In this document: piece after piece, positions 1 to 64,000 of the stretch
How positions within the stretch are numbered: position 1 is the first letter of the stretch
How the letters are laid out: every line of letters starts with the position of its first letter
From: an uncultured Candidatus Saccharibacteria bacterium
GTDB taxonomy: Bacteria > Patescibacteriota > Minisyncoccia > Phycocordibacterales > WO2-35-19
Reading direction: 5' to 3'
NCBI GenBank assembly: GCA_964489135.1
Contig: CAZAXK010000001.1
Coordinates: 20,615-84,614, forward strand
DNA: 64,000 nt
Notes under the pieces: generated by a model
Told to the model about the DNA's origin: nothing
Database searches by the model: none
What the model saw: only the letters and a program-made list of their open reading frames with translations
Position numbers and translations under genes: made by a program

Positions 1-985
1 GCTCGGATCGATACCCGCTAGAGCCCAAGATGTTATCTCGGGCAGGTTTGGTCTAAACCAGACTGGCGAAGAGATGACTCTCGAAGCCATCGGCAAGAAA
101 TACGGCATCACCCGCGAAAGAGTACGCCAAATCGAGAATTATGCCGTAAGCCACATCAGAAAGAGTGACCAATATGAGAAAGAAAAGTCCGCCTTTGACG
201 AGCTCAAAACAACTATCAAAAGAATGGGTGGCGTAATTGCTGAGGAAGATCTTCTTGAAAGTCTCGCTCGCGATATCGCTACAAAAAAGTGTATTCATTT
301 CATGCTAGTAGTCGGGGACGATTTCAATAAGATAAAGGAAGATGCTGAGTTCAAACACCGCTGGCACATCGATATAGAGCTTTCTGGTCGCATTCACGAA
401 GCGTTGCAAAACCTGTATCAGAAATTGGGAGACGATGAAATTATTCCTGAATCAGAAATCATTTCTTCTTTCCTTGAGCACTTGAAGGATGTCTCCGACG
501 ATTACAAAGAGGACGAAATCTTGACCCGCTGGCTCGCCATGTCAAAGAACATCGGCAAGAACCCACTCGGCGAATGGGGCAAGTCCGGCTCTTCCAACAT
601 CAAGACCAAGGGCGTGCGTGATTACGCATACCTTATACTCCGCAAACACGGATCTCCAATCCACTTCCGCGAAGTAGCTAAGCTCATTGGCGAAGTATTC
701 AAGAAGAAGGCCCATGTCGCAACTACCCACAACGAGCTCATCAAGGATGATCGATTTGTACTCGTCGGTCGTGGCCTCTATGCACTCAAAGAGTGGGGCT
801 ACCAAACTGGCGTTGTCCGCGATGTGATCAAGGACATATTGAAGAAACACGGCCCTCTCTCAAAAGAGAAGATTATTGAGCAAGTGCTCAAAGAAAGATA
901 CGTCAAAGAAAATACAATTCTGGTTAATCTCCAGAACCCAAAGTTTTTCAAGAAGAACAAGCAGGGTTTTTACACTGCTGTCTAG
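1..985 (+). CDS. RNA polymerase sigma-70-like factor C-terminus (region 4; 5' end cut by window edge) fused to a ~290-aa C-terminal extension
   Basis: Frame is open from nt 2. Translation LGSIPARAQDVISGRFGLNQTGEEMTLEAIGKKYGITRERVRQIE is the classic sigma-70 region 4.2 HTH motif. A canonical RpoD would stop ~10-20 aa later, but this ORF continues ~290 aa to the stop at 985; the extension looks like a winged-helix-type domain. Confidence 0.6.
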   Translation, partial: LGSIPARAQDVISGRFGLNQTGEEMTLEAIGKKYGITRERVRQIENYAVSHIRKSDQYEKEKSAFDELKTTIKRMGGVIAEEDLLESLARDIATKKCIHFMLVVGDDFNKIKEDAEFKHRWHIDIELSGRIHEALQNLYQKLGDDEIIPESEIISSFLEHLKDVSDDYKEDEILTRWLAMSKNIGKNPLGEWGKSGSSNIKTKGVRDYAYLILRKHGSPIHFREVAKLIGEVFKKKAHVATTHNELIKDDRFVLVGRGLYALKEWGYQTGVVRDVIKDILKKHGPLSKEKIIEQVLKERYVKENTILVNLQNPKFFKKNKQGFYTAV

Positions 986-1018
986 CGTTAAATTTGCATA
1001 ATGGGTTATAATTGATCC

Positions 1019-2278
1019 ATGTTTGGAATTCCAATAGTGATTTGGGAGAATCTGTGGCTCGCCTTCAAAATTGTTTGGAAACTTGCCCCCATTTGGCTCC
1101 CTTTGGCTTTTGTGGTGGCTGCCGCCAAGGCATGGCTTGCGTACAAGCGAGCTGATTATTGGAACAACAAGCTTGGTTCCTTGGTACTCGAGATCAAACT
1201 CCCGCGCGACGTCTTTAAGTCGCCTCTAGCAATGGAGCTCGTCTTAAACCAGCTACATCAGACCGCGGATGAAGGCAACAACTATTTCAAGTATTGGAAG
1301 GGTCAGACCAGAAGCTGGTTCTCACTCGAGCTCGTCTCTTTCGGCGGGGAGATACATTTTTATATTTGGACCAGAAAGAAATACCGCAACGGCCTCGAGG
1401 CCTACCTTTACTCGCAATACCCCGGCGTCGAAGTGCGTGAGGTCGAAGACTATACCAAAAACTACTATTACGACCCGAACCAGCACAAGTTGTTTGCTTG
1501 TCAGTGGAAACTAGATGACCCAGACCCATATCCGATCAGCACCTATGTAGATTACGGCTTGGACAAGGACCCCAAAGAAGAGTACAAGATCGACCCGATG
1601 ACAAGCCAGCTCGAGTTCCTTGGTACTTTGCGCAAAGGCCACACGATTTGGATACAGATCATTGTGCGTGCTCACAAGAAGGAAAAAAGACTTTTGCCTA
1701 TCAACAAATGGTTTAGTGAATTTGCTCTGTTCGAGGAAGTCGACTCATGGAAGGCAGATGCCAAGGCGGAAATAGATAAAATCAGAAAAGCGCTACAGCC
1801 AGAAGGTAACACCTTCCCACGCCTCGCCACTAAGGGCGAGCAAGACAAGATGGCGGCTCTTGAACGCAGTATTGGTAAGCTCGGATTTGATGTAACCATA
1901 CGCTCTCTTTATTTTGCAAAAAAAGAAGAATATGACGCCGTCTATTTGGGTGGAATGCTCGGTAGCTTCAAGCAATACTCAGCTCTCGGCTACAATAGCT
2001 TCAAGGGTGCTGGCTGGAGCAGTACTTATAGCAACCCACCCAAAGACTGGTGGAAGCCAGATCAAGCAACACTCCTGAAGCGTGCTTTTGATGAATACAA
2101 GCTTCGCCGATTCTTCTTCTCGCCATATCGAGGCAAGTGGTATTACAGCGAACCTTTCGTCCTGAATTCCGAAGAGTTGGCCACGATCTACCACCTACCA
2201 GGGGCCGTCGCCGGCACACCAACGCTCGACCGAGTACCTTCGCGCAAGGTCGATGCTCCTTACAATCTGCCTATATGA
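1019..2278 (+). CDS. hypothetical membrane-anchored protein (N-terminal hydrophobic segment), function unknown
   Basis: 419-aa ORF with TATAAT (1007-1012) exactly 6 nt upstream of the ATG. N-terminal TM-like segment; no recognisable catalytic motif. ATGA stop/start overlap with mltG. Confidence 0.5.
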   Translation: MFGIPIVIWENLWLAFKIVWKLAPIWLPLAFVVAAAKAWLAYKRADYWNNKLGSLVLEIKLPRDVFKSPLAMELVLNQLHQTADEGNNYFKYWKGQTRSWFSLELVSFGGEIHFYIWTRKKYRNGLEAYLYSQYPGVEVREVEDYTKNYYYDPNQHKLFACQWKLDDPDPYPISTYVDYGLDKDPKEEYKIDPMTSQLEFLGTLRKGHTIWIQIIVRAHKKEKRLLPINKWFSEFALFEEVDSWKADAKAEIDKIRKALQPEGNTFPRLATKGEQDKMAALERSIGKLGFDVTIRSLYFAKKEEYDAVYLGGMLGSFKQYSALGYNSFKGAGWSSTYSNPPKDWWKPDQATLLKRAFDEYKLRRFFFSPYRGKWYYSEPFVLNSEELATIYHLPGAVAGTPTLDRVPSRKVDAPYNLPI

Positions 2279-3402
2279 TGAATTTTCTTGCTACACTTGC
2301 GCGTTTCTTGCATCTGAGAAGTGCAAAAGTTCGACTGACCGATCCGATCAAAGACCGAGTTTTGTATTTGCGCGACCGGATGGCCATTCATCCGGAAGTT
2401 ATCGTCTTACGTTTACGCTTGCTCAAACTATTCGCGCCCCTAGGCAATCACTTCTTCAAGATTCTTCTGGTTCTTGCTTTAATCATTCCTTTCTATACCA
2501 GCTTTTATATTTTCTCTTGGCGAGCACCAAGTGACTTTCCCGAGCATGCGTTGGTCACGGTAGGCAGAGGAGACAGCTTTGGCCAAATTGCCGAGGCATT
2601 CGAAAAAGCTCATGTAGTAAGGTCGGCTTCGTGGCTCAAATTCTTCGTCCGTATTACTGGTGGCGACCGGCGGGTGGTCACCGGAGATTATTATTTCCCA
2701 GAGCCGGTCAGCTTATTCCGAGTTATCCGCGTTCTCCACAAAGGAGAATTTGGGCTGATCGCAGAAAGAGTTACCTTGCATGAAGGTCTAAATTCTTTTG
2801 AGATGGCGGAGATCTTGAGCCAGTCGTTACCAGCCTTCGCAAAAGAAGAATTTTTGAAGGAAGTGACAGACAATGGTTATGAGGGCACCCTCTTTCCTGA
2901 CACCTATTTCTTTATGCCCAATACAAGACCCAAGGACATTATTCTAGCGATGCGAGAGAATTTTGCTCGCCAAATAAAGCCCTACGAGGAAGACATCGCA
3001 AAATCCGGTAAGACCCTGCAAGACCTGATAATCATGGCCTCCATAATAGAAGACGAGGCAAATAAAAATATTGAATCGAGAAGAATCGTCTCTGGTATTT
3101 TATGGAAGCGGATCCAGAAAGGAATGCCTCTACAAGTTGATGCGCCGTTCAAGTATTACAACGGCAAACATTCTTACACCCTTACCGCCGAAGATTTGAA
3201 AGAAGACCACCCTTACAATACCTATGTTCGCAAAGGCTTGCCCCCGACCCCGATCGACAACCCGAGCATCGATTCTATTCGCGCCGCGATTGCCCCAACT
3301 CACACCGACTATTTGTATTTTATGTCTGACAAACAAGGCAACATGTACTACGCCAAGGATTTTGAGGGCCACCAAGCCAATAGAGAAAAGTACTTGCGCT
3401 AG
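2275..3402 (+). CDS. mltG: endolytic murein transglycosylase MltG (YceG-like)
   Basis: Start at MMNFLATL (ATG 2275 overlaps the upstream stop as ATGA). N-terminal TM followed by a YceG domain with the characteristic YYF...GTLFPDTY...P..I.NPS motifs. Confidence 0.85.
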   Translation: MMNFLATLARFLHLRSAKVRLTDPIKDRVLYLRDRMAIHPEVIVLRLRLLKLFAPLGNHFFKILLVLALIIPFYTSFYIFSWRAPSDFPEHALVTVGRGDSFGQIAEAFEKAHVVRSASWLKFFVRITGGDRRVVTGDYYFPEPVSLFRVIRVLHKGEFGLIAERVTLHEGLNSFEMAEILSQSLPAFAKEEFLKEVTDNGYEGTLFPDTYFFMPNTRPKDIILAMRENFARQIKPYEEDIAKSGKTLQDLIIMASIIEDEANKNIESRRIVSGILWKRIQKGMPLQVDAPFKYYNGKHSYTLTAEDLKEDHPYNTYVRKGLPPTPIDNPSIDSIRAAIAPTHTDYLYFMSDKQGNMYYAKDFEGHQANREKYLR

Positions 3403-3439
3403 CAAGATTTATCAATTTTTTCTGCTATAGTGTGAATCT

Positions 3440-4513
3440 ATGAAGAAGGTTTTTGTTGGATTATCTGGCGGCGTAGATTCGGCCGTTTCTGCCGGTCTTC
3501 TAAAAGAGGCCGGTTTTGACGTGACTGGAGTTTTTATCAAGGCTTGGACCCCCGATGGCTACCCCTGTACATGGAAGGAAGACCGACGTAGTGCAATGCG
3601 AGCTGCAGCGGTGCTTGATATTCCTTTTCACACTCTCGACCTAGAGAAGGAGTACAAACGCGATGTGGTGGACTATATGATCAGAGAATACAAAAACGGA
3701 CGTACTCCAAATCCGGATGTGATGTGCAACAAAGAAATAAAATTCGGCGGATTTTTGAAGTGGGCAAGAGAGCAGGGTGCAGACTTTGTCGCCACGGGAC
3801 ACTACGCACAACGTGCTCCCTCCCCTGATCAAGGGGAGGGTGGGGTGGGGTTAAAGGAAGGGGCGGACAAGAACAAGGATCAGACCTATTTTCTTTGGAC
3901 CTTGAGTCAGGATCAATTGCGGCACACGCTTTTTCCAATCGGACATTTGCAAAAAAGTGAGGTGCGCAAATTGGCCGAAAAATTCGGCCTACCGCAAGCC
4001 ACTCGCAAAGATAGTCAGGGATTATGTTTCTTGGGGCAGATCGACATGAAAGAATTTCTCCATGATTTTATCGACTCAAAGGAAGGTAAGGTTCTCGATC
4101 TAACAGGTCAAGAGATTGGTAGCCACGACGGAGCAGTGCTTTATACTTTGGGCGAGCGACACGGGCTTAGGATCTTTAACCAGACAGACCAAAGCAAGCC
4201 GTTTTATGTGGTAAGCAAAGATATCAAGAGCAACACCATCACCGTGGCACCCCAACCTACATTTCCTGCAGCGGACATCACGCACACCTACCAACTCGAA
4301 CAGATCAATTGGATATCTGGTAAGCCACCACGAGAGAATATTGAATGTCGCTACCGTTATCGACAGCCCAAAATACCCTGTCGGGTAAACGGCGACACAG
4401 TAACATTTGAATCCCCACAACTTATCGCCTCGGGGCAATCGATTGTCTTCTACCTGCCAAAGCAAGGGCAAGACGGGGATGAAATCTGCCTAGGAGGAGC
4501 GATTATTTCGTGA
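3440..4513 (+). CDS. mnmA: tRNA-specific 2-thiouridylase MnmA
   Basis: N-terminal PP-loop SGGVDSAV. Downstream ATGHYA and CNKEIKF regions typical of MnmA. Contains a short Gly/Glu-rich insertion (GEGGVGLKEG). Confidence 0.9.
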   Translation: MKKVFVGLSGGVDSAVSAGLLKEAGFDVTGVFIKAWTPDGYPCTWKEDRRSAMRAAAVLDIPFHTLDLEKEYKRDVVDYMIREYKNGRTPNPDVMCNKEIKFGGFLKWAREQGADFVATGHYAQRAPSPDQGEGGVGLKEGADKNKDQTYFLWTLSQDQLRHTLFPIGHLQKSEVRKLAEKFGLPQATRKDSQGLCFLGQIDMKEFLHDFIDSKEGKVLDLTGQEIGSHDGAVLYTLGERHGLRIFNQTDQSKPFYVVSKDIKSNTITVAPQPTFPAADITHTYQLEQINWISGKPPRENIECRYRYRQPKIPCRVNGDTVTFESPQLIASGQSIVFYLPKQGQDGDEICLGGAIIS

Positions 4514-4567
4514 TAATTTTGTAATATTTTCGTTGTATTTCGCATGATTTTCGTATAAGATGACTTC

Positions 4568-5404
4568 ATGCAAGATAACATCCTAATAACCAAAGCGACC
4601 GGCGAGCGCGAACCGTTCGATCCGGACAAGCTAAGGCAGTCTCTAACTCGTGCTCATGCTCCCAAAGAAGTAACCGAGAGAATACTTGAGAGAATTTTGC
4701 TCGGCCTCAAAGACGGGATGACCACGAAAGACATTTACACTCACGCCTTTGAGCTTCTAGCAAGCGAACACAAACCGACAGCGGTGCGATACTCTCTACG
4801 CAAAGCGCTACTTGCCATGGGCCCAACTGGATTTCCTTTTGAAAAACTGATTTCGGAAATTCTACGGGTAAAAGGTTACGAGACAACGACCGAATTTACC
4901 GCCCTCGGCCGATGCGTCGAACACGAGATCGACATCACAGCATGGAACGACGAGAAGCTTATAATGATAGAGGCCAAATTCCACAACGAATACGGTTTGA
5001 AGTCGGACCTCAAGACAGTGCTCTATGTTGATTCGCGTTGGGACGACGTACGGGAGAAGGAGTTTGATTTTGGACACAAAAGGAAGCTCGACGAGGGCTG
5101 GCTCGTGACCAACACCAAATTTACCGATCAAGCCATCAAATACGCTAAGTGCAAAAACATGAAGCTCATTGGTTGGGGCTATCCGAAGGAGGGAAATCTC
5201 CAAGACTTGATCGAGGAAACAGGTCTTCACCCCATAACAGTGCTTAACACCTTACGTCTTGAGGAACAGAGAGAACTCATGGCTCTCGGCCTTATTCATA
5301 TTTTGCAGATCAAAGAGAACCCCGATGTTGCCAGACAGGTCATCCGAAGTAGCGACGCTCTCTCTGCAACTCTCAGCGAAATAGATTTGATACTAGGAGT
5401 ATAA
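4568..5404 (+). CDS. ATP-cone domain fused to Mrr-like (restriction-endonuclease fold) nuclease domain protein
   Basis: N-terminus (ILITKATGEREPFDPDKLRQSL...) resembles the ATP-cone of NrdR/RNR. The central region (FEKLISEILRVKGYETTTEF..GRCVEHEIDITAW..LIMIEAKFH) matches the Mrr_cat / PD-(D/E)XK restriction endonuclease core. Confidence 0.7.
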   Translation: MQDNILITKATGEREPFDPDKLRQSLTRAHAPKEVTERILERILLGLKDGMTTKDIYTHAFELLASEHKPTAVRYSLRKALLAMGPTGFPFEKLISEILRVKGYETTTEFTALGRCVEHEIDITAWNDEKLIMIEAKFHNEYGLKSDLKTVLYVDSRWDDVREKEFDFGHKRKLDEGWLVTNTKFTDQAIKYAKCKNMKLIGWGYPKEGNLQDLIEETGLHPITVLNTLRLEEQRELMALGLIHILQIKENPDVARQVIRSSDALSATLSEIDLILGV

Positions 5405-5409
5405 AGCTA

Positions 5410-6144
5410 ATGGCCTACTACAAGAAAAAACTTTATGACCCAGAGGCGAAGGAAGCTTTTCGAATAAGTCGATCCAAGATCGATTTGTTTTTACAATGTC
5501 CGCGCTGTTTTTACCTCGACCGACGCATCGGCGTCTCTCGACCTCAGGGATTCCCATTCAACCTCAATAGTGCGGTAGATATTTTGCTCAAAAAAGAATT
5601 CGACCTTCATCGCAAACAGCACACCCCGCACCCTCTTATGGAAAGCTACGGAGTGGACGCTGTGCCTTTCGAACACGAAATGATGGATACTTGGCGAGAC
5701 ACATTTAAGGGAGTGGAATATTTTCATGAGCCGACCAACTTCGTAGTCTTTGGAGGAGTAGACGATGTTTGGAAAAACGGAGACGGCGAACTCATCGTCG
5801 TAGACTACAAAGCTACTAGCAAAGATGGGGAAGTTGGGCTCGACGCTGAGTGGCAAGACGGATACAAACGACAAATGGAAGTGTATCAGTGGCTACTTTC
5901 GAAAAATGGATTCAAAGTAAGCAACACTGGATATTTCGTCTATGCCAATGGTCAACGCGACCGAGAAGCCTTTGACGGCAAGCTCGAGTTTGATATCAAG
6001 CTCATACCTTACGAGGGTAAACCTGATTGGATAGAAGACACACTCAAAGATATGAAAAAATGCTTGGATGGCGAGCTGCCAAAATCTAATCCAAATTGTG
6101 AGTATTGCGCATTTGTGAGGGATCGGATCAATGCCGAAAAATAA
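5410..6144 (+). CDS. PD-(D/E)XK nuclease, Cas4/RecB-like with 4-Cys cluster
   Basis: N-terminal CPRCFY and C-terminal CEYCAF cysteine pairs flank a D..ELIVVDYK nuclease core, as in Cas4/AddB-type Fe-S nucleases. Six bp downstream of the ATP-cone nuclease gene. Confidence 0.7.
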   Translation: MAYYKKKLYDPEAKEAFRISRSKIDLFLQCPRCFYLDRRIGVSRPQGFPFNLNSAVDILLKKEFDLHRKQHTPHPLMESYGVDAVPFEHEMMDTWRDTFKGVEYFHEPTNFVVFGGVDDVWKNGDGELIVVDYKATSKDGEVGLDAEWQDGYKRQMEVYQWLLSKNGFKVSNTGYFVYANGQRDREAFDGKLEFDIKLIPYEGKPDWIEDTLKDMKKCLDGELPKSNPNCEYCAFVRDRINAEK

Positions 6145-6160
6145 TTTGGAGAATGAAGTA

Positions 6161-6249
6161 AAAACGGGATGTCCTCTGAGAAAAGTCTGGCCTCAGAGAG
6201 TTCGTCTCTGAGGAGACCCGAGGACTTTTGGAAGAGGATATCCCGTTTT
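6161..6249. other. 89-nt nested inverted-repeat element (17-bp outer stem, internal 9-bp hairpin with GTTCG loop); terminator or MITE-like element
   Basis: AAAACGGGATGTCCTCT (6161-6177) pairs with AGAGGATATCCCGTTTT (6233-6249) with one G-U wobble. Inside, CCTCAGAGA-GTTCG-TCTCTGAGG (6191-6213) is a perfect hairpin, and AAAAGTC/GACTTTT form a 7-bp pair. Confidence 0.4.
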
Positions 6250-6263
6250 AGATAAATATATAG

Positions 6264-6515
6264 ATGAAATCATTTAAAGAAAAAGTTTTTGAGGTAGTGA
6301 GGAAAATACCGAAAGGTAAGACTTTGACCTACAAGCAAGTGGCAGAGAAAGCGGGTTCGGCTAAAGCATTTAGAGCAGTCGGTAATATTTTGAATGGGAA
6401 CTTTAATCCAAAGATACCTTGCCATAGAGTAGTAAGGAGCGATGGTAAACCGGGAGGATATAATAGGGGAGCGGAACAAAAAATAAAAGTATTAAAAAAA
6501 GAAAAAGCGATATGA
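6264..6515 (+). CDS. ogt: methylated-DNA-protein-cysteine methyltransferase (Ogt/MGMT) DNA-binding/active-site domain protein, 83 aa
   Basis: Contains the conserved PCHRVV active-site motif plus the helix-turn-helix context (TYKQVAEKAGSAKAFRAVGNILNGN). Only the C-terminal domain is present. Confidence 0.75.
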   Translation: MKSFKEKVFEVVRKIPKGKTLTYKQVAEKAGSAKAFRAVGNILNGNFNPKIPCHRVVRSDGKPGGYNRGAEQKIKVLKKEKAI

Positions 6516-7147
6516 AAAAGTTAGACACAGCAGAAGATAGAAGAGAAGAGATGAAAAAGATTCGCGACGAGGTAGTCGCGCTTAAAGAGTCGCCACTATA
6601 CAAATTTCGAGTAGAGAGCAAAAACTTGCCGGTGATAGGCGAAGGGAGTCATTTCGCAAAAATTATGTTCGTAGGCGAAGCGCCAGGGAGAAACGAGGCA
6701 AAGACCGGTCGACCTTTTTGCGGAGCTGCGGGCAAAATACTTGATTGGCTTTTGGAAGGCGCAGGTATCAAAAGAGAAGAAGTGTACGTCACAAATATTG
6801 TGAAAGATCGCCCACCCCAAAACCGCGACCCATTGCCCGAGGAGATACAAATATACGGGCCATTCCTCGATCGACAAATCGAGATCATACAACCCCAAGT
6901 GATAGCGACCCTAGGGCGCTACGCCATGGGCTACATCATGCAAAAGTTTGACCTCTCGCTCGAACTCGAGCCGATAGGCAAAGCACACGGCAAAACTTAT
7001 GCAGTGCCCCGCGAAGCTTTAGCGAAGTGGGGATGGCAAGACCGCGAGATCAAAATAATCCCTCTCTACCACCCAGCAGTCGCCGTATACAACTCCCACA
7101 CCAAAGACATCCTCGCCAAAGACTTCCAAATTTTGAAAAATATTTAA
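6512..7147 (+). CDS. uracil-DNA glycosylase, family 4
   Basis: Motifs GEGS..., IMFVGEAPG.NE...G.PFCGAAG..L and HPA are typical of family-4 UDG. Overlaps the ogt stop by 4 nt. Confidence 0.85.
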   Translation: MKKLDTAEDRREEMKKIRDEVVALKESPLYKFRVESKNLPVIGEGSHFAKIMFVGEAPGRNEAKTGRPFCGAAGKILDWLLEGAGIKREEVYVTNIVKDRPPQNRDPLPEEIQIYGPFLDRQIEIIQPQVIATLGRYAMGYIMQKFDLSLELEPIGKAHGKTYAVPREALAKWGWQDREIKIIPLYHPAVAVYNSHTKDILAKDFQILKNI

Positions 7148-7167
7148 CGTACCTATAAATGAGCAAG

Positions 7168-7205
7168 GTACTGCGACAAATCTGACGGCCGTCAAATCTG
7201 TCGCA
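7168..7205. terminator. bidirectional hairpin between convergent genes (near-palindrome CTGCGACAAATCTGACGG/CCGTCAAATCTGTCGCAG)
   Basis: Imperfect 18-bp palindrome (16 of 18 positions pair) lying between the + gene ending at 7147 and the - gene ending at 7223. Confidence 0.45.
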
Positions 7206-7222
7206 GGTATTGAAGAGAATAT

Positions 7223-8491
7223 TTAGACCGAGAGGATTTTGCGGAATCTCTCTTCGTCTTGGTATTTGCCGACAATGGCGAGATTGAGGCGTTTGTTTTG
7301 AATTATTTCTTTGGCCACTTTCTGAATATCGCTTGCGGTGATCTTCTCGATCTCCTTCTCCATTTCCTTCGGCGATTTTATTTCTTCACGCAGAATTTCC
7401 TGGAAGCCGTAGAAGTCAGCCAAGCTGTCCGACGATTCGAGCCCGAGGTAGAGATTGCCAATGATGTAGTCCTTGGCTTTGCGTAATTCCTCACTTGGAA
7501 TTTTTTCATCCCTAATCCTCTTGAGCTCACCCAGTATGGCTTTGATACCTTCTTCTACCCGAGTAGAATCGACACCAGCCGAAACGCAAAGCGATCCGTG
7601 ATCGGTAAAGGCGTCGTTGCCCGACCGAACATAGTAGCAGATGCCGAGCTCCTCTCGCATCTTCTGAAAGAGTCGCGAGCTCATCCCGCCACCCAAGACA
7701 GTGCTCAGAACTTTGAGGGCTGTGTTCTTTTTGCTATATACGTTGTAGGATCGTACGCCGATTATGAGGTGAGTTTGGTCGGTTTCTTTGTATTTGAGCT
7801 TTACTTCCGGCTTGGTCTGAACTTCTTTGACCTTGGTTTTCTTTTTATTTTTTGTTATAGGAATTTCCTTGAATGCTTCCGCGACTTTCTTGAAAATTTT
7901 GGCGGATTGCACTTTGCCCGCGACGACGATCGTGGTCGCTTCGGCGGTGTAATGCTCTCGTCGATACTTTACAAAATCCTCGCGTCCGAAAGAACGCACA
8001 TTGGCCGGTGTGCCAGCAATGCTGCGTCCGGCCGGCTGATCACCAAAAAGCAGTTCCGCATAGACATCATAAACGCTGCGATGAGGCAGGTCCTCATACA
8101 TATTTATTTCCTCCACGATCACACCTTTCTCTTTTTCCAAATCTTCGACGGGGAAAGTCGGGTTGAGATACATGTCGGCAATAATGTCGAGCAGTTTGTC
8201 GGTATGCTTGGGGTGAGCTTTGGCCCAATAGCCGGTAACTTCTTGGCTAGTAAAGGCGTTGTTCTGCGCGCCGAGCGAATCGAATTCTCTCGATATGTCG
8301 ATCGCTTTCGGGCGCTTCACCGTACCCTTGAAGCACATGTGCTCAAGAAAGTGCGATATCCCGTTCTCTTCCTTTTTCTCATATTCCGAGCCGGCCTCTA
8401 CTAAGCTCATGACGGTTACCGATGGCGCGTCGGCGATGGGTACCACGATAATTCTCATCCCATTTTTGAGCACTTTTTTGTTGTATTTCAT
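7223..8491 (-). CDS. M16 family zinc peptidase (pitrilysin/insulinase-like)
   Basis: HFLEHM (the HxxEH zinc-binding inverted motif) near the N-terminus; ~420 aa. Start placed at MKYNKK (8491). The ORF track start at 8527 would leave only 14 bp to the divergent gene. Confidence 0.8.
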   Translation of the reverse strand: MKYNKKVLKNGMRIIVVPIADAPSVTVMSLVEAGSEYEKKEENGISHFLEHMCFKGTVKRPKAIDISREFDSLGAQNNAFTSQEVTGYWAKAHPKHTDKLLDIIADMYLNPTFPVEDLEKEKGVIVEEINMYEDLPHRSVYDVYAELLFGDQPAGRSIAGTPANVRSFGREDFVKYRREHYTAEATTIVVAGKVQSAKIFKKVAEAFKEIPITKNKKKTKVKEVQTKPEVKLKYKETDQTHLIIGVRSYNVYSKKNTALKVLSTVLGGGMSSRLFQKMREELGICYYVRSGNDAFTDHGSLCVSAGVDSTRVEEGIKAILGELKRIRDEKIPSEELRKAKDYIIGNLYLGLESSDSLADFYGFQEILREEIKSPKEMEKEIEKITASDIQKVAKEIIQNKRLNLAIVGKYQDEERFRKILSV

Positions 8492-8541
8492 AGAGAGAAG
8501 AATAATTGAAAGTACCTGCATAATCAAGTATATTTACCTCT

Positions 8542-9756
8542 ATGTATACACCATCAAAAAAGGTTTTGGAACGCTATGCGGACGTCTTAGTAAACTTCGC
8601 CCTCGCCGACGGCAAAGGTATAAAGAAAGGCGACGTGGTGCAGGTAACAGCCTCCGAATCAGCGAAGCCGTTGTACGCCGAGATCCTGCGGGCTATCTGG
8701 AAAGCCGGGGGGCACGTTGTCGGCCGATACCAGCCCGACAATGAGAAGTGGTTCCGCTTCGACCGAGAATTCTTCGAGCTCGCCGAGAGCGAGCAGGTTG
8801 AGTTCTTTCCCGCCAAGCTCATGCGTGGACAAATCGACGAGGTAGATCACTCTATTTACGTTATTTCCGAAACCGACAAAAAGTCGCTCCAAGGAGTCGA
8901 CCCCAAGAAAATTATGAAGCGAGGCCAAGCTTGGAAGCAAGCGATGGACTGGCGCAATGAGAAAGAAAACGCCGGCAAATTTACATGGACATTAGGTCTT
9001 TATGGTACCGAGGCGATGGCCAAGGAAGTCGGCATGACGCAGAAAGAATACTGGCAACAAATCATCAAGGCCTGCTTTTTGGACCAAGCCAATCCGGTCG
9101 CTGAATGGAAGAAGGTCTTCGCCCAAATCGAAACATACCGCCGTAAGCTCGACCGACTGCAAATCGAAAAGCTTCATGTCGAAGGGCCCGACGCCGACCT
9201 TTGGGTCAAGATAGGGGAGAAACGATCTTGGAAAGGCGGGAGTGGCAGGAATATTCCGAGCTTTGAAATATTTACTTCGCCCGACTGGCGCGGCACCAAT
9301 GGCTGGATCCGCTTCAACCAACCGCTCTATCGCTACGGCAACCTGATCACTGGTATCGAGCTCGAGTTCAAGGATGGCAAAGTGGTCAGAAGCAAGGCCA
9401 AAACCAACGAAAAGGTTTTGCAGGCCATGATCGCAACCGAAAATGCCGACAAGGTGGGCGAGTACTCGCTCACCGATCGCCGATTTTCTCGCATAACGAA
9501 ATTCATGGGCGAAACTTTGTACGACGAAAACGTTGGCGGACCGTTCGGCAACACCCACATCGCACTCGGCAACGCTTACCACGACTGCTTTGAAGGCGAC
9601 CCGAGCAAGGTGAGCAAGAAAGAGTGGGAGAAGCTTGGATACAACTCCTCCTCAGTCCATACCGACATCATCTCAACCGCTCCGCGCACCGTTACCGCCT
9701 ATCTCCCAAACGGTAAAACCAAAATAATTTATAAAGACGGCCAGTTCGTTTTGTAG
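8542..9756 (+). CDS. M29 family aminopeptidase (AmpS/PepS-like)
   Basis: Full-length similarity pattern to thermophilic aminopeptidase S / aminopeptidase T family (N-terminal VNFAL..GD.V.V and C-terminal GNTHIALG/HTDI motifs). Confidence 0.8.
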   Translation: MYTPSKKVLERYADVLVNFALADGKGIKKGDVVQVTASESAKPLYAEILRAIWKAGGHVVGRYQPDNEKWFRFDREFFELAESEQVEFFPAKLMRGQIDEVDHSIYVISETDKKSLQGVDPKKIMKRGQAWKQAMDWRNEKENAGKFTWTLGLYGTEAMAKEVGMTQKEYWQQIIKACFLDQANPVAEWKKVFAQIETYRRKLDRLQIEKLHVEGPDADLWVKIGEKRSWKGGSGRNIPSFEIFTSPDWRGTNGWIRFNQPLYRYGNLITGIELEFKDGKVVRSKAKTNEKVLQAMIATENADKVGEYSLTDRRFSRITKFMGETLYDENVGGPFGNTHIALGNAYHDCFEGDPSKVSKKEWEKLGYNSSSVHTDIISTAPRTVTAYLPNGKTKIIYKDGQFVL

Positions 9757-9764
9757 AAAATAAG

Positions 9765-10229
9765 ATGAAGGATTGTGATCATACAAGTGTCGGGATGCTT
9801 GTCTACAATGAGGATAAACTCCTTTTAATAGAGCGCGCCAGATTTCCGTTTGGTTTTGCCATTCCAGCTGGACACGTAGATCATGACAAATCATACGAAG
9901 AGGCAGCGGTCAGAGAATTGAAGGAAGAGGTTGGTCTAGAAGTAAAAAGTCTGACTCTTGTGACAGAGGGTAAAAAAACAAATCCTTGCAGAAGAGAGGG
10001 AGGTACGTGGCACTACTGGAAAATATACAAGGTGGAATTTGAAGGCGGGCTTGAAAGAAGCGCTGACGAAACAAAACAGGCCAATTGGTACGACAAGTCC
10101 AAAATCCAAGAATTAGCCACGAAAACAGCTCAGTATTACGCTAAAGAAATTTCTGAAGAGGAGTGGGCAAAAAATCCTGGGTTAGAACCAGTAATGTATG
10201 ATTGGTTTAAAGAACTCAATATAATTTAA
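9765..10229 (+). CDS. NUDIX hydrolase
   Basis: Nudix box GHVDHDKSYEEAAVRELKEEVGLEV (GX5EX7REUXEEXGU). Confidence 0.85.
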   Translation: MKDCDHTSVGMLVYNEDKLLLIERARFPFGFAIPAGHVDHDKSYEEAAVRELKEEVGLEVKSLTLVTEGKKTNPCRREGGTWHYWKIYKVEFEGGLERSADETKQANWYDKSKIQELATKTAQYYAKEISEEEWAKNPGLEPVMYDWFKELNII

Positions 10230-10234
10230 TAGCA

Positions 10235-10696
10235 ATGAAAATCACCATTTGTGGCAGTATTGCATTTTATAAGGAAATGGAGGAAACGCGAGACAAGCTA
10301 ATTAAGCTTGGACACGAAGTCAAAATCCCTGAGCTCGCCATGGAAGTCCCCGAAGAATATGGGGGAGGAAAGAAGGTATACTTTGGTCAATATATAGAAG
10401 ATAACGGAGGGATAGACGCCTTCAAGCCAGAGCACAAGTTGTGGAGTTTGAAGGAAAGCGCAATCAAGGACCATTTCGAAAAGATTGATTGGGCTGATGC
10501 AGTACTTATAGTTAATCCCGAAAAAAGAGGAGTATCTGGTTATGTAGGAGGAAATACTTTGATTGAAATTGGTGTAGCATTCTACACAAAAAAGAAAGTA
10601 TTTATTTTGAATGACGTGTCAGCTACTCTTTCATATAAACAGGAGATACTCGGTATGAAGCCAATTGTCCTAAATGGCGATTTGGGTAAAATATAA
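10235..10696 (+). CDS. nucleoside 2-deoxyribosyltransferase-like (Ndt/DNPH1-fold) protein
   Basis: MKITICGS...ADAVLIVN...GYVGGNTLIEIGVAFYTKKKVFIL resembles the Rossmann-like Ndt/Rcl family with a conserved Glu in the GxTxxEIGxA context. Six nt after the NUDIX gene. Confidence 0.5.
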   Translation: MKITICGSIAFYKEMEETRDKLIKLGHEVKIPELAMEVPEEYGGGKKVYFGQYIEDNGGIDAFKPEHKLWSLKESAIKDHFEKIDWADAVLIVNPEKRGVSGYVGGNTLIEIGVAFYTKKKVFILNDVSATLSYKQEILGMKPIVLNGDLGKI

Positions 10697-10698
10697 AA

Positions 10699-11472
10699 AT
10701 GAAATTAATTACACTAAACACTTGGGGTGGGAGAGCGGGCAAAGAAGGATTGCTCCAATTTTTTGCAGAGCACAGGAATATCGATATATTCTGTCTTCAA
10801 GAAATATGGTCAGCGCCATATGAGCACCTAGAAGGACAACTCGCCGGAGGACTGCGGATCGATAATTCTAGGGTTATGACGTACGGAATGCAAGAAATCT
10901 CTGGCCTTCTTGCGGATGAGTTCAACGCATTCTTCAACCCTAATCATGGCGATCATTATGGCCTTATGATGTTGGTACGCAAGAATCTTAACGTAGTGGC
11001 AAAGGGAGAAGTGTTTGTATACAAAGAAAAAGGTTACGTGGAAACATGGGATGTCGGTGATCATGCAAGAAATATTCAATACTTAACGTTGAATATTAAC
11101 GACCAACCACTTACAGTTATGAATTTCCACGGTTTATGGAACGGGAAGGGAAAAATAGACTCGGAAGATAGAATAGATCAATCGAAAAAGATAGTCGACT
11201 TTCTCAAGTCATTGAATGGAGATTGCGTTTTTGCCGGCGACTTTAATTTGTTGCCAGACACAGAGAGTATGAAAATAATTGAATCTGCGGGTCTCAAGAA
11301 TCTTGTGAGAAATTACGGTATAACTTCGACCAGAACCTCGATTTACAAGAAGCCAGAAAAGCATGCTAGCTACGTGCTCGTTTCTGATAATATAGAGGTA
11401 AAAGATTTTAGAGTATTACCAGACGAAGTATCAGACCACTCACCACTATTTTTAGATTTTGAGTTAAAATAA
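10699..11472 (+). CDS. endonuclease/exonuclease/phosphatase (EEP) family protein
   Basis: LNTWGG...CLQE N-terminal motif, GDFN and SDHSPL C-terminal motifs of the EEP fold. Three nt after the previous gene. Confidence 0.75.
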   Translation: MKLITLNTWGGRAGKEGLLQFFAEHRNIDIFCLQEIWSAPYEHLEGQLAGGLRIDNSRVMTYGMQEISGLLADEFNAFFNPNHGDHYGLMMLVRKNLNVVAKGEVFVYKEKGYVETWDVGDHARNIQYLTLNINDQPLTVMNFHGLWNGKGKIDSEDRIDQSKKIVDFLKSLNGDCVFAGDFNLLPDTESMKIIESAGLKNLVRNYGITSTRTSIYKKPEKHASYVLVSDNIEVKDFRVLPDEVSDHSPLFLDFELK

Positions 11473-11477
11473 TAACT

Positions 11478-13358
11478 ATGACATCTGCAGAAGTTAGAAA
11501 GAAATATTTGGAATTTTTTGAGAAGAGGGGACACAAAGTGATCCCGAGCGCTCCTTTGGTGCCTGAGAACGACCCGACCACACTTTTTACAGCATCTGGT
11601 ATGCAACCAATGGTGCCTTATCTTCTTGGACAAAAGCACCCTCTCGGTAAAAGAATTTCTGACTCACAAAAATCATTTAGGACAGTGGATATCGATGAGG
11701 TTGGAGATAATCGCCACACCACATTTTTTGAAATGCTCGGTAATTGGTCACTTGGTGATTATTTCAAAAAGGAACAAATCGAATGGATGTTTGAATTTTT
11801 AATTGATGAAGTTGGTATCGACCCAAATAGACTTTATGTCACAACCTTTATAGGAGATGAGGACAACAAAATTCCGAAAGACACTGAATCTGCACAAATA
11901 TGGAAATCTCTTTTTGCAACCAAAGGAATAGAAGCAAAAGAAGTTGAGATTGGAAGCGAAGAAAACGGTTACAAGGTCGGTATGCAAAATGGAAGAATTT
12001 TTTATTATGATGTAAAGAAAAATTGGTGGAGCAGGGCAGGAACACCTGCAAATATGCCAGCTGGCGAACCTGGGGGTCCAGATTCAGAAATGTTTTATGA
12101 ATTTACTGATGTTGCCCATAATAAAGAATTTGGTGAGCATTGTCATCCAAATTGCGATTGCGGAAGGTTTTTGGAAATTGGAAATAATGTGTTTATGGAA
12201 TACATCAAAAATTCTGACGGCACATTTTCAAACCTACCGCAACAAAATGTTGATTTTGGCGGCGGTTTAGAACGTCTGGTGATGGCTACAAGTAACTGTC
12301 CAGATGTAATAGAGGTAAATCATGCGCCAATTATTGCTTACCTTGAAAAAGCTTCGGGTAAAAAATACAAACAAAATCAAATAGAGACGAAAGCATTCCG
12401 TGTAATTGCGGATCATATGAAAGCCGCGACATTTTTAATATCAGACGGTGTACTCCCATCAAATACCGATAGAGGTTATTTTGTCAGAAGACTAATACGC
12501 CGAAGTGTAAGATTCGCTGATTCGTTAGGAATAAAGGAAAATTTACTTTCAGAGATTGTCTACCCAGTTGCAGAAATGTATAAAGATTCTTATCCGGACG
12601 TTAGTCAGAAAATAAAAATTATATCTGAAGAGATTAAATTAGAAGAAGAAAAGTTTAGGAATACTCTCGAAAAAGGTTTGAGGGAATTTGAAAAGGGCAC
12701 TGATCCATTTGTTCTCTTCACCTCCTACGGCTTTCCATTTGAGCTGACTCTCGAACTCGCCAAAGAGAAGGGAATGAAAATAGATGAGGAAAAGTTTAAA
12801 AAAGATTTGGAAGCGCACCAAGAGCTTAGCCGTGCCGGAAGCGAGCAAAAGTTTAAAGGCGGGCTCGGGGACACTAGCGAAATGTCGGTCAAGTATCACA
12901 CTGCTACACACCTGCTTCACAAGGCGCTCCGCGAAGTGCTCGGGGAGCATGTGGAACAAAAGGGTAGCAACATTACTCCCGAAAGACTCCGCTTCGACTT
13001 TTCTCACCCCCAAAAAATGACTGATGATGAGAAGAAGAGGGTTGAAGATATTGTCAATCAGAAAATTGCCGAGGATTTGCCAGTCCAAAATATTGTCTTA
13101 CCGAAAGAAGAGGCACTCCAGACCGGCGCGCTACATTTCTTCGGCGAGAAGTACGGCGACCAAGTATCTGTCTATTGTATAGGAGAGGATCTCGAAACCG
13201 CTTACTCAAAAGAATTTTGTGGGGGACCCCACGTTGAGAGAACTGGCGATCTAGCTCGATCGAGCAACCCTTCGACAAGCTCAGGGTTAAAATTTTCAAT
13301 TTTAAAAGAAGAAGCCGTTGCACAAGGGATAAGGAGGATAAAAGCAGCGCTCGAATAA
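11478..13358 (+). CDS. alaS: alanyl-tRNA synthetase, short form lacking C-Ala domain
   Basis: FFEMLGNWSLGDYFK signature and HCHPNCDCGRF zinc motif. Only 626 aa, against ~870 aa in typical bacteria. Confidence 0.9.
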   Translation: MTSAEVRKKYLEFFEKRGHKVIPSAPLVPENDPTTLFTASGMQPMVPYLLGQKHPLGKRISDSQKSFRTVDIDEVGDNRHTTFFEMLGNWSLGDYFKKEQIEWMFEFLIDEVGIDPNRLYVTTFIGDEDNKIPKDTESAQIWKSLFATKGIEAKEVEIGSEENGYKVGMQNGRIFYYDVKKNWWSRAGTPANMPAGEPGGPDSEMFYEFTDVAHNKEFGEHCHPNCDCGRFLEIGNNVFMEYIKNSDGTFSNLPQQNVDFGGGLERLVMATSNCPDVIEVNHAPIIAYLEKASGKKYKQNQIETKAFRVIADHMKAATFLISDGVLPSNTDRGYFVRRLIRRSVRFADSLGIKENLLSEIVYPVAEMYKDSYPDVSQKIKIISEEIKLEEEKFRNTLEKGLREFEKGTDPFVLFTSYGFPFELTLELAKEKGMKIDEEKFKKDLEAHQELSRAGSEQKFKGGLGDTSEMSVKYHTATHLLHKALREVLGEHVEQKGSNITPERLRFDFSHPQKMTDDEKKRVEDIVNQKIAEDLPVQNIVLPKEEALQTGALHFFGEKYGDQVSVYCIGEDLETAYSKEFCGGPHVERTGDLARSSNPSTSSGLKFSILKEEAVAQGIRRIKAALE

Positions 13359-13413
13359 ATTCTTTTTCCACACAAAATTTTATTTGCAACTTAAAAGGTT
13401 GTATAATCGGACT

Positions 13414-14790
13414 ATGCCAAGAGTTCAATTTAGTGATGTCGTTCCTCCAGAAAAACGAAGCATCCGCAACATTCCTATTCCAAATTCCGCACGGAGAACC
13501 AAAACTCCTTCTTCGCCGATCAAGACAAACGTTGAGCCAGAGATCTTTAACGAACCCATAATCGTAACCGACACCCCTGCTCCCAAGTACCCCGAATCGA
13601 ATCCGGTGAACATCACCAAGAAAAGAACCGAACACTACTATCACGAAGACGGCTTCCCAAATCCCAAGAAACGCAGATGGATTTTTGGCGTGCTTACCGT
13701 ATTTTGTATCGTTGCCTTTGTTGCAATAATGATGACCATCTTCTCTTCGGCAACCGTAGGCGTCATTCCTCAGTCACAAACTCTTGCGGTGGCAACCAAG
13801 ATCGAGGCCGGTCCGGAAATAGCAGGCGCAAGTAGAGTACCTTACGAAATCGTCAAAACAGTCAAGACCGACAGCGTCTCTGTCGATGCAACCGATGAGG
13901 AGATGGTAGAGCGCAAGGCCTCAGGCAAGATCGTAGTCTACAACAACTTTTCAAGCGAGCCGCAACGTCTCATTATTCGTACCCGATTTGAAAGTTCTGA
14001 CGGTCTTATTTATCGCATTCCCGAATCGATCACCGTACCGGGCAAAACGGCGACCGGACCTGGGTCTCTAGAAGTCGAGGTTTTCGCCGACGAACCGGGC
14101 GAGAAGTACAATATCGGCAAAACCGACTTCACCATCCCCGGATTCAAGACCGACAAGGACCGATACACCAATTTCTATGCCAAATCTTCATCCGAAATGT
14201 CTGGAGGACTAGTAGGAAAGGTAAAGAAGATAGATGCAAACACCCGAACGACCGCTCTCCAAAAGCTCGATGATAGTTTGCGAGGTGAAATCGAGAAGGA
14301 GCTTGCGCTGCAAACCCCTTCCGGCCTAGTAATGCTCAGCGGCTCGGTATTTTTCGAATCCAAGGAATTGCCTCAGAAAGATTCTGGTAGCACCGCAACC
14401 CTGACCAAAGAGGTTACCGGCTATGCACTCATGCTAAGAAAAGACCTTCTTTCTAAAGTCCTAGTTGATCAATACCTTTCGTCATCAACCGATTGGCAGG
14501 GTATTCAGGCGACTATCCCAGACTTTTCTAATATAAAAGTGTCTGAAAAGCCCACCTCCGTTCCAAAGGCCGGAGATATGGTGATGCTCAAAATCGAAGG
14601 CAACGCTTTGGCTAAGGCCCAAATTGACGCAAATATTTTAAGTGAGGCCCTAGCGGGTGCAAACCGCAACGCTATTTCCTCAATTGTCCAAAAAATCGCC
14701 GGAATAGAGAGTGTGAAGGTCAGCATCAGGCCGGCGTGGAAGCGCTCCTTGCCCGACCGAGGAGATAAAATATATATTGACATCGAATAA
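13414..14790 (+). CDS. hypothetical membrane-anchored protein
   Basis: Start taken at MPRVQF (ATG 13414) because TATAAT (13402-13407) lies exactly 6 nt upstream. The ORF track start at 13384 is in the same frame. One TM (WIFGVLTVFCIVAFVAIMMTIF) then a large extracytoplasmic domain with no recognisable motif. Confidence 0.5.
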   Translation: MPRVQFSDVVPPEKRSIRNIPIPNSARRTKTPSSPIKTNVEPEIFNEPIIVTDTPAPKYPESNPVNITKKRTEHYYHEDGFPNPKKRRWIFGVLTVFCIVAFVAIMMTIFSSATVGVIPQSQTLAVATKIEAGPEIAGASRVPYEIVKTVKTDSVSVDATDEEMVERKASGKIVVYNNFSSEPQRLIIRTRFESSDGLIYRIPESITVPGKTATGPGSLEVEVFADEPGEKYNIGKTDFTIPGFKTDKDRYTNFYAKSSSEMSGGLVGKVKKIDANTRTTALQKLDDSLRGEIEKELALQTPSGLVMLSGSVFFESKELPQKDSGSTATLTKEVTGYALMLRKDLLSKVLVDQYLSSSTDWQGIQATIPDFSNIKVSEKPTSVPKAGDMVMLKIEGNALAKAQIDANILSEALAGANRNAISSIVQKIAGIESVKVSIRPAWKRSLPDRGDKIYIDIE

Positions 14791-14833
14791 CGCTTTGTGA
14801 TAGTCTTTACCGACAAGCGTGTTTCATTAAAAA

Positions 14834-15091
14834 ATGACGGATAAAAAAGGCCAGGAAGTCAGTTTGGGTACAGTTACAGAAGCGCTTCCAAACGCGCTGT
14901 TCAAGGTAAGGCTCGATAAAGCCGAACCGGAAATAATGGCCTATATTTCGGGTAAAATGCGACTCAATCGGATCAAGGTCCTGATAGGGGATCGTGTAGA
15001 ACTTGTGCTTGACCCGTATGGGGGAAGAGCCAGAATTGTCCGCCGAATAGACAACAGAAAGACGCAAGGTGAGAACGAATTAGCCAAATGA
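14834..15091 (+). CDS. infA: translation initiation factor IF-1
   Basis: [17 protein letters not shown]...ISGKMR...IGDRV..DPYG...RIVRR is canonical IF-1. Confidence 0.9.
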
Positions 15092-15204
15092 AAGTCAAAG
15101 CTTCGGTCAAAAAAATATGCGCCAAATGCAAGCTGGTGCGCCGGCGTGGCGTTTTGTTTGTTATTTGCAAGAGCAACCCAAAGCACAAGCAAAGGCAAGG
15201 ATAA
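15088..15204 (+). CDS. rpmJ: 50S ribosomal protein L36
   Basis: 38-aa [41 protein letters not shown] with the C-x2-C...C-x4-H-like zinc ribbon. Start overlaps the infA stop (ATGA). Below the ORF track size cutoff. Confidence 0.85.
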
Positions 15205-15251
15205 TCGATGATAGATTTAAATTTTGAGATATAATTTTTGAGATAAATATA

Positions 15252-15632
15252 ATGAGAATACTAGGCATCACAATTCCAGAAGAAAAGCGACTCGAAATCG
15301 GTCTGACCACCCTTTTTGGTGTCGGCCGATCCCGCGCTCAAAAGATATTGAGTGAAGCCGGCGTGGAATGGGGTGCCAAGCCCAAGGACCTCAATACCGA
15401 AAAGGAGAATGAGATCCGCAAGATAGTCGAGAGTCTCCGCATCGAAGGCGACTTGAAGCGTGAGGTTGCCTCCAACGTAAAGCGCCTCAAAGACATCAAG
15501 GCCTACCGCGGATTGCGACATATAAGGAGTCTTCCTGTAAGAGGCCAGCGCACCAAGACCAATTCTCGAACCCGTCGAGGCAATGTTCGCAAGACTGCTG
15601 GTACTGGTAGAAGGGCGGTTGAGAAGAAATAG
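15252..15632 (+). CDS. rpsM: 30S ribosomal protein S13
   Basis: MRILGITIPEEKRLEIGLTTLFGVGRSRAQKIL is the canonical S13 N-terminus. Confidence 0.95.
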   Translation: MRILGITIPEEKRLEIGLTTLFGVGRSRAQKILSEAGVEWGAKPKDLNTEKENEIRKIVESLRIEGDLKREVASNVKRLKDIKAYRGLRHIRSLPVRGQRTKTNSRTRRGNVRKTAGTGRRAVEKK

Positions 15633-15684
15633 AACACGACACCAATACACGAATTCAAACGAATAACACAAATATATAAATAAA

Positions 15685-16110
15685 ATGGGAAAGAAAAGAA
15701 TTGCAACATCAGAACAAGCAGGGGCCGAGGCTTCGCAGGGAGCCAAGTCCGGAGGCAAAAAGAAGGTTGATGCCGGTATTTTGCACGTAGAATCGACTTA
15801 CAACAACACCAAACTCCTCCTGACTGATAAGAAGGGCAACGCGGTTTTGGCTTCGTCGAGTGGCAAGCTTGGATTCAAGGGTGCAAAGAAAGGCACACCA
15901 TTCGCCTCTGCCAAAGTAGGCGAGACACTCGGTACCCTAGCTCACGAAATGGGAGTAAAGGAAGTATCGGTAGTGGTCAAAGGTGTGGGCTCGGGTCGCG
16001 AATCAGCAATCAGAGGATTTATCAGCAAGGGTATAAACCTCACATCAATCAAAGATGTAACGCCGGTGCCTCACAACGGACCGAAGCCCAAGAAACCCCG
16101 TCGCGTATAA
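15685..16110 (+). CDS. rpsK: 30S ribosomal protein S11
   Basis: GILHVESTYNNT...GFKGAKKGTPFA...VKGVGSGRESAIR are S11 signatures. Confidence 0.95.
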   Translation: MGKKRIATSEQAGAEASQGAKSGGKKKVDAGILHVESTYNNTKLLLTDKKGNAVLASSSGKLGFKGAKKGTPFASAKVGETLGTLAHEMGVKEVSVVVKGVGSGRESAIRGFISKGINLTSIKDVTPVPHNGPKPKKPRRV

Positions 16111-16152
16111 TCTTTCATATTATTTCGTAACTTTTCGTATAAATTTCGTATC

Positions 16153-16752
16153 ATGAAAATCGGACCAAAATACAAAATAGCTAGACGCCTCGGAGCCCCC
16201 GTGTTTGAAAAGACGCAAACACAGAAGTTTGCCTTGCGTGAGGGCAAGAAATCCAAATTTGGCGGCAGACCCAAGACCGACTACGGCCTCCAGCTCAACG
16301 AAAAGCAAAAAGCCAAGATGTTTTATTCGGTCACCGAGAAACAGTTCGCGAAGTATGTCAGCAAATCTTTGGCCAAAGCTGGTTCACCAACCACCAATCT
16401 TCTCTCTGTGTTGGAAAAGAGATTGGACAACGTAGTCTGGAGAGCTGGCATGATCACCACTCACCGTGGTGCCCGACAAGCAGTAGCTCATGGACACTTT
16501 TTGGTCAACGGCCGAAGAACTTTCGTCCCATCTTATGAAGTAAAGGCAGGGGATGTAATAAGCATCCGAGAAGGAAGCAAGGGTAGCCGACTCTTCTCGG
16601 AGCTCGAGAATCGCCTTATGGAAATCCAAGCACCAGCTTGGCTTAAAGTTGACCCAAAGAAGAGAGAGGTGACGATCAAATCTGAGGCCATTGAGTCCCA
16701 GAATGAAATGCTTTTTGATCTGGGCCGAGTTATAGAATTTTATCAAAGATAA
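16153..16752 (+). CDS. rpsD: 30S ribosomal protein S4
   Basis: S4 N-terminal region plus S4 RNA-binding domain (LEKRLDNVVWRAGMITTHRGARQAVAHGHFLVNGRR). Confidence 0.95.
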   Translation: MKIGPKYKIARRLGAPVFEKTQTQKFALREGKKSKFGGRPKTDYGLQLNEKQKAKMFYSVTEKQFAKYVSKSLAKAGSPTTNLLSVLEKRLDNVVWRAGMITTHRGARQAVAHGHFLVNGRRTFVPSYEVKAGDVISIREGSKGSRLFSELENRLMEIQAPAWLKVDPKKREVTIKSEAIESQNEMLFDLGRVIEFYQR

Positions 16753-16778
16753 AAATTAAAAAACTAATTACTAAACAC

Positions 16779-17744
16779 ATGGATAACTTCGATAAATCAA
16801 TCATCCTCCCTTCAAAACCTCGGATAGTGTCTGAGGAGGAGAACCGGGGCGTCTACGAAATAGACGGCTTTTATCCTGGCTACGGCTACACAATCGGCAA
16901 CAGTCTTCGCCGAATCATCCTTTCTTCGTTGCCGGGCACAGCGATCACCTCGATCAAGATCAATGGCGTAAACCACGAGTTTAGCAGTATTGATGGGGTA
17001 AAAGAAGACGCAGTTGTAATAATGCTCAATATCAAGAAGCTACGTCTCAAAATGACCGGCAACGAAGCACAGAAGCTCACGCTGAAGGCTAAGGGCCAGA
17101 CAGTCGTTACCGCCAAAGACATCGAAGTTCCTGGTCAAATCGAAATAATGAACCCAGAGCTCGTTATTGCAACTCTCACAGACAAGAGTGCCGTGCTAGA
17201 GATGGAATTGACTGCTGAGAAAGGTTTGGGCTTTGTCGCTCGTGATGCAGTGAGCAAGAACAAAACAGACATCGGTATTATAAACATCGACGCAAACTTC
17301 ACCCCAATCAGGAGAGCAAGCTACGAAGTAGAAAATATGCGCGTCGGCGACCGCACCGACTTCAATCGACTCCGAATCACTTTGGAAACCGACGGAAGCG
17401 TCAGCCCAAAGGAAGCGCTTGAAAAGTCGATCAATATTATGATAGAACAGCTCAAGGCCATCACCGGCTTCGAAGAGCGCGAGGAGATGGACTCGGAAGC
17501 AGAAGCTGAACCTCAAAGCACTCATAGCGAAACCAAGCTGGATGCCGAATTCCTCAAGACCCGCATCGAATCTCTTGAGCTCTCGGCTCGTACTCTGAAC
17601 GCTCTTACAAGCGCAAATATTCGCACTGTCGGTGGCTTGGCCCGCAAGAAAGAGAAGGACATTCTAGAAATAGAAGGTCTTGGAGCTAAGGGTGTCGCTG
17701 AAATTAAGCGTGTCCTTAGCGATCATGGCATCACACTGAAATAA
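16779..17744 (+). CDS. rpoA: DNA-directed RNA polymerase subunit alpha
   Basis: GYGYTIGNSLRRIILSSLPG N-terminal domain and C-terminal alphaCTD (LELSARTLNALTSANIRTVGGL). Confidence 0.95.
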   Translation: MDNFDKSIILPSKPRIVSEEENRGVYEIDGFYPGYGYTIGNSLRRIILSSLPGTAITSIKINGVNHEFSSIDGVKEDAVVIMLNIKKLRLKMTGNEAQKLTLKAKGQTVVTAKDIEVPGQIEIMNPELVIATLTDKSAVLEMELTAEKGLGFVARDAVSKNKTDIGIINIDANFTPIRRASYEVENMRVGDRTDFNRLRITLETDGSVSPKEALEKSINIMIEQLKAITGFEEREEMDSEAEAEPQSTHSETKLDAEFLKTRIESLELSARTLNALTSANIRTVGGLARKKEKDILEIEGLGAKGVAEIKRVLSDHGITLK

Positions 17745-17747
17745 AAC

Positions 17748-18098
17748 ATGCGTCATCACAACCAAAACAGAAAATTCGGAAGAGTAAGAAAGGTAAGAAG
17801 AGCTTTGCTCAACTCTCTGGCCCGATCTTTGGTCTTGCACGAACGAGTAGAAACAACTGAAGCCAAAGCCAAAGAAACTCGTCCTTTTGCCGAGAAGCTC
17901 GTAAGCAAAGCCAAAGTGGGTACCCTTGCGGCTACTCGAAGTTTGGTAGAAAAGGTGGGCAAGACTGCAACCAAAAAGTTGACCGATGAGCTCGCCAAGA
18001 GATACGAGAAGAGAAGTGGTGGCTATACCCGAATCACCAAGACCAAACCCCGACTTTCTGATGGTAGTAAGATGGCGATTATTGAGTTTATAAAGTAG
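17748..18098 (+). CDS. rplQ: 50S ribosomal protein L17
   Basis: MRHHNQNRKFGRVRKVRRALLNSLARSLVLHERVETT is canonical L17. Confidence 0.95.
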   Translation: MRHHNQNRKFGRVRKVRRALLNSLARSLVLHERVETTEAKAKETRPFAEKLVSKAKVGTLAATRSLVEKVGKTATKKLTDELAKRYEKRSGGYTRITKTKPRLSDGSKMAIIEFIK

Positions 18099-18110
18099 AA
18101 AGTTATAAAG

Positions 18111-18464
18111 TTGAAAGTTATGGAACACACAATTGATGCACAAAACAAGAAGATAGGTAGAATCGCAAGCGAAGCGGCCAAATTGCTCATGGGCAAGAAC
18201 CGAACAGATTTTGTGCGCAACGCGATCCCTGACGTTACGGTCAAAATCGTCAACGCCGGCAAGATAGACATCACCAACAAAAAGCTCAATACCAAATCCT
18301 ACAAGAGCTACTCCGGCTATCCGGGTGGCTTGAAGGAAGTCAGCATGAAGAAGCTCGTAGCCGATAAAGGCAACAAAGAAGCATTCAGAAAGGCAGTGAG
18401 TGGCATGTTGCCCAAAAATAAGCTTCGCGACCGAATGATGAAGAATTTAATTGTCACAGATTAA
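18111..18464 (+). CDS. rplM: 50S ribosomal protein L13
   Basis: WH-like start (HTIDAQNKKIGRIASEAAKLLMGK), D-x-G VKIVNAGKIDITNKK, YKSYSGYPGG are L13 hallmarks. Confidence 0.9.
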   Translation: MKVMEHTIDAQNKKIGRIASEAAKLLMGKNRTDFVRNAIPDVTVKIVNAGKIDITNKKLNTKSYKSYSGYPGGLKEVSMKKLVADKGNKEAFRKAVSGMLPKNKLRDRMMKNLIVTD

Positions 18465-18581
18465 TTTTCAAGTATCAATTACCAATTTACAATAAATTAC
18501 AAAATTTTCAATTTTCAATCATTGAGACAATGAAAATTTAATGAAAACTGAAAATTCTAAATTGAAAATTTAAATAAAAAC
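18465..18581. repeat. AT-rich intergenic region with TTTTCAA/TTGAAAA heptamer direct and inverted repeats upstream of rpsI
   Basis: AAAATTTTCAATTTTCAAT (18500-18518) and inverted copies GAAAATTT, GAAAACTGAAAATTC, TTGAAAATTT (18532-18571). The same heptamer array recurs inside gltX. Confidence 0.6.
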
Positions 18582-18986
18582 ATGACAGAGAAAGCAAAAG
18601 ACAAATACATAGAAGCCGTAGGACGCAGAAAGACCGCTATCGCCCGCGTGCGCCTAACCCCAAGCTCCAAGACTTCCTACAAAGTGAACGAGCGTGATCT
18701 CGCAACCTACTTCCCAACAGAAGAATTGCGCAAGGTCGCCGAAGAGGCGATTGGTAAGGTCAAGGGGGCTCACTTTGCTGTTTCTGCTCAACTTAAGGGT
18801 GGTGGTATACACTCACAGGCCGAAGCACTTCGCCACGGTATCGCAAGAGCCCTAGTGCTCCACGAAGCCGGAGCCAAGAGCTTGCTCAAGCCGGCTGGAC
18901 TATTGAAACGCGACCCTCGCGCCAAGGAACGACGTAAATTCGGTCTCAAGAAAGCCCGCAAAGCCCCACAATGGAGTAAACGCTAG
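18582..18986 (+). CDS. rpsI: 30S ribosomal protein S9
   Basis: GRRKTAIARVRL...GGGIHSQAEALRHGIARAL...RDPRAKERRKFGLKKARKAPQWSKR. Confidence 0.95.
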   Translation: MTEKAKDKYIEAVGRRKTAIARVRLTPSSKTSYKVNERDLATYFPTEELRKVAEEAIGKVKGAHFAVSAQLKGGGIHSQAEALRHGIARALVLHEAGAKSLLKPAGLLKRDPRAKERRKFGLKKARKAPQWSKR

Positions 18987-19142
18987 TCTCGCTCTATTGA
19001 CCATAATCCCCCCAACCCCCTTTACCCTAAAGTGGGGAACGCGCAACTCATTGTTAATTTTGCGTGTTATAAATGGTAGTCACTCCCTCTTTAACGTAAA
19101 AGGGAGCCGGAGGGAGATTAGAAAATAAGTTATAATAGGAAT

Positions 19143-19685
19143 ATGGATGAGGACGATATAAAAATTGAAGAAGAGATCGACGAAGATGGTGGGGCGGACC
19201 AGACAGCCACGATAAAGAAACTTCGCGAAAAGCTCAAAGAGGCCCAAAAGAAGGCCGATGAGTATTTGGTTGGCTGGCAGAAGGAGAGGGCTGATGCGGT
19301 AAACTTGCGCAAACGCCTCGAGGAAGAGAAGAAAGACTTCGCCAAGTTTGCCAAAGAAGACATCGCGACCGAAATAATCCCCGTCCTTGATTCCTTCGAA
19401 TCAGCATTCAAAAATAAAGAAGCGTGGGAGAAGGTAGACAAAAACTGGCGCATCGGGGTCGAATACATCCACACCCAACTCGTCAATGTGCTCAGTAACC
19501 ACGGCGTTTCGGTAGTCAATCCGCTAGGACAGATGTTTGATCCCCAAAGAGACGAGGCGATCGAGATTATCGAGGTAAAGGATGAGGCAGAAGATCACAA
19601 AATACTTGAGGTGGTGAGCGTCGGCTACAAGCTTCAAGACAAGCTCATCCGTGCTCCCAAGGTCAAAATCGGCCAAAAAAATTAG
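19143..19685 (+). CDS. grpE: nucleotide exchange factor GrpE
   Basis: Acidic N-terminus, coiled coil, then the GrpE core (WQKERADAVNLRKR...IIPVLDSFE...GVEYIHTQL...FDPQRDEAI). TATAAT at 19131-19136 lies 6 nt before the ATG. Confidence 0.9.
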   Translation: MDEDDIKIEEEIDEDGGADQTATIKKLREKLKEAQKKADEYLVGWQKERADAVNLRKRLEEEKKDFAKFAKEDIATEIIPVLDSFESAFKNKEAWEKVDKNWRIGVEYIHTQLVNVLSNHGVSVVNPLGQMFDPQRDEAIEIIEVKDEAEDHKILEVVSVGYKLQDKLIRAPKVKIGQKN

Positions 19686-19699
19686 ACAATAAAATAAAT

Positions 19700-19728
19700 T
19701 TGAAAGCCACGGATTATAGCAGTATAAT
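19700..19728 (+). promoter_or_regulatory. sigma-70-type promoter upstream of dnaK (TTGAAA-N17-TATAAT)
   Basis: TTGAAA 19700-19705, 17-nt spacer, TATAAT 19723-19728. Confidence 0.45.
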
Positions 19729-19769
19729 TTGTGAACAAAAATTGTTATCAACCCCTAATCTTTAATGCT

Positions 19770-21638
19770 ATGTCAAAAATAATCGGAATTGATCTTGGTA
19801 CTACCAACAGTGCGGTTGCGGTCATGGAGGCAGGCAACCCAAAGATTATTGAGAACGCCGAGGGTGCTCGCACCACTCCTTCTATTGTCGCCATATCCAA
19901 AACCGGTGAGCGACTAGTCGGTCTGCTTGCAAGACGTCAGGCGGTCACCAACCCCAAAAATACCGTATTCGGCATAAAAAGATTCATCGGCCACAACTTT
20001 GAGGAAGAGGCGATCCAGAAAGACAAGACAACTGTGCCTTACGAAATGTCCAAGTCCGCGACTGGCGGTGTAAATGTAAAGATTGGCGACAAAGATCATC
20101 GACCGGAAGAGATCTCTGCCATGATCCTCGGCAAGCTCAAGGCCGATGCCGAAGCCAAGCTCGGAGAAAAAATCACTGAGGCCATCATCACCGTACCGGC
20201 CTACTTCAACGATGCTCAGCGCAAGGCCACCAAAGACGCAGGGGCAATCGCCGGCCTCGACGTAAAGCGCATAATCAACGAGCCGACAGCAGCCGCGCTC
20301 GCTTACGGATTTAATAAAAAGAAAGATGAGCAGATCGCCGTCTTCGACTTTGGTGGCGGTACCTTCGATATTTCTATTCTCGAAGTGGGGGATGATGTCG
20401 TCGAAGTAAAGTCGACCGATGGCGACAGCCACCTCGGCGGTAAAGACATCGACCAGAAGATAATCCACTGGCTCGCCGACGAATTCAAAAAGGAAAGCGG
20501 TATCGACATCACCAAAGACGCCCTCGCTCTTCAACGCCTCGACGAAGCTGCCGAGAAAGCCAAGATCGAACTCTCGACTGCGATGGAGACGGAAGTCAAT
20601 ATTCCTTTTATCACTTCCGATTCTTCCGGCCCACGACACCTGCTAATCAAAATGACCCGAGCCAAGCTCGAAGAACTCGCCGACGAATTTATCCAAAGAG
20701 CCATGGTTATCACCAAACGAGCGATCGAAGCATCACCCTTCAAGGTCGGGGACATCGATGAAGTAGTACTCGTCGGCGGTCAGACCCGCATGCCAAAAAT
20801 CGTAGAGGAAGTTAAGAAGTTTTTCGGCAAGGAACCAAACAAATCGATCAACCCCGACGAAGTGGTAGCACTAGGTGCTGCCATTCAGGGCGGTATCATC
20901 GGAGGCGACGTCAAAGACATCCTGCTCCTCGACGTTATCCCTCTTTCATTCGGTATCGAAACCATGGGCGGAGTGAACACCAAATTGATCGAGAAGAACA
21001 CGACCGTACCAGCTTCGAGAAGCCAAGTATTCTCGACAGCTGCCGACAATCAGACGAGCGTCGAGATCCATGTGGTGCAAGGTGAGCGACCGCTCGCCTC
21101 CGACAATAGGAGCTTGGGCCGATTTATACTCGACGGCATAGCACCGGCTCCGCGCGGCGTGCCTCAAGTCGAAGTTACTTTCGACATCGACGCGAACGGT
21201 ATACTAAACGTCAAAGCCAAGGACAAGGCGACGGGTAAAGAGCAGTCCATCCGCATCGAAGCATCTTCGGGCTTGTCGAGCGAGGAGATCGAGAAGATGA
21301 AGAAAGAAGCCGAAGCTCACGCTTCAGACGACCAGAAGAAGAAAGAGCTCATCGAAACTCGCAACCTCGCAGAGCAGACAATATATATCGCCGAAAAGGG
21401 CCTCAAAGACGCTGAGGGTAAAATAACCGATGAAATAAAGAGCGGGGTAGAAACCAAAATCAAAGAATTAAAGGATGTCAAAGATAAGGACGATCTTGGA
21501 ACCATCAAGACTGCGACAGAAGCTCTAGCAAGAGAGATGCAAAAGATAGGTGAGTACCTAAACAAAAACCCACAGTCGGAACCAAAAAACGACGCGCCTG
21601 CCGAGAGCTCGAGCGAGCCCGAAGCAGACAAATCCTAA
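19770..21638 (+). CDS. dnaK: molecular chaperone DnaK (Hsp70)
   Basis: Start at [18 protein letters not shown] (ATG 19770). DnaK signatures [22 protein letters not shown] and [10 protein letters not shown]. Confidence 0.95.
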
Positions 21639-21727
21639 AAAATCTGATATAATTAGTCTACGATTCGGTATTGGTATTGATTTGTATCATTCGAATGAAT
21701 TCGTATATTTGTATCACACAATAAATT

Positions 21728-22819
21728 ATGGCAAAAAACTACTACGACATACTAGGGGTAGACAAAAAGGCGACCAAAGACGACATAAAGAAGGCCTTTC
21801 GTAAACTCGCCCACCAATATCACCCCGACAAAAAAGGCGGGGATGCTGAGAAATTCAAGGAGGTCAACGAGGCCTACTCGGTTCTTTCTGACGATCAGAA
21901 GCGCTCACAATACGACACCTACGGGCAAACTTTTGCAGGCGGTAGCGGACCAAACGGCTTCCAAGGCAACTGGCAGGACTTTGCGGAGCAATTCCGCAAT
22001 TCCGGCTTCGACTTTTCTGGTGCCCAAGGTTTTGGTGGAGCTGAATTCGATCTAGGCGACATCTTCGGCGAATTTTTCGGCGGGCGTAGACAGGAAGCCA
22101 AGCGAGGGCGCGATATTTCAATCGACATCGAGCTCTCTTTCGAGGAAGCGATATTCGGCACAGAGCGCAACATTTTGCTCAACAAGGTTTCGGTCTGTCA
22201 GACCTGCACGGGCACGGGAGGCAAGAAGGGCACTGAGATGCAGGAGTGTAAGCAGTGCAACGGTAAAGGTAAGATTCGTGAGCTCAAGCGTTCTTTCTTT
22301 GGATCGATCGAGATGACCCGCACTTGCGAAGGTTGCAGTGGCACCGGCAAAGTGCCCAAGGAAAAGTGTCCAATCTGCGACGGGCTTGGTATTCTCAAGA
22401 AGCAAGATGAGATCAAGATAAAGGTCCCCGCCGGTATCGAAAACGGCGAGATGATCCGACTTTCCGGAGCAGGCGAAGCAGTGAAAGGCGGACAGAGTGG
22501 CGACCTGTATATCAAAACCCACGTCAAGAAACACAAAACATTCCAGAAGCAGGGCAACGACTTGGTGATGAATTTGGATGTAAAGCTTTCAGATGCCCTT
22601 CTCGGTGCCGAATACCAAATAGAGACACTCGACGGCAAAGTCGGTCTCAAAATACCGGAAGGCGCGAATACCGGAGAAATACTTCAGATAAAAGGCCGGG
22701 GCGTCCCGAACGGCAATCGTAGAGGCGATATACTGGTTCACCTCAAAGTGGCTCTACCCAAAAAGCTCAATAAATCAGCAAGGAATCTTATCGAAAAGCT
22801 CAAAGAAGAGGGGATTTAG
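21728..22819 (+). CDS. dnaJ: molecular chaperone DnaJ
   Basis: J domain with HPD (YHPDKK), G/F-rich region, four CxxCxGxG zinc-finger repeats. Confidence 0.95.
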   Translation: MAKNYYDILGVDKKATKDDIKKAFRKLAHQYHPDKKGGDAEKFKEVNEAYSVLSDDQKRSQYDTYGQTFAGGSGPNGFQGNWQDFAEQFRNSGFDFSGAQGFGGAEFDLGDIFGEFFGGRRQEAKRGRDISIDIELSFEEAIFGTERNILLNKVSVCQTCTGTGGKKGTEMQECKQCNGKGKIRELKRSFFGSIEMTRTCEGCSGTGKVPKEKCPICDGLGILKKQDEIKIKVPAGIENGEMIRLSGAGEAVKGGQSGDLYIKTHVKKHKTFQKQGNDLVMNLDVKLSDALLGAEYQIETLDGKVGLKIPEGANTGEILQIKGRGVPNGNRRGDILVHLKVALPKKLNKSARNLIEKLKEEGI

Positions 22820-23080
22820 CCCAATGGTCAAGCATTAGGGGATGGATTTTTGGTACAAAAAAAGGAGGGTCCCGGAGCTCTAGGAGCTACAACGACACCC
22901 TCCACCACGGCCGCCCGCCGAACTAAAGAACTTGAGGGCAAGCAAAGAGCAATTAAAGTGCTCGGATCTTTGGAGCGGGACATTTGTCCCTATCCCTCAC
23001 GTGCCTGCCCCACAGAAAGACTACACCCCTGCCCAAAACGTGTCAAGCATAGAGCGGTGTGCACAACTTTGGGGACCTGT
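22820..23080. ncRNA. candidate structured ncRNA: GC-rich, hairpin-dense intergenic block between dnaJ and a leaderless cupin gene (class undetermined)
   Basis: About 250 nt at well above the local GC. Perfect GGAGGGT(N26)ACCCTCC hairpin (22863-22902) and further stems. Translation in the open frame is low-complexity and non-protein-like. The downstream gene has its own TATAAT-N6-ATG. Weak resemblance to RNase P P4-region motifs (AGGAGGGUCCCGGAGCUCUAGG; ACAGAAAG) but motif order and length do not fit well. Confidence 0.25.
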
Positions 23081-23092
23081 TATAATAAACTC

Positions 23093-23488
23093 ATGAAAAA
23101 ATATTATTTTGAAAATATCGAGGAGGCCACGAAAGAGAACGACAACTTCCGCAAGGTCGTCTTTACTGGTCCACATAGCCAAGTGGTGCTTATGTCGCTT
23201 TTACCCGGCGAGGATATCGGAGCAGAAGTTCACACAGTTGACCAATTCTTCCGAATTGAAGCCGGTGAAGGCAAGGGGATTGTCGACGGCGAAGAATTTG
23301 ATGTTAGCGACGGCTCAGCCGTGCTCGTACCAGCCGGACTTGAGCACAATTTCATCAACACCGGATCAACCGAGCTCAAGCTCTACACCATCTACTCGCC
23401 AGCCAATCACATAGACGGTCGAATCCACAAAACCAAATCCGAAGCAATGTCCGACACCGAAGACGAAGAGTTTGGGCATAGCAATTAG
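23093..23488 (+). CDS. cupin domain protein
   Basis: Start at MKKYYF (ATG 23093), 6 nt after TATAAT 23081-23086. Cupin motifs G..HTVDQFFRIEAG.G and VLVPAGLEHNF. The ORF track start at 22850 runs through the GC-rich non-coding-looking block. Confidence 0.7.
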   Translation: MKKYYFENIEEATKENDNFRKVVFTGPHSQVVLMSLLPGEDIGAEVHTVDQFFRIEAGEGKGIVDGEEFDVSDGSAVLVPAGLEHNFINTGSTELKLYTIYSPANHIDGRIHKTKSEAMSDTEDEEFGHSN

Positions 23489-23489
23489 A

Positions 23490-23867
23490 ATGCATTTTGG
23501 AGAACATCTCACAATAGATGGCTACAGAGGTTCAAAAGAGAAGCTCGACAACAAGGAGCTTGTAATGAGGTGCCTCGACGAATTGCCCGAACTGCTCGGG
23601 ATGCACAAGCTTTCGAAGCCCGAGATATACCGAGCCGAGGGTAATGACAAGAAGGATCCGGGTGGCTGGAGCGGATTTGTGGTTATTGAGGAAAGCCATA
23701 TAAGCGTTCACACTTTCCCTGAAAGAGAGTTTGTCAGCGCCGACGTTTATACCTGCAAAAACGGCATGGACAATGAATTTATCCTGTCATTTTTCAAATC
23801 CACTTTTGACCTTCAGGAGATAGAACATAACTTTATAATAAGAGGTACAAAATATGAATCCAATTAA
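23490..23867 (+). CDS. speH: S-adenosylmethionine decarboxylase proenzyme (SpeH-type)
   Basis: ESHISVHTFPE self-processing motif of pyruvoyl-dependent AdoMetDC. ATG 23490 is 1 nt after the cupin stop. Confidence 0.85.
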   Translation: MHFGEHLTIDGYRGSKEKLDNKELVMRCLDELPELLGMHKLSKPEIYRAEGNDKKDPGGWSGFVVIEESHISVHTFPEREFVSADVYTCKNGMDNEFILSFFKSTFDLQEIEHNFIIRGTKYESN

Positions 23868-24000
23868 GATAGACAAAAAATCAAAATTTTTATTTGCAAT
23901 TTTCTTTATTTTTTTTGTAATTTCAGTCGTCCTCACTTACAAAAGATATATTTCTGACAGAAATTTTGATGTTATCAGTTCAGAACCAGCCGAAGGCTGA
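23854..24000 (+). CDS. possible small membrane protein (48 aa)
   Basis: ATG 23854 to TGA 23998-24000. MNPIKIDKKSKFLFAIFFIFFVISVVLTYKRYISDRNFDVISSEPAEG has a single TM helix. Overlaps the speH 3' end by 14 nt. Speculative. Confidence 0.25.
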   Translation: MNPIKIDKKSKFLFAIFFIFFVISVVLTYKRYISDRNFDVISSEPAEG

Positions 24001-24008
24001 TAGTCATT

Positions 24009-24593
24009 ATGATAATATTTGAAACGGCACGATTATTCGGGCTCATCGCAGGTGTTATCTCTTTTCTTGCTTATCTGGTATACATTATTTCTATCTTAAA
24101 GGGGAAAACAAGACCTAATAGGGCAACATGGTGGATTCTAACATTTGTTGGAACGGTGACCGGCCTGAGCTATTACTTTTCCGGAGCCACAGAAACCATC
24201 TGGGTTGCCATAGCGGATGTATTTGGAATACTCATAATAGCAATCCTGTCTATAAAGTACGGCGAGGGCGGAAAAAATAAACTAGACATCACCTGTTTTT
24301 TTGTATCCATATTTAGCCTAGTAATTTGGTACCTGTCGGGTAGTCCTGTTGTAGCCCTTATTATGAACTTACTAATGGATTTTGTAGGCAATATTCCAAC
24401 AATCAAAAAATCCTATCTTGACCCCAAGGGAGAGAGTGGCCTTTCTTGGTCCCTTACCTCTTTAGGCAACATAATAAATTTCGGAGCAATTACTTCCATG
24501 TCCTTCGGTGTTCTTATTTACCCGATATACATGACTGTGGTGAGTTGCCTCATTACCATTTTGCTCTATCGAAATAAGATCTGCTTCCGATAA
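24009..24593 (+). CDS. hypothetical polytopic membrane protein
   Basis: 194 aa with about 6 predicted hydrophobic helices and no catalytic motif. Confidence 0.5.
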   Translation: MIIFETARLFGLIAGVISFLAYLVYIISILKGKTRPNRATWWILTFVGTVTGLSYYFSGATETIWVAIADVFGILIIAILSIKYGEGGKNKLDITCFFVSIFSLVIWYLSGSPVVALIMNLLMDFVGNIPTIKKSYLDPKGESGLSWSLTSLGNIINFGAITSMSFGVLIYPIYMTVVSCLITILLYRNKICFR

Positions 24594-24594
24594 A

Positions 24595-24996
24595 CTAAAT
24601 CAATTCCTGCCTAGACATGCCATGCCTAGCAAAATAATCTGAGTCGAACATAAAATAGTCACAAAGAAATTCATCACCCGGCTGAATATCAGTAGACGCA
24701 ACATCCTGTCTCGGTGTTGAGGCAATATTTATTAGTTCTTTTTTTTCCGAGTGGTTTATATATCTCTGATCATCAGCACATAGAACAAATTTGTTTAGTT
24801 CCGCATCGAAATATGCGTATTTGTACATATATTCTCTGTTGATTTCTGGAAGATTATCGATCTCTTCCTTGGTCAAACACATATCCATGCTCGAGTCATA
24901 TTTCCATGTAACGGTTCCCGCTTTAATAAACTGGTCGGCAAAAAGACCCCAACCATGAATATTGCTTTTGCCAATTTTGGCTTTTACTCTCAACAT
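24595..24996 (-). CDS. SET domain-containing protein (putative protein-lysine methyltransferase)
   Basis: GWGLFA start of the SET core, RYINHS (cf. RFINHSC) and C-terminal EFLCDYFMFD (cf. ELxFDY) motifs. Confidence 0.65.
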   Translation of the reverse strand: MLRVKAKIGKSNIHGWGLFADQFIKAGTVTWKYDSSMDMCLTKEEIDNLPEINREYMYKYAYFDAELNKFVLCADDQRYINHSEKKELINIASTPRQDVASTDIQPGDEFLCDYFMFDSDYFARHGMSRQELI

Positions 24997-25036
24997 AATG
25001 AATGGTTTTTAAAAATTAAGCTCTTATAATACGAAC

Positions 25037-26692
25037 ATGGAAATACCTTTTTGTGGTCCAATAAACGCATTATACCTGATTCTTTCTCCCAATGTTCCAG
25101 CCTTTGTGTATTATTCTCATTTTATAGCCATCGCTTCTTCTCTCGTCCTTATTTTATACATTGCAAGGTTTAACCAGAATCGATCAGTCGGAAAGGTAGT
25201 GTTATTTACTTTTACATCATTTTTGACGTGGGTGGTTTCTGCCATAATATTTTGGGCTAGCAATCGCGGAGATGTAATTATGTTTACATGGTCGTTAGAT
25301 ATACTTGTTGAACCTCTCGTCTATATTGGGGGATTTTATCTGCTTTATATGACCTTCGAGAAAAGAGACCTCCCCTTTAAAGCAAAAATGTTCCTGTTTT
25401 TTGCATATTTACCAATGCTGATTTTTATATCGACAAAATATACATTGTCACAATTTGATGTTAGCACATGTCTCGTTACCGAAGGCTTTATAGCTAAATA
25501 TTACACTTATGCACTGGAGGCGCTGATGACGATAATCATCATCTGCTATTCGGTTCACCGATACAAAAACCCAAAAGATCTAAACAAAAAAGAAATAGTG
25601 TCTCTGTCAGCAGGAATCATATTATTCTTATTTGCCTTTGCTTGGGGAAACATAATCGGTAGCTTTACAGACAATTGGCAGTTGGGCCAGTATGGATTAT
25701 TTGGAATGCCCATATTTACCGGCTTCCTAGCATATTCGATAGTAAAATTCAGAACTTTTAATATAAAGCTTATCGGGACACAGGCATTGGTTGTCGCATT
25801 ATGGATAACGTTATTCGCTGTCTTGTTCATAAGAACAATCGAGAACGTGCGTGTAGTTACATCTCTGACCCTAATATTATTCTTAATAATAGGCATGGTA
25901 TTGATCCGCTCGGTCAAACGCGAAGTGGAGCAACGAGAAAAAATTGAAAAGCTCGCTATTGATTTGGAGCGGGCGAATGAGAAGCTGACCGAGCTTGATC
26001 AGATGAAGACCGAGTTCCTCTCGCTTGCCACTCACCAGATCAGAAGCCCGCTCACTGCGATCAAAGGTTACTCCTCAATGCTTCTTGAGGGCGATTTCGG
26101 CGAGCTCTCGATTAAATCGAAAGGGGCGATAAAAACTATTTTTGCATCTTGTCAGCACCTTATCGATATTGTCGAGGACTTCCTCAATATTTCTCGTATT
26201 GAGCAAGGCAGGATGGTCTACAACAAAGAAAAGTTGAGTTTGAAGGATCTGGCCAAGGAGGCGACAACCGAGCTTTTGCCCAACGCCGAAAAGAAAGGAT
26301 TGAAAATCGATCTCCAAACCACAGACACAGCCCCGATCTCGGTCAATGCCGACAAGAACAAACTCAAACAAATTTTGCACGACCTCGTCGACAATGCGAT
26401 CAAATACACCAGAGCCGGCAACATTGAAGTACGGGTTTGGCGCGATCATGAGGACGCTTTTGTGTCAGTCAAAGATACTGGAGTAGGGATGGACCCCAAA
26501 GACATGGAACGGCTTTTCAACAAATTTTCCCGAGCAAAAGACGCCTTCAAACAAGATGTTACCGGCACCGGCCTCGGGCTGTATATCGCTCAAAAAATGA
26601 CGGAGGCCCATGGAGGCAAAATAACAGCCGAAAGTCAGGGGCGAGGCAAGGGCTCGACCTTCACGATTGTCCTGCCTCTCGCGACGGGGTAA
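25037..26692 (+). CDS. sensor histidine kinase with polytopic membrane sensor domain
   Basis: About 8 N-terminal TM helices, then HisKA (LSLATHQIRSPLTAIKGYSSML) and HATPase_c (DNAIKYT..G.GLGL..) domains. TATAAT at 25025-25030 lies 6 nt before the ATG. No response regulator in the window. Confidence 0.85.
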   Translation: MEIPFCGPINALYLILSPNVPAFVYYSHFIAIASSLVLILYIARFNQNRSVGKVVLFTFTSFLTWVVSAIIFWASNRGDVIMFTWSLDILVEPLVYIGGFYLLYMTFEKRDLPFKAKMFLFFAYLPMLIFISTKYTLSQFDVSTCLVTEGFIAKYYTYALEALMTIIIICYSVHRYKNPKDLNKKEIVSLSAGIILFLFAFAWGNIIGSFTDNWQLGQYGLFGMPIFTGFLAYSIVKFRTFNIKLIGTQALVVALWITLFAVLFIRTIENVRVVTSLTLILFLIIGMVLIRSVKREVEQREKIEKLAIDLERANEKLTELDQMKTEFLSLATHQIRSPLTAIKGYSSMLLEGDFGELSIKSKGAIKTIFASCQHLIDIVEDFLNISRIEQGRMVYNKEKLSLKDLAKEATTELLPNAEKKGLKIDLQTTDTAPISVNADKNKLKQILHDLVDNAIKYTRAGNIEVRVWRDHEDAFVSVKDTGVGMDPKDMERLFNKFSRAKDAFKQDVTGTGLGLYIAQKMTEAHGGKITAESQGRGKGSTFTIVLPLATG

Positions 26693-26701
26693 AATGGGCG
26701 A

Positions 26702-28357
26702 ATGACACAGAAGGAAGCTCTGCAAATATTGAAGACTGGACGCAACGTCTTTCTTACCGGCGCGGCCGGTAGCGGCAAAACCCACACCTTGCGGGAATAT
26801 ATTGGCTATCTGCGCGACCTCGGCGCAAGCTTCGGCCTATCGGCCTCAACCGGTATTGCTGCTACCCACATGGGTGGCATCACGGTCCATTCTTGGAGCG
26901 GAATCGGTATCAACGATTATTTGAGCAAAAAGGAGGTCGAGGAGATTGCCGAAAAGAGCCACATTCGTCGCAATATCGCCGATACCGACGTTTTGATCAT
27001 CGACGAGATATCGATGTTGCACCACTATCAACTAGACATGATCGACGCAGTGGTCAGGAAAGTCAAAGGAGTGGATGCGCCTTTCGGCGGAATGCAAGTG
27101 GTTTTCTCCGGCGACTTTTTCCAACTGCCACCGGTAGGCAAGAGGGATACACCAACCCTCTTTGGCTATCATTCAAAGGTTTGGCAAGAAATGGATATCA
27201 AGATCTGCTACCTCGACGAACAGCACCGACAGAACGATTCTGACTACCTAAAAATATTGAACTCCATCCGCAACAACTCAGTCACTCCCGAGGTTATCGA
27301 GACGCTCCAAAGTCGCTTCAACCAAAGTATCGACGGATTTGGCGAGCCGACCAAACTCTACTCTCACAACAAAGATGTCGATTACGAAAACGAACTTGAG
27401 CTCAGAGGTATTTCCGGCAAAACTTTCGAATATACAATGGAGTTGCGAGGCCCGAGGAAACTCGTGGAGATATTGAAGAAGAGCTGTCTTGCACCCGAGG
27501 CGCTCCGAATCAAGAAAGGGGCAAAGGTCATGTTCGTCAAAAACAAGTTTGAAGCCGGTTTTGTAAATGGCACACTCGGCATAGTTGAGGATTGCGACCG
27601 AGAGCATATCAAAGTCCTAACGGTCGACGGTCGACACATCGACGTAGAACCCGAGAGTTGGAATATCGAGGAAGACGGCAAAGTCAGAGCAAGTGTCAGC
27701 CAATATCCGCTCCGACTAGCGTGGGCAATAACGATCCACAAAAGCCAAGGCATGTCGCTTGATTGCGCCCAAATCGACCTTGCCCACCCCTTCGAAAAGG
27801 GCATGGGCTACGTCGCACTCTCGCGGTTGCGCTCACTAGGTGGACTTTCACTCCTAGGACTCAATCAAAAAGCACTTGAGGTTAGTGGAGAGGTGCTTGA
27901 ATGGGACAGACATTTTAGAAAATTGTCGGATGAGAACAGTCGCAAGATATCGCGACTGGAAGATCGACTACGTACCATGCAAGATGATTGGGAAAAGAAG
28001 GTTGGCTTGAATGCCAACAAAAAAACCAAGAAAGTCAGAGTAGACACAGCCCTAGAAACTCTTGCGCTTCTGCAAGCGGGCTTTGATATAAGCGAAATCG
28101 CTACTATGCGCAACAAAAAGCCAGAGACCATCCTCTCCCACATCGAAAAACTGAAAGAAAAGGGGATGGTCAAAAACAAAGATTTGGCCCAACTCAAAGA
28201 CAAGATCTCACTTGCCAAATTTCGAGCTATTTCGAGCGCCTTTCATAAAGTGGGCATAGAGCAAGGCGAGCGTAATTATCGCCTTTCCAAAGCCAAAGAC
28301 CTCCTCGGCAACACCTACTCTTTCGACGACCTACGCTTGGTCCGTTTGTTTTTATAG
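26702..28357 (+). CDS. PIF1/RecD-like ATP-dependent DNA helicase with C-terminal HTH_40-like domain
   Basis: Walker A GAAGSGKTH, DEISM Walker B, QLPPV motif, and a C-terminal helix-turn-helix region (ETLALLQAGFDISEIATMRNKKPETILSHIEKL) typical of bacterial Pif1 homologs. Confidence 0.8.
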   Translation: MTQKEALQILKTGRNVFLTGAAGSGKTHTLREYIGYLRDLGASFGLSASTGIAATHMGGITVHSWSGIGINDYLSKKEVEEIAEKSHIRRNIADTDVLIIDEISMLHHYQLDMIDAVVRKVKGVDAPFGGMQVVFSGDFFQLPPVGKRDTPTLFGYHSKVWQEMDIKICYLDEQHRQNDSDYLKILNSIRNNSVTPEVIETLQSRFNQSIDGFGEPTKLYSHNKDVDYENELELRGISGKTFEYTMELRGPRKLVEILKKSCLAPEALRIKKGAKVMFVKNKFEAGFVNGTLGIVEDCDREHIKVLTVDGRHIDVEPESWNIEEDGKVRASVSQYPLRLAWAITIHKSQGMSLDCAQIDLAHPFEKGMGYVALSRLRSLGGLSLLGLNQKALEVSGEVLEWDRHFRKLSDENSRKISRLEDRLRTMQDDWEKKVGLNANKKTKKVRVDTALETLALLQAGFDISEIATMRNKKPETILSHIEKLKEKGMVKNKDLAQLKDKISLAKFRAISSAFHKVGIEQGERNYRLSKAKDLLGNTYSFDDLRLVRLFL

Positions 28358-28381
28358 CTCGCTTTTTGTATCATTGGCTAT

Positions 28382-29329
28382 ATGAAAACCATATTCTCCG
28401 GAATCAAGCCGACTGGACGCCCACACTTGGGCAACTATTTTGGCATGATGCGAGAGCATTTATCGCTGCAAAATGAAGGTTTGGTATACGCATCAATCGT
28501 CGACTATCATGCTCTCAACTTTATTCAAAACGCCGAGGAGATGCACACGCTTACCCGCGAGCTCATCGTCGACTACCTCGCACTCGGCTTCGACACCGAA
28601 AAACATATCCTCTTCAAACAGTCCGACGTCCCAGAGCACACCGAGCTTGCTTGGATATTTGATACCATCACCACCGTCCCTTACCTCAAACGCGCTCACG
28701 CTTACAAAGACGCAGTCGCCAAAGGTGGCGAGGAAGATGTAAGTGTAGGCACATTCAATTACCCAATGCTCATGGCGGCGGATATATTGCTTTATGACAC
28801 AGACATAGTGCCAGTAGGGCAGGACCAGAAGCAGCATGTTGAATTTGCCCGCGATACGGCCGAGAAATTTAACAGAATATATGGTGAGACATTCAAACTT
28901 CCTGATGTGAAAATAATCGAAGGAGTAGAAGTAGTCCCTGGTACTGACGGGCGCAAGATGAGCAAGAGCTACGGCAACACCATCCCACTATTTGCTACCG
29001 ATGAGGAGATTGTCGAAAAAGTGATGAGTATAGTCACAGACTCGAGCGGCGACCGACCGGAGAATGTGTACGCCATCCACAAACTATTTAAATTGGAATC
29101 TGAGCTCGCTTCAGTGTACGAAGAAAACAAAGGCAAGTATAAAAATCTAAAAGAAATATTGATCGAAGATATCAAGAACTTCATCGCTCCGCTTAGAGAG
29201 AAGAGGGGGGGAATAGCCAAGGACGACGCTTTGATAGCTAGAGTAATAGAATCAGGCAAAGAAAAAGCCCGCGCCAAGGCGAGCGAAAAGATGCAGGAGG
29301 TAAAGAGAGCTATCGGTGTTTTGAGTTAG
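28382..29329 (+). CDS. trpS: tryptophanyl-tRNA synthetase
   Basis: Class I motifs: HIGH-like GIKPTGRPHLGNYFG and KMSKS. Confidence 0.9.
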   Translation: MKTIFSGIKPTGRPHLGNYFGMMREHLSLQNEGLVYASIVDYHALNFIQNAEEMHTLTRELIVDYLALGFDTEKHILFKQSDVPEHTELAWIFDTITTVPYLKRAHAYKDAVAKGGEEDVSVGTFNYPMLMAADILLYDTDIVPVGQDQKQHVEFARDTAEKFNRIYGETFKLPDVKIIEGVEVVPGTDGRKMSKSYGNTIPLFATDEEIVEKVMSIVTDSSGDRPENVYAIHKLFKLESELASVYEENKGKYKNLKEILIEDIKNFIAPLREKRGGIAKDDALIARVIESGKEKARAKASEKMQEVKRAIGVLS

Positions 29330-29439
29330 CTCTCTTTACCGTTATCGCCCCCACCGCAAAATATCCAGTAAAGGACGATGAAAGAGGCGCACGCGACCCC
29401 AAGCAGGATCGCCAGTTCCCATACACTCAATTGGAACAT
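29326..29439 (-). CDS. possible 37-aa small hydrophobic protein
   Basis: ATG (29439) to TAA (29326-29328) on the minus strand: MFQLSVWELAILLGVACASFIVLYWIFCGGGDNGKES, one TM helix. Overlaps the trpS stop codon. Speculative. Confidence 0.2.
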   Translation of the reverse strand: MFQLSVWELAILLGVACASFIVLYWIFCGGGDNGKES

Positions 29440-29448
29440 AATACCTAT

Positions 29449-29483
29449 TTGACACCATAAATCATAGTCAATATAATGTCAAG
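29449..29483 (+). promoter_or_regulatory. consensus sigma-70 promoter giving a leaderless transcript of the ABC exporter gene (TTGACA-N17-TATAAT-N6-ATG)
   Basis: TTGACA 29449-29454, 17-nt spacer, TATAAT 29472-29477, ATG at 29484. Confidence 0.55.
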
Positions 29484-31265
29484 ATGCACGAACAAAAATT
29501 TTCCAAAGTAGGCATCAGCGATGTCCTCAAATATCTTTGGCAAGCCACCATTCCTCAAAAGTGGGGATTTTTCTTTACCGTGTTCGGCTTTGCTGTCTCG
29601 AGCATAATCTCGGTTATAGTTCCGCTAATCTACAAAAAATTCTTTGATTTACTAGCATTAAACACAAGCAAGGATCTCCTGACTCCTCAATTGATGGAGA
29701 TTATTTTTGTCGTCTTCGCCCTTCACTCAGTCGTCTGGATCCTGTTCAGAACCGCAATGACGACCCTCAACCAAGTAGAAGCCAGAACAATGGCCCGTAT
29801 TAGGCAGATGTCTTTCGACTACATGATCAGACATTCATATTCCTTTTTCAGCAACAACTTTACCGGTTCTTTGGTCCAAAGAGTGGGCAGATTTAGCCGA
29901 TCCTTTGAGCGCCTCTATGACATGCTGGTTTTCAACGTCATCCCGCTCGCTATAAACATTATTGGTGTAATCATCGTAGTGTACTTCCAAGAACCCGTTA
30001 TCGCCTATATTATCCTCGGCTGGATATTGATCATCTTCGCCTTCAACTTTTTCTTCCAGCGCTGGAAACTCAAATACGACCTCTTGGCCACCAAGGCAGA
30101 CACAGCGACAAGTGCTGCGCTTTCTGATGCTATCTCAAACCAGAACACTATCATGTCTTTCGCCGGCTTCGAAAAGGAATCGGCCAATTTCAAAAAGGTT
30201 ACTCTCGACCAATCCGAAAAACAAAGTCGATCTTGGGATCTCTCGGTGATAAAAGATGCGGTCCAGCAGGGGCTCATGGTTGTGGTCGAGTTTGCCATCT
30301 TCTACTACGCCATAAAATTTTGGGAGAGGAATCTCATAAGTATTGGAACGTTTGTCCTCATACAGGCCTACATAATTGGACTCGCCAACCGACTTTGGGA
30401 CTTTGGCAGAATTATCAGAAACATCTACGAGAGCTTTGCTGATTCGAAGGAGATGGTAGAAATACTGGAAACCCCATACGAAATCAAAGACATCCCGAAC
30501 GCGCGCAAGCTTGAGACAAAAGTCGGTCATATCAGCTTCAAGAATGTTTCGTTTGCCTTCAACGAGACCCGCAACGTGATCGAAAATATCAATATCGAAA
30601 TAAAAGGCGGGGAGAAGGTGGCCCTAATCGGCCCATCGGGAGCCGGCAAATCAACCTTCGTGCGGCTGCTCTTGCGAATGTATGATGTCGCCTCAGGCCA
30701 AATCGAGATCGATGGTCAAAATATAAAAGAGGTCACTCAAGAGAGTTTGCGACGTGAGATCAGTCTGGTCCCGCAAGACCCGATCCTCTTCCACCGGACA
30801 CTTATGGAAAACATCCGCTATGGCAGGGAAGAGGCGAGTGATGAAGAAGTGATCGAGGCCTCACGACTCGCACACTGTGATGAGTTTATCGATGTTTTGC
30901 CCGAGAAATACAACACCTTTGTCGGCGAGCGCGGTATCAAACTTTCTGGTGGCGAAAGACAGAGGGTTGCGATTGCGAGAGCAATTTTGAAGAATGCCCC
31001 AATACTGATCTTGGATGAAGCCACCTCAAGTCTTGATTCTCACTCAGAACACCTCATTCAAGATGCGCTCGACAAATTGATGCAAGACAAGACAGTGATC
31101 GTCATTGCCCATCGACTCTCGACCATCAGAAAAATGGACCGAGTAATCGCCATAGACAACGGACAAGTGATCGAAGAGGGAAGCCACGAAGAGTTGCTCG
31201 CCCGCGAGCACAGTCTGTACAAAAATCTTTGGAACCTCCAAGCCGGCGGCTTCTTGCCGGAATAG
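29484..31265 (+). CDS. ABC transporter, fused permease/ATP-binding exporter (MsbA/type I exporter-like)
   Basis: N-terminal 6-TM domain, then an NBD with Walker A GPSGAGKST, signature LSGGERQRVAIARA, Walker B ILILDEATS and H-loop. Confidence 0.85.
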   Translation: MHEQKFSKVGISDVLKYLWQATIPQKWGFFFTVFGFAVSSIISVIVPLIYKKFFDLLALNTSKDLLTPQLMEIIFVVFALHSVVWILFRTAMTTLNQVEARTMARIRQMSFDYMIRHSYSFFSNNFTGSLVQRVGRFSRSFERLYDMLVFNVIPLAINIIGVIIVVYFQEPVIAYIILGWILIIFAFNFFFQRWKLKYDLLATKADTATSAALSDAISNQNTIMSFAGFEKESANFKKVTLDQSEKQSRSWDLSVIKDAVQQGLMVVVEFAIFYYAIKFWERNLISIGTFVLIQAYIIGLANRLWDFGRIIRNIYESFADSKEMVEILETPYEIKDIPNARKLETKVGHISFKNVSFAFNETRNVIENINIEIKGGEKVALIGPSGAGKSTFVRLLLRMYDVASGQIEIDGQNIKEVTQESLRREISLVPQDPILFHRTLMENIRYGREEASDEEVIEASRLAHCDEFIDVLPEKYNTFVGERGIKLSGGERQRVAIARAILKNAPILILDEATSSLDSHSEHLIQDALDKLMQDKTVIVIAHRLSTIRKMDRVIAIDNGQVIEEGSHEELLAREHSLYKNLWNLQAGGFLPE

Positions 31266-31293
31266 GCGAAAACAAAAAAACGATTATACAAAA

Positions 31294-31311
31294 ACCCGCG
31301 GCCGCGGGAAA
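31294..31311. terminator. perfect GC palindrome CCCGCGGCCGCGGG downstream of the ABC gene
   Basis: 14-bp perfect palindrome flanked by A-rich and T-rich runs (AAAAACCCGCGGCCGCGGGAAAG). Confidence 0.4.
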
Positions 31312-31624
31312 GTGTATAACTAATAAAAAATTGGATATCATGCGTGTTGCAAAAAGTGGGGATAGTTGTATATTTAGGAGAACCGTTGAACCGGCCAACA
31401 CCGGTGAGGTGAGGAAAGAAATCCCAAAAGGAAAGTAGAATCTTCCGGCTCCGAGCAATGCGAGGAGGGCTCCGACAAGCCAAAAGAGAACAAACCAGGG
31501 TGGTACCGCGCCTAGGCCAACAAAACTCAGTGAGTAAAGTTGACACGAAATCGCCCCTGCGAATTTATAAATTATAAATTCGGAGGGGCTATTTTGTTTA
31601 TAAGAAAATCCCTCCGCCAAAAAA

Positions 31625-33055
31625 ATGCAAAGAACATACATTAAGGATTTGGGTCAAAAAGTGGGCGAGGAGGTTTTGATTCAAGGTTGGGTAGACGTAG
31701 TGCGCGACCAAGGTAAGATGGTCTTCTTCGATTTTCGTGATATGACCGGCAAAGTGCAGGGGGTGGTTTTACCAAACCAAAAGGAGCTCGTAGAAAAAGC
31801 CAAGGAAGTTCGTAACGAGTGGGTTCTCACAGTAAAGGGCAAGATCAACAAGCGGCCAGAAAAGATGGTCAATGACAAGGTAGCAAACGGTGATATCGAG
31901 ATGGAAGTGTTGGGTCTAGAAGTGCTAAACAAAGCTGACACACTCCCGTTCGAAATCACTTCCGATACCTCCGTAATCGACGAGAACACGCGTCTCAAAT
32001 ACCGCTATCTCGATTTGCGCAGCGAAAGAATGCAAAGAAATATCCGACTACGAAGCGAATTTGTGAAGCGAGTACGCGAACATTTGTTTAAGAAGTTTTT
32101 TACCGAGATCGAAACCCCGCTTTTGACCGAATCAACACCCGAAGGCTCGAGAGACTTCGTCGTACCAAGCCGACTCAACCCTGGGAAGTTTTATGCTCTT
32201 CCACAGTCACCCCAGCAGTACAAACAGCTACTCATGGTTGGGGGCATGGAAAGATACTTCCAGATCGCAAGAGCCGTGCGCGACGAAGACCTTCGGGCGG
32301 ACAGAGGATTTGAGCACACTCAAGTAGACCTCGAAATGTCTTTTGTTCAGATGGAAGATGTGATGAATACAGTAGAAGCCATGGTAACCGAGGTTGTAGA
32401 GTCGTTGGGCTACACGATCAAAGAAAAGCCCTTCCCACGTATTTCGTACAAAGACGCGATGGCCAAATATGGTGCTGACAAGTTTGATATGCGCACACCA
32501 GAAGAAAAGGAGAAGGGGATACTCGCCTATGCTTGGGTGGTCAACTTCCCATTCTTCGAAAAAACTGACCCAAATGGTGGGACGGGAATGGAGAAGGGCA
32601 ACTGGACCTTTACCCACAATCCGTTTTCTATGCCGATCCCTGAACACGTAGAATGGCTCATGGAAGGCAAGAACATCGAAGATATCCTCACCACTCAATA
32701 CGACCTTGTCTGCAACGGCTACGAATCCGGAGGTGGATCGATCCGCGCCCATAAGCCAGAAATACTCAAAGCAACATACAAAGTGATGGGCTACAGCGAT
32801 GAAGAGATCGAATCAAGTGTCGGACACATGCTCGAGGCCTTCAAATATGGCACACCTCCACATGGTGGTATCGCTCTCGGAGTCGAGCGCAATATCATGA
32901 ACCTAACAGGAGAAACATTCTTGCGAGAAGTGCAGTCCTTCCCAATGACTCGTGGAGGCCAGACAGCGGTAATGAAAGCTCCGAAAGAGCTTTCAGAAAG
33001 ACAATTACGCGAATTGGGTATTAAAGTGGAGAAGAAGGACGAGAAGAAAAATTAG
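31625..33055 (+). CDS. aspS: aspartyl-tRNA synthetase, short form without GAD insertion domain
   Basis: N-terminal OB-fold anticodon-binding domain. Class II motifs (FYALPQSPQQYKQLLM; RDEDLRADRGFEHTQVDLEMSF; GGGSIR). 476 aa. Confidence 0.9.
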   Translation: MQRTYIKDLGQKVGEEVLIQGWVDVVRDQGKMVFFDFRDMTGKVQGVVLPNQKELVEKAKEVRNEWVLTVKGKINKRPEKMVNDKVANGDIEMEVLGLEVLNKADTLPFEITSDTSVIDENTRLKYRYLDLRSERMQRNIRLRSEFVKRVREHLFKKFFTEIETPLLTESTPEGSRDFVVPSRLNPGKFYALPQSPQQYKQLLMVGGMERYFQIARAVRDEDLRADRGFEHTQVDLEMSFVQMEDVMNTVEAMVTEVVESLGYTIKEKPFPRISYKDAMAKYGADKFDMRTPEEKEKGILAYAWVVNFPFFEKTDPNGGTGMEKGNWTFTHNPFSMPIPEHVEWLMEGKNIEDILTTQYDLVCNGYESGGGSIRAHKPEILKATYKVMGYSDEEIESSVGHMLEAFKYGTPPHGGIALGVERNIMNLTGETFLREVQSFPMTRGGQTAVMKAPKELSERQLRELGIKVEKKDEKKN

Positions 33056-33057
33056 TA

Positions 33058-33270
33058 AAGTAAAGGGCCCTGGTGGGAGTGTCGACGGGGATCATGTCCG
33101 ACGCTTACCAGGGCCCAAGGAGGTCTCCTGCGTACGGGTGCGGCCGGAGGAACCGCGGACCCCGTGCTGGGGAAAGGAGACCATCAGATTGATTGGATCT
33201 GACATAAGGATTGCACAACAAAAAACCCCTGTCAAACGGAAAAAAGGGGAGGCGGTGTGGTAAAATAAGG
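33058..33270. ncRNA. candidate structured ncRNA: GC-rich multi-hairpin intergenic block between aspS and scpA (class undetermined)
   Basis: Perfect 10-bp stem GGGCCCTGGT...ACCAGGGCCC (33073-33124). Perfect 8-bp stem GGTCTCCT...AGGAGACC enclosing GCGGCCGGAGGAACCGCGG. Further hairpins CAGAT/ATCTG and CCCCT/AGGGG. GC far above local background. No ORF. Confidence 0.25.
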
Positions 33271-33274
33271 AACA

Positions 33275-34012
33275 ATGGAAACTGATTTCAAAGTCAAAGT
33301 GGGCGAATTTGAGGGCCCACTCGATCTTTTGCTCGACCTCATAGAAAGGCGCAAACTGCATATTAGCAACGTGTCGCTCTCGCAGGTAGCCGACGAATTT
33401 CTCGAGCACATCAAAAGACACGAGGAGTTCCCCCTAGGCGACAGTGCAGAGTTTATCTTGATCGCCTCGACTCTGCTTCTTTTAAAATCCAAGTCACTTT
33501 TGCCCAATCTCGAGCTTACACCCGAAGAAGAGGGGAGTATCGAAGATCTAGAAGAGCGCCTGCGCGAATACCAGAAATACAAAACCTTGGCGGTCGCTAT
33601 CCGCCGGATGTTTGGTAGCTTTCTTTTCTTCCCTCAAGAAAGCAAGACTCGCACAGTCGTCTTTGCTCCAACGGAAGAAATCGAAGTAGCGAGTCTACAT
33701 GCGCATCTACTCAGAGCTTTGCAGAACTTGCCCAAGCCGGCCGTTTTGCCCAAGGTTAGAGTAGAAAAAATAATCAGTCTAGAAGAGATGATCGATAGCT
33801 TATCAGATCGAATTCAAAAAAGTTTTAAGATGAGCTTCAGAGATTTTGCTGGCAAAGGTGTGGGCGACAGAGAAGGTAAAATCAACTTGATTGTCGGCTT
33901 CCTTGCCATGCTCGAGCTCGTCAAACGCGGGGTGGTGCGGGTCAATCAAGAAGCTCATTTCGGCGACATCGAGATGGAGAGTGAAAATATAGCCACTCCA
34001 ACGTATAATTAA
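33275..34012 (+). CDS. scpA: segregation and condensation protein A
   Basis: FEGPLDLLLDLIERRKLHISNVSLSQVADEFL is the canonical ScpA N-terminus. Confidence 0.85.
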   Translation: METDFKVKVGEFEGPLDLLLDLIERRKLHISNVSLSQVADEFLEHIKRHEEFPLGDSAEFILIASTLLLLKSKSLLPNLELTPEEEGSIEDLEERLREYQKYKTLAVAIRRMFGSFLFFPQESKTRTVVFAPTEEIEVASLHAHLLRALQNLPKPAVLPKVRVEKIISLEEMIDSLSDRIQKSFKMSFRDFAGKGVGDREGKINLIVGFLAMLELVKRGVVRVNQEAHFGDIEMESENIATPTYN

Positions 34013-34017
34013 CACCA

Positions 34018-34566
34018 ATGGAACAAAAGCTAGAGGCCATCCTTTTTTATAAGAACGAACCAGTAGAGGTGAGCCGGCTCGCGCACCTTTTGCAACAGAG
34101 CGAGTCGGAAGTAATAGAAGGCCTAAAGCGACTCCAAACTTCGCTTAAAGAGCGGGGGATTTGCCTCATTCTTACCGATACAGAAGCAAGTCTTGCGACT
34201 GCTCCCCAAATGACCGAACTCATCGAGCAAATAGCCAAGGAAGAAATGAGTCGGGAAATAGGCAAAGCCGGACTCGAAACCCTCGCCATAATCCTTTATA
34301 ATAGCCAAGGAATAAGCCGAAGGAAGATTGATTTCATTAGGGGAGTCAATTCTTCCTTTATAATACGCAACCTTTTGACACGCGGACTTATCGAAAGGTC
34401 CGAATCCAGGGATGATCAGAGGGGATTTATTTATAAGCCCACTTCTTTGTTATTGGCCCATCTCGGGATAAAGGCGCTTGCCGAACTTCCGGAATTCGAG
34501 GTATTGGAGCAAGAGCTTCATGAGGCAGTCGATCGCATGGAAAGTGAAGAAAAAGAGACAAATTAA
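34018..34566 (+). CDS. scpB: segregation and condensation protein B
   Basis: LEAILFYKNEPVEVSRLAHLL and a second winged helix (EQIAKEEMSREIGKAGLETLAIILYNSQGISRRKIDFIRG). Confidence 0.85.
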   Translation: MEQKLEAILFYKNEPVEVSRLAHLLQQSESEVIEGLKRLQTSLKERGICLILTDTEASLATAPQMTELIEQIAKEEMSREIGKAGLETLAIILYNSQGISRRKIDFIRGVNSSFIIRNLLTRGLIERSESRDDQRGFIYKPTSLLLAHLGIKALAELPEFEVLEQELHEAVDRMESEEKETN

Positions 34567-34568
34567 TT

Positions 34569-35513
34569 ATGGAGGAGAACAATAATCAACTGTCGGTTAT
34601 AAATAATGACATCAAAAAGCGCACCCGCTACTTTGTCCGCGCCCTATTTTTCTTTTCCATATTTTCGATAGTGATTTTTGGTATTTTGGTCAATGGTGAA
34701 CCAAGCAAAGCCACAACCGAAAAGCCCGCTCACAAACAGAGTTATTTCGATAATATCCCACTTGAGGCCCGCGCTGTGTTGGTCTGGGATGTGGTAAACC
34801 GACAGGAAATCTTTTCCAAGAATCCCGATTTGGCCTTACCACTCGCGTCGCTCACCAAAGTGATGACCGCGATAACCGCAAACCAAGTTTTGACCGCAGA
34901 CGATTCCGTAACAATTCGCCCGGAAGATCTGCTGCCCGACGGTGACTCCAAGTTGGTTGTCGGTGATAAGTGGCAAGCCCACAACCTTATCGACTTTGTC
35001 CTTATTACTTCATCCAACGACGGCGCGCACGCACTGGCTCGCGCCTCCGAAGAAAAGATGCGAGGTACGATGACTGATTTCATCACAAAGATGAACGACA
35101 CAGCAAACTTCGTTGGAGCCGAAAATAGTCACTTTTGGAATGAGCACGGGCTAGACCAAGGTGTCGATCGCGGCGGGGCTTACGGTTCGGCTCGAGATTT
35201 GGCTCTCATTTTTGAATACGCTTTAAAGCAATTTCCAGCTTTGCTTGAGGCAACCCGCTACAGCAATCTTTCTATCAGAAGTAGCGCGAGCGTGTATAAC
35301 GCCATGAACACCAATTCGAAGGTTGATCAAATACCAGGAATTTTAGCCTCCAAGACTGGGTACACTGATTTAGCCGGCGGGAATTTAGTGATCGCCTTTG
35401 ACGCCGGACTAAACCACCCCATAATCGTAGCTGTGCTTGGATCTTCCCAAGAAGGGCGATTTGAAGACACACTGAAGCTCGTAGAGGCCACAATGAAATT
35501 TATTAAGAATTAA
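34569..35513 (+). CDS. D-alanyl-D-alanine carboxypeptidase (S11 family, low-MW PBP)
   Basis: SxxK (ASLTK), SxN (SSND) and KTG (KTGYT) active-site triad motifs; N-terminal TM anchor. Confidence 0.85.
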   Translation: MEENNNQLSVINNDIKKRTRYFVRALFFFSIFSIVIFGILVNGEPSKATTEKPAHKQSYFDNIPLEARAVLVWDVVNRQEIFSKNPDLALPLASLTKVMTAITANQVLTADDSVTIRPEDLLPDGDSKLVVGDKWQAHNLIDFVLITSSNDGAHALARASEEKMRGTMTDFITKMNDTANFVGAENSHFWNEHGLDQGVDRGGAYGSARDLALIFEYALKQFPALLEATRYSNLSIRSSASVYNAMNTNSKVDQIPGILASKTGYTDLAGGNLVIAFDAGLNHPIIVAVLGSSQEGRFEDTLKLVEATMKFIKN

Positions 35514-35529
35514 GTACTATCAGAATTCT

Positions 35530-36609
35530 ATGACCATAGATATAGTAAAGATATTTTTGCCATCAGTGCTCGCTTTCATCTGTGGTGTTTTAATGACTCC
35601 GCCTCTCACCAACTTTCTCTACAAATACAAAATGTGGAAGAAGAAGGCGGGCAAGTTGGATGTCTTGGGCAATGACGCGCCTATTTTCAACCAGCTCCAC
35701 AAAGAGACTCAGGTCAACACACCCCGCATGGGAGGGGTAGTAGTATGGGGCTCTACTTTTTTGGTTATCGCACTGATTTGGATACTAGCAGAGTTTAGTG
35801 GCAATCAATCACTAATAAATCTTGATATACTTTCTCGCAACCAAACTTGGATTCCTCTCGCAACCCTCATGATCGGAGCATTCGTTGGGCTAATCGACGA
35901 CTACTTGGTCACAAGACCAGTCGATGGCGCTTACGAAGCTGGTGGTTTGAGACTCAGAAACCGGCTTACTATTGTAGGCGTCATTGCACTACTTTGCGCA
36001 CTTTGGTTTTTCTTCAAACTGGATGTGGAGACAATTGGCAGCTTCGGTCGGATACTACCCGAGATTTATCTAGGATACTTGTTCATACCATTCTTTGTTA
36101 TAGTCATTCTCGGAATCTACGCCGGTGGTGTAATAGATGGTATTGATGGCCTCTCGGGTGGAGTGTTCGCCTCGATGTTTGCCGCTTATGGCGGTATTGC
36201 ATTTTACCAGCAACAATATGACTTAGCGGCCTTCTGTGCCACGGTACTCGGAGCAATACTCGCCTTTCTTTGGTTCAACATCCCACCTGCGCGGTATTAT
36301 ATGTCCGACACTGGCATGATGGGCCTTACCATCACACTTGGAATTGTGGCCTTTATGACTGATTCGCTTGGTGGGGGTTTTGGTATCTTTGTCCTACCAA
36401 TTATCGCTCTCCCCCTGGTTATCACGGTCGGCTCAAACATCATTCAAATAATTTCGAAGAAGTTTCGAGGCAAAAAAGTATTCCTAGTTGCACCCCTCCA
36501 TCACCACTTCGAAGCGATCGGCTGGCCTTCCTATAAAGTAACGATGCGGTATTGGATATTCGGAGCTGTATCGGCCATACTTGGTATTATCCTCGCACTC
36601 ATCGGGTAG
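35530..36609 (+). CDS. mraY: phospho-N-acetylmuramoyl-pentapeptide-transferase
   Basis: Polytopic membrane protein with the MraY/WecA DD..D and IDGIDGL motifs. Confidence 0.9.
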   Translation: MTIDIVKIFLPSVLAFICGVLMTPPLTNFLYKYKMWKKKAGKLDVLGNDAPIFNQLHKETQVNTPRMGGVVVWGSTFLVIALIWILAEFSGNQSLINLDILSRNQTWIPLATLMIGAFVGLIDDYLVTRPVDGAYEAGGLRLRNRLTIVGVIALLCALWFFFKLDVETIGSFGRILPEIYLGYLFIPFFVIVILGIYAGGVIDGIDGLSGGVFASMFAAYGGIAFYQQQYDLAAFCATVLGAILAFLWFNIPPARYYMSDTGMMGLTITLGIVAFMTDSLGGGFGIFVLPIIALPLVITVGSNIIQIISKKFRGKKVFLVAPLHHHFEAIGWPSYKVTMRYWIFGAVSAILGIILALIG

Positions 36610-36631
36610 TGGTTTGTGTTAGAATAATTGC

Positions 36632-37762
36632 ATGCCGAAAGGCCGAGAAAAAATAAATAGACCTTTTTTGTTCCTGACAATTCTTCTGGCGGTTGGCGGT
36701 TTTTTTATTTTTAGCTCGGCCTCCTTGGGTATCCTTGCGCAAAATCCTCTCAAGTTTTCGAGCGTCGCATTTAGCCAACTTTTCTTAGGATTGTTCCTAG
36801 GGTCAATCGCTTGTCTACTCACAGCACGGATCGACTACCATATTTGGAAAAAGTTTTCTATATTCATTTTTATTTTTTCTATTTTGATAACACTCCTTGT
36901 TTTCATACCACAACTCAGCTTGCCACACGGCGGAGCCAATCGCTGGATTGATCTTGGGGTCATAACCTTTCAGCCCTCAGAGTTGCTTAAGCTCGGTTTT
37001 ATTATCTACTTCGCCGCTTGGGGTTCGGCCTTCAAACAAAAAATCGGAACTTTCAATTGGGGACTTTTGCCCTTCATTATTTTGGTATCGATTGTGGGAG
37101 TTGTCCTTTTGGCCCAGCCGGATACCGACACTTTCGCCGTTATCGTGTTTTCGGCCTTGGCCATGTATCTCTCCGCGGGTGCAAAATGGAAACACATCCT
37201 GACGATCCTAATTTTCGGGGTAGTGTGCCTCGCCGGACTCGCCTTTATGAGGCCCTATGTCATGCAACGTATTACTTCCATGCTCAAGCCAGCCGAAAAC
37301 ACTTTAACCACAAGTTACCAACTACGTCAATCGCTCATTGCCGTCGGCTCGGGCGGTGTCTGGGGTAGGGGATTCGGCCAAAGCGTTCAGAAATTTGCAT
37401 ATCTACCAGAACCAGTCGGCGACTCTGTCTTTGCTGTGGCGGCCGAGGAATTCGGCTTTGTCGGGGGCAGTGCTATCATGCTCACTTTTGTTTTGTTTGG
37501 CCTTTACGGACTCAAGATCGCCTCTGGCGCACCAGACGAATTCGGTAGACTTCTCTCGATCGGCATTGTTATACTTATTGTGTCGCAGGCCTTTGTAAAT
37601 ATAGGGGGGATGATCGGCGTTTTACCCCTTACCGGGATCCCTTTGCCATTTATTAGCCACGGGGGGACGGCATTATTTATTACACTTGTGGAGGCCGGCA
37701 TCGTAATGAACATTTCCCGCTACTCTAAACAGATTCGACCATTAAAAAATAAGGAAAATTGA
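36632..37762 (+). CDS. ftsW: SEDS family peptidoglycan glycosyltransferase (FtsW/RodA)
   Basis: 10-TM SEDS topology with conserved QPSELLK, and the GGMIGVLPLTGIPLPFISHGGT C-terminal motif. Confidence 0.9.
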   Translation: MPKGREKINRPFLFLTILLAVGGFFIFSSASLGILAQNPLKFSSVAFSQLFLGLFLGSIACLLTARIDYHIWKKFSIFIFIFSILITLLVFIPQLSLPHGGANRWIDLGVITFQPSELLKLGFIIYFAAWGSAFKQKIGTFNWGLLPFIILVSIVGVVLLAQPDTDTFAVIVFSALAMYLSAGAKWKHILTILIFGVVCLAGLAFMRPYVMQRITSMLKPAENTLTTSYQLRQSLIAVGSGGVWGRGFGQSVQKFAYLPEPVGDSVFAVAAEEFGFVGGSAIMLTFVLFGLYGLKIASGAPDEFGRLLSIGIVILIVSQAFVNIGGMIGVLPLTGIPLPFISHGGTALFITLVEAGIVMNISRYSKQIRPLKNKEN

Positions 37763-37778
37763 AAATTTAGAAACAATT

Positions 37779-38912
37779 ATGAAAATAGTTTTTACAGGCG
37801 GAGGTACGGGGGGACACTTTTATCCGATCATTGCCATTATTGAATCCATAAAGAAGATCTGCAAAGAAAAGAAAATTATCACTCCGAAGATGTACTTCTT
37901 TTCGGTTTCGCCCTATAGCCAAGGCATTCTTTATGACCACGATATTGAATTCAAGAAGGTGACTGCTGGTAAAATAAGACGGTACTTCTCGATAAAAAAC
38001 TTTTTTGACCTCTTCAAAACTTTGTGGGGATCAATCAGCACCTTTTTCGACCTGTTCGACATTTTTCCCGATGTAGTCTTTGGTAAGGGAGGATATGCGA
38101 GCTTCCCAACGTTACTTGCGGCGAGAATTCTGCGTATCCCAGTTTTCATTCACGAATCGGATTCGACCCCTGGCTTGGTAAATAAATGGGCTGGTCATTT
38201 TGCCAAGCGCATTGCCGTTTCCTACAAACAAGCCACCGCCTTCTTCCCAGAAAATCGCACCGCCTACACGGGCCAACCGATACTTGCTGAACGGCTTACG
38301 CCGCTAACCGAAGGAGTTTTTGAATTTTTCGACTTTCATGAAAGCACTCCAACCATTTTTATCATGGGCGGCTCTCAAGGGTCAGAAACTCTCAATAACA
38401 TTGTCATGGATTCTCTGCCCGAATTGGTAAAGAACTTTCAAATAATCCACCAAACCGGTGAGAACAATATCAGCGTAATAAAAGAATCAGCTGACGCCAT
38501 ATTGCTCGACAGTCCGAACAAAAAGAATTACAAACCTTTCGGCTACCTCAGCTCACTTGAGATGAGTATGGCCTCCGGTTGCGCCTCACTCGTAGTGAGC
38601 CGAGCGGGCTCTACCATATTTGAGATTGCTTCGTGGGGCAAGCCGGCCATCATCGTTCCCATCCCCGAAAAGACGAGCCACGACCAGACCAAGAACGCTT
38701 ATGCCTACGCCTCGACCGGCTCCGCTTCAGTCATAGAAGAAGACAACCTCAGACCCAACATCTTCCTCTCCGAAATTCACCGAATTCTCGAAAACAAAGA
38801 TTTGTATCAAAAGATGTCTGTCGCCGCCAAGGCCTTCTTTAAGCCCGACGCTGCTGACATGATCGCAAAGGAATTGCTGTCAATCGCTCTAGGACACGAG
38901 AATTTGGGATAG
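37779..38912 (+). CDS. murG: undecaprenyldiphospho-muramoylpentapeptide beta-N-acetylglucosaminyltransferase
   Basis: MKIVFTGGGTGGHFYP N-terminal G-loop and C-terminal GT28 domain. Confidence 0.9.
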   Translation: MKIVFTGGGTGGHFYPIIAIIESIKKICKEKKIITPKMYFFSVSPYSQGILYDHDIEFKKVTAGKIRRYFSIKNFFDLFKTLWGSISTFFDLFDIFPDVVFGKGGYASFPTLLAARILRIPVFIHESDSTPGLVNKWAGHFAKRIAVSYKQATAFFPENRTAYTGQPILAERLTPLTEGVFEFFDFHESTPTIFIMGGSQGSETLNNIVMDSLPELVKNFQIIHQTGENNISVIKESADAILLDSPNKKNYKPFGYLSSLEMSMASGCASLVVSRAGSTIFEIASWGKPAIIVPIPEKTSHDQTKNAYAYASTGSASVIEEDNLRPNIFLSEIHRILENKDLYQKMSVAAKAFFKPDAADMIAKELLSIALGHENLG

Positions 38913-38947
38913 GTGAGGAGGGCGATAATTTGTGCTAAAATGAGTTT

Positions 38948-40297
38948 ATGGAAGCGCAAAAAAAGATTATCGTCCGATATCCGCCGAGCCCGACTGGATT
39001 GTTGCATGTAGGAAATGTCAGGACCCTGCTTTTTAATTATCTTTTTGCCAAGAAAAACAGCGGACAAATCGTTTTCCGCCTCGAAGATACCGACAAAGAA
39101 AGGTCCAAGGAAGAATACGCAAACGACATAATCGACAACCTGAAGTGGCTCGGGATAGAGCCGGATTTTTCTACCACTGTGCGTCAATCAGACCGAACAG
39201 ACGTCTACAAAAAATACCTGACCAAATTGATTGAAGAAGGCAAGGCCTATCTTTCCAAAGAAGAGTTTACTGAAGAAGGCCAGAGGGCGGAAGTTATACG
39301 GTTCAAGAATCCAAATACGAAAATAAAATTTCACGACCTCATAAGAGGAGATATAGAATTCGACACTTCGGATCTGAAGGATTTTGTTATTGCTAAAAGT
39401 CTCGATGAACCAATCTACCACATGGCCGTAGTTGTCGATGACTTCGAAATGGGAGTGACACATATAATACGGGGTGACGACGGAATATCGAATACTCCGA
39501 GACAGATACTTATTCAGGAAGCTATAGGCGCTCCTCGACCAATATACGCGCATGTACCACTCGTCTTGGCTGAAGACAAATCCAAGCTTTCTAAGCGCAA
39601 ACATGGAGAGTTTGTTTCCGTATCGTATTACAAAACAGCTGGCTACCTACCGGAAGCAATGGTTAATTTCCTCGCTCTCATTGGTTGGAACCCTGGCACA
39701 GAACAAGAGATTTTTAGCAAGGAAGAATTGATCAATAATTTTGATATTGAAAGGGTCCAGAAAAAAAGTGGCATATTCAATATCGAAAAGCTCAATTGGA
39801 TCAACCGTGAGCACATTCTTCGACAGAGTGCCGAAGAAAATTTTTCAATTTTCAATTTTCAATTTTCAAAAACGAAGTGGTGTGACCATCCCAAAAGCCA
39901 AAACGAGGAATTTATGCATAAATTTATGCAAATTCTTATCGACCGAATCCATCGTTGGGGCGAGGTTTCCGAACTACTGGAGGCGGGGGAATATGATTAT
40001 CTTTTTGATCTTCCCACTTACGAAGCCCCATTACTGGTCTGGAAGAAGTCCAACCAAGAAAAGGCCAGAGGCCACCTGACAAGAATGCTCGAAATCATTA
40101 CCGAATCAGAAAATATCGACCTTGCTTGGCAAGAGATATTTGAATACGCCGAAAAAGAGGGGAAAGGGGACGTGCTCTGGCCACTCCGCACTGCCCTATC
40201 GGGCAGGGAAAAATCTCCCGACCCACATACTCTTATAATGATATTGGGCAAGGAAGAGACGCAACAACGAATCCAAAATGCCTTATCCAAACTATAA
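38948..40297 (+). CDS. gltX: glutamyl-tRNA synthetase (with in-frame TTTTCAA microsatellite insertion)
   Basis: HIGH-like PSPTGLLHVGN and KLSKR (KMSKS) motifs; 449 aa. TAAAAT at 38936-38941 lies 6 nt before the ATG. Confidence 0.9.
   Translation: MEAQKKIIVRYPPSPTGLLHVGNVRTLLFNYLFAKKNSGQIVFRLEDTDKERSKEEYANDIIDNLKWLGIEPDFSTTVRQSDRTDVYKKYLTKLIEEGKAYLSKEEFTEEGQRAEVIRFKNPNTKIKFHDLIRGDIEFDTSDLKDFVIAKSLDEPIYHMAVVVDDFEMGVTHIIRGDDGISNTPRQILIQEAIGAPRPIYAHVPLVLAEDKSKLSKRKHGEFVSVSYYKTAGYLPEAMVNFLALIGWNPGTEQEIFSKEELINNFDIERVQKKSGIFNIEKLNWINREHILRQSAEENFSIFNFQFSKTKWCDHPKSQNEEFMHKFMQILIDRIHRWGEVSELLEAGEYDYLFDLPTYEAPLLVWKKSNQEKARGHLTRMLEIITESENIDLAWQEIFEYAEKEGKGDVLWPLRTALSGREKSPDPHTLIMILGKEETQQRIQNALSKL
39842..39869 (+). 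repeat. (TTTTCAA)x4 tandem heptamer repeat inside gltX coding sequence
   Basis: TTTTCAATTTTCAATTTTCAATTTTCAA in frame (encodes NFSIFNFQF). Flanked by CGAAG direct repeats. The same heptamer family is seen at 18500-18571. Confidence 0.7.
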
Positions 40298-41552
40298 AAA
40301 AACATTTGCGCTGTTTTTGGCGGTTATCTTTTTTTTAACCAATTGGTCATGGGTTTTTGCGCAGACGGAAGGTGAATTGCGAAGTAAAATCGAAGATCAT
40401 AATACAACTATCAAGAAAATCGAGGAGGAGATAAAATCCTACGAAAAGCAGGTAGACGCCGTGGGTACGCAAGCCAAAACATTAAAAAATGCGATTACTG
40501 AGCTCGAGCTCAGTCAAAAAAAGCTCAACGCGGAAATCCGCAAAAGCGAAGCAAGCATTGCGAAGTCGAACCTTCGTATAAAAGAATTGAGTGGCCAAAT
40601 GACCACCACCGAAGAAAAGATGTCGGTAAACTCGCAGGCCGTCGCTTCAACCTTAAATGCCATGAGGCAAAGTGAGGAACAATCTCTCATTGAGGAAATC
40701 CTTAGCAATCAAAGTATTTCTGAGGTCTTAGACAATTACGAGTCAATTAGCCAGTTCCAAAAGGAGATCCGAGCGCGATCAAAGGAGCTCGCCGTCTTCA
40801 AGGAAGATCTGGCTGATAAAAAAGAAGCGACTGAAAGCGAAAAGGCCAAACTTCTCTCGCTCCAATCAGAGCTCAAAGACCAATACAAGATACTCGACAA
40901 CAGCAAGAAGGAGCGCAACAACCTACTTGCTGTAACCAAAAACCAAGAAGCTGAATACAAGAAAATGCTTGCCCAAAAACAAGCCGAGAAAGCCCGTTTC
41001 GAAAAGGAGCTTTTTGATTTCGAATCTCAGCTCAAGCGAGTCATCGATCCCAAAAGCTACCCGAGTGCTAAAACGGGAGTTCTATCGTGGCCACTAGATG
41101 ATGTCTACATTACCCAAGCGTTTGGCAGAACAGTTGACGCGAAGCGATTGTATACATCAGGCACCCACAACGGCATTGATTTTAGGGCTAGTCGTGGGAC
41201 ACCCATAAAATCAGTTTACTCAGGGGTAGTTGAGGCCACCGGCAACACTGACGAACAGCGTGGGTGCTATTCTTATGGCAAGTGGGTCTTGATCAAGCAC
41301 CCGAACGGCCTTTCAAGTCTTTATGCCCACCTCGACCTCATAAAGGTGGTGCCCAACCAGTCAGTTAGTGTAGGTGAGCTTATCGGCTACTCAGGCCAGA
41401 CCGGCTACGCGACTGGTCCCCATCTTCACCTCACACTTTTGGCGAGCCAAGGCGTAGTGGTCCAAAAGTACTCTTCGAGTAAAAATTGCAAGAATGTCGT
41501 AATACCGATGTCTGACCCGTCCGCTTACTTGGACCCAACACCATATTTCTAA
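40278..41552 (+). CDS. M23 family metallopeptidase with N-terminal coiled coil (EnvC/LytM-like murein hydrolase/activator)
   Basis: Signal peptide, ~250-aa coiled-coil region, C-terminal LytM domain with HNGIDF and GYSGQTGYATGPHLH motifs. Start overlaps the gltX 3' end. Confidence 0.8.
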   Translation: MPYPNYKKTFALFLAVIFFLTNWSWVFAQTEGELRSKIEDHNTTIKKIEEEIKSYEKQVDAVGTQAKTLKNAITELELSQKKLNAEIRKSEASIAKSNLRIKELSGQMTTTEEKMSVNSQAVASTLNAMRQSEEQSLIEEILSNQSISEVLDNYESISQFQKEIRARSKELAVFKEDLADKKEATESEKAKLLSLQSELKDQYKILDNSKKERNNLLAVTKNQEAEYKKMLAQKQAEKARFEKELFDFESQLKRVIDPKSYPSAKTGVLSWPLDDVYITQAFGRTVDAKRLYTSGTHNGIDFRASRGTPIKSVYSGVVEATGNTDEQRGCYSYGKWVLIKHPNGLSSLYAHLDLIKVVPNQSVSVGELIGYSGQTGYATGPHLHLTLLASQGVVVQKYSSSKNCKNVVIPMSDPSAYLDPTPYF

Positions 41553-41583
41553 ATTAAATTAAAAATTTTTTTAAAAATAATTT

Positions 41584-41775
41584 TTGCAAAAAATGAAAAA
41601 TCAAAATAGGGGATTTATAAAAATCACAATCATACTGGTCGTCGCGCTAGTCCTACTCAAGTATGTCTACGACATAGATGTGATAGGCAAGGTCTACGAA
41701 GGATGGCTCTGGATTTGGGGCAGGTACGGAGACTCGATCATGAATGCATGGGAGTGGATAAAGAACAAGATCTAG
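41584..41775 (+). CDS. possible small membrane protein (63 aa)
   Basis: One TM helix (ITIILVVALVLL), Trp-rich C-terminus. No homology recognisable by eye. Confidence 0.3.
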   Translation: MQKMKNQNRGFIKITIILVVALVLLKYVYDIDVIGKVYEGWLWIWGRYGDSIMNAWEWIKNKI

Positions 41776-41965
41776 CAACACGGCTCAAATCAAGAGCGCT
41801 ACATTCGCCCTATAGTATACTACCCAAAAGATATATTGTGCGACGTTACTAATCTTTGGTAGTCGGCCACCCCCTTAGTCATTACACAGCCCAAAATTTT
41901 TTCTCGCCAAAATTTATTTTTTAACATTCTTCCCTATTAAGAAAGCTCACCCATGCCAAGCAAAA

Positions 41966-42043
41966 CAAAAAGCCCCCTGTTTGGCACAGAGGGGCTTTTT
42001 GTTTTTGGCAGGATAGGGGCCATGCGACCCCCTGCCCTACCCT
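41966..42043. terminator. two adjacent hairpins forming a bidirectional terminator between convergent genes
   Basis: AAAAAGCCCCCTGTTTGGCACAGAGGGGCTTTTTGTTTTT (hairpin with A/T runs on both sides) followed by GGCAGGATAGGGGCCATGCGACCCCCTGCC (nested stems GGCAGG/CCTGCC and AGGGG/CCCCT). Confidence 0.55.
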
Positions 42044-42049
42044 TGGATC

Positions 42050-42448
42050 TTATCTATTGACAATGAAGTCGTTGTAGGCCAGAGTTTTGCTCCAGCAAGC
42101 GCCTGAGGACTTCCATGGGCGCACACCATACTTATCGAAAATATATCTCGCATAAGCGGTATTGCCTTCGATCGTAAGGATGTCGAATCCGAGCTTCTTG
42201 GCATCTTCGCCATGATAGTACTCGTTGATCTGCATCACTCCGCGATCGAGCGAATTGACTTCGCCACGTAGGACTTCACCGTTCACATCATACTGCCTGA
42301 ATCGAGATTCGCATTTCGCGATCTCGACCATAACCGGTATGTCGGAGAAATAATTTCTCACATACTCTTCGGCAGTCATTTGTTTCGCTTCGACTGCGAC
42401 CGGCTCATTGCTGAGCGAGGCCGGAATCGAAACTTGATTAGAATTCAA
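42050..42448 (-). CDS. secreted lytic transglycosylase-like (SLT/GH23-fold) lysozyme; frame open upstream to 42538 and encodes a signal-peptide-like segment
   Basis: Catalytic-Glu context AKCESRF, and GVMQINEYYHG resembling the SLT GLMQI motif. The ORF-track start at 42448 is a TTG codon. The in-frame upstream sequence KLNNWLIFGTTALGLLVIAGSISGTL is signal-peptide-like but contains no ATG/GTG. Confidence 0.55.
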   Translation of the reverse strand: MNSNQVSIPASLSNEPVAVEAKQMTAEEYVRNYFSDIPVMVEIAKCESRFRQYDVNGEVLRGEVNSLDRGVMQINEYYHGEDAKKLGFDILTIEGNTAYARYIFDKYGVRPWKSSGACWSKTLAYNDFIVNR

Positions 42449-42783
42449 AGTACCACTTATGCTACCTGCAATGACAAGTAGCCCTAGAGCTGTAGTTCCA
42501 AAAATAAGCCAATTGTTTAATTTTAATCCACACTGCCCTTACCCAAACAGACCTTACACCAAGAGCGTGCGGGAGGTGAAAAGTGAAAGAATCGGAGCGC
42601 GACTCATAAAGTTTGCCCCGCTTTGACACTCTTCGCCTCTCTCATATCTGGCTAAGCGCCTTTCCTGCATAGCAGGATCAGCTCTGCCCAGATAAGCAAA
42701 AATCCAGCATTCACTGGACCTGCTATAATAATAGCACTTTTAACTCTTGCTGTCAATAGTAAAGTGTGGTCTAATTTTGGACC

Positions 42784-45276
42784 CTAAAATTCGATAAAAT
42801 TGGGGTTTAGAGCAAAGTTGGCTGTTACAGTTTTGGCCGAGCTCATAGTAACCGTGCAAGTTCCCGTGCCCGGACACGATCCACCGCCCTGCACCGTCCA
42901 ACCAGTGAATATTCTACCTGAAGCCGGTGTCGCCGTGAGGACAACGTTGGTATCTTGGTCAAAATCTTTCGAACATGTGCCACCACAATCAATTCCCGAT
43001 GGGGAGCTGGTTACCCTTCCCTGCCCTGACTTTAGCACCGTGAGCCCGTACTGATTGGGCACCTGCACACTAACTCTCACGCTATCAACCGAATTAATAC
43101 CGCTCGGCAGGCAGGTTAGGGTGTAAGTTTTATCGCCCGTCAGATTGCCAGATGAGCGACTGCCTGAAGTGCCGGTCCAGCCCGTATCGACAGAACATGA
43201 AGTAGCATTGGTTGAGGTCCAACTTATAGTAGAAGCTGTGTTGTATGGTACAGAGAGCGGACTAGCGGTGATATCAGCGACTGCCGATACGGGCGCGGTG
43301 ACTGTTATATTCCCCAATGAATTCGATTGGGCACAAATATTGGATGAGGAACCGGCAACGTTGGTACAAGATACCGGGAAGGTTCCACCGGTATTGCCCG
43401 CGGTACAATTAAAGTTTGCCGTTGTGCGGGTGGTATTACCGCTATCCCAACTCGAGAAAGCACAGGACGCTCCACCAGATGTCGTCACACCGACAGCATC
43501 GATACCTCTTACCCCATAATCACACTTTACCGTAAATGCCTCGCCAGCCGATAGACTAGTTTTGGAAATACTACTCTTAGAGCTATTGTAGTTTAGAACG
43601 GCGCAGACTGGTGTATCGCCACAAGCATAGGCAACTCCCCCGCTTGCATTACGCACTTGCCAAGTACGGCCGACTTTATCCACAAATCTATATGGCTGAC
43701 CCCAGAGTATGCCGTTGTCTGCACCTTGATCACTCCACCCAGACCAACCGCTACTACGATTTATATTATAAACCCAATTACCGTTAGCCCACGTCGTCTT
43801 TAGAGCAACATTAAGAGACCAGCCAAGAGATAAGTTGAGAGGAAGCGAGGTAACGGCACCAATACCCGTCCAACTCGAATCAAAGTTACAATTGCTATTG
43901 CCGTTAAATTTGCAACTCTGAACATAGGCATTGGTAGTAGCTCCTTGTCCTCCCACAGCGATCACGATCGCATCTTTATATTGGCTGTCTAGAGTACTGC
44001 CGACATATATGCCGACTGGCTGGTAATCAGTCGCCCCTCGATCGTGCAAATATCGCCAAGTGCCATCGCAAACGGCTACCGTTGTTGACTGTGGCATGGT
44101 ACACTTTGCCTCGAAAGCATTTCCATTGCGACGCACTTCCATAATCCTCCCGCTAGAATCAGTAGCACTCTGGGTTGCACCGATAGCACCGGAGTTTGTT
44201 GCCCAACCATATATAGCAGGATATCCGTAAGCGCCTGTATTCGGCATAGTAACCTGATAATCCCAAGTACAAGTGTCACTCATACCATTTAGATACCTAC
44301 AAAATGTTGAGAAATTGCCGAAAGCCGTAGTAAGCTGATTGTACTGGGTATAATATCGCCCATTGTAAGTTGCTTTGAAATACTTTTCGTTGTTGGTAGC
44401 GCCATTGTTCCAAAGTATCCAAGGACCAGAACTTATATCTGGAATAGTGCCCGGCGGTATCTCACGCCACGTCGCATCGCAAACTACTTTGCGCGAGGCC
44501 TTAACAGTGACGGAATAGGTAATGATCTTGGGACATTCGGGATTGTCGCTATCATATGCCTTAATGTCCACACTGTATGTTCCAGGAGTGGTCGTGCGCG
44601 GAGTGATAAACATCGTCCCTGGGGTAGCACCGTTCGAAGTATTCACATTGTAGGTAGAGTCGGAGGTACACGTTGCCCCAACCGGACAGTTTACTATCTT
44701 GGTTATTACAGCAACATCATTCTTCTTAGGTCCACTTGTAATAGAAAAGCTAAGCGGTATCGCCTCATCAATATAACCAGAAACGCTAGTACCTCCCGCG
44801 GCGGTAATATCGAAAACTCCGGTTGGACAAGTTTCTTGTGTGGTTCCGTCGCCACTACTCCCCCCCGAAGTATAGGTAGTTACTCGGCCACAAGGAGCAG
44901 AGCCCAGACTACAGCTCGTGTTGGAGTATGCGTAACTACACCAAGGATTCGAGCAGGCCGATCCAGAAATATATTTGCCAGAATAATTACAATATACTGA
45001 GCACTCACAATACTGTGTTGTGACCGTCTCTCCTGTAGCGGCATCAGTGCTAGATCTAGTCTGACAGTTGACCCATTGCCCAGTGGGACAAACCGGTGCG
45101 GGGGCGGTTGAGGTGTACACACAAGTGCCTACGTCCTCGCAAGTATATCCGGTACATTGCACAGCAGATACTTCGGTAAAGTTCGAAAGGAATCCTCCAA
45201 CAACAAACATTCCTAGGATAATCACAGGCACGAAGATTCGATAATGCACAAAAAAGGATTTGAGTTTTTCTTTCAT
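42784..45276 (-). CDS. large secreted Cys/Thr/Ser/Gly-rich surface protein with C-terminal divergent InlB B-repeat-like domains
   Basis: N-terminal TM/signal (FVHYRIFVPVIILGMFVVGGFL), then about 60 Cys in 830 aa. The C-terminal ~150 aa contain two copies of the G..RV.SSP.GIDCG..C...F......VTLTA.P..G..F.GW...C.G...C.V.M...K.VTA.F pattern. Confidence 0.7.
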   Translation of the reverse strand: MKEKLKSFFVHYRIFVPVIILGMFVVGGFLSNFTEVSAVQCTGYTCEDVGTCVYTSTAPAPVCPTGQWVNCQTRSSTDAATGETVTTQYCECSVYCNYSGKYISGSACSNPWCSYAYSNTSCSLGSAPCGRVTTYTSGGSSGDGTTQETCPTGVFDITAAGGTSVSGYIDEAIPLSFSITSGPKKNDVAVITKIVNCPVGATCTSDSTYNVNTSNGATPGTMFITPRTTTPGTYSVDIKAYDSDNPECPKIITYSVTVKASRKVVCDATWREIPPGTIPDISSGPWILWNNGATNNEKYFKATYNGRYYTQYNQLTTAFGNFSTFCRYLNGMSDTCTWDYQVTMPNTGAYGYPAIYGWATNSGAIGATQSATDSSGRIMEVRRNGNAFEAKCTMPQSTTVAVCDGTWRYLHDRGATDYQPVGIYVGSTLDSQYKDAIVIAVGGQGATTNAYVQSCKFNGNSNCNFDSSWTGIGAVTSLPLNLSLGWSLNVALKTTWANGNWVYNINRSSGWSGWSDQGADNGILWGQPYRFVDKVGRTWQVRNASGGVAYACGDTPVCAVLNYNSSKSSISKTSLSAGEAFTVKCDYGVRGIDAVGVTTSGGASCAFSSWDSGNTTRTTANFNCTAGNTGGTFPVSCTNVAGSSSNICAQSNSLGNITVTAPVSAVADITASPLSVPYNTASTISWTSTNATSCSVDTGWTGTSGSRSSGNLTGDKTYTLTCLPSGINSVDSVRVSVQVPNQYGLTVLKSGQGRVTSSPSGIDCGGTCSKDFDQDTNVVLTATPASGRIFTGWTVQGGGSCPGTGTCTVTMSSAKTVTANFALNPNFIEF

Positions 45277-45280
45277 AATG

Positions 45281-45796
45281 TTACTTGGTTACTGACACCT
45301 CGACGTAAACATCCTTGGTTGATGCGTTCTCTGTAATAACAACCTTGAGCAATCCTTCGAAGCCCTCTTTCTTCGCCATATACATTTTTATTTTCGGCGT
45401 ATTAAGAGAACTAAGCTCGTCTTGCTTTAGGTTGAAGGTTACCTTCCATTTTTTATCAGCAAAATACTTTTCGAAAATTTTGGCATTTTCCTCAACAGTT
45501 TTTTTCGAAAGATACTTATGTATACTCTGCGTCTCCGATTGTGGTTGCCAAGCAGAATTATAGAAATTATTTTGGTTTTCACTATTTTCGAGCACAATAC
45601 CTTTTTCTAGAGGTAAGTCATCGGGTAAGCCAATTGGGAGTTCGGTTTGCTCAACGACTTTGGTTGTACTCTTGACTGTCGGGTCTAGGGGTACCCCCTC
45701 TATCCCCTTCTGCCACGAGCCGGTCCGGTAGAGCACAAGCAAAACAACAATGACGATGATCGAGAGTAACAACAAAACTTTTTGCCCTGTAGTCAT
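45281..45796 (-). CDS. hypothetical membrane-anchored protein
   Basis: N-terminal TM (VLLLLSIIVIVVLLVL), then a soluble domain. Five bp downstream of the 830-aa surface protein gene, so probably co-transcribed. Confidence 0.5.
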   Translation of the reverse strand: MTTGQKVLLLLSIIVIVVLLVLYRTGSWQKGIEGVPLDPTVKSTTKVVEQTELPIGLPDDLPLEKGIVLENSENQNNFYNSAWQPQSETQSIHKYLSKKTVEENAKIFEKYFADKKWKVTFNLKQDELSSLNTPKIKMYMAKKEGFEGLLKVVITENASTKDVYVEVSVTK

Positions 45797-45894
45797 TTGT
45801 ATAAATTATACCTGCAAAATGCCACCCCGTCGGAGACGCCTGTGGAAAAGAAAGTGGTCCGTCTTGTCCCCCACTTATCCCCAAAATACCTTGC

Positions 45895-45973
45895 TTGACA
45901 AAAGCAAAAAAAGCTATATAATTAAGCCAGTTTCATCGTTATTTGAAATAATTCGTCTCTTTTAAGAAGGAGG
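45895..45973 (+). promoter_or_regulatory. consensus sigma-70 promoter (TTGACA-N16-TATAAT) plus strong Shine-Dalgarno (AAGGAGG) upstream of the subtilase gene
   Basis: TTGACA 45895-45900, TATAAT 45917-45922, AAGGAGG 45967-45973, 7 nt before ATG 45981. Confidence 0.55.
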
Positions 45974-45980
45974 AGCTGTT

Positions 45981-47975
45981 ATGCTCTGGTTAGTTGTAGT
46001 GTTTTTTGCAACCTTCCCGGGGCTCGCCTTTGGCCAGCTCCAAACAAGTAACAAGATCCAGCTGACTGACTTGCAGTGCCTTGCGACACTCACGGAAACA
46101 CAATACCGTGGGACGCAAGGATTGTGGGCCAATGTGCCCCGTGAGCAGGTCAGCACGAAGCCCGAGCTTTTCGGGGCAATCCTGCCCGGCTCGGCGAAGT
46201 TTGAGTGGATCGAGCCCAACCTCCCTTACAAGGGAACGGTGGCTCGCGCCAAAATCGAAGATATCGGTGCCGACAGATGGGTCGTCTACGTCCCCCAAAA
46301 GGGACTTGGATGCGACTTACTACAGAAAAGTGGTGGAAAAAAGGTGGTTGAGTCAGCGCGCGTAAGCGCGGTCGTGTACTCGACGCAAACCCAAACACCA
46401 GCCGTGTCTGCGGCAACGCAGCAGAGGTTGGTGCAGGTGGGACTCGCTCCCATCCTACCACTTACGGCAACATCCTCATCGACGACCCTTCGGGGTATCG
46501 TCGTTGTGGATTCCGGTGTCCAGGTAGGTAATCCGCAGCTTCATCAGCGTGTGGATCCCACCAACTCCGCTTCGTTCGTCGGAGGCACCGCCTTCGACGA
46601 CAGGGCCGGACACGGGACGGAGGTCGCTGAGATCATCGCCGGTCGCACGGCAGGGTTCGTGTCATCTACACCGATAATTTCTTATCGAGTGCTCGACACA
46701 GTTCCGCGTGCCGACGGCGAAGGTAAAATTCTGGTGGGGTCGGAAGCACTTGTGCTCCGGGCCCTGCTCCGTTTGCACTTGCTCCCGTATGAGCGACTGG
46801 TCGTGAATATGTCGTTGCAATTCTGGGGCGACCCAGAAATGTGGCGACTTGCGATCGGATCGCTCAAAGATCGAGCCACCTTCGTGGTCTCGGCTGGGAA
46901 CGCCTCTAGTGGGGTTGAGCCAAATTCAAATTGGCTCCCCTGCTCGCTCTCGAACCTCGAGAATTTGATCTGCGTTGGAGGCACCGATGGTGCTGACCGC
47001 AAGATCGAGTTCTCAAACTTCGGGCCGGCCGTCGAGATCGGCGCTCCGGCTGTCGTCGAGACATCTCTCGGCACGGTGGCCGGCACATCTTTCTCCGCCC
47101 CGCAAGTCGCGGGAACAGTCGGGCTCATCCTTGAGCAGACTAGCGAGAATTTCTCGCCGGCAATGCTCAAGAGCTTCGCGCTTGGCGGACGCTTCTCGGG
47201 ATACCTGCAAGGTGTCTTCGAGGAGCCAGTGGTGCTGAACGCCACTTCCGCCCTCGCAATCGCTCGCCGGTGCGCATCCGGCAAATGTTCCTCCTCTTCC
47301 CTCTCCCCTTTCTCAATAACTGGGGTTGAGGGCACTTGGTCCGGATCTTCCAAGTTCACGTACAGTGACTTGGTGACGATCCGCGGCACGTCACTCGTGG
47401 ACCGCGTCTACGAGCAAGGAGAAGTTGGGACCATGCCCCTTCGGGTCATGGTCAACGGTTACCATGAGGAAGTAACCGTGCTGAGGGCCACGCCCGAAGC
47501 GATCGAGATCGTCCTCCCGTCGATGTTCCGAGGTTCGGTCTGGGCGCAAGCTCAGGGTCCGGCCCTCGGAGGCGAGAGCATCCTTGCTCTCGTCCGACTC
47601 GTCGACGGGGTCCCCGTGCCAAGCACGGCGACAATCGCCACCCGCTTCCGCCCGGAGCTTGGATCCCCCGCCGTGGGGCTCATCGCTCGCGCGGACGGCA
47701 CCACGGCCGGACCGGACAATCCGATCCGCGCCAACGAAACCATCCAAATCTTCCTATCGGGCCTCGAGGCGTTCACCGCCTCCCAGGTACCGGTGGAAGT
47801 AGAGTTCGGAGGAGTCTCTCAAAAGCTCCTCCCGGCGGCCACCCCCATACAAGGGGTGTACGTGGTATTCGTTGAGACCCCTAAGGTCTCCGGAGCCTAC
47901 GGGCTCACGGGACGGGTCTCCGCCAGTAGTTCTTCTTTCGACTTCGGCGTCAACTATGACGCCGGGGTTGAATAA
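45981..47975 (+). CDS. secreted subtilisin-like serine protease (peptidase S8) with C-terminal extension; GC-rich, likely horizontally acquired
   Basis: Signal peptide MLWLVVVFFATFPGLAFG. Catalytic triad contexts VVDSGV (Asp), HGTEVAEIIAG (His), GTSFSAPQVAG (Ser). Sampled 60-nt windows give about 55-68% GC, against about 42-45% in flanking genes. Confidence 0.85.
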   Translation: MLWLVVVFFATFPGLAFGQLQTSNKIQLTDLQCLATLTETQYRGTQGLWANVPREQVSTKPELFGAILPGSAKFEWIEPNLPYKGTVARAKIEDIGADRWVVYVPQKGLGCDLLQKSGGKKVVESARVSAVVYSTQTQTPAVSAATQQRLVQVGLAPILPLTATSSSTTLRGIVVVDSGVQVGNPQLHQRVDPTNSASFVGGTAFDDRAGHGTEVAEIIAGRTAGFVSSTPIISYRVLDTVPRADGEGKILVGSEALVLRALLRLHLLPYERLVVNMSLQFWGDPEMWRLAIGSLKDRATFVVSAGNASSGVEPNSNWLPCSLSNLENLICVGGTDGADRKIEFSNFGPAVEIGAPAVVETSLGTVAGTSFSAPQVAGTVGLILEQTSENFSPAMLKSFALGGRFSGYLQGVFEEPVVLNATSALAIARRCASGKCSSSSLSPFSITGVEGTWSGSSKFTYSDLVTIRGTSLVDRVYEQGEVGTMPLRVMVNGYHEEVTVLRATPEAIEIVLPSMFRGSVWAQAQGPALGGESILALVRLVDGVPVPSTATIATRFRPELGSPAVGLIARADGTTAGPDNPIRANETIQIFLSGLEAFTASQVPVEVEFGGVSQKLLPAATPIQGVYVVFVETPKVSGAYGLTGRVSASSSSFDFGVNYDAGVE

Positions 47976-47981
47976 CCAAAA

Positions 47982-48018
47982 GGTCCAGACCGCTTCGGCG
48001 TCTGGACCTTTCACCTTT
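47982..48018 (+). terminator. rho-independent terminator of the subtilase gene
   Basis: GGTCCAGAC-CGCTTCGGC-GTCTGGACC is a perfect 9-bp stem with a UUCG-containing loop, followed by TTTCACCTTT. Confidence 0.7.
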
Positions 48019-48081
48019 CCCCTTCGTAATAGAAGAGGGTCACCCTCTTCCATTGGAAAAATGTGGTGTAATTTTTATGCT

Positions 48082-48774
48082 CTAAAGCTCGGCCTCAATA
48101 ACCTTTTCGAATTCAGCAAAGGGTAGGGCTCCCACCACGCGTTTACCATTTATAAATATTGTCGGGGTGCCGTTCACCTGTGCCTTCTCACCATCAGCGA
48201 TATCACTCTTCACAATGTTTGCTGTCTCTCCCGAATCAAGACATTGATTGAATTTTTGCGCATCGAGTCCGAGATTAACAGCGTATTTTTTCAGGTCAGT
48301 GGTACTGAGCCCCGAGCCGTCAGATCGCGTGCTGGCAAAAAGCGTATCATGATATTCGGAGAATTTGCCCTGCTTATAAGCACACTCCGAGGCCTCAGCG
48401 GCCTTCTCGGCAAACTGATGAATCGGCAATGGGAAATGTCGAAAAACTAATTTGGCTTTGCCGGTATCTACATACTTCTCCTTGATTTGTTTGTAAGCTC
48501 CAGCCCAAAAGCTCTGACAGAATGGGCATTGAAAATCCGAGAAGACTACTATCTCGACTTTGCCGGAGCCCAATGTAGGCGCGTCTTTTCTTTTGGCTAC
48601 ATCTACTTGCTCTGGAGGAGTATCGTTACTTTGCTGTCCCGCATTTTGTGTTCCTCGATTGGAAGATCCGCTTCCATTCAAACTCAAAAAAATACTCGCC
48701 GCTATTATGACCGAACCAACTAAAATACTTGCCGGTACTGACCATTCATTTTCGTTTTTGTTGAAGATACCCAT
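48082..48774 (-). CDS. DsbA-family thiol:disulfide oxidoreductase, membrane-anchored
   Basis: N-terminal TM, thioredoxin-fold CPFC active site (VVFSDFQCPFCQ), and the cis-Pro region of DsbA/BdbD-like proteins. Confidence 0.8.
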   Translation of the reverse strand: MGIFNKNENEWSVPASILVGSVIIAASIFLSLNGSGSSNRGTQNAGQQSNDTPPEQVDVAKRKDAPTLGSGKVEIVVFSDFQCPFCQSFWAGAYKQIKEKYVDTGKAKLVFRHFPLPIHQFAEKAAEASECAYKQGKFSEYHDTLFASTRSDGSGLSTTDLKKYAVNLGLDAQKFNQCLDSGETANIVKSDIADGEKAQVNGTPTIFINGKRVVGALPFAEFEKVIEAEL

Positions 48775-48794
48775 TGTTCTAAATCGTTTAACTT

Positions 48795-50222
48795 TTAATT
48801 ACCGCTCGCATACTCTACTGTATCACCAGCTTCTAGACCGGCTACAATTTCGCTCAGGCCGTCGCTACCCATTATTCCGGTCTTGACCTCGACTTTGGTA
48901 GTCGCCGTCCCGTCGAATTTATTGACGAAGGTTTTGTCGCCTTCCTTTATAAGTGCATAGCTCGGCAGAGTAACCACGCCATCTTTGCGCGCCGTTTCAA
49001 TATTGAGGTTACCAGTCATTCCGCTTTTTAATCGAGAGTCTGGTTTGACCGAAACGCGGGTCTTGTAATTGACCACCCCGTCAACCAAAGTTTCGCCTGG
49101 TTCTATATATACTACTTCGCCCTCGAATACATCCGACGGGAAGGAGTCGAACTCGATCCTGACTTTATTGCCTACCTGTACCTTGCCAATATTAACTTCC
49201 GAAATATTGGCCTCAATGCTAATCTGCCCTTCTGAAATGATAGATACGAGTCTGCTACCCGCGGGCGCGATAGAACCAACCTTGGCATCCTGGAGAGTGA
49301 TGGTACCAGCAAACGGAGCGATTATTTTTGATTTGTTAATCGAGGCCTCGATACCAGCGATTGAAGCATTGATCTGATCGATCCTTGCTTGACCAACACT
49401 GCCGACACTGCCGATCTGACTCACTGATTCTTTGGTGTTTATGATCGAAGTACGCGAGGTACTAACCGCTGAACGGGCGCTATCGATAGCCGTTTTATAA
49501 CCAGCGACAGTAGATTCGTAGGCAAAGTCAGCAGAGGTAAATGAGTTTACTGCATAAGCCATAGTGTCCAAAAAGTCCGAGATCTTGTTCATGCGGGCTA
49601 CCGCTCGATCTGCATAGACTTCGGCGTTTTGATCAGTCAAAGTGAGTAGTTCATTTTGCCAGAGCACGAGCTCGGCTTCGACATCACGTCTCTTACCATT
49701 GATCTCAATCGAGAGATCACTCGGAACATTGAAATAATGGACATAGTTCCCATCAGTAAACTTTACTTCAAATACAGGGTTGGTGCGCGGTTGCTTAAAG
49801 AATTGGTCGGCTTTGTTGCGCACAGCATTGTCGGCCGAGGCAAAACCCTCTCGTATACTTGAGGCCAAAGACTCGCGACTACCACCAAGAGTCGCTCGCT
49901 CTTCTGCAAGAGAGGCCTTTTCTTTTGCAAGACTAGCAAGCTCGCTTGAAATATCTAGCTCAGCAATAACTTCTCCTTGTCTCACGGTATCCCCAACCTG
50001 CTTGTAGCTTCTGACTACCCGACCAGTACGATCGAAACCAAGGTCAACGTTGTTGTCGGCTTTCACCTTGCCGGTTACGACAATTTCTTGCACCACACTT
50101 CCTGTGGTGGCTGTCAAATATTCCTTGCCATTTTGACCATTGCGCATTTTAATACCGATGACCACCGCAACCAAAATCACAACCCCTAAAATTATTTTTT
50201 TCTTGGTAAAAAATCTTTTCAT
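48795..50222 (-). CDS. HlyD/MacA-family periplasmic adaptor (membrane fusion protein)
   Basis: N-terminal TM anchor, lipoyl/beta-barrel segments (GKVKADNNVDLGFDRTGRVV..VGDTVRQGEVIAELD), long coiled coils, C-terminal barrel. Twelve bp upstream of the ABC ATPase gene. Confidence 0.8.
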   Translation of the reverse strand: MKRFFTKKKIILGVVILVAVVIGIKMRNGQNGKEYLTATTGSVVQEIVVTGKVKADNNVDLGFDRTGRVVRSYKQVGDTVRQGEVIAELDISSELASLAKEKASLAEERATLGGSRESLASSIREGFASADNAVRNKADQFFKQPRTNPVFEVKFTDGNYVHYFNVPSDLSIEINGKRRDVEAELVLWQNELLTLTDQNAEVYADRAVARMNKISDFLDTMAYAVNSFTSADFAYESTVAGYKTAIDSARSAVSTSRTSIINTKESVSQIGSVGSVGQARIDQINASIAGIEASINKSKIIAPFAGTITLQDAKVGSIAPAGSRLVSIISEGQISIEANISEVNIGKVQVGNKVRIEFDSFPSDVFEGEVVYIEPGETLVDGVVNYKTRVSVKPDSRLKSGMTGNLNIETARKDGVVTLPSYALIKEGDKTFVNKFDGTATTKVEVKTGIMGSDGLSEIVAGLEAGDTVEYASGN

Positions 50223-50234
50223 TTTTTTATTCTA

Positions 50235-50924
50235 TCACAACTTTACCTCGCTAGGGCTTCCGTCAGCCACAATATGGCCATCGGCCAATTTTACCACCCG
50301 ATGAGTCAACATGGCATACTCGGGCTCGTGGGTCACCATAACGATAGTTTGACCCTCTTTGTTCAGGTCGATAAATGTCTGCAAAACCGTGTTGGCTGTT
50401 TCAGTGTCCAGGTTCGCGGTCGGCTCATCGGCAAAGATGATTTTGGGATCATGGCTTATAGCTCGTGCGATCGAGACTCGTTGTTGCTCACCGCCTGAAA
50501 GTTGGTTCGGCAAGTTGTTCAACCTCTCTCCAAGACCAATCTTCGCAAGCGCCTTCTTGCCCTTGGCATAAGCATCCACCTGTTGTAGACCTTGCATTAA
50601 GAGAGGCACCGCCACATTTTCGAGCGCAGTGAGCTCGGGCACCAAAGCATAATCTTGGAAAACATAGCCAAGCTCGCGCAGTCGAAAATCTGTGCGTTCT
50701 TCCTCACTCAACAAAGAAACGTTGGTCCCATCCAGAATTATGTCGCCAGAATTTGGTCGATCCAAAATTCCTATCTGATGAAGCAGGGTCGACTTGCCCG
50801 AACCAGACCGCCCAATTATCGCAATAAACTGTCCCTGCTTAACTTCCAGATTCAGATTTTTGAGCACCACCAATTCAGTGCTTCCAGTCTTGTATGCTTT
50901 TGTGAGGTTGGATACTAAAATCAT
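50235..50924 (-). CDS. ABC transporter ATP-binding protein (MacB/LolD-type)
   Basis: Walker [10 protein letters not shown], signature [15 protein letters not shown], Walker B IIFADEPT. Confidence 0.9.
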
Positions 50925-50928
50925 ATTT

Positions 50929-52209
50929 TTATCTGCCTAATATAGAGTCCAAAGTATTGCGTTTGACAACCAATCGCGCGGGGATAAATCCGGCAATAAC
51001 AGTGGCTATTATAAGAAATAGCGCTCGCAAAAGAGTATTCGGTACTTCAGCCACCAAGATACCGTCAGAAAATGGGAAGTTGATCGGGTTGGCTGTGATA
51101 TATGGTACCAAAAGCCCGTACAAAATGAGTAGCCCAAGCAAAATACCGAGCCCAGCGTAAAATATCGATTGGAAAATATAGGAGATCTCGATTGCCCGCG
51201 AGCTGATGCCGATGCCCTTGAGAATACCGATGAACTTTCTTCGGGTGATTGCATTGATGAAAATCACGATAAAGATAGTGATCGAGGCCACAACGAGCCC
51301 GATCGAACCGACGACGTTACCAAGGATCGCAAAGGTGTCGATCATGTCTTTGATAAATTTTGGTAAGGATTCCTCAAAGGTCTGCACTCGAGCAGTCTGC
51401 CCCACCCCGCTGTTCAGCAATGCTTGCTTTACCACTGCTGGATCGCTTCCAGGCTTTAGAATTATCGCAATTTCATCGACATTGTAATCGCCTCGCCCGA
51501 TAAGAGGGCGCAGACTTTGGTCAAGCATGAGTATGCGCTGGTCGATATCGGTTTTGCTTTTGATAACCCCTTTGAGTATGACTTCTTTCGTATTGCCATT
51601 TACCGTGATTCGCACCCTATCCCCAATCTTTACATTTTCGAGCAAGTTGAGTCCTGGCGAATCGATATCTAAATATTTTTTAAGCATATTAGCCCCCACA
51701 ATGATGGAATCAGTGTCTTGATTGGTAAGATAGCTACCTTCAACAATTTTTGAAGAAATGCCAGTCGCTCGATCTTCCATTTCCGGATCGATACCGGCCA
51801 CGATCCCACCCGCCACATTTGGATCATCGGTAAGTCGAACTCGGGTTTTGTAATTGGCCTCGACTGACCCAGATTCTACATAGCGAGCGGTGTAAGTTTC
51901 TACCCACGGCAGGCCCTTTATAACACTGATGATCGATTGACTGTTCTCGATATAACTTTTCTTCGGTAAATTGGAGATAAATATGTCTCCCGAATAATAT
52001 TTTGAATATACCTCGACCGAGCCCTGTATAAGGCCGACGAGTATCCCTCTCACCACCACCAAATTCAGGAAAGTCAGGGTCATTACGAAAATAATCAGAG
52101 CGGTGGTCGCCTTGTTCGATCTTCGAACCTGCCGAAGCGCCAAGAAAAATCCCAAGTAGAGGGATGTAAAAAAACTTGCGTTCTTCTTTTGAGTCTGCGT
52201 TTCAGCCAC
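50929..52209 (-). CDS. ABC transporter permease, FtsX/MacB-like
   Basis: One N-terminal TM, large extracytoplasmic domain, then three C-terminal TMs (FtsX-like topology). Four bp from the ATPase gene. Confidence 0.8.
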   Translation of the reverse strand: MAETQTQKKNASFFTSLYLGFFLALRQVRRSNKATTALIIFVMTLTFLNLVVVRGILVGLIQGSVEVYSKYYSGDIFISNLPKKSYIENSQSIISVIKGLPWVETYTARYVESGSVEANYKTRVRLTDDPNVAGGIVAGIDPEMEDRATGISSKIVEGSYLTNQDTDSIIVGANMLKKYLDIDSPGLNLLENVKIGDRVRITVNGNTKEVILKGVIKSKTDIDQRILMLDQSLRPLIGRGDYNVDEIAIILKPGSDPAVVKQALLNSGVGQTARVQTFEESLPKFIKDMIDTFAILGNVVGSIGLVVASITIFIVIFINAITRRKFIGILKGIGISSRAIEISYIFQSIFYAGLGILLGLLILYGLLVPYITANPINFPFSDGILVAEVPNTLLRALFLIIATVIAGFIPARLVVKRNTLDSILGR

Positions 52210-52227
52210 AAAACTATTGTAGCATAT

Positions 52228-52680
52228 TTACTTCAACCCTTTACAGTTGGAGGCGGGGGTGTAGCCGGCTTCCCGAGCCTCTTTAATAGTATTGAAAGTT
52301 ATTTTGTTCTTGTCAGAAATCTGCTTGGCTCCGGCGCACCACGGGTAGTGGTACTTGGTGCCATTTTTGGATGCGACTACTTGCCCTGAGTCTGTCGAAG
52401 GGGCCGTTTCAACTGAATCGCTCGACGCCCCCATGACCTCTCCGGAACTGCTTTTTTCGGTCCCCTTCTCTTGCATTATCACCCTCACTGGCTCCCTCGC
52501 CCCCTCTATTTTAGACAGTCGCCCCAAAACAAAGCTGAGCAAACCGATCAAGACCACGCAAAGAGCCACAAAATACCGGCTGGCCAAAAAGCTTTCCAGG
52601 GTCCTCCAAAAGGTCGGTTTCTCCGCCCCCTCAAGCCCTTGGAGATCAAAATATTCGCCCCCACTTGCGTTTTCTGCCAT
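52228..52680 (-). CDS. membrane-anchored protein with C-terminal Ada-like zinc-binding domain
   Basis: TM helix ([14 protein letters not shown]). C-terminus [13 protein letters not shown]...NKITF...[11 protein letters not shown] matches the Ada N-terminal Zn-binding pattern (F.RPSC...EN..F....EA.AAGFRPC). Confidence 0.5.
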
Positions 52681-52703
52681 CTTGGTTTAATATTAGCACC
52701 ACT

Positions 52704-52976
52704 ATGGCTCATAAAAAAGCTGCGGGTACAACCAAAAACGGGCGCGATTCCAACGCGAAATATCTCGGCATAAAGATAGCTGACGGGGGTTTTGCCACAG
52801 TCGGCTCTATTATTGTCCGACAGCGTGGTACTCGTATACTCCCTGGTACGAACGTACAGGTCGGTAGAGATCACACCATTTTCGCTACCAAGGACGGCAA
52901 GGTCAAAATAAGCGACCGCAGGAAGGTTCACTTCGACGGCACAACTGTTACTAAGAAGGTTGCAAGTGTAGTATAA
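52704..52976 (+). CDS. rpmA: 50S ribosomal protein L27
   Basis: [24 protein letters not shown]...[26 protein letters not shown] is canonical L27. Start at ATG 52704. Confidence 0.9.
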
Positions 52977-53394
52977 ACTCACCTTTCACTTTCCCTATCT
53001 GAACCAGTATTTTGTGATCACCAATCTCCTTGATTGGTTTTTCTATTTTCAAAAATTCCGGATCTAGCTCAATCTTTAGTTCATCTTTCAACAATTGCGA
53101 GATTTCTTCGGGATGGACCTGTTCAAAAAGATGTCCCTTTTCGTTGGCCTTCTTCTTCATGGAAAGATCGGCTCCACCCAATACTTCAATTGAGCTTTTG
53201 GCGAGCGATTCTTGAATTTGCTTCTCGGCTTCCAGAGAGGATTGTTTCAGTTTGGCTCTTTCTACTGCCTGTGGAGTTGCAAATTCGGCTTTTTTATTCG
53301 GGATAAGAAAATTTCGGGCATAGCCATCCTTCACCTCTTTCACCTCCCCTTTTCTTCCGACGCCGGCCACATCTTGCACAAAAATTACTTTCAT
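52951..53394 (-). CDS. rplI: 50S ribosomal protein L9
   Basis: [40 protein letters not shown] is canonical L9. The 3' end overlaps the rpmA 3' end by 26 nt (convergent). Confidence 0.85.
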
Positions 53395-53404
53395 TTGTTT
53401 TGTA

Positions 53405-54622
53405 TTATTTGCTTAGTAAGTATTCTATGGCCTTTTGAAGCTGGGGATCGGCGCCATTTTTGGTATTTTCGGGAGTGATCTCAACCTTGATATCGGGGGC
53501 AAGCCCGCCATTAGAAATCGAATTACCATTGGGAGTTAGCCAGTGAGCAACGGTAACTTTGAGCGAGGTCTTGTCGGTAATGGGTAGAAGCTCCTGCACC
53601 GAACCTTTACCAAAGGTCTGGTGGCCGATAAGTACCGCTTTGCCATGCTCACGCAAGGCACCGGCAAGAATTTCTGAGGCCGAGGCTGATCCTTCATTCA
53701 CGAGGATCGCCATCTTCAGCCGATCAGTAAACACGTCATAGCCCTTGCTTCGATAAACTTTCGGCTCACTCTTGCCACCAAAGTCTTCCGTCACCACCAC
53801 TTTGCCGGATGGCAAGAACCAGCTTGCCATATCCATCGCCGCCTCAAGGTAACCCCCCGGATTATTACGTAGATCTATGATGAGCTTATCGCTTCCCGAT
53901 TCGACAAATTCGCGCAAAGCCGAACGGAAAAGATTTGGCGAAACAGCCGAAAAATTATAAAGACTGATCACAAACACGCCTTCTTTGGTTTGCTTCGTGT
54001 CCACCGTTGGTATTTCTATTTTGGTTCGGACCATGGTCTTAACCAATGGCTCCGAAACTCCCTCTCTCATGAAAGTAACCACGACTGGCTCCCCTATTTC
54101 GCCTCGGATCATGGTGATCGCTTCATCAGACGTTAGCCCCAAAACAGATTTGCCATCTACCGCTATCACCCTATCTCCAGCCTTGACTCCCGCCTTGTCT
54201 GCTGGCGTTCCTTTCAAAGGAGCGATGATCGTGAGATACCCATCTTGCATGCCGATTTCCATTCCCACTCCACCAAAGCTACCGCTTATCTCCTGTTCAA
54301 ACGCCTCGGATTCAACTGGTGGGAAAAAGACTGTGTAAGGATCGCCATATGAAGCAGCGAGACCCTGGATCGCCCCCCACATCTTATCCTGCTCGGTCAA
54401 CTCGAAGGTTGTGGTCGAAGCGGGGGCAAACTTTTCTTCCAAAGTACTCCAAACATTCCAAAATGGACCCATGTCGACAGGAACAGTGCTAGTCGAATTT
54501 ACGATAAAGGCCGGCACGGAGCTCCGACGACTATCCGCCCCAAAGAGGAAGCCAGCCCCAAACATGGCACCAGCCAATACCGCGCTCACTATTATTTGAG
54601 TGTATCTCTCATTTATTTGCAT
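53405..54622 (-). CDS. carboxyl-terminal processing protease (S41 family) with PDZ domain
   Basis: PDZ region ([40 protein letters not shown]) and S41 catalytic region ([12 protein letters not shown]; [11 protein letters not shown]). Confidence 0.85.
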
Positions 54623-54696
54623 ATAAATTTCAAAAAATTATACAATCTCTGATATAATACTTCTGTAAACGTAGGTACTAATTTTATCACAAAAAA

Positions 54697-55596
54697 ATGA
54701 TCGTTGCTCGAACATTCATGAACCGAAGCTGGATCGATGTCAGCTCTCCGACACAAGAAGATGTCGACGCTCTTTTGCTTTCCTATAATATCGACCCCAG
54801 TATCGCCCGAGACCTACTATCTCCAACCCCCAAACAGCAGGTTCGCGAATATGACGACTCCTTTTATACCGTCATTCACTTGCCTTACTTCGACAAGAAT
54901 GGCAACCCCGAAATTCAAGAGATCGACTGCGTGATAACCGAAAATTCCCTTTTGACCGTTCGATACGATTCTATCGATGCTCTGCATTACTTTGGCAAGC
55001 AAATGGAAGCCGACCAAATACTGGGTAAAAGTTCGGCAACGCATCCGCTCTTCGGTTTGATGAAAGAAGTCTACAAAAGCATGTCGAACGAGCTCTCTTC
55101 AGTTGACGGTTGGCTTAGTGATATCGAAGAACATATATTCAACGGACAAGAAAAAGAGATGGTCCTCGGTATCTCCTCAGTGTCGCGACACCTTCTCAAC
55201 TTTCGCCGAATTGTTTCGCCACACCAGAGTGTGTGGCAAAATCTGCACACCCTCGGCCAAGAAAAGTTTGGCAATGAATTCGCCAAAGAAACAAATATTA
55301 TTATCGAGGAAGTTCGTCGTTTGCTGTCGTCCGTAGAAAGCTTGGGCCAAATGATAGACGAGCTACGCGAGACCAACAACTCCCTGCTTTCAACCAAGCA
55401 AAATGAAATCATGAAAGTCTTCACCATTCTCGCTTTTATCACCTTTCCGCTTTCGCTCATTGCCGGCATTTTCGGTATGAACACCTCCTTTATTCCACTA
55501 GTTGGACTGCCACAAGATTTCTGGCTAGTTATAGCCCTTATGCTTGTTGCCGTGCTCGCAATGTTTGGCTTTTTCAGGTATAAGAAGTGGATATGA
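54697..55596 (+). CDS. corA: CorA-family magnesium/cobalt transporter
   Basis: Two C-terminal TM helices with the GMN motif (GIFGMNTSF). Confidence 0.85.
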   Translation: MIVARTFMNRSWIDVSSPTQEDVDALLLSYNIDPSIARDLLSPTPKQQVREYDDSFYTVIHLPYFDKNGNPEIQEIDCVITENSLLTVRYDSIDALHYFGKQMEADQILGKSSATHPLFGLMKEVYKSMSNELSSVDGWLSDIEEHIFNGQEKEMVLGISSVSRHLLNFRRIVSPHQSVWQNLHTLGQEKFGNEFAKETNIIIEEVRRLLSSVESLGQMIDELRETNNSLLSTKQNEIMKVFTILAFITFPLSLIAGIFGMNTSFIPLVGLPQDFWLVIALMLVAVLAMFGFFRYKKWI

Positions 55597-56969
55597 ACAT
55601 ACATCTATATAACACCCTAACTGGCAAGAAAGAGGTCTTTGAGCCCATATCGGCAGACGAAGTCGGTATGTATCACTGCGGACCCACTGTTTACAACTTT
55701 CCCTCTATTGGCAATATGCGCTCCTACGTACTCGCAGACACACTGCGGCGAACCTTTGAGTACTTCGACTATAAAGTCGATCAGGTTATAAACATTACGG
55801 ATGTCGGGCATTTAGTCGGCGACGGTGACGACGGTGAGGACAAGGTGGAAAAAAGTGCAAAAGCCTTGGGTAAATCGGCGCTGGAGATTGCCAAATTTTA
55901 TGAAGAGGCTTTTTACAATGATCTTGCACTTCTCAATATTAATACCCAGGACACGAAATTTCCTAGAGCATCCGAACACATAGCCGAACAAATTGAAATT
56001 ATAAAAATACTTGAAGAGAAGGGCTTTACCTACCAAACTTCTGATGGCTTATATTTCGACACTGCCAAATACAGCGACTATGGCAAGCTCGGCAATATCC
56101 ATCTGTCTGGTCTAAAGCAGGGTGCCCGCGTCGGGATGGGAGAAAAAAGAAATCTGACAGATTTTGCTTTATGGAAATTCTCATTGGATAAGCAGAGGTT
56201 GCAGGAATGGGATAGCCCGTGGGGAGTAGGGTTCCCAGGTTGGCACATAGAATGCTCAGCAATGAGCCGAAAGTACCTCGACCAACCATTTGATATCCAC
56301 ACCGGAGGAATCGACCACATACCGGTTCATCACAACAACGAAATTGCGCAGTCCGAGTGCGCTTTTGATGTTCCGCTCGCCCACTACTGGCTCCATAACG
56401 AATTCATTAAAATCGACAACGAGAAGATGAGCAAGTCTTTGGACAATATTTATACCGTCGAAGATTTGCGCAAAAGAAAAATTCATCCTCTTGCTTTCCG
56501 GTATTGGCTTTTGACTTCGCATTATCAAACACCTGCAAACTTTACATGGGAAGCCGTGGCCGGAGCGCAGAACGCGCTCGAAAGCGTCGTCACAAAATAC
56601 AATCAATCAGCCCATGAGGCAGAAACGATACCCGATCTTGATTATTCCCTGATACAGGAGTTCGAGCAAGCGATCAGTGATAATTTAAATACCCCCGTAG
56701 CAATCGCTATTCTTCAAAAAGCCACTCAGCGCAAAACACTCGAACATATCGATCAAGTACTTGGGCTCGATATAAAAAATCTCGAGAGAAAGCTCCACCA
56801 AATTCCGGACGAAATTGTCGAACTCAAGAAGGAACGCGACCACGCCCGAGCTGAAAAGGATTGGCAAAAATCCGACGCACTCAGAAAAGAGATTGAGTCT
56901 CAAGGATTTGTTCTTGAAGACAAGGAAAACACGAGCTCAGTAAGAAAAACTCTATCCTCTATTATTTAG
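55587..56969 (+). CDS. cysS: cysteinyl-tRNA synthetase
   Basis: HIGH-region (CGPTVYNFPSIGNMRSYV) and KMSKS. Overlaps the corA 3' end by 10 nt. Confidence 0.9.
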   Translation: MDMNIHLYNTLTGKKEVFEPISADEVGMYHCGPTVYNFPSIGNMRSYVLADTLRRTFEYFDYKVDQVINITDVGHLVGDGDDGEDKVEKSAKALGKSALEIAKFYEEAFYNDLALLNINTQDTKFPRASEHIAEQIEIIKILEEKGFTYQTSDGLYFDTAKYSDYGKLGNIHLSGLKQGARVGMGEKRNLTDFALWKFSLDKQRLQEWDSPWGVGFPGWHIECSAMSRKYLDQPFDIHTGGIDHIPVHHNNEIAQSECAFDVPLAHYWLHNEFIKIDNEKMSKSLDNIYTVEDLRKRKIHPLAFRYWLLTSHYQTPANFTWEAVAGAQNALESVVTKYNQSAHEAETIPDLDYSLIQEFEQAISDNLNTPVAIAILQKATQRKTLEHIDQVLGLDIKNLERKLHQIPDEIVELKKERDHARAEKDWQKSDALRKEIESQGFVLEDKENTSSVRKTLSSII

Positions 56970-56979
56970 CGATTCAGTG

Positions 56980-59900
56980 TTATTGCGACGACAAGCTTTT
57001 TATCCGCGCTCTAGTCCCCGGCCCAACATTGCCATACCCAGTCGTCTGCGGACTACCACTCGAGACGATACCTTCTGCTCTTTGGAAAGATTTGACCGCA
57101 GCTTCAGTGAGGCGACCAAAAAATCCAATTGCATTACCCGGAGCTAAGTATCCTTTTGATATGAGGAAGTTTTGGAGCACGGTGACATCAGCGCCTTGTG
57201 AGCCGTATGAGAGATTGCGAGAGAGGTTTACGCCTCCGGTCGCAGAAGTGACCCCACCTGATGCAGTAGTGACAGATCCCGAGGAAGACGAGCTTTGGCC
57301 AGAACCAACAGAAAGTATTGCAATTCTTGCCCGAGTTTTTGCACCCGCAAGGCCGTATCCAGTCGTAGCGGCACTTCCGCTCGAGACTATGCCTTCCGCT
57401 CTTTGGAAAGATTTGACTGCCGCTTCAGTCAGTCGGCCGAAGAAGCCGATCGCGTTGCCTGGAGCGAGGTATCCCTTGGAGATGAGGAAGTTTTGCAAAT
57501 CAGTCACATCTTTACCCTCCATACCATATGCAAGGGTGCGTGATAGGACCACACCTATACCCACCGCATTACCAGGGACTGTGGCTGTGGAAGTAGGAGC
57601 TGTGATCGTTGCAGTAGTTCTCCCTGATGAAGATCCACCACCACCAGAAGATCCTCCGCCCGAGGAAGAAGTCGTGGTAACGACGGTAGTGCCACCACCG
57701 CCGCCGCCACCTCCACCTGAACCACTCGATGCTGTGCCTGAGTTGCCTTCGGCGTTAGTGGTAAATGACACAGTTACCGGGTCGGAGTAGTCGCCGTATT
57801 CATCTTTCAAAAAGATCGAGTAGTAATATTTGGTCAATGGCTTAACCGCCTCATCATGATAGCCAAGCTCCGAGCAGGCAAGGCTTGCGACCAAGCTTGT
57901 CTCTTCGGGTACAGTGATGAACCCAGTTTCGGATCTATAAACTTTAATGTTGGCGCACAATTCGTAATCAATTTTATCCCACTTGAGAATAACTGATCCT
58001 TCAGAAGCGGTGACATTCAGAATTTTTGGTGGTTTAGATGGTCTTTGCAAAGTAGAGAACGGCACAACGACAGAGACCGCTTCTCCCCCACCACTCGCTC
58101 TTGCCCTTACGCGTAAGTTGTAACTTTTACCAGGTTGCAATCCGCGCAAATCAATAACATGGTCCTTCGCATAGACAAAAGAAAATGTGGTCGAAGAAGT
58201 AAAGCTCTGGTCAGTACTCCATTCGGCCTTGACGACGGCCTGAGAATCTAGATGCACGGCGACACTAGCAGACTTATATTCTGGATCAATTGTTGGGTTA
58301 GACAAAAAGACAGGAGTCAGCGCAGAAACCGGAGGCGTAACAGCATTCACTGCGACAGAAGCACTCGCCGAAGCCGACCCACCGTTACCAGAACAGGAAA
58401 TGTTGTAGGTAGTGTTAGCGGTTGGAGCAACAGAAGCCGAACCCGACGTACTTGTCTGGTTTGTCCACGAGGCCGAACAACTTGAAGCATTGGTTGAGGA
58501 CCAGCTCAACGTAACACTGTTGCCTTGATCTACAGAAGTCGGGTTAGCGCTAAGGGTTACTGTTGGAGCGGTGTTTGTCGGAGGATTGGTTGGATTTGGA
58601 ACGGTAGTAGTCGCAATAGTACCGGTACGCGGGAGGAAAGCCCACTTTGGACTCCCGTTAAATCGATCTTGATAATCGATATGGCTCTTAAACCAGTCCC
58701 AAGCTGTTTGTCCAGAAATTCCATTCCAAGAAAAATTGGTTAGGAAACTTGAAGCGCCATAACTTAGTATTGAGTACCCGCCTTCATAGTCGTGATCATT
58801 CACAAAGTCGGTGGTACGCGTCTGATACTGCGAGAGCATGGCGTTCTTTACCTCGGCCCAAGTCTGGAAGTAATTGCCGTTCTTATCAGTTGAAGGCGTG
58901 CGGTAATTTTGGAGGAAATAAGGACTGTAAGTCGGATCGAATACTTGGCCAAGCAGATTCTGAGCAAAACGTTCTCGAAGTGGTCGAATTTGGGTAAAGC
59001 CCAACTCATCCAAGTGTCCAAGCACTACATGCAAGAACGCATTTTGGAATGGGATGCTTACGTTATTGGCTTTTGTAAGATCGGCTTCGCCGTCAGCCCC
59101 GTATCCCTTAGACCAGAAGTTGAGAGCATTAGGAAATTTACCGAATTTATTTTTGCCGATACACCAGATCGATGTTTCGGTGTAGGCGTTAAACGGATTT
59201 GTAGTACATGGACTATAATAGCTTCCGTTTTGGATATCAAATGAACCTTCACGCACAGCGATATTGTTGATCATCTTGTCGGTATAGTATTTCTTTTCGG
59301 GAGTGCTGTCCGGCGCCAAAAACGCCGCTTCGCCCAAGCCACGAAAACTCCACGCTACTCCACGATCCTCGTTGCCGATCAAACCTTTGCCAAAGATACG
59401 ATTATTTGGATTTGTGGTATGAAGTATATAAGAGGCTTCGTTGTACATACCTTCGAGGAAGTACCAGTCGCCCGTAAATAGGTATGGCAAGTAGAAGCTA
59501 TTTGGGAAATGATTTACGTCTACGATCCAGCCCACATTGGAAGTCTTATCGACAGCAAACTGATAATCGCCATCTTGGTCTGAACTCTTACTTATATTTG
59601 AGTAAGTTTTTGGGCGAGCATCAAGAGACATTGACCTGCCGAACATGTCATCGGACATTCCAGTGACGAAAAGCTTGCCTGTTTTCGACTCACGGGCAAA
59701 CATAGGAATCATGTTTGAAGCATTACCGTTGCCCACTAGCTCTTGGAACAATTCTGGTACTCTCGAATCGGAAGTCTTCATTGCATACAAGTAGACCATC
59801 TGCCATGTGGTAAAGAGACCGATGTCAGGACGCTGACCTGCATCAAATTGGTTTTTCCAGATCTGACCTTGTACCGCGCTCGAATCATTTGTACCCGGTT

Positions 59901-62103
59901 CACCTTTATCACTATTACGCCATCCCGGGGTAGTACCCACAGAATGATAGTAGCCGGTATCCAACATACTGGTAATAGCACTATTCGTAATATTTAGGTC
60001 AGGATTGAAGTTGGGGATGGCTTTGGTGTACGCCAAATATGGAAGATTGTAGTCAATGTATACTGCCGGAGGTTGAGCACCGATAGAAAATGTCTTGCGC
60101 CAACGAGTCTTTGCAATGTGTTTGATATTGGCCTTTGAGTAAACCGGAGTAAGGCCTCTTCCAATCTTCAAGACCAGATCATAAAATTGGTCTTGAAGCT
60201 TTTGCGTCCACATGTTTTCGAGAATCATATCTACCTTGGTTGACTCGGGAGATTTTGGGGTGAATGTTGCGACGAAAATAGGGTGCATTGATTTAAAGGT
60301 AGAAGTGTCGGCTGGTCTCCAACCTGTCTGATCTTCGACGGTAGCGAATTCTCCCCATGCCGCTATCCCAACTTCCGTTGTGCCTCCATATTTTCGTCCA
60401 TCATAGTTCGGACAGCTACTTACGCCGAATTGAATCGTATTTCCAGTCTTGCCACAAACACGCATCCGCTCATTAAAGAGTTTGATAACTGAAGGCACAG
60501 GAATATCGCTTGCATCGAGCACATTCATGCTGGTGTCTCCAGCTCTAAAGTAACCGTTGGGTGTGGCCAAGAAACTTGCGGTATTTTTGTAACCAAAATC
60601 GTATTTGAGCGCTGTGGATCGGTCTTCTAGAATGATCTGAGTGACAATAGGACCTTTGAGCCAATATCTGAAATCGCCATTTTGGAGCATCTCACGAGCG
60701 CTGGCTTTCTGTGTATTGCCGTCTTTGCTCGTCTCTATCACCGCCTCGAAATCATACCCCGAGGCAAGCATCTGATCTTTTGTAAGAGCAAGACCAACAC
60801 CGCAATTACAGGAGGATTGATTTATGAAATCGACTGCAGTCGAGCCATTATTTGGCACATCAGCAACAAAAGAAATCATTGCATGCTTAACGCTACCATC
60901 TTCATACCGGCTCATAACATCTGCTTGGGTTTCCGTGGGCGAACCACCTATGCGGGCTTTGGGATAATTGAGTATCTCACCTTTGGCAAATATTCGCGAT
61001 ACAGTGAATGTTTTGTTGTTTGCATCGACGGTGCTGAAATTTTTCAGAACAACTCCGTTGCCTGATGCGGGATAATTTTCTGTAATGCTGGAGTAAGAAA
61101 CTGAAGGGGTGTTAATGACCGGCAACGGCTGGCTGACTGTTGTCGTCGTCGCGCTCACCACCACTGGAGAAGTTGAGGTTGCTGTTGGCGTTGTTTGAGT
61201 ACTTGTTGTTGTGGTTGCTTGTGTGTTTGTGTTTGAGCTAGTCGTATTGGACGTATTAGTCGTAGTATTGGTCGTATTGGTAGTGGTTGTGGTATTCGAA
61301 GAAGTATCAGGAGGGGTCGAGGTTTCGCCACGATAGTTGTACAACTCCGTTATTTCATCGATTGTCAGCACTCTACTGTAGATTCGCATATCATCCATCA
61401 CACCAATAAAGGGCGCTTTTTGCCCGTCGCTCCTGTCACCGATTAGAAGTTTTGGATTTGTAGTCAGACTTGCTGTTGGGGCCGTAGCAGTAGACTCAAG
61501 CACTGCGTCTGAGTAAACTTTTATTTCTCCACTTGTTTTATTGCGAGTAGCACATACATAGTGCCACGATGCATCAACCAAATTTTTCTTTCCATATACC
61601 GAAGTATCTGATCCGGTACCAGATCCAATACCCAGAACCAAAACACCTGAACCGTTTACACCAAAGGTATAGTCATTGCCACTACCCGGCCACGATGACG
61701 CAGCGATCGCACGCGACTCGTAGTGTGTGGGGCCTATCCCTTTGCGCTCAGGTTTGATCCAAGCACAAATCGAAAAGTCATCTTGCACCGGCCGATCAAC
61801 CTTGACTGAACTTGAGGCATTCAATGAGTATGCGGACCCTATAATGCCGGACACCAGATCCACACCAGAAACAGTTGGCTCGTAATTTGAGCTTAGAATA
61901 AACCCACCGCTAGAAGGGGTCGAAAGATTATCAAAGGGATAATGTGCCACAAGATCCTGAGTGGCAAAAGCCCCAAGCACGGCCGCTCGGTTTTCTGTTG
62001 TAGGCACACTATCCTGATCACCAAAATACATCTGTAAACCTTTTATTCCGAGAGCCAAGAGAACCAAGAGCGCCAAGTAGAGGGCCAGTTTTTTAAAAGT
62101 CAT
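56980..62103 (-). CDS. giant (1707 aa) cell-surface protein: signal/TM, LamG-like jelly-roll domain, Thr-rich linker, large central domain of unknown function, FN3-like repeats, Gly-rich linker, two C-terminal peptidoglycan-binding (PGBD-like) domains
   Basis: N-terminal TM (LALYLALLVLLALGI). LamG/ConA-like features (ICAWIKPERKG...WHYVCATR..G.IKVYSD...LLIGDRSDG..FIGVMDDMRIYSRVLT). Two Ig/FN3-like segments. Two copies of DVTDLQNFLISKGYLAPGNAIGFFGRLTEAAVKSFQRAEGIVSSGS (PG_binding_1 pattern). Confidence 0.8.
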   Translation of the reverse strand: MTFKKLALYLALLVLLALGIKGLQMYFGDQDSVPTTENRAAVLGAFATQDLVAHYPFDNLSTPSSGGFILSSNYEPTVSGVDLVSGIIGSAYSLNASSSVKVDRPVQDDFSICAWIKPERKGIGPTHYESRAIAASSWPGSGNDYTFGVNGSGVLVLGIGSGTGSDTSVYGKKNLVDASWHYVCATRNKTSGEIKVYSDAVLESTATAPTASLTTNPKLLIGDRSDGQKAPFIGVMDDMRIYSRVLTIDEITELYNYRGETSTPPDTSSNTTTTTNTTNTTTNTSNTTSSNTNTQATTTTSTQTTPTATSTSPVVVSATTTTVSQPLPVINTPSVSYSSITENYPASGNGVVLKNFSTVDANNKTFTVSRIFAKGEILNYPKARIGGSPTETQADVMSRYEDGSVKHAMISFVADVPNNGSTAVDFINQSSCNCGVGLALTKDQMLASGYDFEAVIETSKDGNTQKASAREMLQNGDFRYWLKGPIVTQIILEDRSTALKYDFGYKNTASFLATPNGYFRAGDTSMNVLDASDIPVPSVIKLFNERMRVCGKTGNTIQFGVSSCPNYDGRKYGGTTEVGIAAWGEFATVEDQTGWRPADTSTFKSMHPIFVATFTPKSPESTKVDMILENMWTQKLQDQFYDLVLKIGRGLTPVYSKANIKHIAKTRWRKTFSIGAQPPAVYIDYNLPYLAYTKAIPNFNPDLNITNSAITSMLDTGYYHSVGTTPGWRNSDKGEPGTNDSSAVQGQIWKNQFDAGQRPDIGLFTTWQMVYLYAMKTSDSRVPELFQELVGNGNASNMIPMFARESKTGKLFVTGMSDDMFGRSMSLDARPKTYSNISKSSDQDGDYQFAVDKTSNVGWIVDVNHFPNSFYLPYLFTGDWYFLEGMYNEASYILHTTNPNNRIFGKGLIGNEDRGVAWSFRGLGEAAFLAPDSTPEKKYYTDKMINNIAVREGSFDIQNGSYYSPCTTNPFNAYTETSIWCIGKNKFGKFPNALNFWSKGYGADGEADLTKANNVSIPFQNAFLHVVLGHLDELGFTQIRPLRERFAQNLLGQVFDPTYSPYFLQNYRTPSTDKNGNYFQTWAEVKNAMLSQYQTRTTDFVNDHDYEGGYSILSYGASSFLTNFSWNGISGQTAWDWFKSHIDYQDRFNGSPKWAFLPRTGTIATTTVPNPTNPPTNTAPTVTLSANPTSVDQGNSVTLSWSSTNASSCSASWTNQTSTSGSASVAPTANTTYNISCSGNGGSASASASVAVNAVTPPVSALTPVFLSNPTIDPEYKSASVAVHLDSQAVVKAEWSTDQSFTSSTTFSFVYAKDHVIDLRGLQPGKSYNLRVRARASGGGEAVSVVVPFSTLQRPSKPPKILNVTASEGSVILKWDKIDYELCANIKVYRSETGFITVPEETSLVASLACSELGYHDEAVKPLTKYYYSIFLKDEYGDYSDPVTVSFTTNAEGNSGTASSGSGGGGGGGGGTTVVTTTSSSGGGSSGGGGSSSGRTTATITAPTSTATVPGNAVGIGVVLSRTLAYGMEGKDVTDLQNFLISKGYLAPGNAIGFFGRLTEAAVKSFQRAEGIVSSGSAATTGYGLAGAKTRARIAILSVGSGQSSSSSGSVTTASGGVTSATGGVNLSRNLSYGSQGADVTVLQNFLISKGYLAPGNAIGFFGRLTEAAVKSFQRAEGIVSSGSPQTTGYGNVGPGTRARIKSLSSQ
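57035..57510. repeat. diverged direct repeat (~165 nt units, ~305-nt period) encoding the two PGBD-like domains
   Basis: Units at about 57035-57200 and 57340-57510 encode an identical 46-aa peptide but differ at many synonymous positions. Confidence 0.65.
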
Positions 62104-62222
62104 AATTGTATTTTATAAAAAAATAAATCCAGTCTTGGGGCAAACCAAGGCCTATATTAACTATACCCTAACCACCCATACCTCAAAGTCCGGCTGGTGA
62201 TAACGATTTTTGTCCTAAATGA

Positions 62223-62966
62223 TCAGTTTGGTAAGGATCTCAACCATAGGTCTGTCTCCTCAAACAGTTCTCTTTCATCCTCCCAATTATCAAAACAGTG
62301 ATCAGCGTGCTTTATACTAACCAGCTTTTTTGGTTTGTTGGCCAGATCAAAATACTTCTTGCCTGCCTCCGAATTCCCCTTCCTTCCGGAAGTGATAAAT
62401 AAGACCGGTTTATTAATTTTCATTATCAACTCCCCACAATCAGGAAAATTTTTGAGTTCATCGATAAATCCTCTCCCTACCATATACTCAAACCCAAAAT
62501 CATATACATACGCATTAACTTTTTTATTAAATCCCAAATCAGCAGTATCTGATTTTTTCAAATTTATGTAAGAGGCATCCCAAAATACAAATCCTTGAAC
62601 CAATGACTGATCTGCGAAAAGCAGAGATGTACCGCCATAACTATGACCAACAATAAATATCCTTTTGTATTTTTTCCGGAAGTGCTTTGCGACTGTTGTA
62701 ATATCCTTCCCATGCAAACTTATTTTTACATCTCTGAAATGTCTGCTCCCCTTCTGGCCCCCTCCGTACAGATTGAAACGAAATGTGTCAAATCCTCTTT
62801 CTGTTAAATACCTAGACCCATTAAAGAAAATGTGCTCGTTTTGATGACCAGTAAATCCGTGCACAAATATAACTAGCCGAGTTGACTTAGGTTTTGCAAT
62901 ACCTAACGTCCCGTATAAGTATTTACCGTCATGTGTCTTTATTTTCAATTCTTTTTCCATATTCAC
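62223..62966 (-). CDS. alpha/beta hydrolase fold protein
   Basis: Nucleophile elbow GHSYGG, and upstream HGFTG oxyanion region; 247 aa. Confidence 0.7.
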   Translation of the reverse strand: MNMEKELKIKTHDGKYLYGTLGIAKPKSTRLVIFVHGFTGHQNEHIFFNGSRYLTERGFDTFRFNLYGGGQKGSRHFRDVKISLHGKDITTVAKHFRKKYKRIFIVGHSYGGTSLLFADQSLVQGFVFWDASYINLKKSDTADLGFNKKVNAYVYDFGFEYMVGRGFIDELKNFPDCGELIMKINKPVLFITSGRKGNSEAGKKYFDLANKPKKLVSIKHADHCFDNWEDERELFEETDLWLRSLPN

Positions 62967-63013
62967 TTGGGTTATGTACGGATCAGCATACCAAGCTATA
63001 GCCGAAATTGCAC

Positions 63014-63041
63014 TTGCCTAAAACATCTCGTTTGCTATAAT
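63014..63041 (+). promoter_or_regulatory. sigma-70-like promoter (TTGCCT-N16-TATAAT) on the + strand, antisense to the 3' end of the MazF-like gene
   Basis: TTGCCT 63014-63019, TATAAT 63036-63041. Followed by a CCCTCTCGAAAGAGGG hairpin and a weak CGGAGAAATCCG-TTTTTTATTTT terminator-like element at 63105-63127. No plausible + strand CDS. Confidence 0.35.
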
Positions 63042-63092
63042 ATGCTCATATTTGGGGTTACCCACGTTCCCTCTCGAAAGAGGGGGAGAATA

Positions 63093-63482
63093 TCAAGAAT
63101 AAAGGCGGAGAAATCCGTTTTTTATTTTAGCTATATCGGCCTCGTCCAAAGATCCCATTTTTTCGTACATTCTCAAATGACTGAGAACTCTTATTTGGGC
63201 TAGGTTAGCAACCGCTTCTTTCCCTTGAAAAGATATCTCCACATACCACGTTCCTTTCTTGTCACTGGTCGATAGTGGTATCCCAAGAAATCCATTTGCG
63301 CTTAATTTTTTGTAAATATAAACCGGTCGCGAAAAAGGCCTCCCCTTGCCATTTACTTCAACGCCGACATTTTCGCCAATAGCACACCACCAAATCTCCC
63401 CTTCCTTAAATAAGGGTGGCTTATTATCTGCATTGTGTAGTTTCTCTTTCAAACCAAACCACTCGAGAAATCTCTTAATCAT
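63093..63482 (-). CDS. MazF/PemK-like endoribonuclease toxin-fold protein (no adjacent antitoxin gene)
   Basis: GEIWWCAIGENVGVEVNGKGRPFSRPVYIY...GFLGIPLSTS...VANLAQIRVLS follows the MazF/PemK pattern G(D/E)I..vdf...G.E..g.RP.vV...P.T...dQi. Start at ATG 63482 (MIKRF). The longer ORF-track start would overlap the tRNA. Confidence 0.55.
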   Translation of the reverse strand: MIKRFLEWFGLKEKLHNADNKPPLFKEGEIWWCAIGENVGVEVNGKGRPFSRPVYIYKKLSANGFLGIPLSTSDKKGTWYVEISFQGKEAVANLAQIRVLSHLRMYEKMGSLDEADIAKIKNGFLRLYS

Positions 63483-63529
63483 TAATAAAATTGTAGCATC
63501 AATAAATGCCAGTTGGAAACAAATTAATG

Positions 63530-63600
63530 TGCGACTAGGGAGAATCGAACTCCCGTCTAATGCTTGGGAAGCACTCATTCTGCCACTAAACTATAGTCGC
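63530..63600 (-). tRNA. tRNA-Gly (anticodon CCC), 71 nt, CCA not encoded
   Basis: Minus-strand sequence GCGACTATAGTTTAGTGGCAGAATGAGTGCTTCCCAAGCATTAGACGGGAGTTCGATTCTCCCTAGTCGCA. 7-bp acceptor stem GCGACTA/TAGTCGC; T-arm GGGAG-TTCGATT-CTCCC; anticodon stem AGTGC/GCATT with loop TTCCCAA. Confidence 0.8.
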
Positions 63601-63630
63601 GTAGCACGGGGCTATTCTAGCACAAAATTA

Positions 63631-64000
63631 TTAGTCGTTTCCAAACCACCCCTTTATCTTGGACCAGAGTGATTGAGATCTTTTCTGAGTCGATGAGGCG
63701 TTCGATTCATCCACGAATATGGCCACCTTTTCGCCACTGCCGGCCACGTTGAATTTCTTGCGTAGTTCAAACTCGACTCCATCACTCGTCTCCAATCGAG
63801 AGGCAAATTGCTCTAGCGACTCTTGTCGGGACTTCAGATCCTCGATTTCCGCTTTCATCCGATCAAGCGCCTGTTCAGCCCCATTCTTCTTTATGTATAC
63901 CCGCCGGACCGAATTGCCGAGAAGTACGAGCAATAACAGCAAGAGGAAAAAAGTGAGAATTTTCTTCAGCTTCTCCTTTGACTTTGTGTTGACCCCGCGC
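63631..64000 (-). CDS. septum formation initiator (FtsB/DivIC-like) coiled-coil membrane protein, 5' end beyond window
   Basis: Frame open to the window edge. Encodes a short N-terminal region, TM (ILTFFLLLLLVLLG), then a coiled coil (ALDRMKAEIEDLKSRQESLEQFASRLE). No in-window ATG; the ORF-track start is a TTG. Confidence 0.5.
   Translation of the reverse strand, partial: RGVNTKSKEKLKKILTFFLLLLLLVLLGNSVRRVYIKKNGAEQALDRMKAEIEDLKSRQESLEQFASRLETSDGVEFELRKKFNVAGSGEKVAIFVDESNASSTQKRSQSLWSKIKGWFGND

Follow-up and report, generated by a model that had tools for sequence, protein, structure and literature searches.

Lactococcal PrtP/PrtM comprises a cell-envelope S8 proteinase and a divergently transcribed membrane-anchored maturation protein. 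Among subtilases of known structure, fervidolysin (PDB entry 1r6v), pro-subtilisin E (3whi) and Pro-Tk-subtilisin (2zwo) have the signal peptide, I9-like propeptide and S8 D-H-S triad that are also found in the subtilase described here. Cellulosome-type systems consist of a scaffold with docked enzymes, and phase-variable loci of the Mycoplasma vlp/vsa type have a common promoter and leader. MacB-type (type VII) ABC exporters with a membrane-fusion adaptor include Bacillus subtilis YknXYZ, Streptococcus pneumoniae Spr0693–0695 and Escherichia coli MacAB. For monoderm bacteria, Mycobacterium tuberculosis DsbA is presented as a membrane-tethered DsbA-like oxidoreductase (PMC3853704).

The locus analysed here lies at positions 42050–52680 of the window (the whole 64 000-nucleotide stretch of DNA that was analysed). 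All nine predicted ORFs were recovered with the expected coordinates and strands, and the 12 bp (HlyD/ABC) and 4 bp (ABC/FtsX) gaps are correct; the HlyD and DsbA genes are separated by 20 bp and the Ada-like and FtsX genes by 18 bp. Most of the family assignments made originally (S8, DsbA, HlyD, ABC and FtsX) hold at curated cut-offs, whereas the SLT and Ada matches fall under the Pfam gathering scores. The features are as follows.

42050–42448, minus strand: lysozyme-like gene (SLT_3/SLT-like, sub-threshold), part of the backbone.
42501–42756, minus strand: promoter (TTGACA-17-TATTAT at 42756–42728) and ~230-nt conserved leader of the lysozyme-like gene.
42784–45276, minus strand: 830-residue Cys-rich, β-rich protein, predicted to be exported to the surface.
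45281–45796, minus strand: 171-residue protein with an N-terminal membrane anchor (a single TM segment).
45797–45980, no strand: divergent control region between the 171-residue and S8 genes.
45981–47975, plus strand: 664-residue pre-pro-subtilase (Peptidase_S8, 76.9 bits against a cut-off of 21.8).
47979–48050, no strand: pair of stem-loops separating the convergent S8 and DsbA genes; a U-rich tract follows the first.
48082–48774, minus strand: membrane-anchored DsbA-like thiol:disulfide oxidoreductase (Thioredoxin_4, 113 bits; DSBA, 76.6 bits).
48795–50222, minus strand: HlyD/YknX-like membrane-fusion adaptor (HlyD_D23, HlyD_3 and TIGR01730, all above curated cut-offs).
50235–50924, minus strand: ABC ATPase of the MacB/LolD/FtsE group (ABC_tran, 116.5 bits).
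50929–52209, minus strand: FtsX-domain permease (FtsX, 39.7 bits; hydropathy; conserved in relatives).
52228–52680, minus strand: 150-residue Ada-like ('sunset'-like) single-pass membrane protein (sub-threshold matches; TM segment at 27–59).

An independent 16 kb assembly (Logan SRR12762304) is collinear with this arrangement and the DsbA/S8 junction is also found in SRR12762303, so an assembly artefact is ruled out. The locus was compared with 20 or more related loci, many of them on short contigs in which 'absent' often means 'not seen'. Gene order in these relatives splits the region rather than preserving it as a whole, and we lean towards reading the 10.6 kb as two separate things: an exporter operon with its backbone, and an inserted accessory cassette. 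The cassette (DsbA, S8, 171-residue and 830-residue genes; 42784–48774, ~6 kb) lies exactly between the HlyD stop codon and the promoter of the lysozyme-like gene. The single module originally proposed is thus retained for the protease, the Cys-rich protein, the small membrane protein and DsbA, and not for the exporter, lysozyme-like and Ada-like genes.

The subtilase has a signal peptide (residues 1–18), an I9-like propeptide (~30–130), an S8 catalytic domain and two C-terminal β-sandwich domains of the Soli_cterm type. It is predicted to be an intact enzyme, since D177, H211, N307 and S370 are invariant in ten sequences and the AF2 model (pLDDT 81) best matches the fold of unprocessed pro-subtilisin E across both propeptide and catalytic domain. 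Profile searches against the PDB matched subtilisins with E values down to 1e-39; the propeptide was not recognised by Pfam. Fervidolysin-type pro-subtilisins likewise have two C-terminal β-sandwich domains and ~660–670 residues, but share only ~20–27% identity with this protein, and the C-terminal part here is of the Soli_cterm (TIGR03437) type; six members of the S8 family pass the TIGR03437 threshold, while the C-terminus of the window's own protein falls under it. The family is also tiny by comparison: an exhaustive HMMER search of 1.84 billion proteins gave ~10 representatives, all contexts seen being CPR-like genomes and one cassette. Downstream of the gene, the two stem-loops (MFE −37.4 kcal/mol, z = −5.64) form a junction with DsbA that is identical in locus L003; judged by its sequence, the first, with its U-rich tract, is the S8 terminator.

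In the 830-residue protein 36 cysteines were counted, not the ~60 given originally; other proteins in the window mostly contain 0–8, and one of 1707 residues has 12. An N-terminal signal/anchor is followed by a 'type A' Cys module (~39–150), Ig-like parts and a C-terminal Flg_new_2 (InlB B-repeat) domain at residues 746–824 (40.1 bits against 23.6). The InlB-B-repeat-like C-terminal domains of the original prediction are thereby reduced to this one, as no second was found. The C-terminal tail, ...NPNFIEF, is invariant. Searches for a solved structural relative found none, and the AF2 model (pLDDT 38) was unusable; the label 'scaffold or adhesin' is taken from the composition and one Ig-like domain. 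The type A module is common to the 830-like proteins clustered with S8 (judged by eye in L028), whereas L021 and L022, which are without S8, have the same body with a different N-terminal module. The 830-like protein of L022 is paired with a non-protease Soli_cterm protein, which is β-propeller-like by a sub-threshold Pfam match.

The 171-residue protein contains no cysteine, and profile and structure-database searches gave no known family and no credible solved relative. Its gene ends 4 bp ahead of the 830-residue gene; because of this gap the two are probably co-translated, by translational coupling. Homologues lie beside S8 in five loci (L024–L028), and one is present in L004. On the other side, the S8 gene has the consensus promoter and strong RBS that were predicted: TTGACA-16-TATAAT at 45895–45922 matches at 12 of 12 positions, and AAGGAGGAG (45967–45975) stands 5 nt ahead of the ATG. 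On the minus strand, a TATAAT lies just upstream of the ATG of the 171-residue gene. The S8 promoter, RBS and leader are kept in L023 and L024, and the S8 core promoter is common to an unrelated 714-residue family in L005 and L021. As in PrtP/PrtM, an exported S8 protease and a small extracytoplasmic protein anchored in the membrane are encoded by divergent genes that have a control region in common. Unlike PrtM, however, the 171-residue protein has no PPIase/PrsA or other recognisable domain, S8 is without the LPXTG or wall anchor of PrtP, and the small gene would be co-transcribed with one for a large Cys-rich protein that is without a counterpart there. The fourth cassette protein resembles M. 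tuberculosis DsbA as presented in PMC3853704 in its Thioredoxin_4/DSBA fold match, CPFC motif and N-terminal membrane tether; it does not reach the equivalog models and is encoded beside a candidate client with 36 cysteines.

Linkage was assessed in the seven S8 loci with any flanking sequence; these were found via S8 itself, and 830-like genes without S8 are thus poorly sampled. S8 lies beside an 830-like and/or 171-like gene in all seven. Besides the window, the neighbours are proteins of 836 and 163 residues (L024), at least 1302 and 165 residues (L025), a Cys-rich N-terminus and 163 residues (L026), a 171-like protein only, on a very short flank (L027), 804 and 168 residues (L028) and at least 603 residues (L029). 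The predicted association of subtilase and Cys-rich genes stands, with an 830-like gene next to S8 or in the same cluster in six of the seven. The two are directly adjacent in five (divergently in four, convergently in L029); in L025 and L028 another gene lies between them and an extra protein of 637–675 residues precedes S8. The DsbA gene directly neighbours S8 in the window and in L025, where no exporter is present, and lies 4.5 kb from it in L024 (three of seven loci); it was not found within 10 kb of the L028 cassette. Two of seven loci with an 830-like gene are without S8 (counting the partial N-terminus in L026), one being L021, with no S8, 171-like or DsbA gene nearby. Identity to the window falls in the same rank order, L024 > L025 > L028, for the 830-like (60, 40 and 32%), 171-like (56, 44 and 31%) and S8 (46, 43 and 34%) proteins. 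DsbA follows this order (71% in L024, 53% in L025), which upholds its proposed tie to the subtilase and Cys-rich genes. The genomes that carry the cassette range in GC from 0.40 to 0.51, and their remaining neighbouring genes differ.

By hydropathy, all four cassette proteins have one N-terminal hydrophobic segment and an ordinary Sec-type N-terminus. With moderate confidence, and judging from gene content and conservation, we propose that they are Sec-exported and form a surface system, their interaction, cleavage and localization being conjectural. The 830-residue protein would be a disulfide-stabilized surface scaffold or adhesin oxidized by DsbA, and the 171-residue protein could hold or assemble it at the membrane. 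The subtilase would autoprocess its own propeptide and, once mature, act at the cell surface with the scaffold, probably docked on the N-terminal Cys module. As a working analogy drawn from the genes, this resembles the scaffold and phase-variable systems in having a large, predicted surface protein that carries a different N-terminal module according to which enzyme gene lies beside it, and enzymes of different catalytic type that share the Soli_cterm domain, promoter core and signal-peptide pattern. Unlike the cellulosome and vlp/vsa loci, it shows no cohesin, dockerin or lipoprotein signatures.

It is less likely that the subtilase is a mere maturation protease of the scaffold, removing or cutting the N-terminal Cys module of the 830-residue protein for activation, release or anchoring. 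Dedicated subtilases do process the products of neighbouring genes, as LanP does for lantibiotics and the mycosins at ESX loci, and both the clustering described above and the restriction of type A modules to 830-like proteins clustered with S8 are as this model would have it. However, since L022 has a non-protease as the divergent partner in this position, the logic of the pairing needs no proteolysis; L025 and L028 carry a Soli_cterm protein of non-protease type alongside S8, no cleavage motif was identified, and the two extra β-sandwich domains are a usual feature of exoproteases that stay on the surface or bind substrate, fervidolysin being an example. We consider such a substrate relationship improbable, though worth keeping in mind.

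A doubtful alternative is that the four genes have no functional coupling and are linked accessory DNA at a plasticity hot spot between the HlyD and lysozyme-like genes. The site is certainly variable: the near-identical strains L004 and L024 (NYN protein 100% identical) differ after DsbA, L004 having a 171-like gene and then a different GC-rich ORF; 4.5 kb of unrelated genes separate S8 from DsbA in L024; an unannotated 385-residue tRNA-synthetase-like ORF lies between HlyD and the lysozyme-gene promoter in L012; and a DUF6624 gene is 97% identical in the different contexts of L005 and L021. Hitchhiking nevertheless leaves unexplained why the families remain neighbours at S8 identities down to 26–34%, with different GC and unrelated flanks (L025, L026 and L028), and why the N-terminal module of the scaffold changes with the partner gene.

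The exporter is of a different nature. Like YknXYZ, Spr0693–0695 and MacAB, it combines a HlyD/YknX-like adaptor (YknX-type Pfam marks; TIGR01730, 133.7 bits against 94.9), a separate ABC ATPase and a four-TM FtsX permease with MacB-like topology (TM1, a ~220-residue extracytoplasmic loop and three further TM segments by hydropathy), and its genes are tightly packed. No equivalog-level match was obtained (MacA 71 bits against 342, MacB 207 against 966, LolD 233 against 308), and the operon differs from the named systems in being a backbone operon beside ribosomal-protein genes, with the sunset/Ada-like gene ahead in most relatives. The adaptor is conserved in every relative retrieved, and the ATPase is 84–90% identical in L004, L005 and L024 and 67–71% in L006–L012. 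In L007, L010 and L011 (HlyD 44–45% identical) the order is CysS-CorA-S41-L9-L27-Ada-like-FtsX-ABC-HlyD, then the lysozyme-like gene, whose promoter begins directly 3' of HlyD; the next genes in L007 and L011 are M23 and GltX, and the L010 locus stops short of both. L012 has the same backbone genes, L9, L27, the Ada-like gene and FtsX being separated by additional DNA. The Ada-like gene is upstream of FtsX in L006, L007 and L009–L012 (shifted in L012) and is not at that position in L004, L005 and L024, which are the closest relatives; its product, for which Ada_Zn_binding scores 17.5 bits against 23, has a small, C-terminal extracytoplasmic domain with only two cysteines.

The lysozyme-like ORF matches SLT_3 (18.1 bits against 27, E = 0.0037) and SLT (16.3 against 21.3, E = 0.0071) below threshold; all seven homologues also match SLT_3 sub-threshold, and the family has an invariant CES...D.GVMQIN motif. 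The ORF as delimited contains no signal sequence, contrary to the original 'secreted', but a conserved hydrophobic N-terminal segment is encoded ahead of any ATG, GTG or TTG start codon, and the true N-terminus probably lies upstream (~42529). The gene has its own promoter (11 of 12 positions match) and a leader with a terminator-like hairpin (42721–42700), conserved in seven loci with some compensatory pairs and without a match in Rfam. Promoter and leader are conserved whatever lies upstream, and are the right-hand boundary marker of the backbone.

A single integrated secretion/maturation module, in which the exporter carries a cassette product or an associated toxin or peptide and the wall is opened for it by the lysozyme-like enzyme, is accordingly very improbable and, from synteny, largely refuted. 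The close spacing from the Ada-like gene to DsbA is in its favour, as is the position of DsbA behind HlyD in four genomes (the window, L004, L005 and L024); DsbA is probably co-transcribed with the exporter in this sub-lineage, and a functional link between them may exist. Yet the exporter, Ada-like and lysozyme-like genes occur together without any cassette gene in L007, L010, L011 and L012 (L006–L012 give no DsbA, S8, 171-residue or 830-residue match), the cassette is found with no exporter in L025 and L028, as is an 830-like gene alone in L021, the cassette proteins have Sec-type N-termini, and the lysozyme-like gene is separately controlled. As each part occurs without the other in relatives, the adjacency of exporter and lysozyme-like genes reflects synteny and no shared module; reading the neighbourhood as an 'attack apparatus' is speculation. 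The exporter operon is, on moderately good grounds, the conserved, housekeeping-like chromosomal backbone of a Paceibacteria-like CPR lineage, and would be a general envelope transporter that neighbours the cassette by chance.

That S8 is without a history in the lineage and arrived recently from a GC-rich donor, Acidobacteria for example, can be dismissed as highly improbable: its GC of 0.598 (GC3 0.683) against neighbours at ~0.41–0.49 (~0.46) is real, its C-terminal domain is of Solibacter type and the nearest non-family subtilases are ~30% identical over only one third of the protein, but every family member is GC-rich relative to its resident genome, so that the anomaly is no evidence of a recent one-off acquisition, and the family occurs at 26–52% identity in the same cassette in seven other CPR loci and co-diverges with its neighbours. 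The promoter, RBS and signal peptide of the window's gene are conserved in both L023 and L024, and its entire divergent intergenic region in L024. An ancient transfer of the S8 domain or gene into CPR is possible.

The recurrence of the cassette in other ultra-small (CPR) bacteria suggests that its probable role is to build a protein complex at the cell surface.

Each of the nine ORFs of the original prediction, which had read positions 42050–52680 as a single secretion and maturation module, is present with the coordinates given there. Domain calls above the curated thresholds were obtained for Peptidase_S8, Thioredoxin_4, DSBA, HlyD_D23, HlyD_3, TIGR01730, ABC_tran, FtsX and one Flg_new_2. 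A HlyD probe retrieved nine close relatives, from Paceibacteria/Zambryskibacteria-like MAGs. The gene order CysS-CorA-S41-L9-L27-Ada-like-FtsX-ABC-HlyD is kept in the related loci L006, L007 and L009–L011 (HlyD 43–47% identical), and L012 has the same gene set from S41 onward with extra DNA interspersed. The lysozyme-like gene comes next in L007, L010, L011 and L012, followed by M23 and GltX in L007, L011 and L012. Its promoter begins just 3′ of the HlyD gene in L007, L010 and L011; in L012 an unannotated 385-aa tRNA-synthetase-like ORF lies between the two. The genes for DsbA, the S8 subtilase, the 171-aa protein and the 830-aa protein are absent from L006, L007 and L009–L012. As these loci lack the cassette genes and in three of them the promoter directly follows HlyD, window positions 42784–48774 are best described as an insertion between the HlyD stop codon and the lysozyme-gene promoter. 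No flanking direct or inverted repeats were found at the cassette edges. The original observation is thus largely right and its reading as a single module partly so: linkage holds for DsbA, the protease, the Cys-rich protein and the small membrane protein, whereas the exporter, lysozyme-like and Ada-like genes belong to a backbone whose synteny is kept without the cassette.

In the closest relatives (L004, L005 and L024; HlyD 66–72% identical) DsbA follows HlyD and the content beyond it varies. An NYN protein is 100% identical in L004 and L024, yet the content after DsbA differs, so the site behind HlyD/DsbA is plastic. FtsX and ABC, separated by just 4 bp in the window, are interrupted in the two closest GTDB relatives by a 133-aa ORF that is nearly identical in both (L004 6988–7389; L005 8848–9249). 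A further two small ORFs lie between HlyD and DsbA in L005 (11452–12143).

The S8 gene lies beside an 830-like and/or a 171-like gene in all seven loci with any flank, and the other neighbours vary. The linkage originally proposed therefore holds for these genes but not for the exporter and lysozyme-like genes, which occur without the cassette in L007 and L010–L012.

Cassette loci: gene order, GC3, and identity of the cassette proteins to those of the window
Window: GC3 S8 0.68, neighbours 0.44–0.51.
L024: lysozyme-like ← 185 aa ← 836 aa (38 Cys) ← 163 aa ← / → S8, 4.5 kb of extra genes, ← DsbA ← HlyD ← ABC ← FtsX. Identity: 830-like 60%, 171-like 56%, S8 46%, DsbA 71%.
L025 (locus GC 0.50): 1302+ aa (36 Cys) ← 165 aa ← / → 637 aa → 94 aa → S8 / ← DsbA ← 1103-aa surface-type protein; without exporter. 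GC3 S8 0.63, neighbours 0.41–0.57. Identity: 830-like 40%, 171-like 44%, S8 43%, DsbA 53%.
L026 (neighbours GC 0.29): Cys-rich N-terminus ← / → S8 / ← 163 aa (171-like). GC3 S8 0.59, neighbours 0.21.
L027: 171-like ← / → S8. GC3 S8 0.56, neighbours 0.18–0.33.
L028 (149-kb contig): 804 aa (32 Cys) ← 168 aa ← / → 675 aa → S8 / ← DnaJ, DnaK, GrpE, ribosomal proteins; without DsbA or exporter. GC3 S8 0.49, neighbours 0.26–0.37. Identity: 830-like 32%, 171-like 31%, S8 34%.
L029: S8 → / ← 603+ aa (25 Cys). GC3 S8 0.57, neighbours 0.43.

For each cassette protein, identity to the window ranks L024 > L025 > L028, and this common rank order fits co-inheritance of the cassette genes. In a separate comparison of the window with L024, the backbone proteins are 90% (FtsX), 89% (ABC) and 72% (HlyD) identical, against 69% (DsbA), 57% (830-aa), 54% (171-aa) and 43% (S8) for the cassette, which therefore evolves faster than the backbone. 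The variable DNA that separates S8 from DsbA in L024 contains (9730–10878) an MvdD-type ATP-grasp ligase beside a 40-aa ORF (…TTSGTWDDCDASDVD) that looks like a graspetide (microviridin-like) precursor. Microviridins are serine-protease inhibitors.

The 664-aa S8 protein was assigned to peptidase family S8 (subtilases) from its sequence and its predicted fold. Pfam PF00082 matches residues 174–398 (76.9 bits; gathering score 21.8), and D177, H211, N307 (the oxyanion Asn) and S370 occur in S8 order and are invariant in ten family members. The AF2 model is of good quality (pLDDT 81) and has a subtilisin alpha/beta fold with a propeptide. Foldseek ranks unprocessed pro-subtilisin E first (3whi; 424 columns, TM(target) 0.77); Pro-Tk-subtilisin is a further match, and fervidolysin, also listed, has the same four-part plan. 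The predicted layout is a signal peptide, an I9-type propeptide, the catalytic domain and two C-terminal beta-sandwich domains; the Pfam I9 model gave no match in the propeptide. TIGR03437 (Soli_cterm; domain threshold 29.05 bits) does not match the C-terminus of the window protein and scores 41.8–113.5 bits in the aligned C-termini of six family members. The window copy is probably too diverged to score, and its Soli_cterm label rests on homology within the family alignment (A6) because its own C-terminus is unscored. Assignment as a T7SS mycosin was rejected: TIGR03921 gave a partial match of 55.4 bits against an equivalog threshold of 278.75, and no hydrophobic segment was found beyond the N-terminal one. 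Since word-indexed searches (single sequence and profile) retrieved one true relative, an exhaustive HMMER run was needed; among 1.84 billion representatives, six S8 proteins, the query being one of them, reached E < 1e-30, and about five more relatives had ~30% identity, most of them matching over nearly their full length.

The atypical composition, consensus promoter and strong RBS predicted for the S8 gene were borne out: its GC content is 0.598 and its GC3 0.683 (neighbours GC 0.41–0.49), and it has a perfect TTGACA-16-TATAAT promoter, a AAGGAGGAG RBS and a strong terminator. Mis-assembly of this GC-rich gene was rejected, as an independent 16-kb Logan contig is collinear, with the same gene order, and the DsbA/S8 junction recurs in a second sample. 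GC3 of the S8/Soli_cterm family exceeds that of the neighbours in almost every locus seen, by up to 0.38 (L026); the exception is L024, where it falls within their range. Family members are only 26–52% identical and co-diverge with their neighbours, and the remaining Soli_cterm genes are likewise GC-rich. The recurrence across loci makes the excess a trait of the whole family with no sign of a single recent event, so that of the 'foreign' subtilase the odd composition stands but not a recent arrival. Such a lasting excess in one secreted-enzyme family, across genomes of very different composition, is a small puzzle of genome evolution.

L023 and L024 keep the promoter core, RBS and signal-peptide pattern of the S8 gene. 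The promoter core TTGACAAAAnCAAAAAAAnCTnTATAnT (also CTTGACAAAAnCAAAAAAAnCTnTATAnT) also heads a 714-aa Soli_cterm family in L005 and L021 that is unrelated to S8 and has a similar leader, GL.(F/Y)(G/A)QL. Promoter core and signal-peptide pattern are found at the following positions.

Window 45890–45922 and 45981–46040: S8 gene.
L023 1–160: S8 gene.
L024 4940–5100: S8 gene.
L005 ~14990–15190, minus strand: 714-aa family.
L021 ~1830–2000, minus strand: 714-aa family.

S8 and the L005 714-aa protein showed no similarity in a direct BLASTP comparison, and what connects the two families is limited to promoter core, leader pattern and Soli_cterm domain class. The shared promoter core and leader suggest that different mature proteins are exchangeable cargo behind one conserved start. 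A scan of JGI metagenome contigs gave no exact copy of the S8 promoter pattern. Nucleotide identity between L005 (15023–16073) and L021 (1835–2645) is 97% for a DUF6624 gene and 86% for the adjoining promoter region; the 714-aa-family genes beside it are different, as are the broader surroundings, which points to a possible recent exchange of this small DUF6624 block.

The 830-aa protein contains 36 Cys residues rather than the ~60 first counted; other window proteins mostly have 0–8, and one of 1707 aa has 12. The latter (56980–62103, minus strand, 4 kb beyond the region) is exported, carries Laminin_G_3 (ConA-like lectin) and two PG_binding_1 domains, and is probably another large surface protein. 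InlB-B-repeat-like C-terminal domains had been proposed for the 830-aa protein: the family match holds but the plural does not, with one copy of PF18998 (Flg_new_2, InlB B-repeat) at residues 746–824 (40.1 bits; threshold 23.6) and likewise a single C-terminal copy in five homologues. Wherever the C-terminus of an 830-like protein is visible, the chain closes directly after Flg_new_2 with ANF(A/I)(L/V)(N/D)PN(F/Y)(I/K)EF-stop, of which (N/D)PN(F/Y)(I/K)EF is invariant in six loci.

Window 42784–42810, minus strand: 830-like tail, also at the C-termini in L021, L022, L024, L028 and L029.

The tail is a candidate signal for sorting, anchoring or recognition; we know of no C-terminal signal of this form. 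Full-length relatives of the 830-aa protein are few, and its AF2 model from a three-sequence alignment was unusable (pLDDT 38). PDB profile searches gave no credible solved relative for the family and nothing credible for its N-terminal 'type A' Cys module (~residues 39–150), and none of 117 pattern matches in JGI metagenome contigs was confirmed. The 171-aa gene lies 4 bp upstream of the 830-aa gene; family-model and PDB profile searches detected no relative of known function for its family, and PDB profile matches to dynein were spurious. The 830-like proteins clustered with S8 carry the type A module. In L021 and L022 the same body has a different N-terminal module and there is no S8; in L022 the divergently oriented partner is a Soli_cterm protein that is not a protease and that a sub-threshold Pfam match marks as beta-propeller-like.

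DsbA (PF13462, 113.2 bits; PF01323, 76.6 bits) has a CPFC motif and is predicted to be a DsbA-like thiol:disulfide oxidoreductase, its thioredoxin/DSBA domain scoring above threshold. Apart from the ATPase, each protein shows one hydrophobic segment at the N-terminus, to which the permease adds further TM segments. The HlyD-ABC-FtsX exporter was called correctly, with domains above threshold and gaps of 12 and 4 bp. The permease (PF02687, 39.7 bits) has a MacB-like topology of TM1, a ~220-aa loop and three TM segments (hydrophobic at ~33–68 and 289–417) and shares an operon with the ATPase (PF00005, 116.5 bits) and adaptor (TIGR01730, 133.7 bits; threshold 94.9), which together point to a MacB-type ABC exporter with adaptor (MacAB/YknXYZ kind). 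It has no equivalog-level identity with MacA (71.1 against 342 bits), MacB (207.4 against 966) or LolD (232.6 against 307.75). The Ada-type zinc ribbon was not upheld: PF02805 scores 17.5 bits against 23, and only two Cys, not four zinc ligands, are present in the domain, which is placed on the extracellular side behind the TM segment and bears a weak resemblance to the 'sunset' domain.

The SLT call on the lysozyme-like protein likewise fails the Pfam gathering scores (SLT_3, 18.1 against 27 bits; SLT, 16.3 against 21.3), and SLT_3 is below threshold in all seven lysozyme-like homologues (best E = 4.7e-4). Invariant C46-E47-S48 and D68-x-G70-V-M-Q-I-N75 in seven sequences correspond to the catalytic Glu E-S and G-x-M/L-Q-I motifs, and a c-type lysozyme aligns weakly (E = 0.22). 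We consider the protein a probable member of the lysozyme superfamily, at superfamily level. The frame remains open upstream of its ORF, where a hydrophobic segment is conserved, L.LNN(R/W)LIF.TTALG...IA.S, which overlaps a conserved leader.

42449–42529, minus strand: hydrophobic upstream segment, also in L007, L010, L011, L012, L021 and L024.
42501–42756, minus strand: lysozyme-gene leader, ~210–290 nt, conserved in seven loci (alignment A9).

Between the preceding stop and the ORF, ATG, GTG and TTG are all missing from this frame in the window, L007, L010, L011 and L012; among the loci translated, only L021 contains one of them, a GTG. Conservation of the segment without these codons suggests that the gene uses a non-canonical start codon, an in-frame ATT being conserved; an export signal on the enzyme would be possible only via such an upstream start. 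In the leader, a promoter close to consensus is followed at once by a hairpin (GTCCAG-loop-CTGGA) and then a U-run; further elements are a second helix, in which some changes across the seven loci are compensatory, a TCGCGC box that hardly varies (its TCGC not at all) and a fully conserved block spanning the putative start. Rfam gave no match over 41500–53500, leader included. One possibility is that the leader is a cis-regulatory RNA, as yet unannotated, that controls a wall-hydrolase gene.

The components fall in known superfamilies, and we infer the cassette's function from its gene neighbourhood only. In the proposed working, Sec would export the cassette proteins, DsbA would oxidize the 36-Cys protein, and the membrane-anchored 171-aa protein would act as its partner. 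S8 might mature this scaffold or be co-displayed on it. Co-display is favoured because the type A module accompanies S8 and a different module occurs without S8 (L021 and L022), and the non-protease partner in L022 argues for docking, not cleavage. The exporter would be a separate backbone system behind which DsbA landed in this sub-lineage. Extending co-display to a CPR-specific modular surface display is a tentative step that we judge unlikely to be right: the disulfide-rich 830-aa scaffold (…PNF(I/K)EF tail), held by the 171-aa family, would bind exchangeable enzymes (subtilase or non-protease Soli_cterm proteins) through a Soli_cterm docking domain, its N-terminal module co-varying with the bound enzyme, and in several loci promoter core and signal-peptide pattern are shared as if GC-rich cassettes had been swapped.

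No CPR cassette of this kind was described in the literature searched, and to that extent the conserved cassette is undescribed, as are the 830-aa and 171-aa families and the way in which scaffold and partner co-vary. The vague neighbourhood is now a defined four-gene unit, of which S8, 171-like and 830-like genes recur in several CPR lineages and DsbA in three; the exporter and lysozyme-like gene are out of the model, which saves follow-up effort. Attachment to other microbes is the presumed lifestyle of CPR/Patescibacteria, and to our knowledge almost nothing is known of the surface proteins mediating attachment outside Saccharibacteria. Divergence of the cassette faster than its neighbours is the pattern expected of host-facing proteins. 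If modular display is true, the cassette would be a candidate host-contact or host-digestion surface of episymbionts.

Follow-up and report, generated by a model that had tools for sequence, protein, structure and literature searches.

The 64-kb stretch of DNA analysed here, referred to below as the window, carries on its plus strand a gene for a predicted secreted subtilase, set between a divergent small gene (p171) and a convergent gene for a DsbA-like protein. The genes and features of the locus are listed below.

42784–45276, minus strand: cysteine-rich surface protein of 830 aa, Flg_new_2 (InlB B-repeat) domain at the C terminus (Pfam PF18998, E 3.8e-10)
45281–45796, minus strand: small gene p171, divergent from the subtilase, whose product has a hydrophobic stretch at the N terminus
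45890–45922, plus strand: sigma-70-type promoter CTTGCTTGACAAAAGCAAAAAAAGCTATATAAT, with –35 at 45895–45900 and –10 at 45917–45922
45931–45948, plus strand: palindrome TTTCA-N8-TGAAA at the start of the 5′UTR, predicted operator or 5′ stem-loop
45967–45973, plus strand: Shine-Dalgarno sequence AAGGAGG, 7 nt before the subtilase ATG
45981–47975, plus strand: coding sequence of the predicted pre-pro-subtilase, 664 aa, Peptidase_S8
45981–46034, plus strand: predicted Sec signal peptide (MLWLVVVFFATFPGLAFG / QLQ), read off the translation, with an inferred cleavage site
46077–46385, plus strand: N-terminal propeptide-like domain, aa 33–135 (AF2 pLDDT 78–94)
46488–47276, plus strand: S8 catalytic domain, aa 170–432 (D177, H211, N307, S370)
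47313–47960, plus strand: C-terminal all-beta region, aa 445–660 (AF2 secondary structure)
47979–48011, plus strand: GC-rich hairpin, putative terminator, followed by CUUUCACCUUUCC, 12 + 2 bp stem, 3′ of the subtilase stop codon
48032–48050, no strand assigned: perfect palindrome GAAGAGGGTCACCCTCTTC between the convergent subtilase and DsbA-like genes
48082–48774, minus strand: DsbA-like thiol-disulfide oxidoreductase (PF13462, E 1.8e-32; PF01323, E 2.9e-21), convergent with the subtilase

Judged by its sequence and model, the gene encodes a secreted pre-pro-subtilase: a predicted signal peptide is followed by a propeptide-like domain, an S8 domain in which the Asp-His-Ser triad is intact, and a C-terminal beta region. 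Residues 174–398 match Pfam PF00082 at 76.9 bits (cut-off 21.8, E 2.1e-21), and no variation was seen among 8 family members at D177 (VVDSG), H211 (HGT), the oxyanion asparagine N307 (AGN) or S370 (GTSFSAP). The AF2 model (pLDDT 80.8, pTM 0.78) is of low confidence at residues 1–27 and shows a disordered linker after the propeptide-like domain (aa 137–168, pLDDT <50); the all-beta region is read as two putative beta-sandwich domains. Foldseek against the PDB gave E-values down to 5e-15 and target-normalised TM-scores of 0.7–0.78 to subtilisins, the best matches being pro-subtilisin E (3whi), SUB1, Tk-SP (3afg) and fervidolysin, together with PCSK9, a set that includes zymogen and propeptide-containing subtilases. 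The profile match, the order of the triad with its oxyanion Asn and the modelled subtilisin alpha/beta fold all point to membership of peptidase family S8. Mycosin (TIGR03921), the T7SS-associated subtilase, was the best NCBIfam match, over the Asp-box region, but at 55.4 bits against a cut-off of 278.75 membership was rejected, and T7SS genes were not found nearby; QhpE and dentilisin, with scores far under their cut-offs, were rejected as well. Among known proteins the subtilase comes closest to secreted pre-pro-subtilases of bacteria and archaea (3whi, Tk-SP 3afg, fervidolysin 1r6v), and shares with them the S8 fold, the triad and oxyanion Asn, a zymogen-like N-terminal domain and C-terminal beta domains. 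It differs from solved subtilases in its low identity to them (13–27%) and in a propeptide-like domain that has no Pfam I9 match, and from known pre-pro-subtilases in belonging to an apparently Patescibacteria-only subfamily that always occurs with a p171-like gene. Its role may be extracellular proteolysis at the epibiont–host interface, or it may serve to mature the surface protein encoded next to it.

The initial annotation had singled out this gene as far richer in GC than its neighbours, and the full calculation agrees. The subtilase ORF has a GC content of about 0.598 (GC1 0.62, GC2 0.49, GC3 0.683), whereas the other 47 ORFs average 0.462 in GC (sd 0.034) and 0.506 in GC3 (sd 0.067), or 0.466 and 0.505 when pooled; the differences from the pooled values (+0.132 in GC, +0.178 in GC3) make its composition atypical for the window by the standard used for alien genes. 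The 48 ORFs are mechanical calls of at least 150 aa, some possibly with a wrong start codon, and the compositional background is the 64-kb window alone. Sliding-window GC is not uniform: the 1-kb intervals across 46001–48000 reach 0.58 and 0.62 while all remaining ones lie at 0.37–0.52, and 100-nt intervals run from 0.53 to 0.74 within the gene and from 0.32 to 0.48 directly outside it. The subtilase is the highest-GC ORF of the 48 and the top outlier in GC3, although native genes come close, with a maximum of 0.657 in an M29 peptidase gene (8542–9756) and 0.59–0.60 in the genes for DnaK, DnaJ and GrpE. From its own amino acids and the codon usage of the window a GC3 of 0.508 is expected, which the observed value exceeds by 2.3 sd of the gene-to-gene spread; GC3 peaks in the C-terminal all-beta region (0.72–0.82 in a sliding window). 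The protein alone predicts a GC content of 0.534 (observed 0.599), so that an amino-acid make-up rich in Gly, Ala, Val, Ser, Thr and Pro accounts for about half of the GC excess. The remaining half or so is raised GC3, which is present at every locus examined.

Further parts of the initial description, namely a consensus promoter, a strong Shine-Dalgarno sequence and neighbours that are mostly leaderless, were borne out. The promoter matches TTGACA-N16-TATAAT at 12 of 12 positions and is the sole perfect match between 40 and 54 kb; its sequence has a single copy in the window, and shuffled sequences had none. It is near-identical in related contigs L002, L003, L007, L012 and L013 and has a related counterpart in L006, and hexamers at a spacing of 16–18 nt that are conserved at orthologous loci would qualify it as a sigma-70 promoter. 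The TTTCA-N8-TGAAA palindrome downstream of it might act as an operator or form a 5′ stem-loop. L007, L012 and L013 share this inverted repeat, and L002 and L003 have a different one, TGACAT/ATGTCA. Rfam searches of the 5′UTR and the neighbouring leader gave no match, whether the gathering thresholds or a cut-off of E ≤ 1 were applied. The subtilase is the one ORF of the 48 with a full AGGAGG before it, its AAGGAGG being the window's sole SD site of that sequence, and an SD core of at least 5 nt is found before 2 of 48. The leaderless pattern, in which a TATAAT box of at least 5/6 ends 4–13 nt from the start codon (6 nt in most cases), was seen at 20 of 48 ORFs, compared with 3.9% of random positions; p171, where TATAAT ends 8 nt before the ATG, looks leaderless too. 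The subtilase transcript, as far as sequence can indicate, would start from the consensus sigma-70 promoter, carry a leader of about 50 nt with the palindrome and the strong SD, and end at the hairpin. In the literature we found no directly relevant account of leaderless or SD usage, or of subtilases, in Saccharibacteria.

The terminator was first described as perfect and GC-rich. At –22.4 kcal/mol (z = –5.85) the hairpin at 47979–48011 is strong, with a fold that none of 200 shuffles equalled; the tail UUUCACCUUUCC is an interrupted U-tract, because of which a consensus terminator scan made no call. L003 and L007 have a hairpin of similar sequence, and equivalent hairpins follow most orthologues, several with clean T-runs. 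The neighbouring palindrome GAAGAGGGTCACCCTCTTC is probably the terminator of the minus-strand DsbA-like gene, and GGGTCACCCT was also found downstream in L002.

A protein search of 1.84 billion cluster representatives returned 6 proteins at E ≤ 1e-30. All full-length relatives of known source are Patescibacteria, mostly Candidatus Saccharibacteria: L006–L008 are Candidatus Saccharibacteria, the protein on L009 comes from Candidatus Zambryskibacteria, and the sources of proteins P0013 and P0014 are Ca. Zambryskibacteria and ‘Patescibacteria group’. Matches outside the CPR are generic S8 domains of about 30–36% identity, confined to the catalytic core. JGI metagenome contigs, scanned both for the family and for the promoter, were empty in each case, and neither scan found relatives among IMG/VR viral contigs, which leaves a phage vector without evidence. 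The genome scan for the family used a 5-sequence alignment, and the sampled loci represent about 7 independent lineages, many on short contigs. Within this sample the subtilase appears to belong to a small, rare subfamily seen solely in Patescibacteria, seemingly always paired with a p171-like gene and usually beside a giant surface protein.

The locus itself is conserved. In most relatives the order is Flg_new_2 surface protein, p171-like gene, subtilase and DsbA, where the contig extends that far, and this position is shared among relatives whose subtilase is 29–84% identical in protein sequence to that of the window. Orthologues of the Flg_new_2 protein hold the same position in L003, L004, L006, L007, L009 and L011. 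Homologues of p171, a protein with no Pfam or NCBIfam family match, adjoin the subtilase in L003, L004, L006, L007, L009, L010 and L012/L013, with L005 marginal (E 0.004), and the DsbA-like gene lies on the matching side in L003 and L004. An extra gene separates p171 from the subtilase in L004 and L009 (p637 and p675); the idea that these are subtilase paralogues was rejected by BLASTP. In two other, more distant contigs, L015 and L017, the subtilase is missing beside a related DsbA gene. No mobility genes were found near the subtilase, where the Pfam annotation gives housekeeping or envelope genes, nor was there a tRNA boundary, the sole tRNA being 15 kb away, and the search for flanking direct or inverted repeats (IS, integron or att-like) gave only short matches at chance level. 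The subtilase unit is a resident of a conserved locus.

The subtilase and its neighbour p171 have different histories. In the S8 tree the window groups with L006 (74% identity, against 44% for L003 and L007), and in the p171 tree with L003 and L007 (56% against 37%), each with 100% bootstrap; the p171 alignment has 163 columns and the Flg gene is uninformative. The genealogies of the two adjacent genes are incongruent, the conflict lying between Saccharibacteria lineages. The two closest siblings, L012 and L013, both with the subtilase at the same site, point to where the break lies. They show zero differences over about 1,600 nt, a stretch that takes in p171 and the promoter along with a portion of the Flg gene and the opening ~28 nt of the UTR, and then, from about 30 nt before the ATG, 14–69 differing positions per 100 nt. 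The window has a UTR like that of L007 and an SD and coding sequence like those of L006. Both L012 and L013 are metagenome assemblies, and the assembler could have created the abrupt junction by joining strains that occur together, but such a join would still need two alleles behind one identical flank. The 5′ recombination junction would accordingly lie in the conserved 5′UTR, about 30 nt before the ATG and directly 3′ of the TTTCA-N8-TGAAA palindrome. A DsbA search for closer siblings gave a nearest match of just 70%, so the 3′ junction is placed by terminator similarity, probably near the terminator. Taken together, these data show in part that the subtilase coding region has been exchanged among Saccharibacteria lineages by homologous recombination. 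No silent or partial subtilase copies able to feed gene conversion were found in the 64-kb window.

The GC excess extends to the family. Flanking genes are available at 10 loci, and at each of these the subtilase exceeds them, by 0.064 to 0.253 in GC and by 0.10 to 0.39 in GC3. The GC of host genes spans 0.29–0.50 across these loci and that of the subtilase a narrower 0.50–0.60, and in most lineages examined the subtilase has the top GC3 of its neighbourhood. The closest sibling, L012, has a subtilase GC3 of 0.642 and is 84% identical to the window in S8 and 80% in p171 (amino acids). In codons for identical amino acids the two subtilase genes share the third base in 58% of cases, so that about 42% differ, and GC/AT differences are near-symmetric (84 against 66). 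The window gene seems, on these comparisons, not to be a fading recent import. Even where amino-acid identity is 74%, the share of common third bases is down to 47% and synonymous sites are near saturation; given this and the AT-shifted composition of L006, polarising substitutions with L006 as outgroup would bias parsimony. The GC3 excess probably does not go back to one recent import out of an unrelated donor and may instead stem from a process tied to recurrent recombination, either GC-biased gene conversion (gBGC) or the repeated arrival of alleles from higher-GC relatives. Against this, the gene may, by a rough estimate, have been ameliorating from a GC3 of about 0.75 before the split between the window and L012.

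The reading that we favour, with moderate confidence, is that of a secreted pre-pro-subtilase at a conserved, recombination-prone locus whose coding sequence has been swapped among relatives, with a GC excess linked to recombination. An unlikely competitor is a purely vertical native gene, in which amino-acid composition and the strong codon bias of a very highly expressed gene create the GC excess and the tree conflicts come from rate variation or from diversifying selection acting on a secreted protein. It has in its favour the GC content of 0.534 expected from amino acids alone, a perfect promoter and SD that suggest high expression, and the divergence of S8 and p171 in step between the window and L012. 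The codon deviations of the subtilase also parallel those of native high-GC3 genes (DnaK, DnaJ, GrpE and the M29 and M16 peptidases; r = 0.73), a correlation that plain native codon bias and a Saccharibacteria donor fit equally well; but the extra G-ending codons ACG, GGG, GAG and GTG are absent from the bias of those genes. GC3 furthermore lies above that of chaperone genes in the window and in L009, and in L009 above ribosomal-protein genes too, and in L005 and L010 it exceeds the neighbours by 0.23–0.39. Rate variation cannot yield a run of about 1,600 identical nt that gives way to 14–69 differences per 100 nt, nor can it account for the reciprocal conflict of adjacent genes, at 100% bootstrap on both sides.

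Somewhat less probable is that an ancestor of these Patescibacteria long ago acquired the gene from a high-GC donor, after which it descended vertically and was incompletely ameliorated. The family-wide GC excess, a subtilase GC range narrower than that of the hosts and the confinement of the family to a small clade would all fit. Identity within the family, however, falls to about 29–37%, and with synonymous sites near saturation at 74% amino-acid identity, full amelioration should have been possible; the mosaic junctions are not explained, and no donor lineage is visible, the non-CPR matches being the generic catalytic-core hits described above.

The gene had initially been viewed as a self-contained expression unit imported from a higher-GC, SD-using donor. 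Of the horizontal acquisition so proposed, the atypical composition, a history unlike that of p171 and the rarity of the family stand; a foreign donor of the whole unit does not. That promoter, SD, gene and terminator came together and recently from an unrelated organism, for example an actinobacterial host, is highly improbable, even though the gene tops the window in GC and GC3 and has its sole full SD, the family is rare and missing beside DsbA in L015 and L017, and the best NCBIfam match is the mycosin model (whose cut-off of 279 bits its 55 bits do not reach). A homology search for the donor led back to the same lineage: relatives above about 30% full-length identity with a known source are all Patescibacteria. 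Nor is the site empty in close relatives, the subtilase being found at the same site in L012, L013, L003, L004, L006, L007 and L009 over a range of 29–84% protein identity. Since the promoter, early 5′UTR and terminator resemble those of relatives that share the flanks, they are resident DNA rather than an imported unit. An SD core of at least 4 nt precedes most orthologues (GGAGG in L002, L003, L004, L006, L007, L012 and L013; GGGAG in L009, GGGGG in L010, and merely GGTGAG in L005), which makes the SD a property of the subtilase gene and not the relic of a donor. The synonymous divergence of about 42% from the nearest sibling, where GC3 is equally high, and the lack of mobility genes and flanking repeats also speak against recent import. 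An assembly artefact, with the GC-rich segment as a chimeric insertion in a metagenome-assembled contig, would suit the MAG/metagenome source and the sharp GC boundaries but is barely credible, given 16,151 nt without mismatch on a separately assembled Logan contig (run SRR12762304), the same gene position in at least 6 other assemblies, and GC boundaries that fall at the promoter and terminator rather than at arbitrary points.

A stronger version of the favoured reading, that of exchange at a resident locus, can be entertained only tentatively. The coding sequence might serve epibiotic Patescibacteria as a cassette dedicated to the swapping of alleles in an arms race with host bacteria. A hypervariable secreted protease, accompanied by p171 and a giant surface protein, would pass between lineages via junctions in the conserved 5′UTR and the terminator, gBGC at the recombination hot spot so formed would hold the gene 6–25 GC points above any host genome, and SD-led translation would set its expression apart in otherwise leaderless genomes. 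In pathogens, alleles of surface or secreted proteins at capsule and pilin loci are replaced via conserved flanks. The subtilase locus resembles these in its hyper-divergent coding sequence between conserved flanks and in a breakpoint within a conserved regulatory segment, as in L012 and L013, where neighbouring genes are 100% identical and the coding sequences differ by 14–69% per 100 nt. It is unlike them in comprising one protease gene with no silent donor copies in the window, and its organism, unlike those pathogens, has a reduced genome and lives as an obligate epibiont.

Lawrence and Ochman reportedly framed compositionally atypical ‘alien’ genes and genomic islands in terms of amelioration. 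The subtilase is like such genes in having GC and GC3 well over the local background with sharp boundaries, and unlike islands in that integrase, flanking repeats and a tRNA boundary were not found and its homologues belong to the same lineage and locus; unlike an alien gene's, its GC anomaly recurs in every relative rather than decaying. A foreign look (+13 GC points with its own promoter, SD and terminator) in a long-term resident is a caution for composition-based calls of horizontal transfer. Recombination-associated GC enrichment attributed to gBGC has been described in bacterial genes (Lassalle et al. 2015, PMC4450053). As with the genes described there, the subtilase combines direct evidence of recombination with the richest local GC3 in most lineages; its GC3 difference of +0.10 to +0.39 may exceed the genome-wide effect in that paper. 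A recombination junction together with GC3 elevation that persists across host GC of 0.29–0.50 offers a compact natural test case for gBGC in bacteria.

A single strongly SD-led gene amid a largely leaderless genome could also aid work on translation initiation in the CPR. To our knowledge very few effectors of the interaction between Saccharibacteria and their hosts have been described, and this rare Patescibacteria subtilase subfamily is a plausible player in it.

The region 45895-48018 holds a single open reading frame (ORF), which encodes a Peptidase_S8 subtilase, and its expression signals and protein features are as follows.

45895-45922, + strand: promoter TTGACA-N16-TATAAT, 12/12 consensus match
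45967-45973, + strand: Shine-Dalgarno (SD) sequence AAGGAGG, 7 nt 5′ of the subtilase ATG
45981-47975, + strand: subtilase ORF, 664 aa
47979-48011, + strand: terminator hairpin, -22.4 kcal/mol, z = -5.85
N-terminal end of the subtilase: predicted signal peptide
aa 33-135: propeptide-like domain, then a linker
aa 170-432: catalytic domain
aa 445-660: C-terminal all-beta region, read as two beta-sandwich domains

The promoter and SD are as described in the initial annotation; of the perfect GC-rich terminator claimed there, the strong hairpin stands but the U-tract is interrupted, for which reason a consensus terminator scan did not call it. The view that most genes here are leaderless also holds. 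Of 48 ORFs, 20 (e.g. those starting at 1019, 10235, 19143, 25037, 29484, 34018 and 45796 on the - strand) have a TATAAT box (at least 5/6) whose end is 4-13 nt, mostly exactly 6 nt, from the start codon, compared with 3.9% of random positions; an SD core of 5 nt or longer is present in only 2.

The GC-rich anomaly of the gene is likewise confirmed, with GC 0.598 (GC1 0.62, GC2 0.49, GC3 0.683) against means of 0.462 for GC (sd 0.034) and 0.506 for GC3 (sd 0.067) in the 47 other ORFs of at least 150 aa, a compositional background of 64 kb rather than the whole genome. In a 1-kb scan the two subtilase windows (0.58 and 0.62) are the only ones above 0.52, all others falling at 0.37-0.52; at 100 nt, the start codon marks a rise in GC from 0.32 to >0.53 and the stop a drop from 0.59 to 0.43. 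When the protein, in which Gly, Ala, Val, Ser, Thr and Pro are abundant, was recoded using the codon frequencies of the 47 remaining ORFs, the expected GC was 0.534, the maximum in the window (typical genes reach ~0.47), and the observed value 0.599. About half of the GC excess is therefore due to protein composition. The remaining half lies in GC3 (expected 0.508, observed 0.683), the largest deviation in the window at 2.3 sd of the gene-to-gene spread. Some native genes come near this GC3, namely the M29 peptidase gene (0.657) and those of DnaK, DnaJ and GrpE (0.59-0.60). Codon deviations of the subtilase correlate with those of native high-GC3 genes (r = 0.73), both favouring codons that include GCC, CGC, CTC, ATC, TTC, GAC, TAC, GTC and CCG, and to these the subtilase adds a surplus of G-ending codons (e.g. 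ACG, GGG, GAG, GTG).

Elsewhere in the window, a low-GC island at 9765-13358 (GC 0.39-0.41, GC3 0.37-0.40, binomial z -3 to -7.5), with genes for a NUDIX protein, an unknown ORF, an Exo_endo_phos nuclease and alanyl-tRNA synthetase, is an anomaly of similar size in the opposite direction. Further stretches at GC 0.37-0.40 are 24009-26000, with an unknown ORF of 194 aa and the beginning of a gene for a histidine kinase, and 62223-63578, with an alpha/beta hydrolase plus an ORF for a PemK/MazF-like toxin, a mechanical call whose 5′ end overlaps tRNA-Gly(CCC) at 63529-63600. The gene at 56980-62103 (- strand), for a giant 1707-aa envelope protein with Laminin_G_3 and two PG_binding_1 domains, combines high GC2 (0.50) with low GC3 (0.45).

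The GC excess is a property of the family. Subtilase GC (0.50-0.60) exceeds that of pooled neighbours (0.29 in locus L005 to 0.50 in L004) in all ten loci with flanking genes, by +0.064 to +0.253 in GC and +0.10 to +0.39 in GC3. In L012, the closest sibling locus found (subtilase 84% identical over 559 aa; the small, divergently transcribed gene p171, 45281..45796 on the - strand in the window, 80%), subtilase GC3 is 0.642 versus 0.676 in the same stretch of the window gene. The third base is shared in just 58% of identical-amino-acid codons between the two, and GC/AT differences are near-symmetric (84 versus 66). High GC3 thus persisted despite heavy synonymous turnover, which argues against a recent, now-decaying import. 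The family's most extreme mismatches are the orthologues at L005 351-2336 and L010 1020-3032 (GC 0.55 and 0.51, neighbours 0.29-0.32, GC3 excess +0.39 and +0.23), which makes them the strongest candidates for a true transfer among Patescibacteria that differ in GC.

Homology searches gave no foreign donor; full-length relatives of known source are from Patescibacteria, mostly Saccharibacteria. The family is rare. In 5.8 billion proteins, a word-indexed search yielded the subtilase itself and one 50% homologue. Among 1.84 billion cluster representatives, searched exhaustively with HMMER, just six proteins reached E <= 1e-30, followed by a few more full-length relatives at ~30% identity and then generic S8 catalytic-domain matches. 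A scan of GTDB species representatives found three loci, one 74% identical, all titled uncultured Candidatus Saccharibacteria. Of two relative proteins, P0013 (29% by BLASTP) is annotated as Candidatus Zambryskibacteria (Parcubacteria) and P0014 as ‘Patescibacteria group’. No close relatives outside Patescibacteria were seen in the protein-cluster, indexed-protein and GTDB-representative searches.

The protein matches Pfam Peptidase_S8 at 76.9 bits, and D177, H211, N307 and S370 are invariant across the family. Among the top PDB matches of an AlphaFold model from the family alignment (pLDDT 80.8, pTM 0.78; disorder at residues 1-27 and 137-168) are subtilases in zymogen form or with a propeptide (unautoprocessed pro-subtilisin E, Plasmodium SUB1, Tk-SP ProN, PCSK9, fervidolysin). 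The protein is probably a protease. No NCBIfam match reaches threshold, and a mycosin identity was rejected because the score of 55 bits is far below the cut-off of 279.

The locus itself is conserved, the subtilase being present at the same site in L012 and in other relatives. A divergently transcribed p171 homologue adjoins it in the window, L003, L004, L006, L007, L009 and L012/L013 (one or two additional genes intervene in L004 and L009); a large Flg_new_2 surface-protein gene (42784..45276, - strand, in the window) lies on the far side of p171 in syntenic loci, and in the window, L003 and L004 a DsbA-like gene (48082..48774, - strand, in the window) flanks the subtilase opposite p171. L002, L003, L007, L012 and L013 have nearly the same promoter, CTTGCTTGACAAAA.CAAAAAAA.CT.TATAAT, which can also be recognised in L006. 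In seven loci the orthologue is preceded by a GGAGG core and in three more by weaker purine-rich cores; in most loci, the stop codon is followed by a GC-rich hairpin and a T-run. Since these signals are kept across orthologous loci, the self-contained expression unit is a property of the locus and not donor baggage, and the proposed recent import of an entire promoter-SD-gene-terminator unit from a foreign, SD-using donor is unsupported, with all full-length relatives of known source in Patescibacteria.

Two contigs with DsbA 62-65% identical to that of the window lack an adjacent subtilase; one of them, L017, has a p171-like gene immediately after DsbA. L004 (4688-6601) and L009 (5833-7860) carry between p171 and the subtilase a secreted-looking protein of 637-675 aa, GC-elevated (0.51-0.53) and with no Pfam match on record, whose C-terminus may resemble TIGR03437-type Ig-like domains; the L009 copy has its own consensus promoter and SD. 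A MacAB-like transporter (ABC ATPase and FtsX permease; 48795-52209, and 12375-15805 in L003) is 89-90% identical between the window and L003, compared with 69-72% for DsbA and HlyD, and 63% for the housekeeping GltX against the L003-like L007; it may be either unusually conserved or itself exchanged. In the 5′UTR, a palindrome TTTCA-N8-TGAAA (45931-45948) is common to the window, L007, L012 and L013, and L002 and L003 have another perfect inverted repeat, TGACAT...ATGTCA. The variants keep the shape and differ in sequence; the repeats may serve as an operator or form a 5′ stem-loop. The stretch 42756-42049 (- strand) has a second near-consensus promoter (TTGACA-N17-TATTAT, extended TG, 11/12) directly followed by a hairpin, then a ~340-nt leader and a 109-aa ORF with the motif GVMQINEYYHG, which may be transglycosylase-like. 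An Rfam search of the leader gave no match even at E <= 1, and it could be an undescribed regulatory element.

Horizontal acquisition does find a place as allele exchange among Saccharibacteria, but in no wider sense, the subtilase being resident at a conserved locus. The window's subtilase is 74% identical to that of L006 and 44% identical to those of L003 and L007, while p171 has the reverse pattern (37% and 56%); the conflicting groupings each have 100% bootstrap, and the Flg gene is uninformative. L012 and L013, from different assemblies (GCA_054403235.1 and GCA_054403375.1), have zero differences over ~1,600 nt comprising 990 nt of the Flg gene, p171 in full, the promoter and the initial ~28 nt of the 5′UTR. 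From ~30 nt 5′ of the subtilase ATG onward there are 14-69 differences per 100 nt, and the L013 gene has a 13-codon insertion in the propeptide-like region. This sharp junction, seen in contigs of metagenome assemblies, is probably an allele break. Codons 105-165 return to 80-93% nucleotide identity, so the gene is internally mosaic. In the window, promoter, proximal UTR and terminator are L003/L007-like and SD and coding sequence L006-like; judging only by terminator similarity, a 3′ exchange junction probably lies near the terminator. The window and L006 genes agree at only 47% of third bases; the divergence is old and the event therefore not very recent. Searches of the window, the locus and viral contigs found no mobility genes, flanking repeats, silent subtilase copies or viral relatives.

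The compositional anomaly combines an amino-acid effect with an elevation of GC3 throughout the family. For the latter, a recombination-linked process is the most economical explanation across the ~seven independent lineages sampled, several of them on short contigs. It could be GC-biased gene conversion, or alleles of higher-GC relatives could have been received repeatedly. Native codon bias, as in a highly expressed gene, may add to the effect. We infer a resident accessory pre-pro-subtilase, restricted to Patescibacteria in the searches made, whose conserved strong promoter would give a leadered mRNA with SD-dependent translation. The coding region would be a recombination-prone, fast-diverging cassette, and lateral exchange does appear to occur within the lineage, at the level of the coding region.
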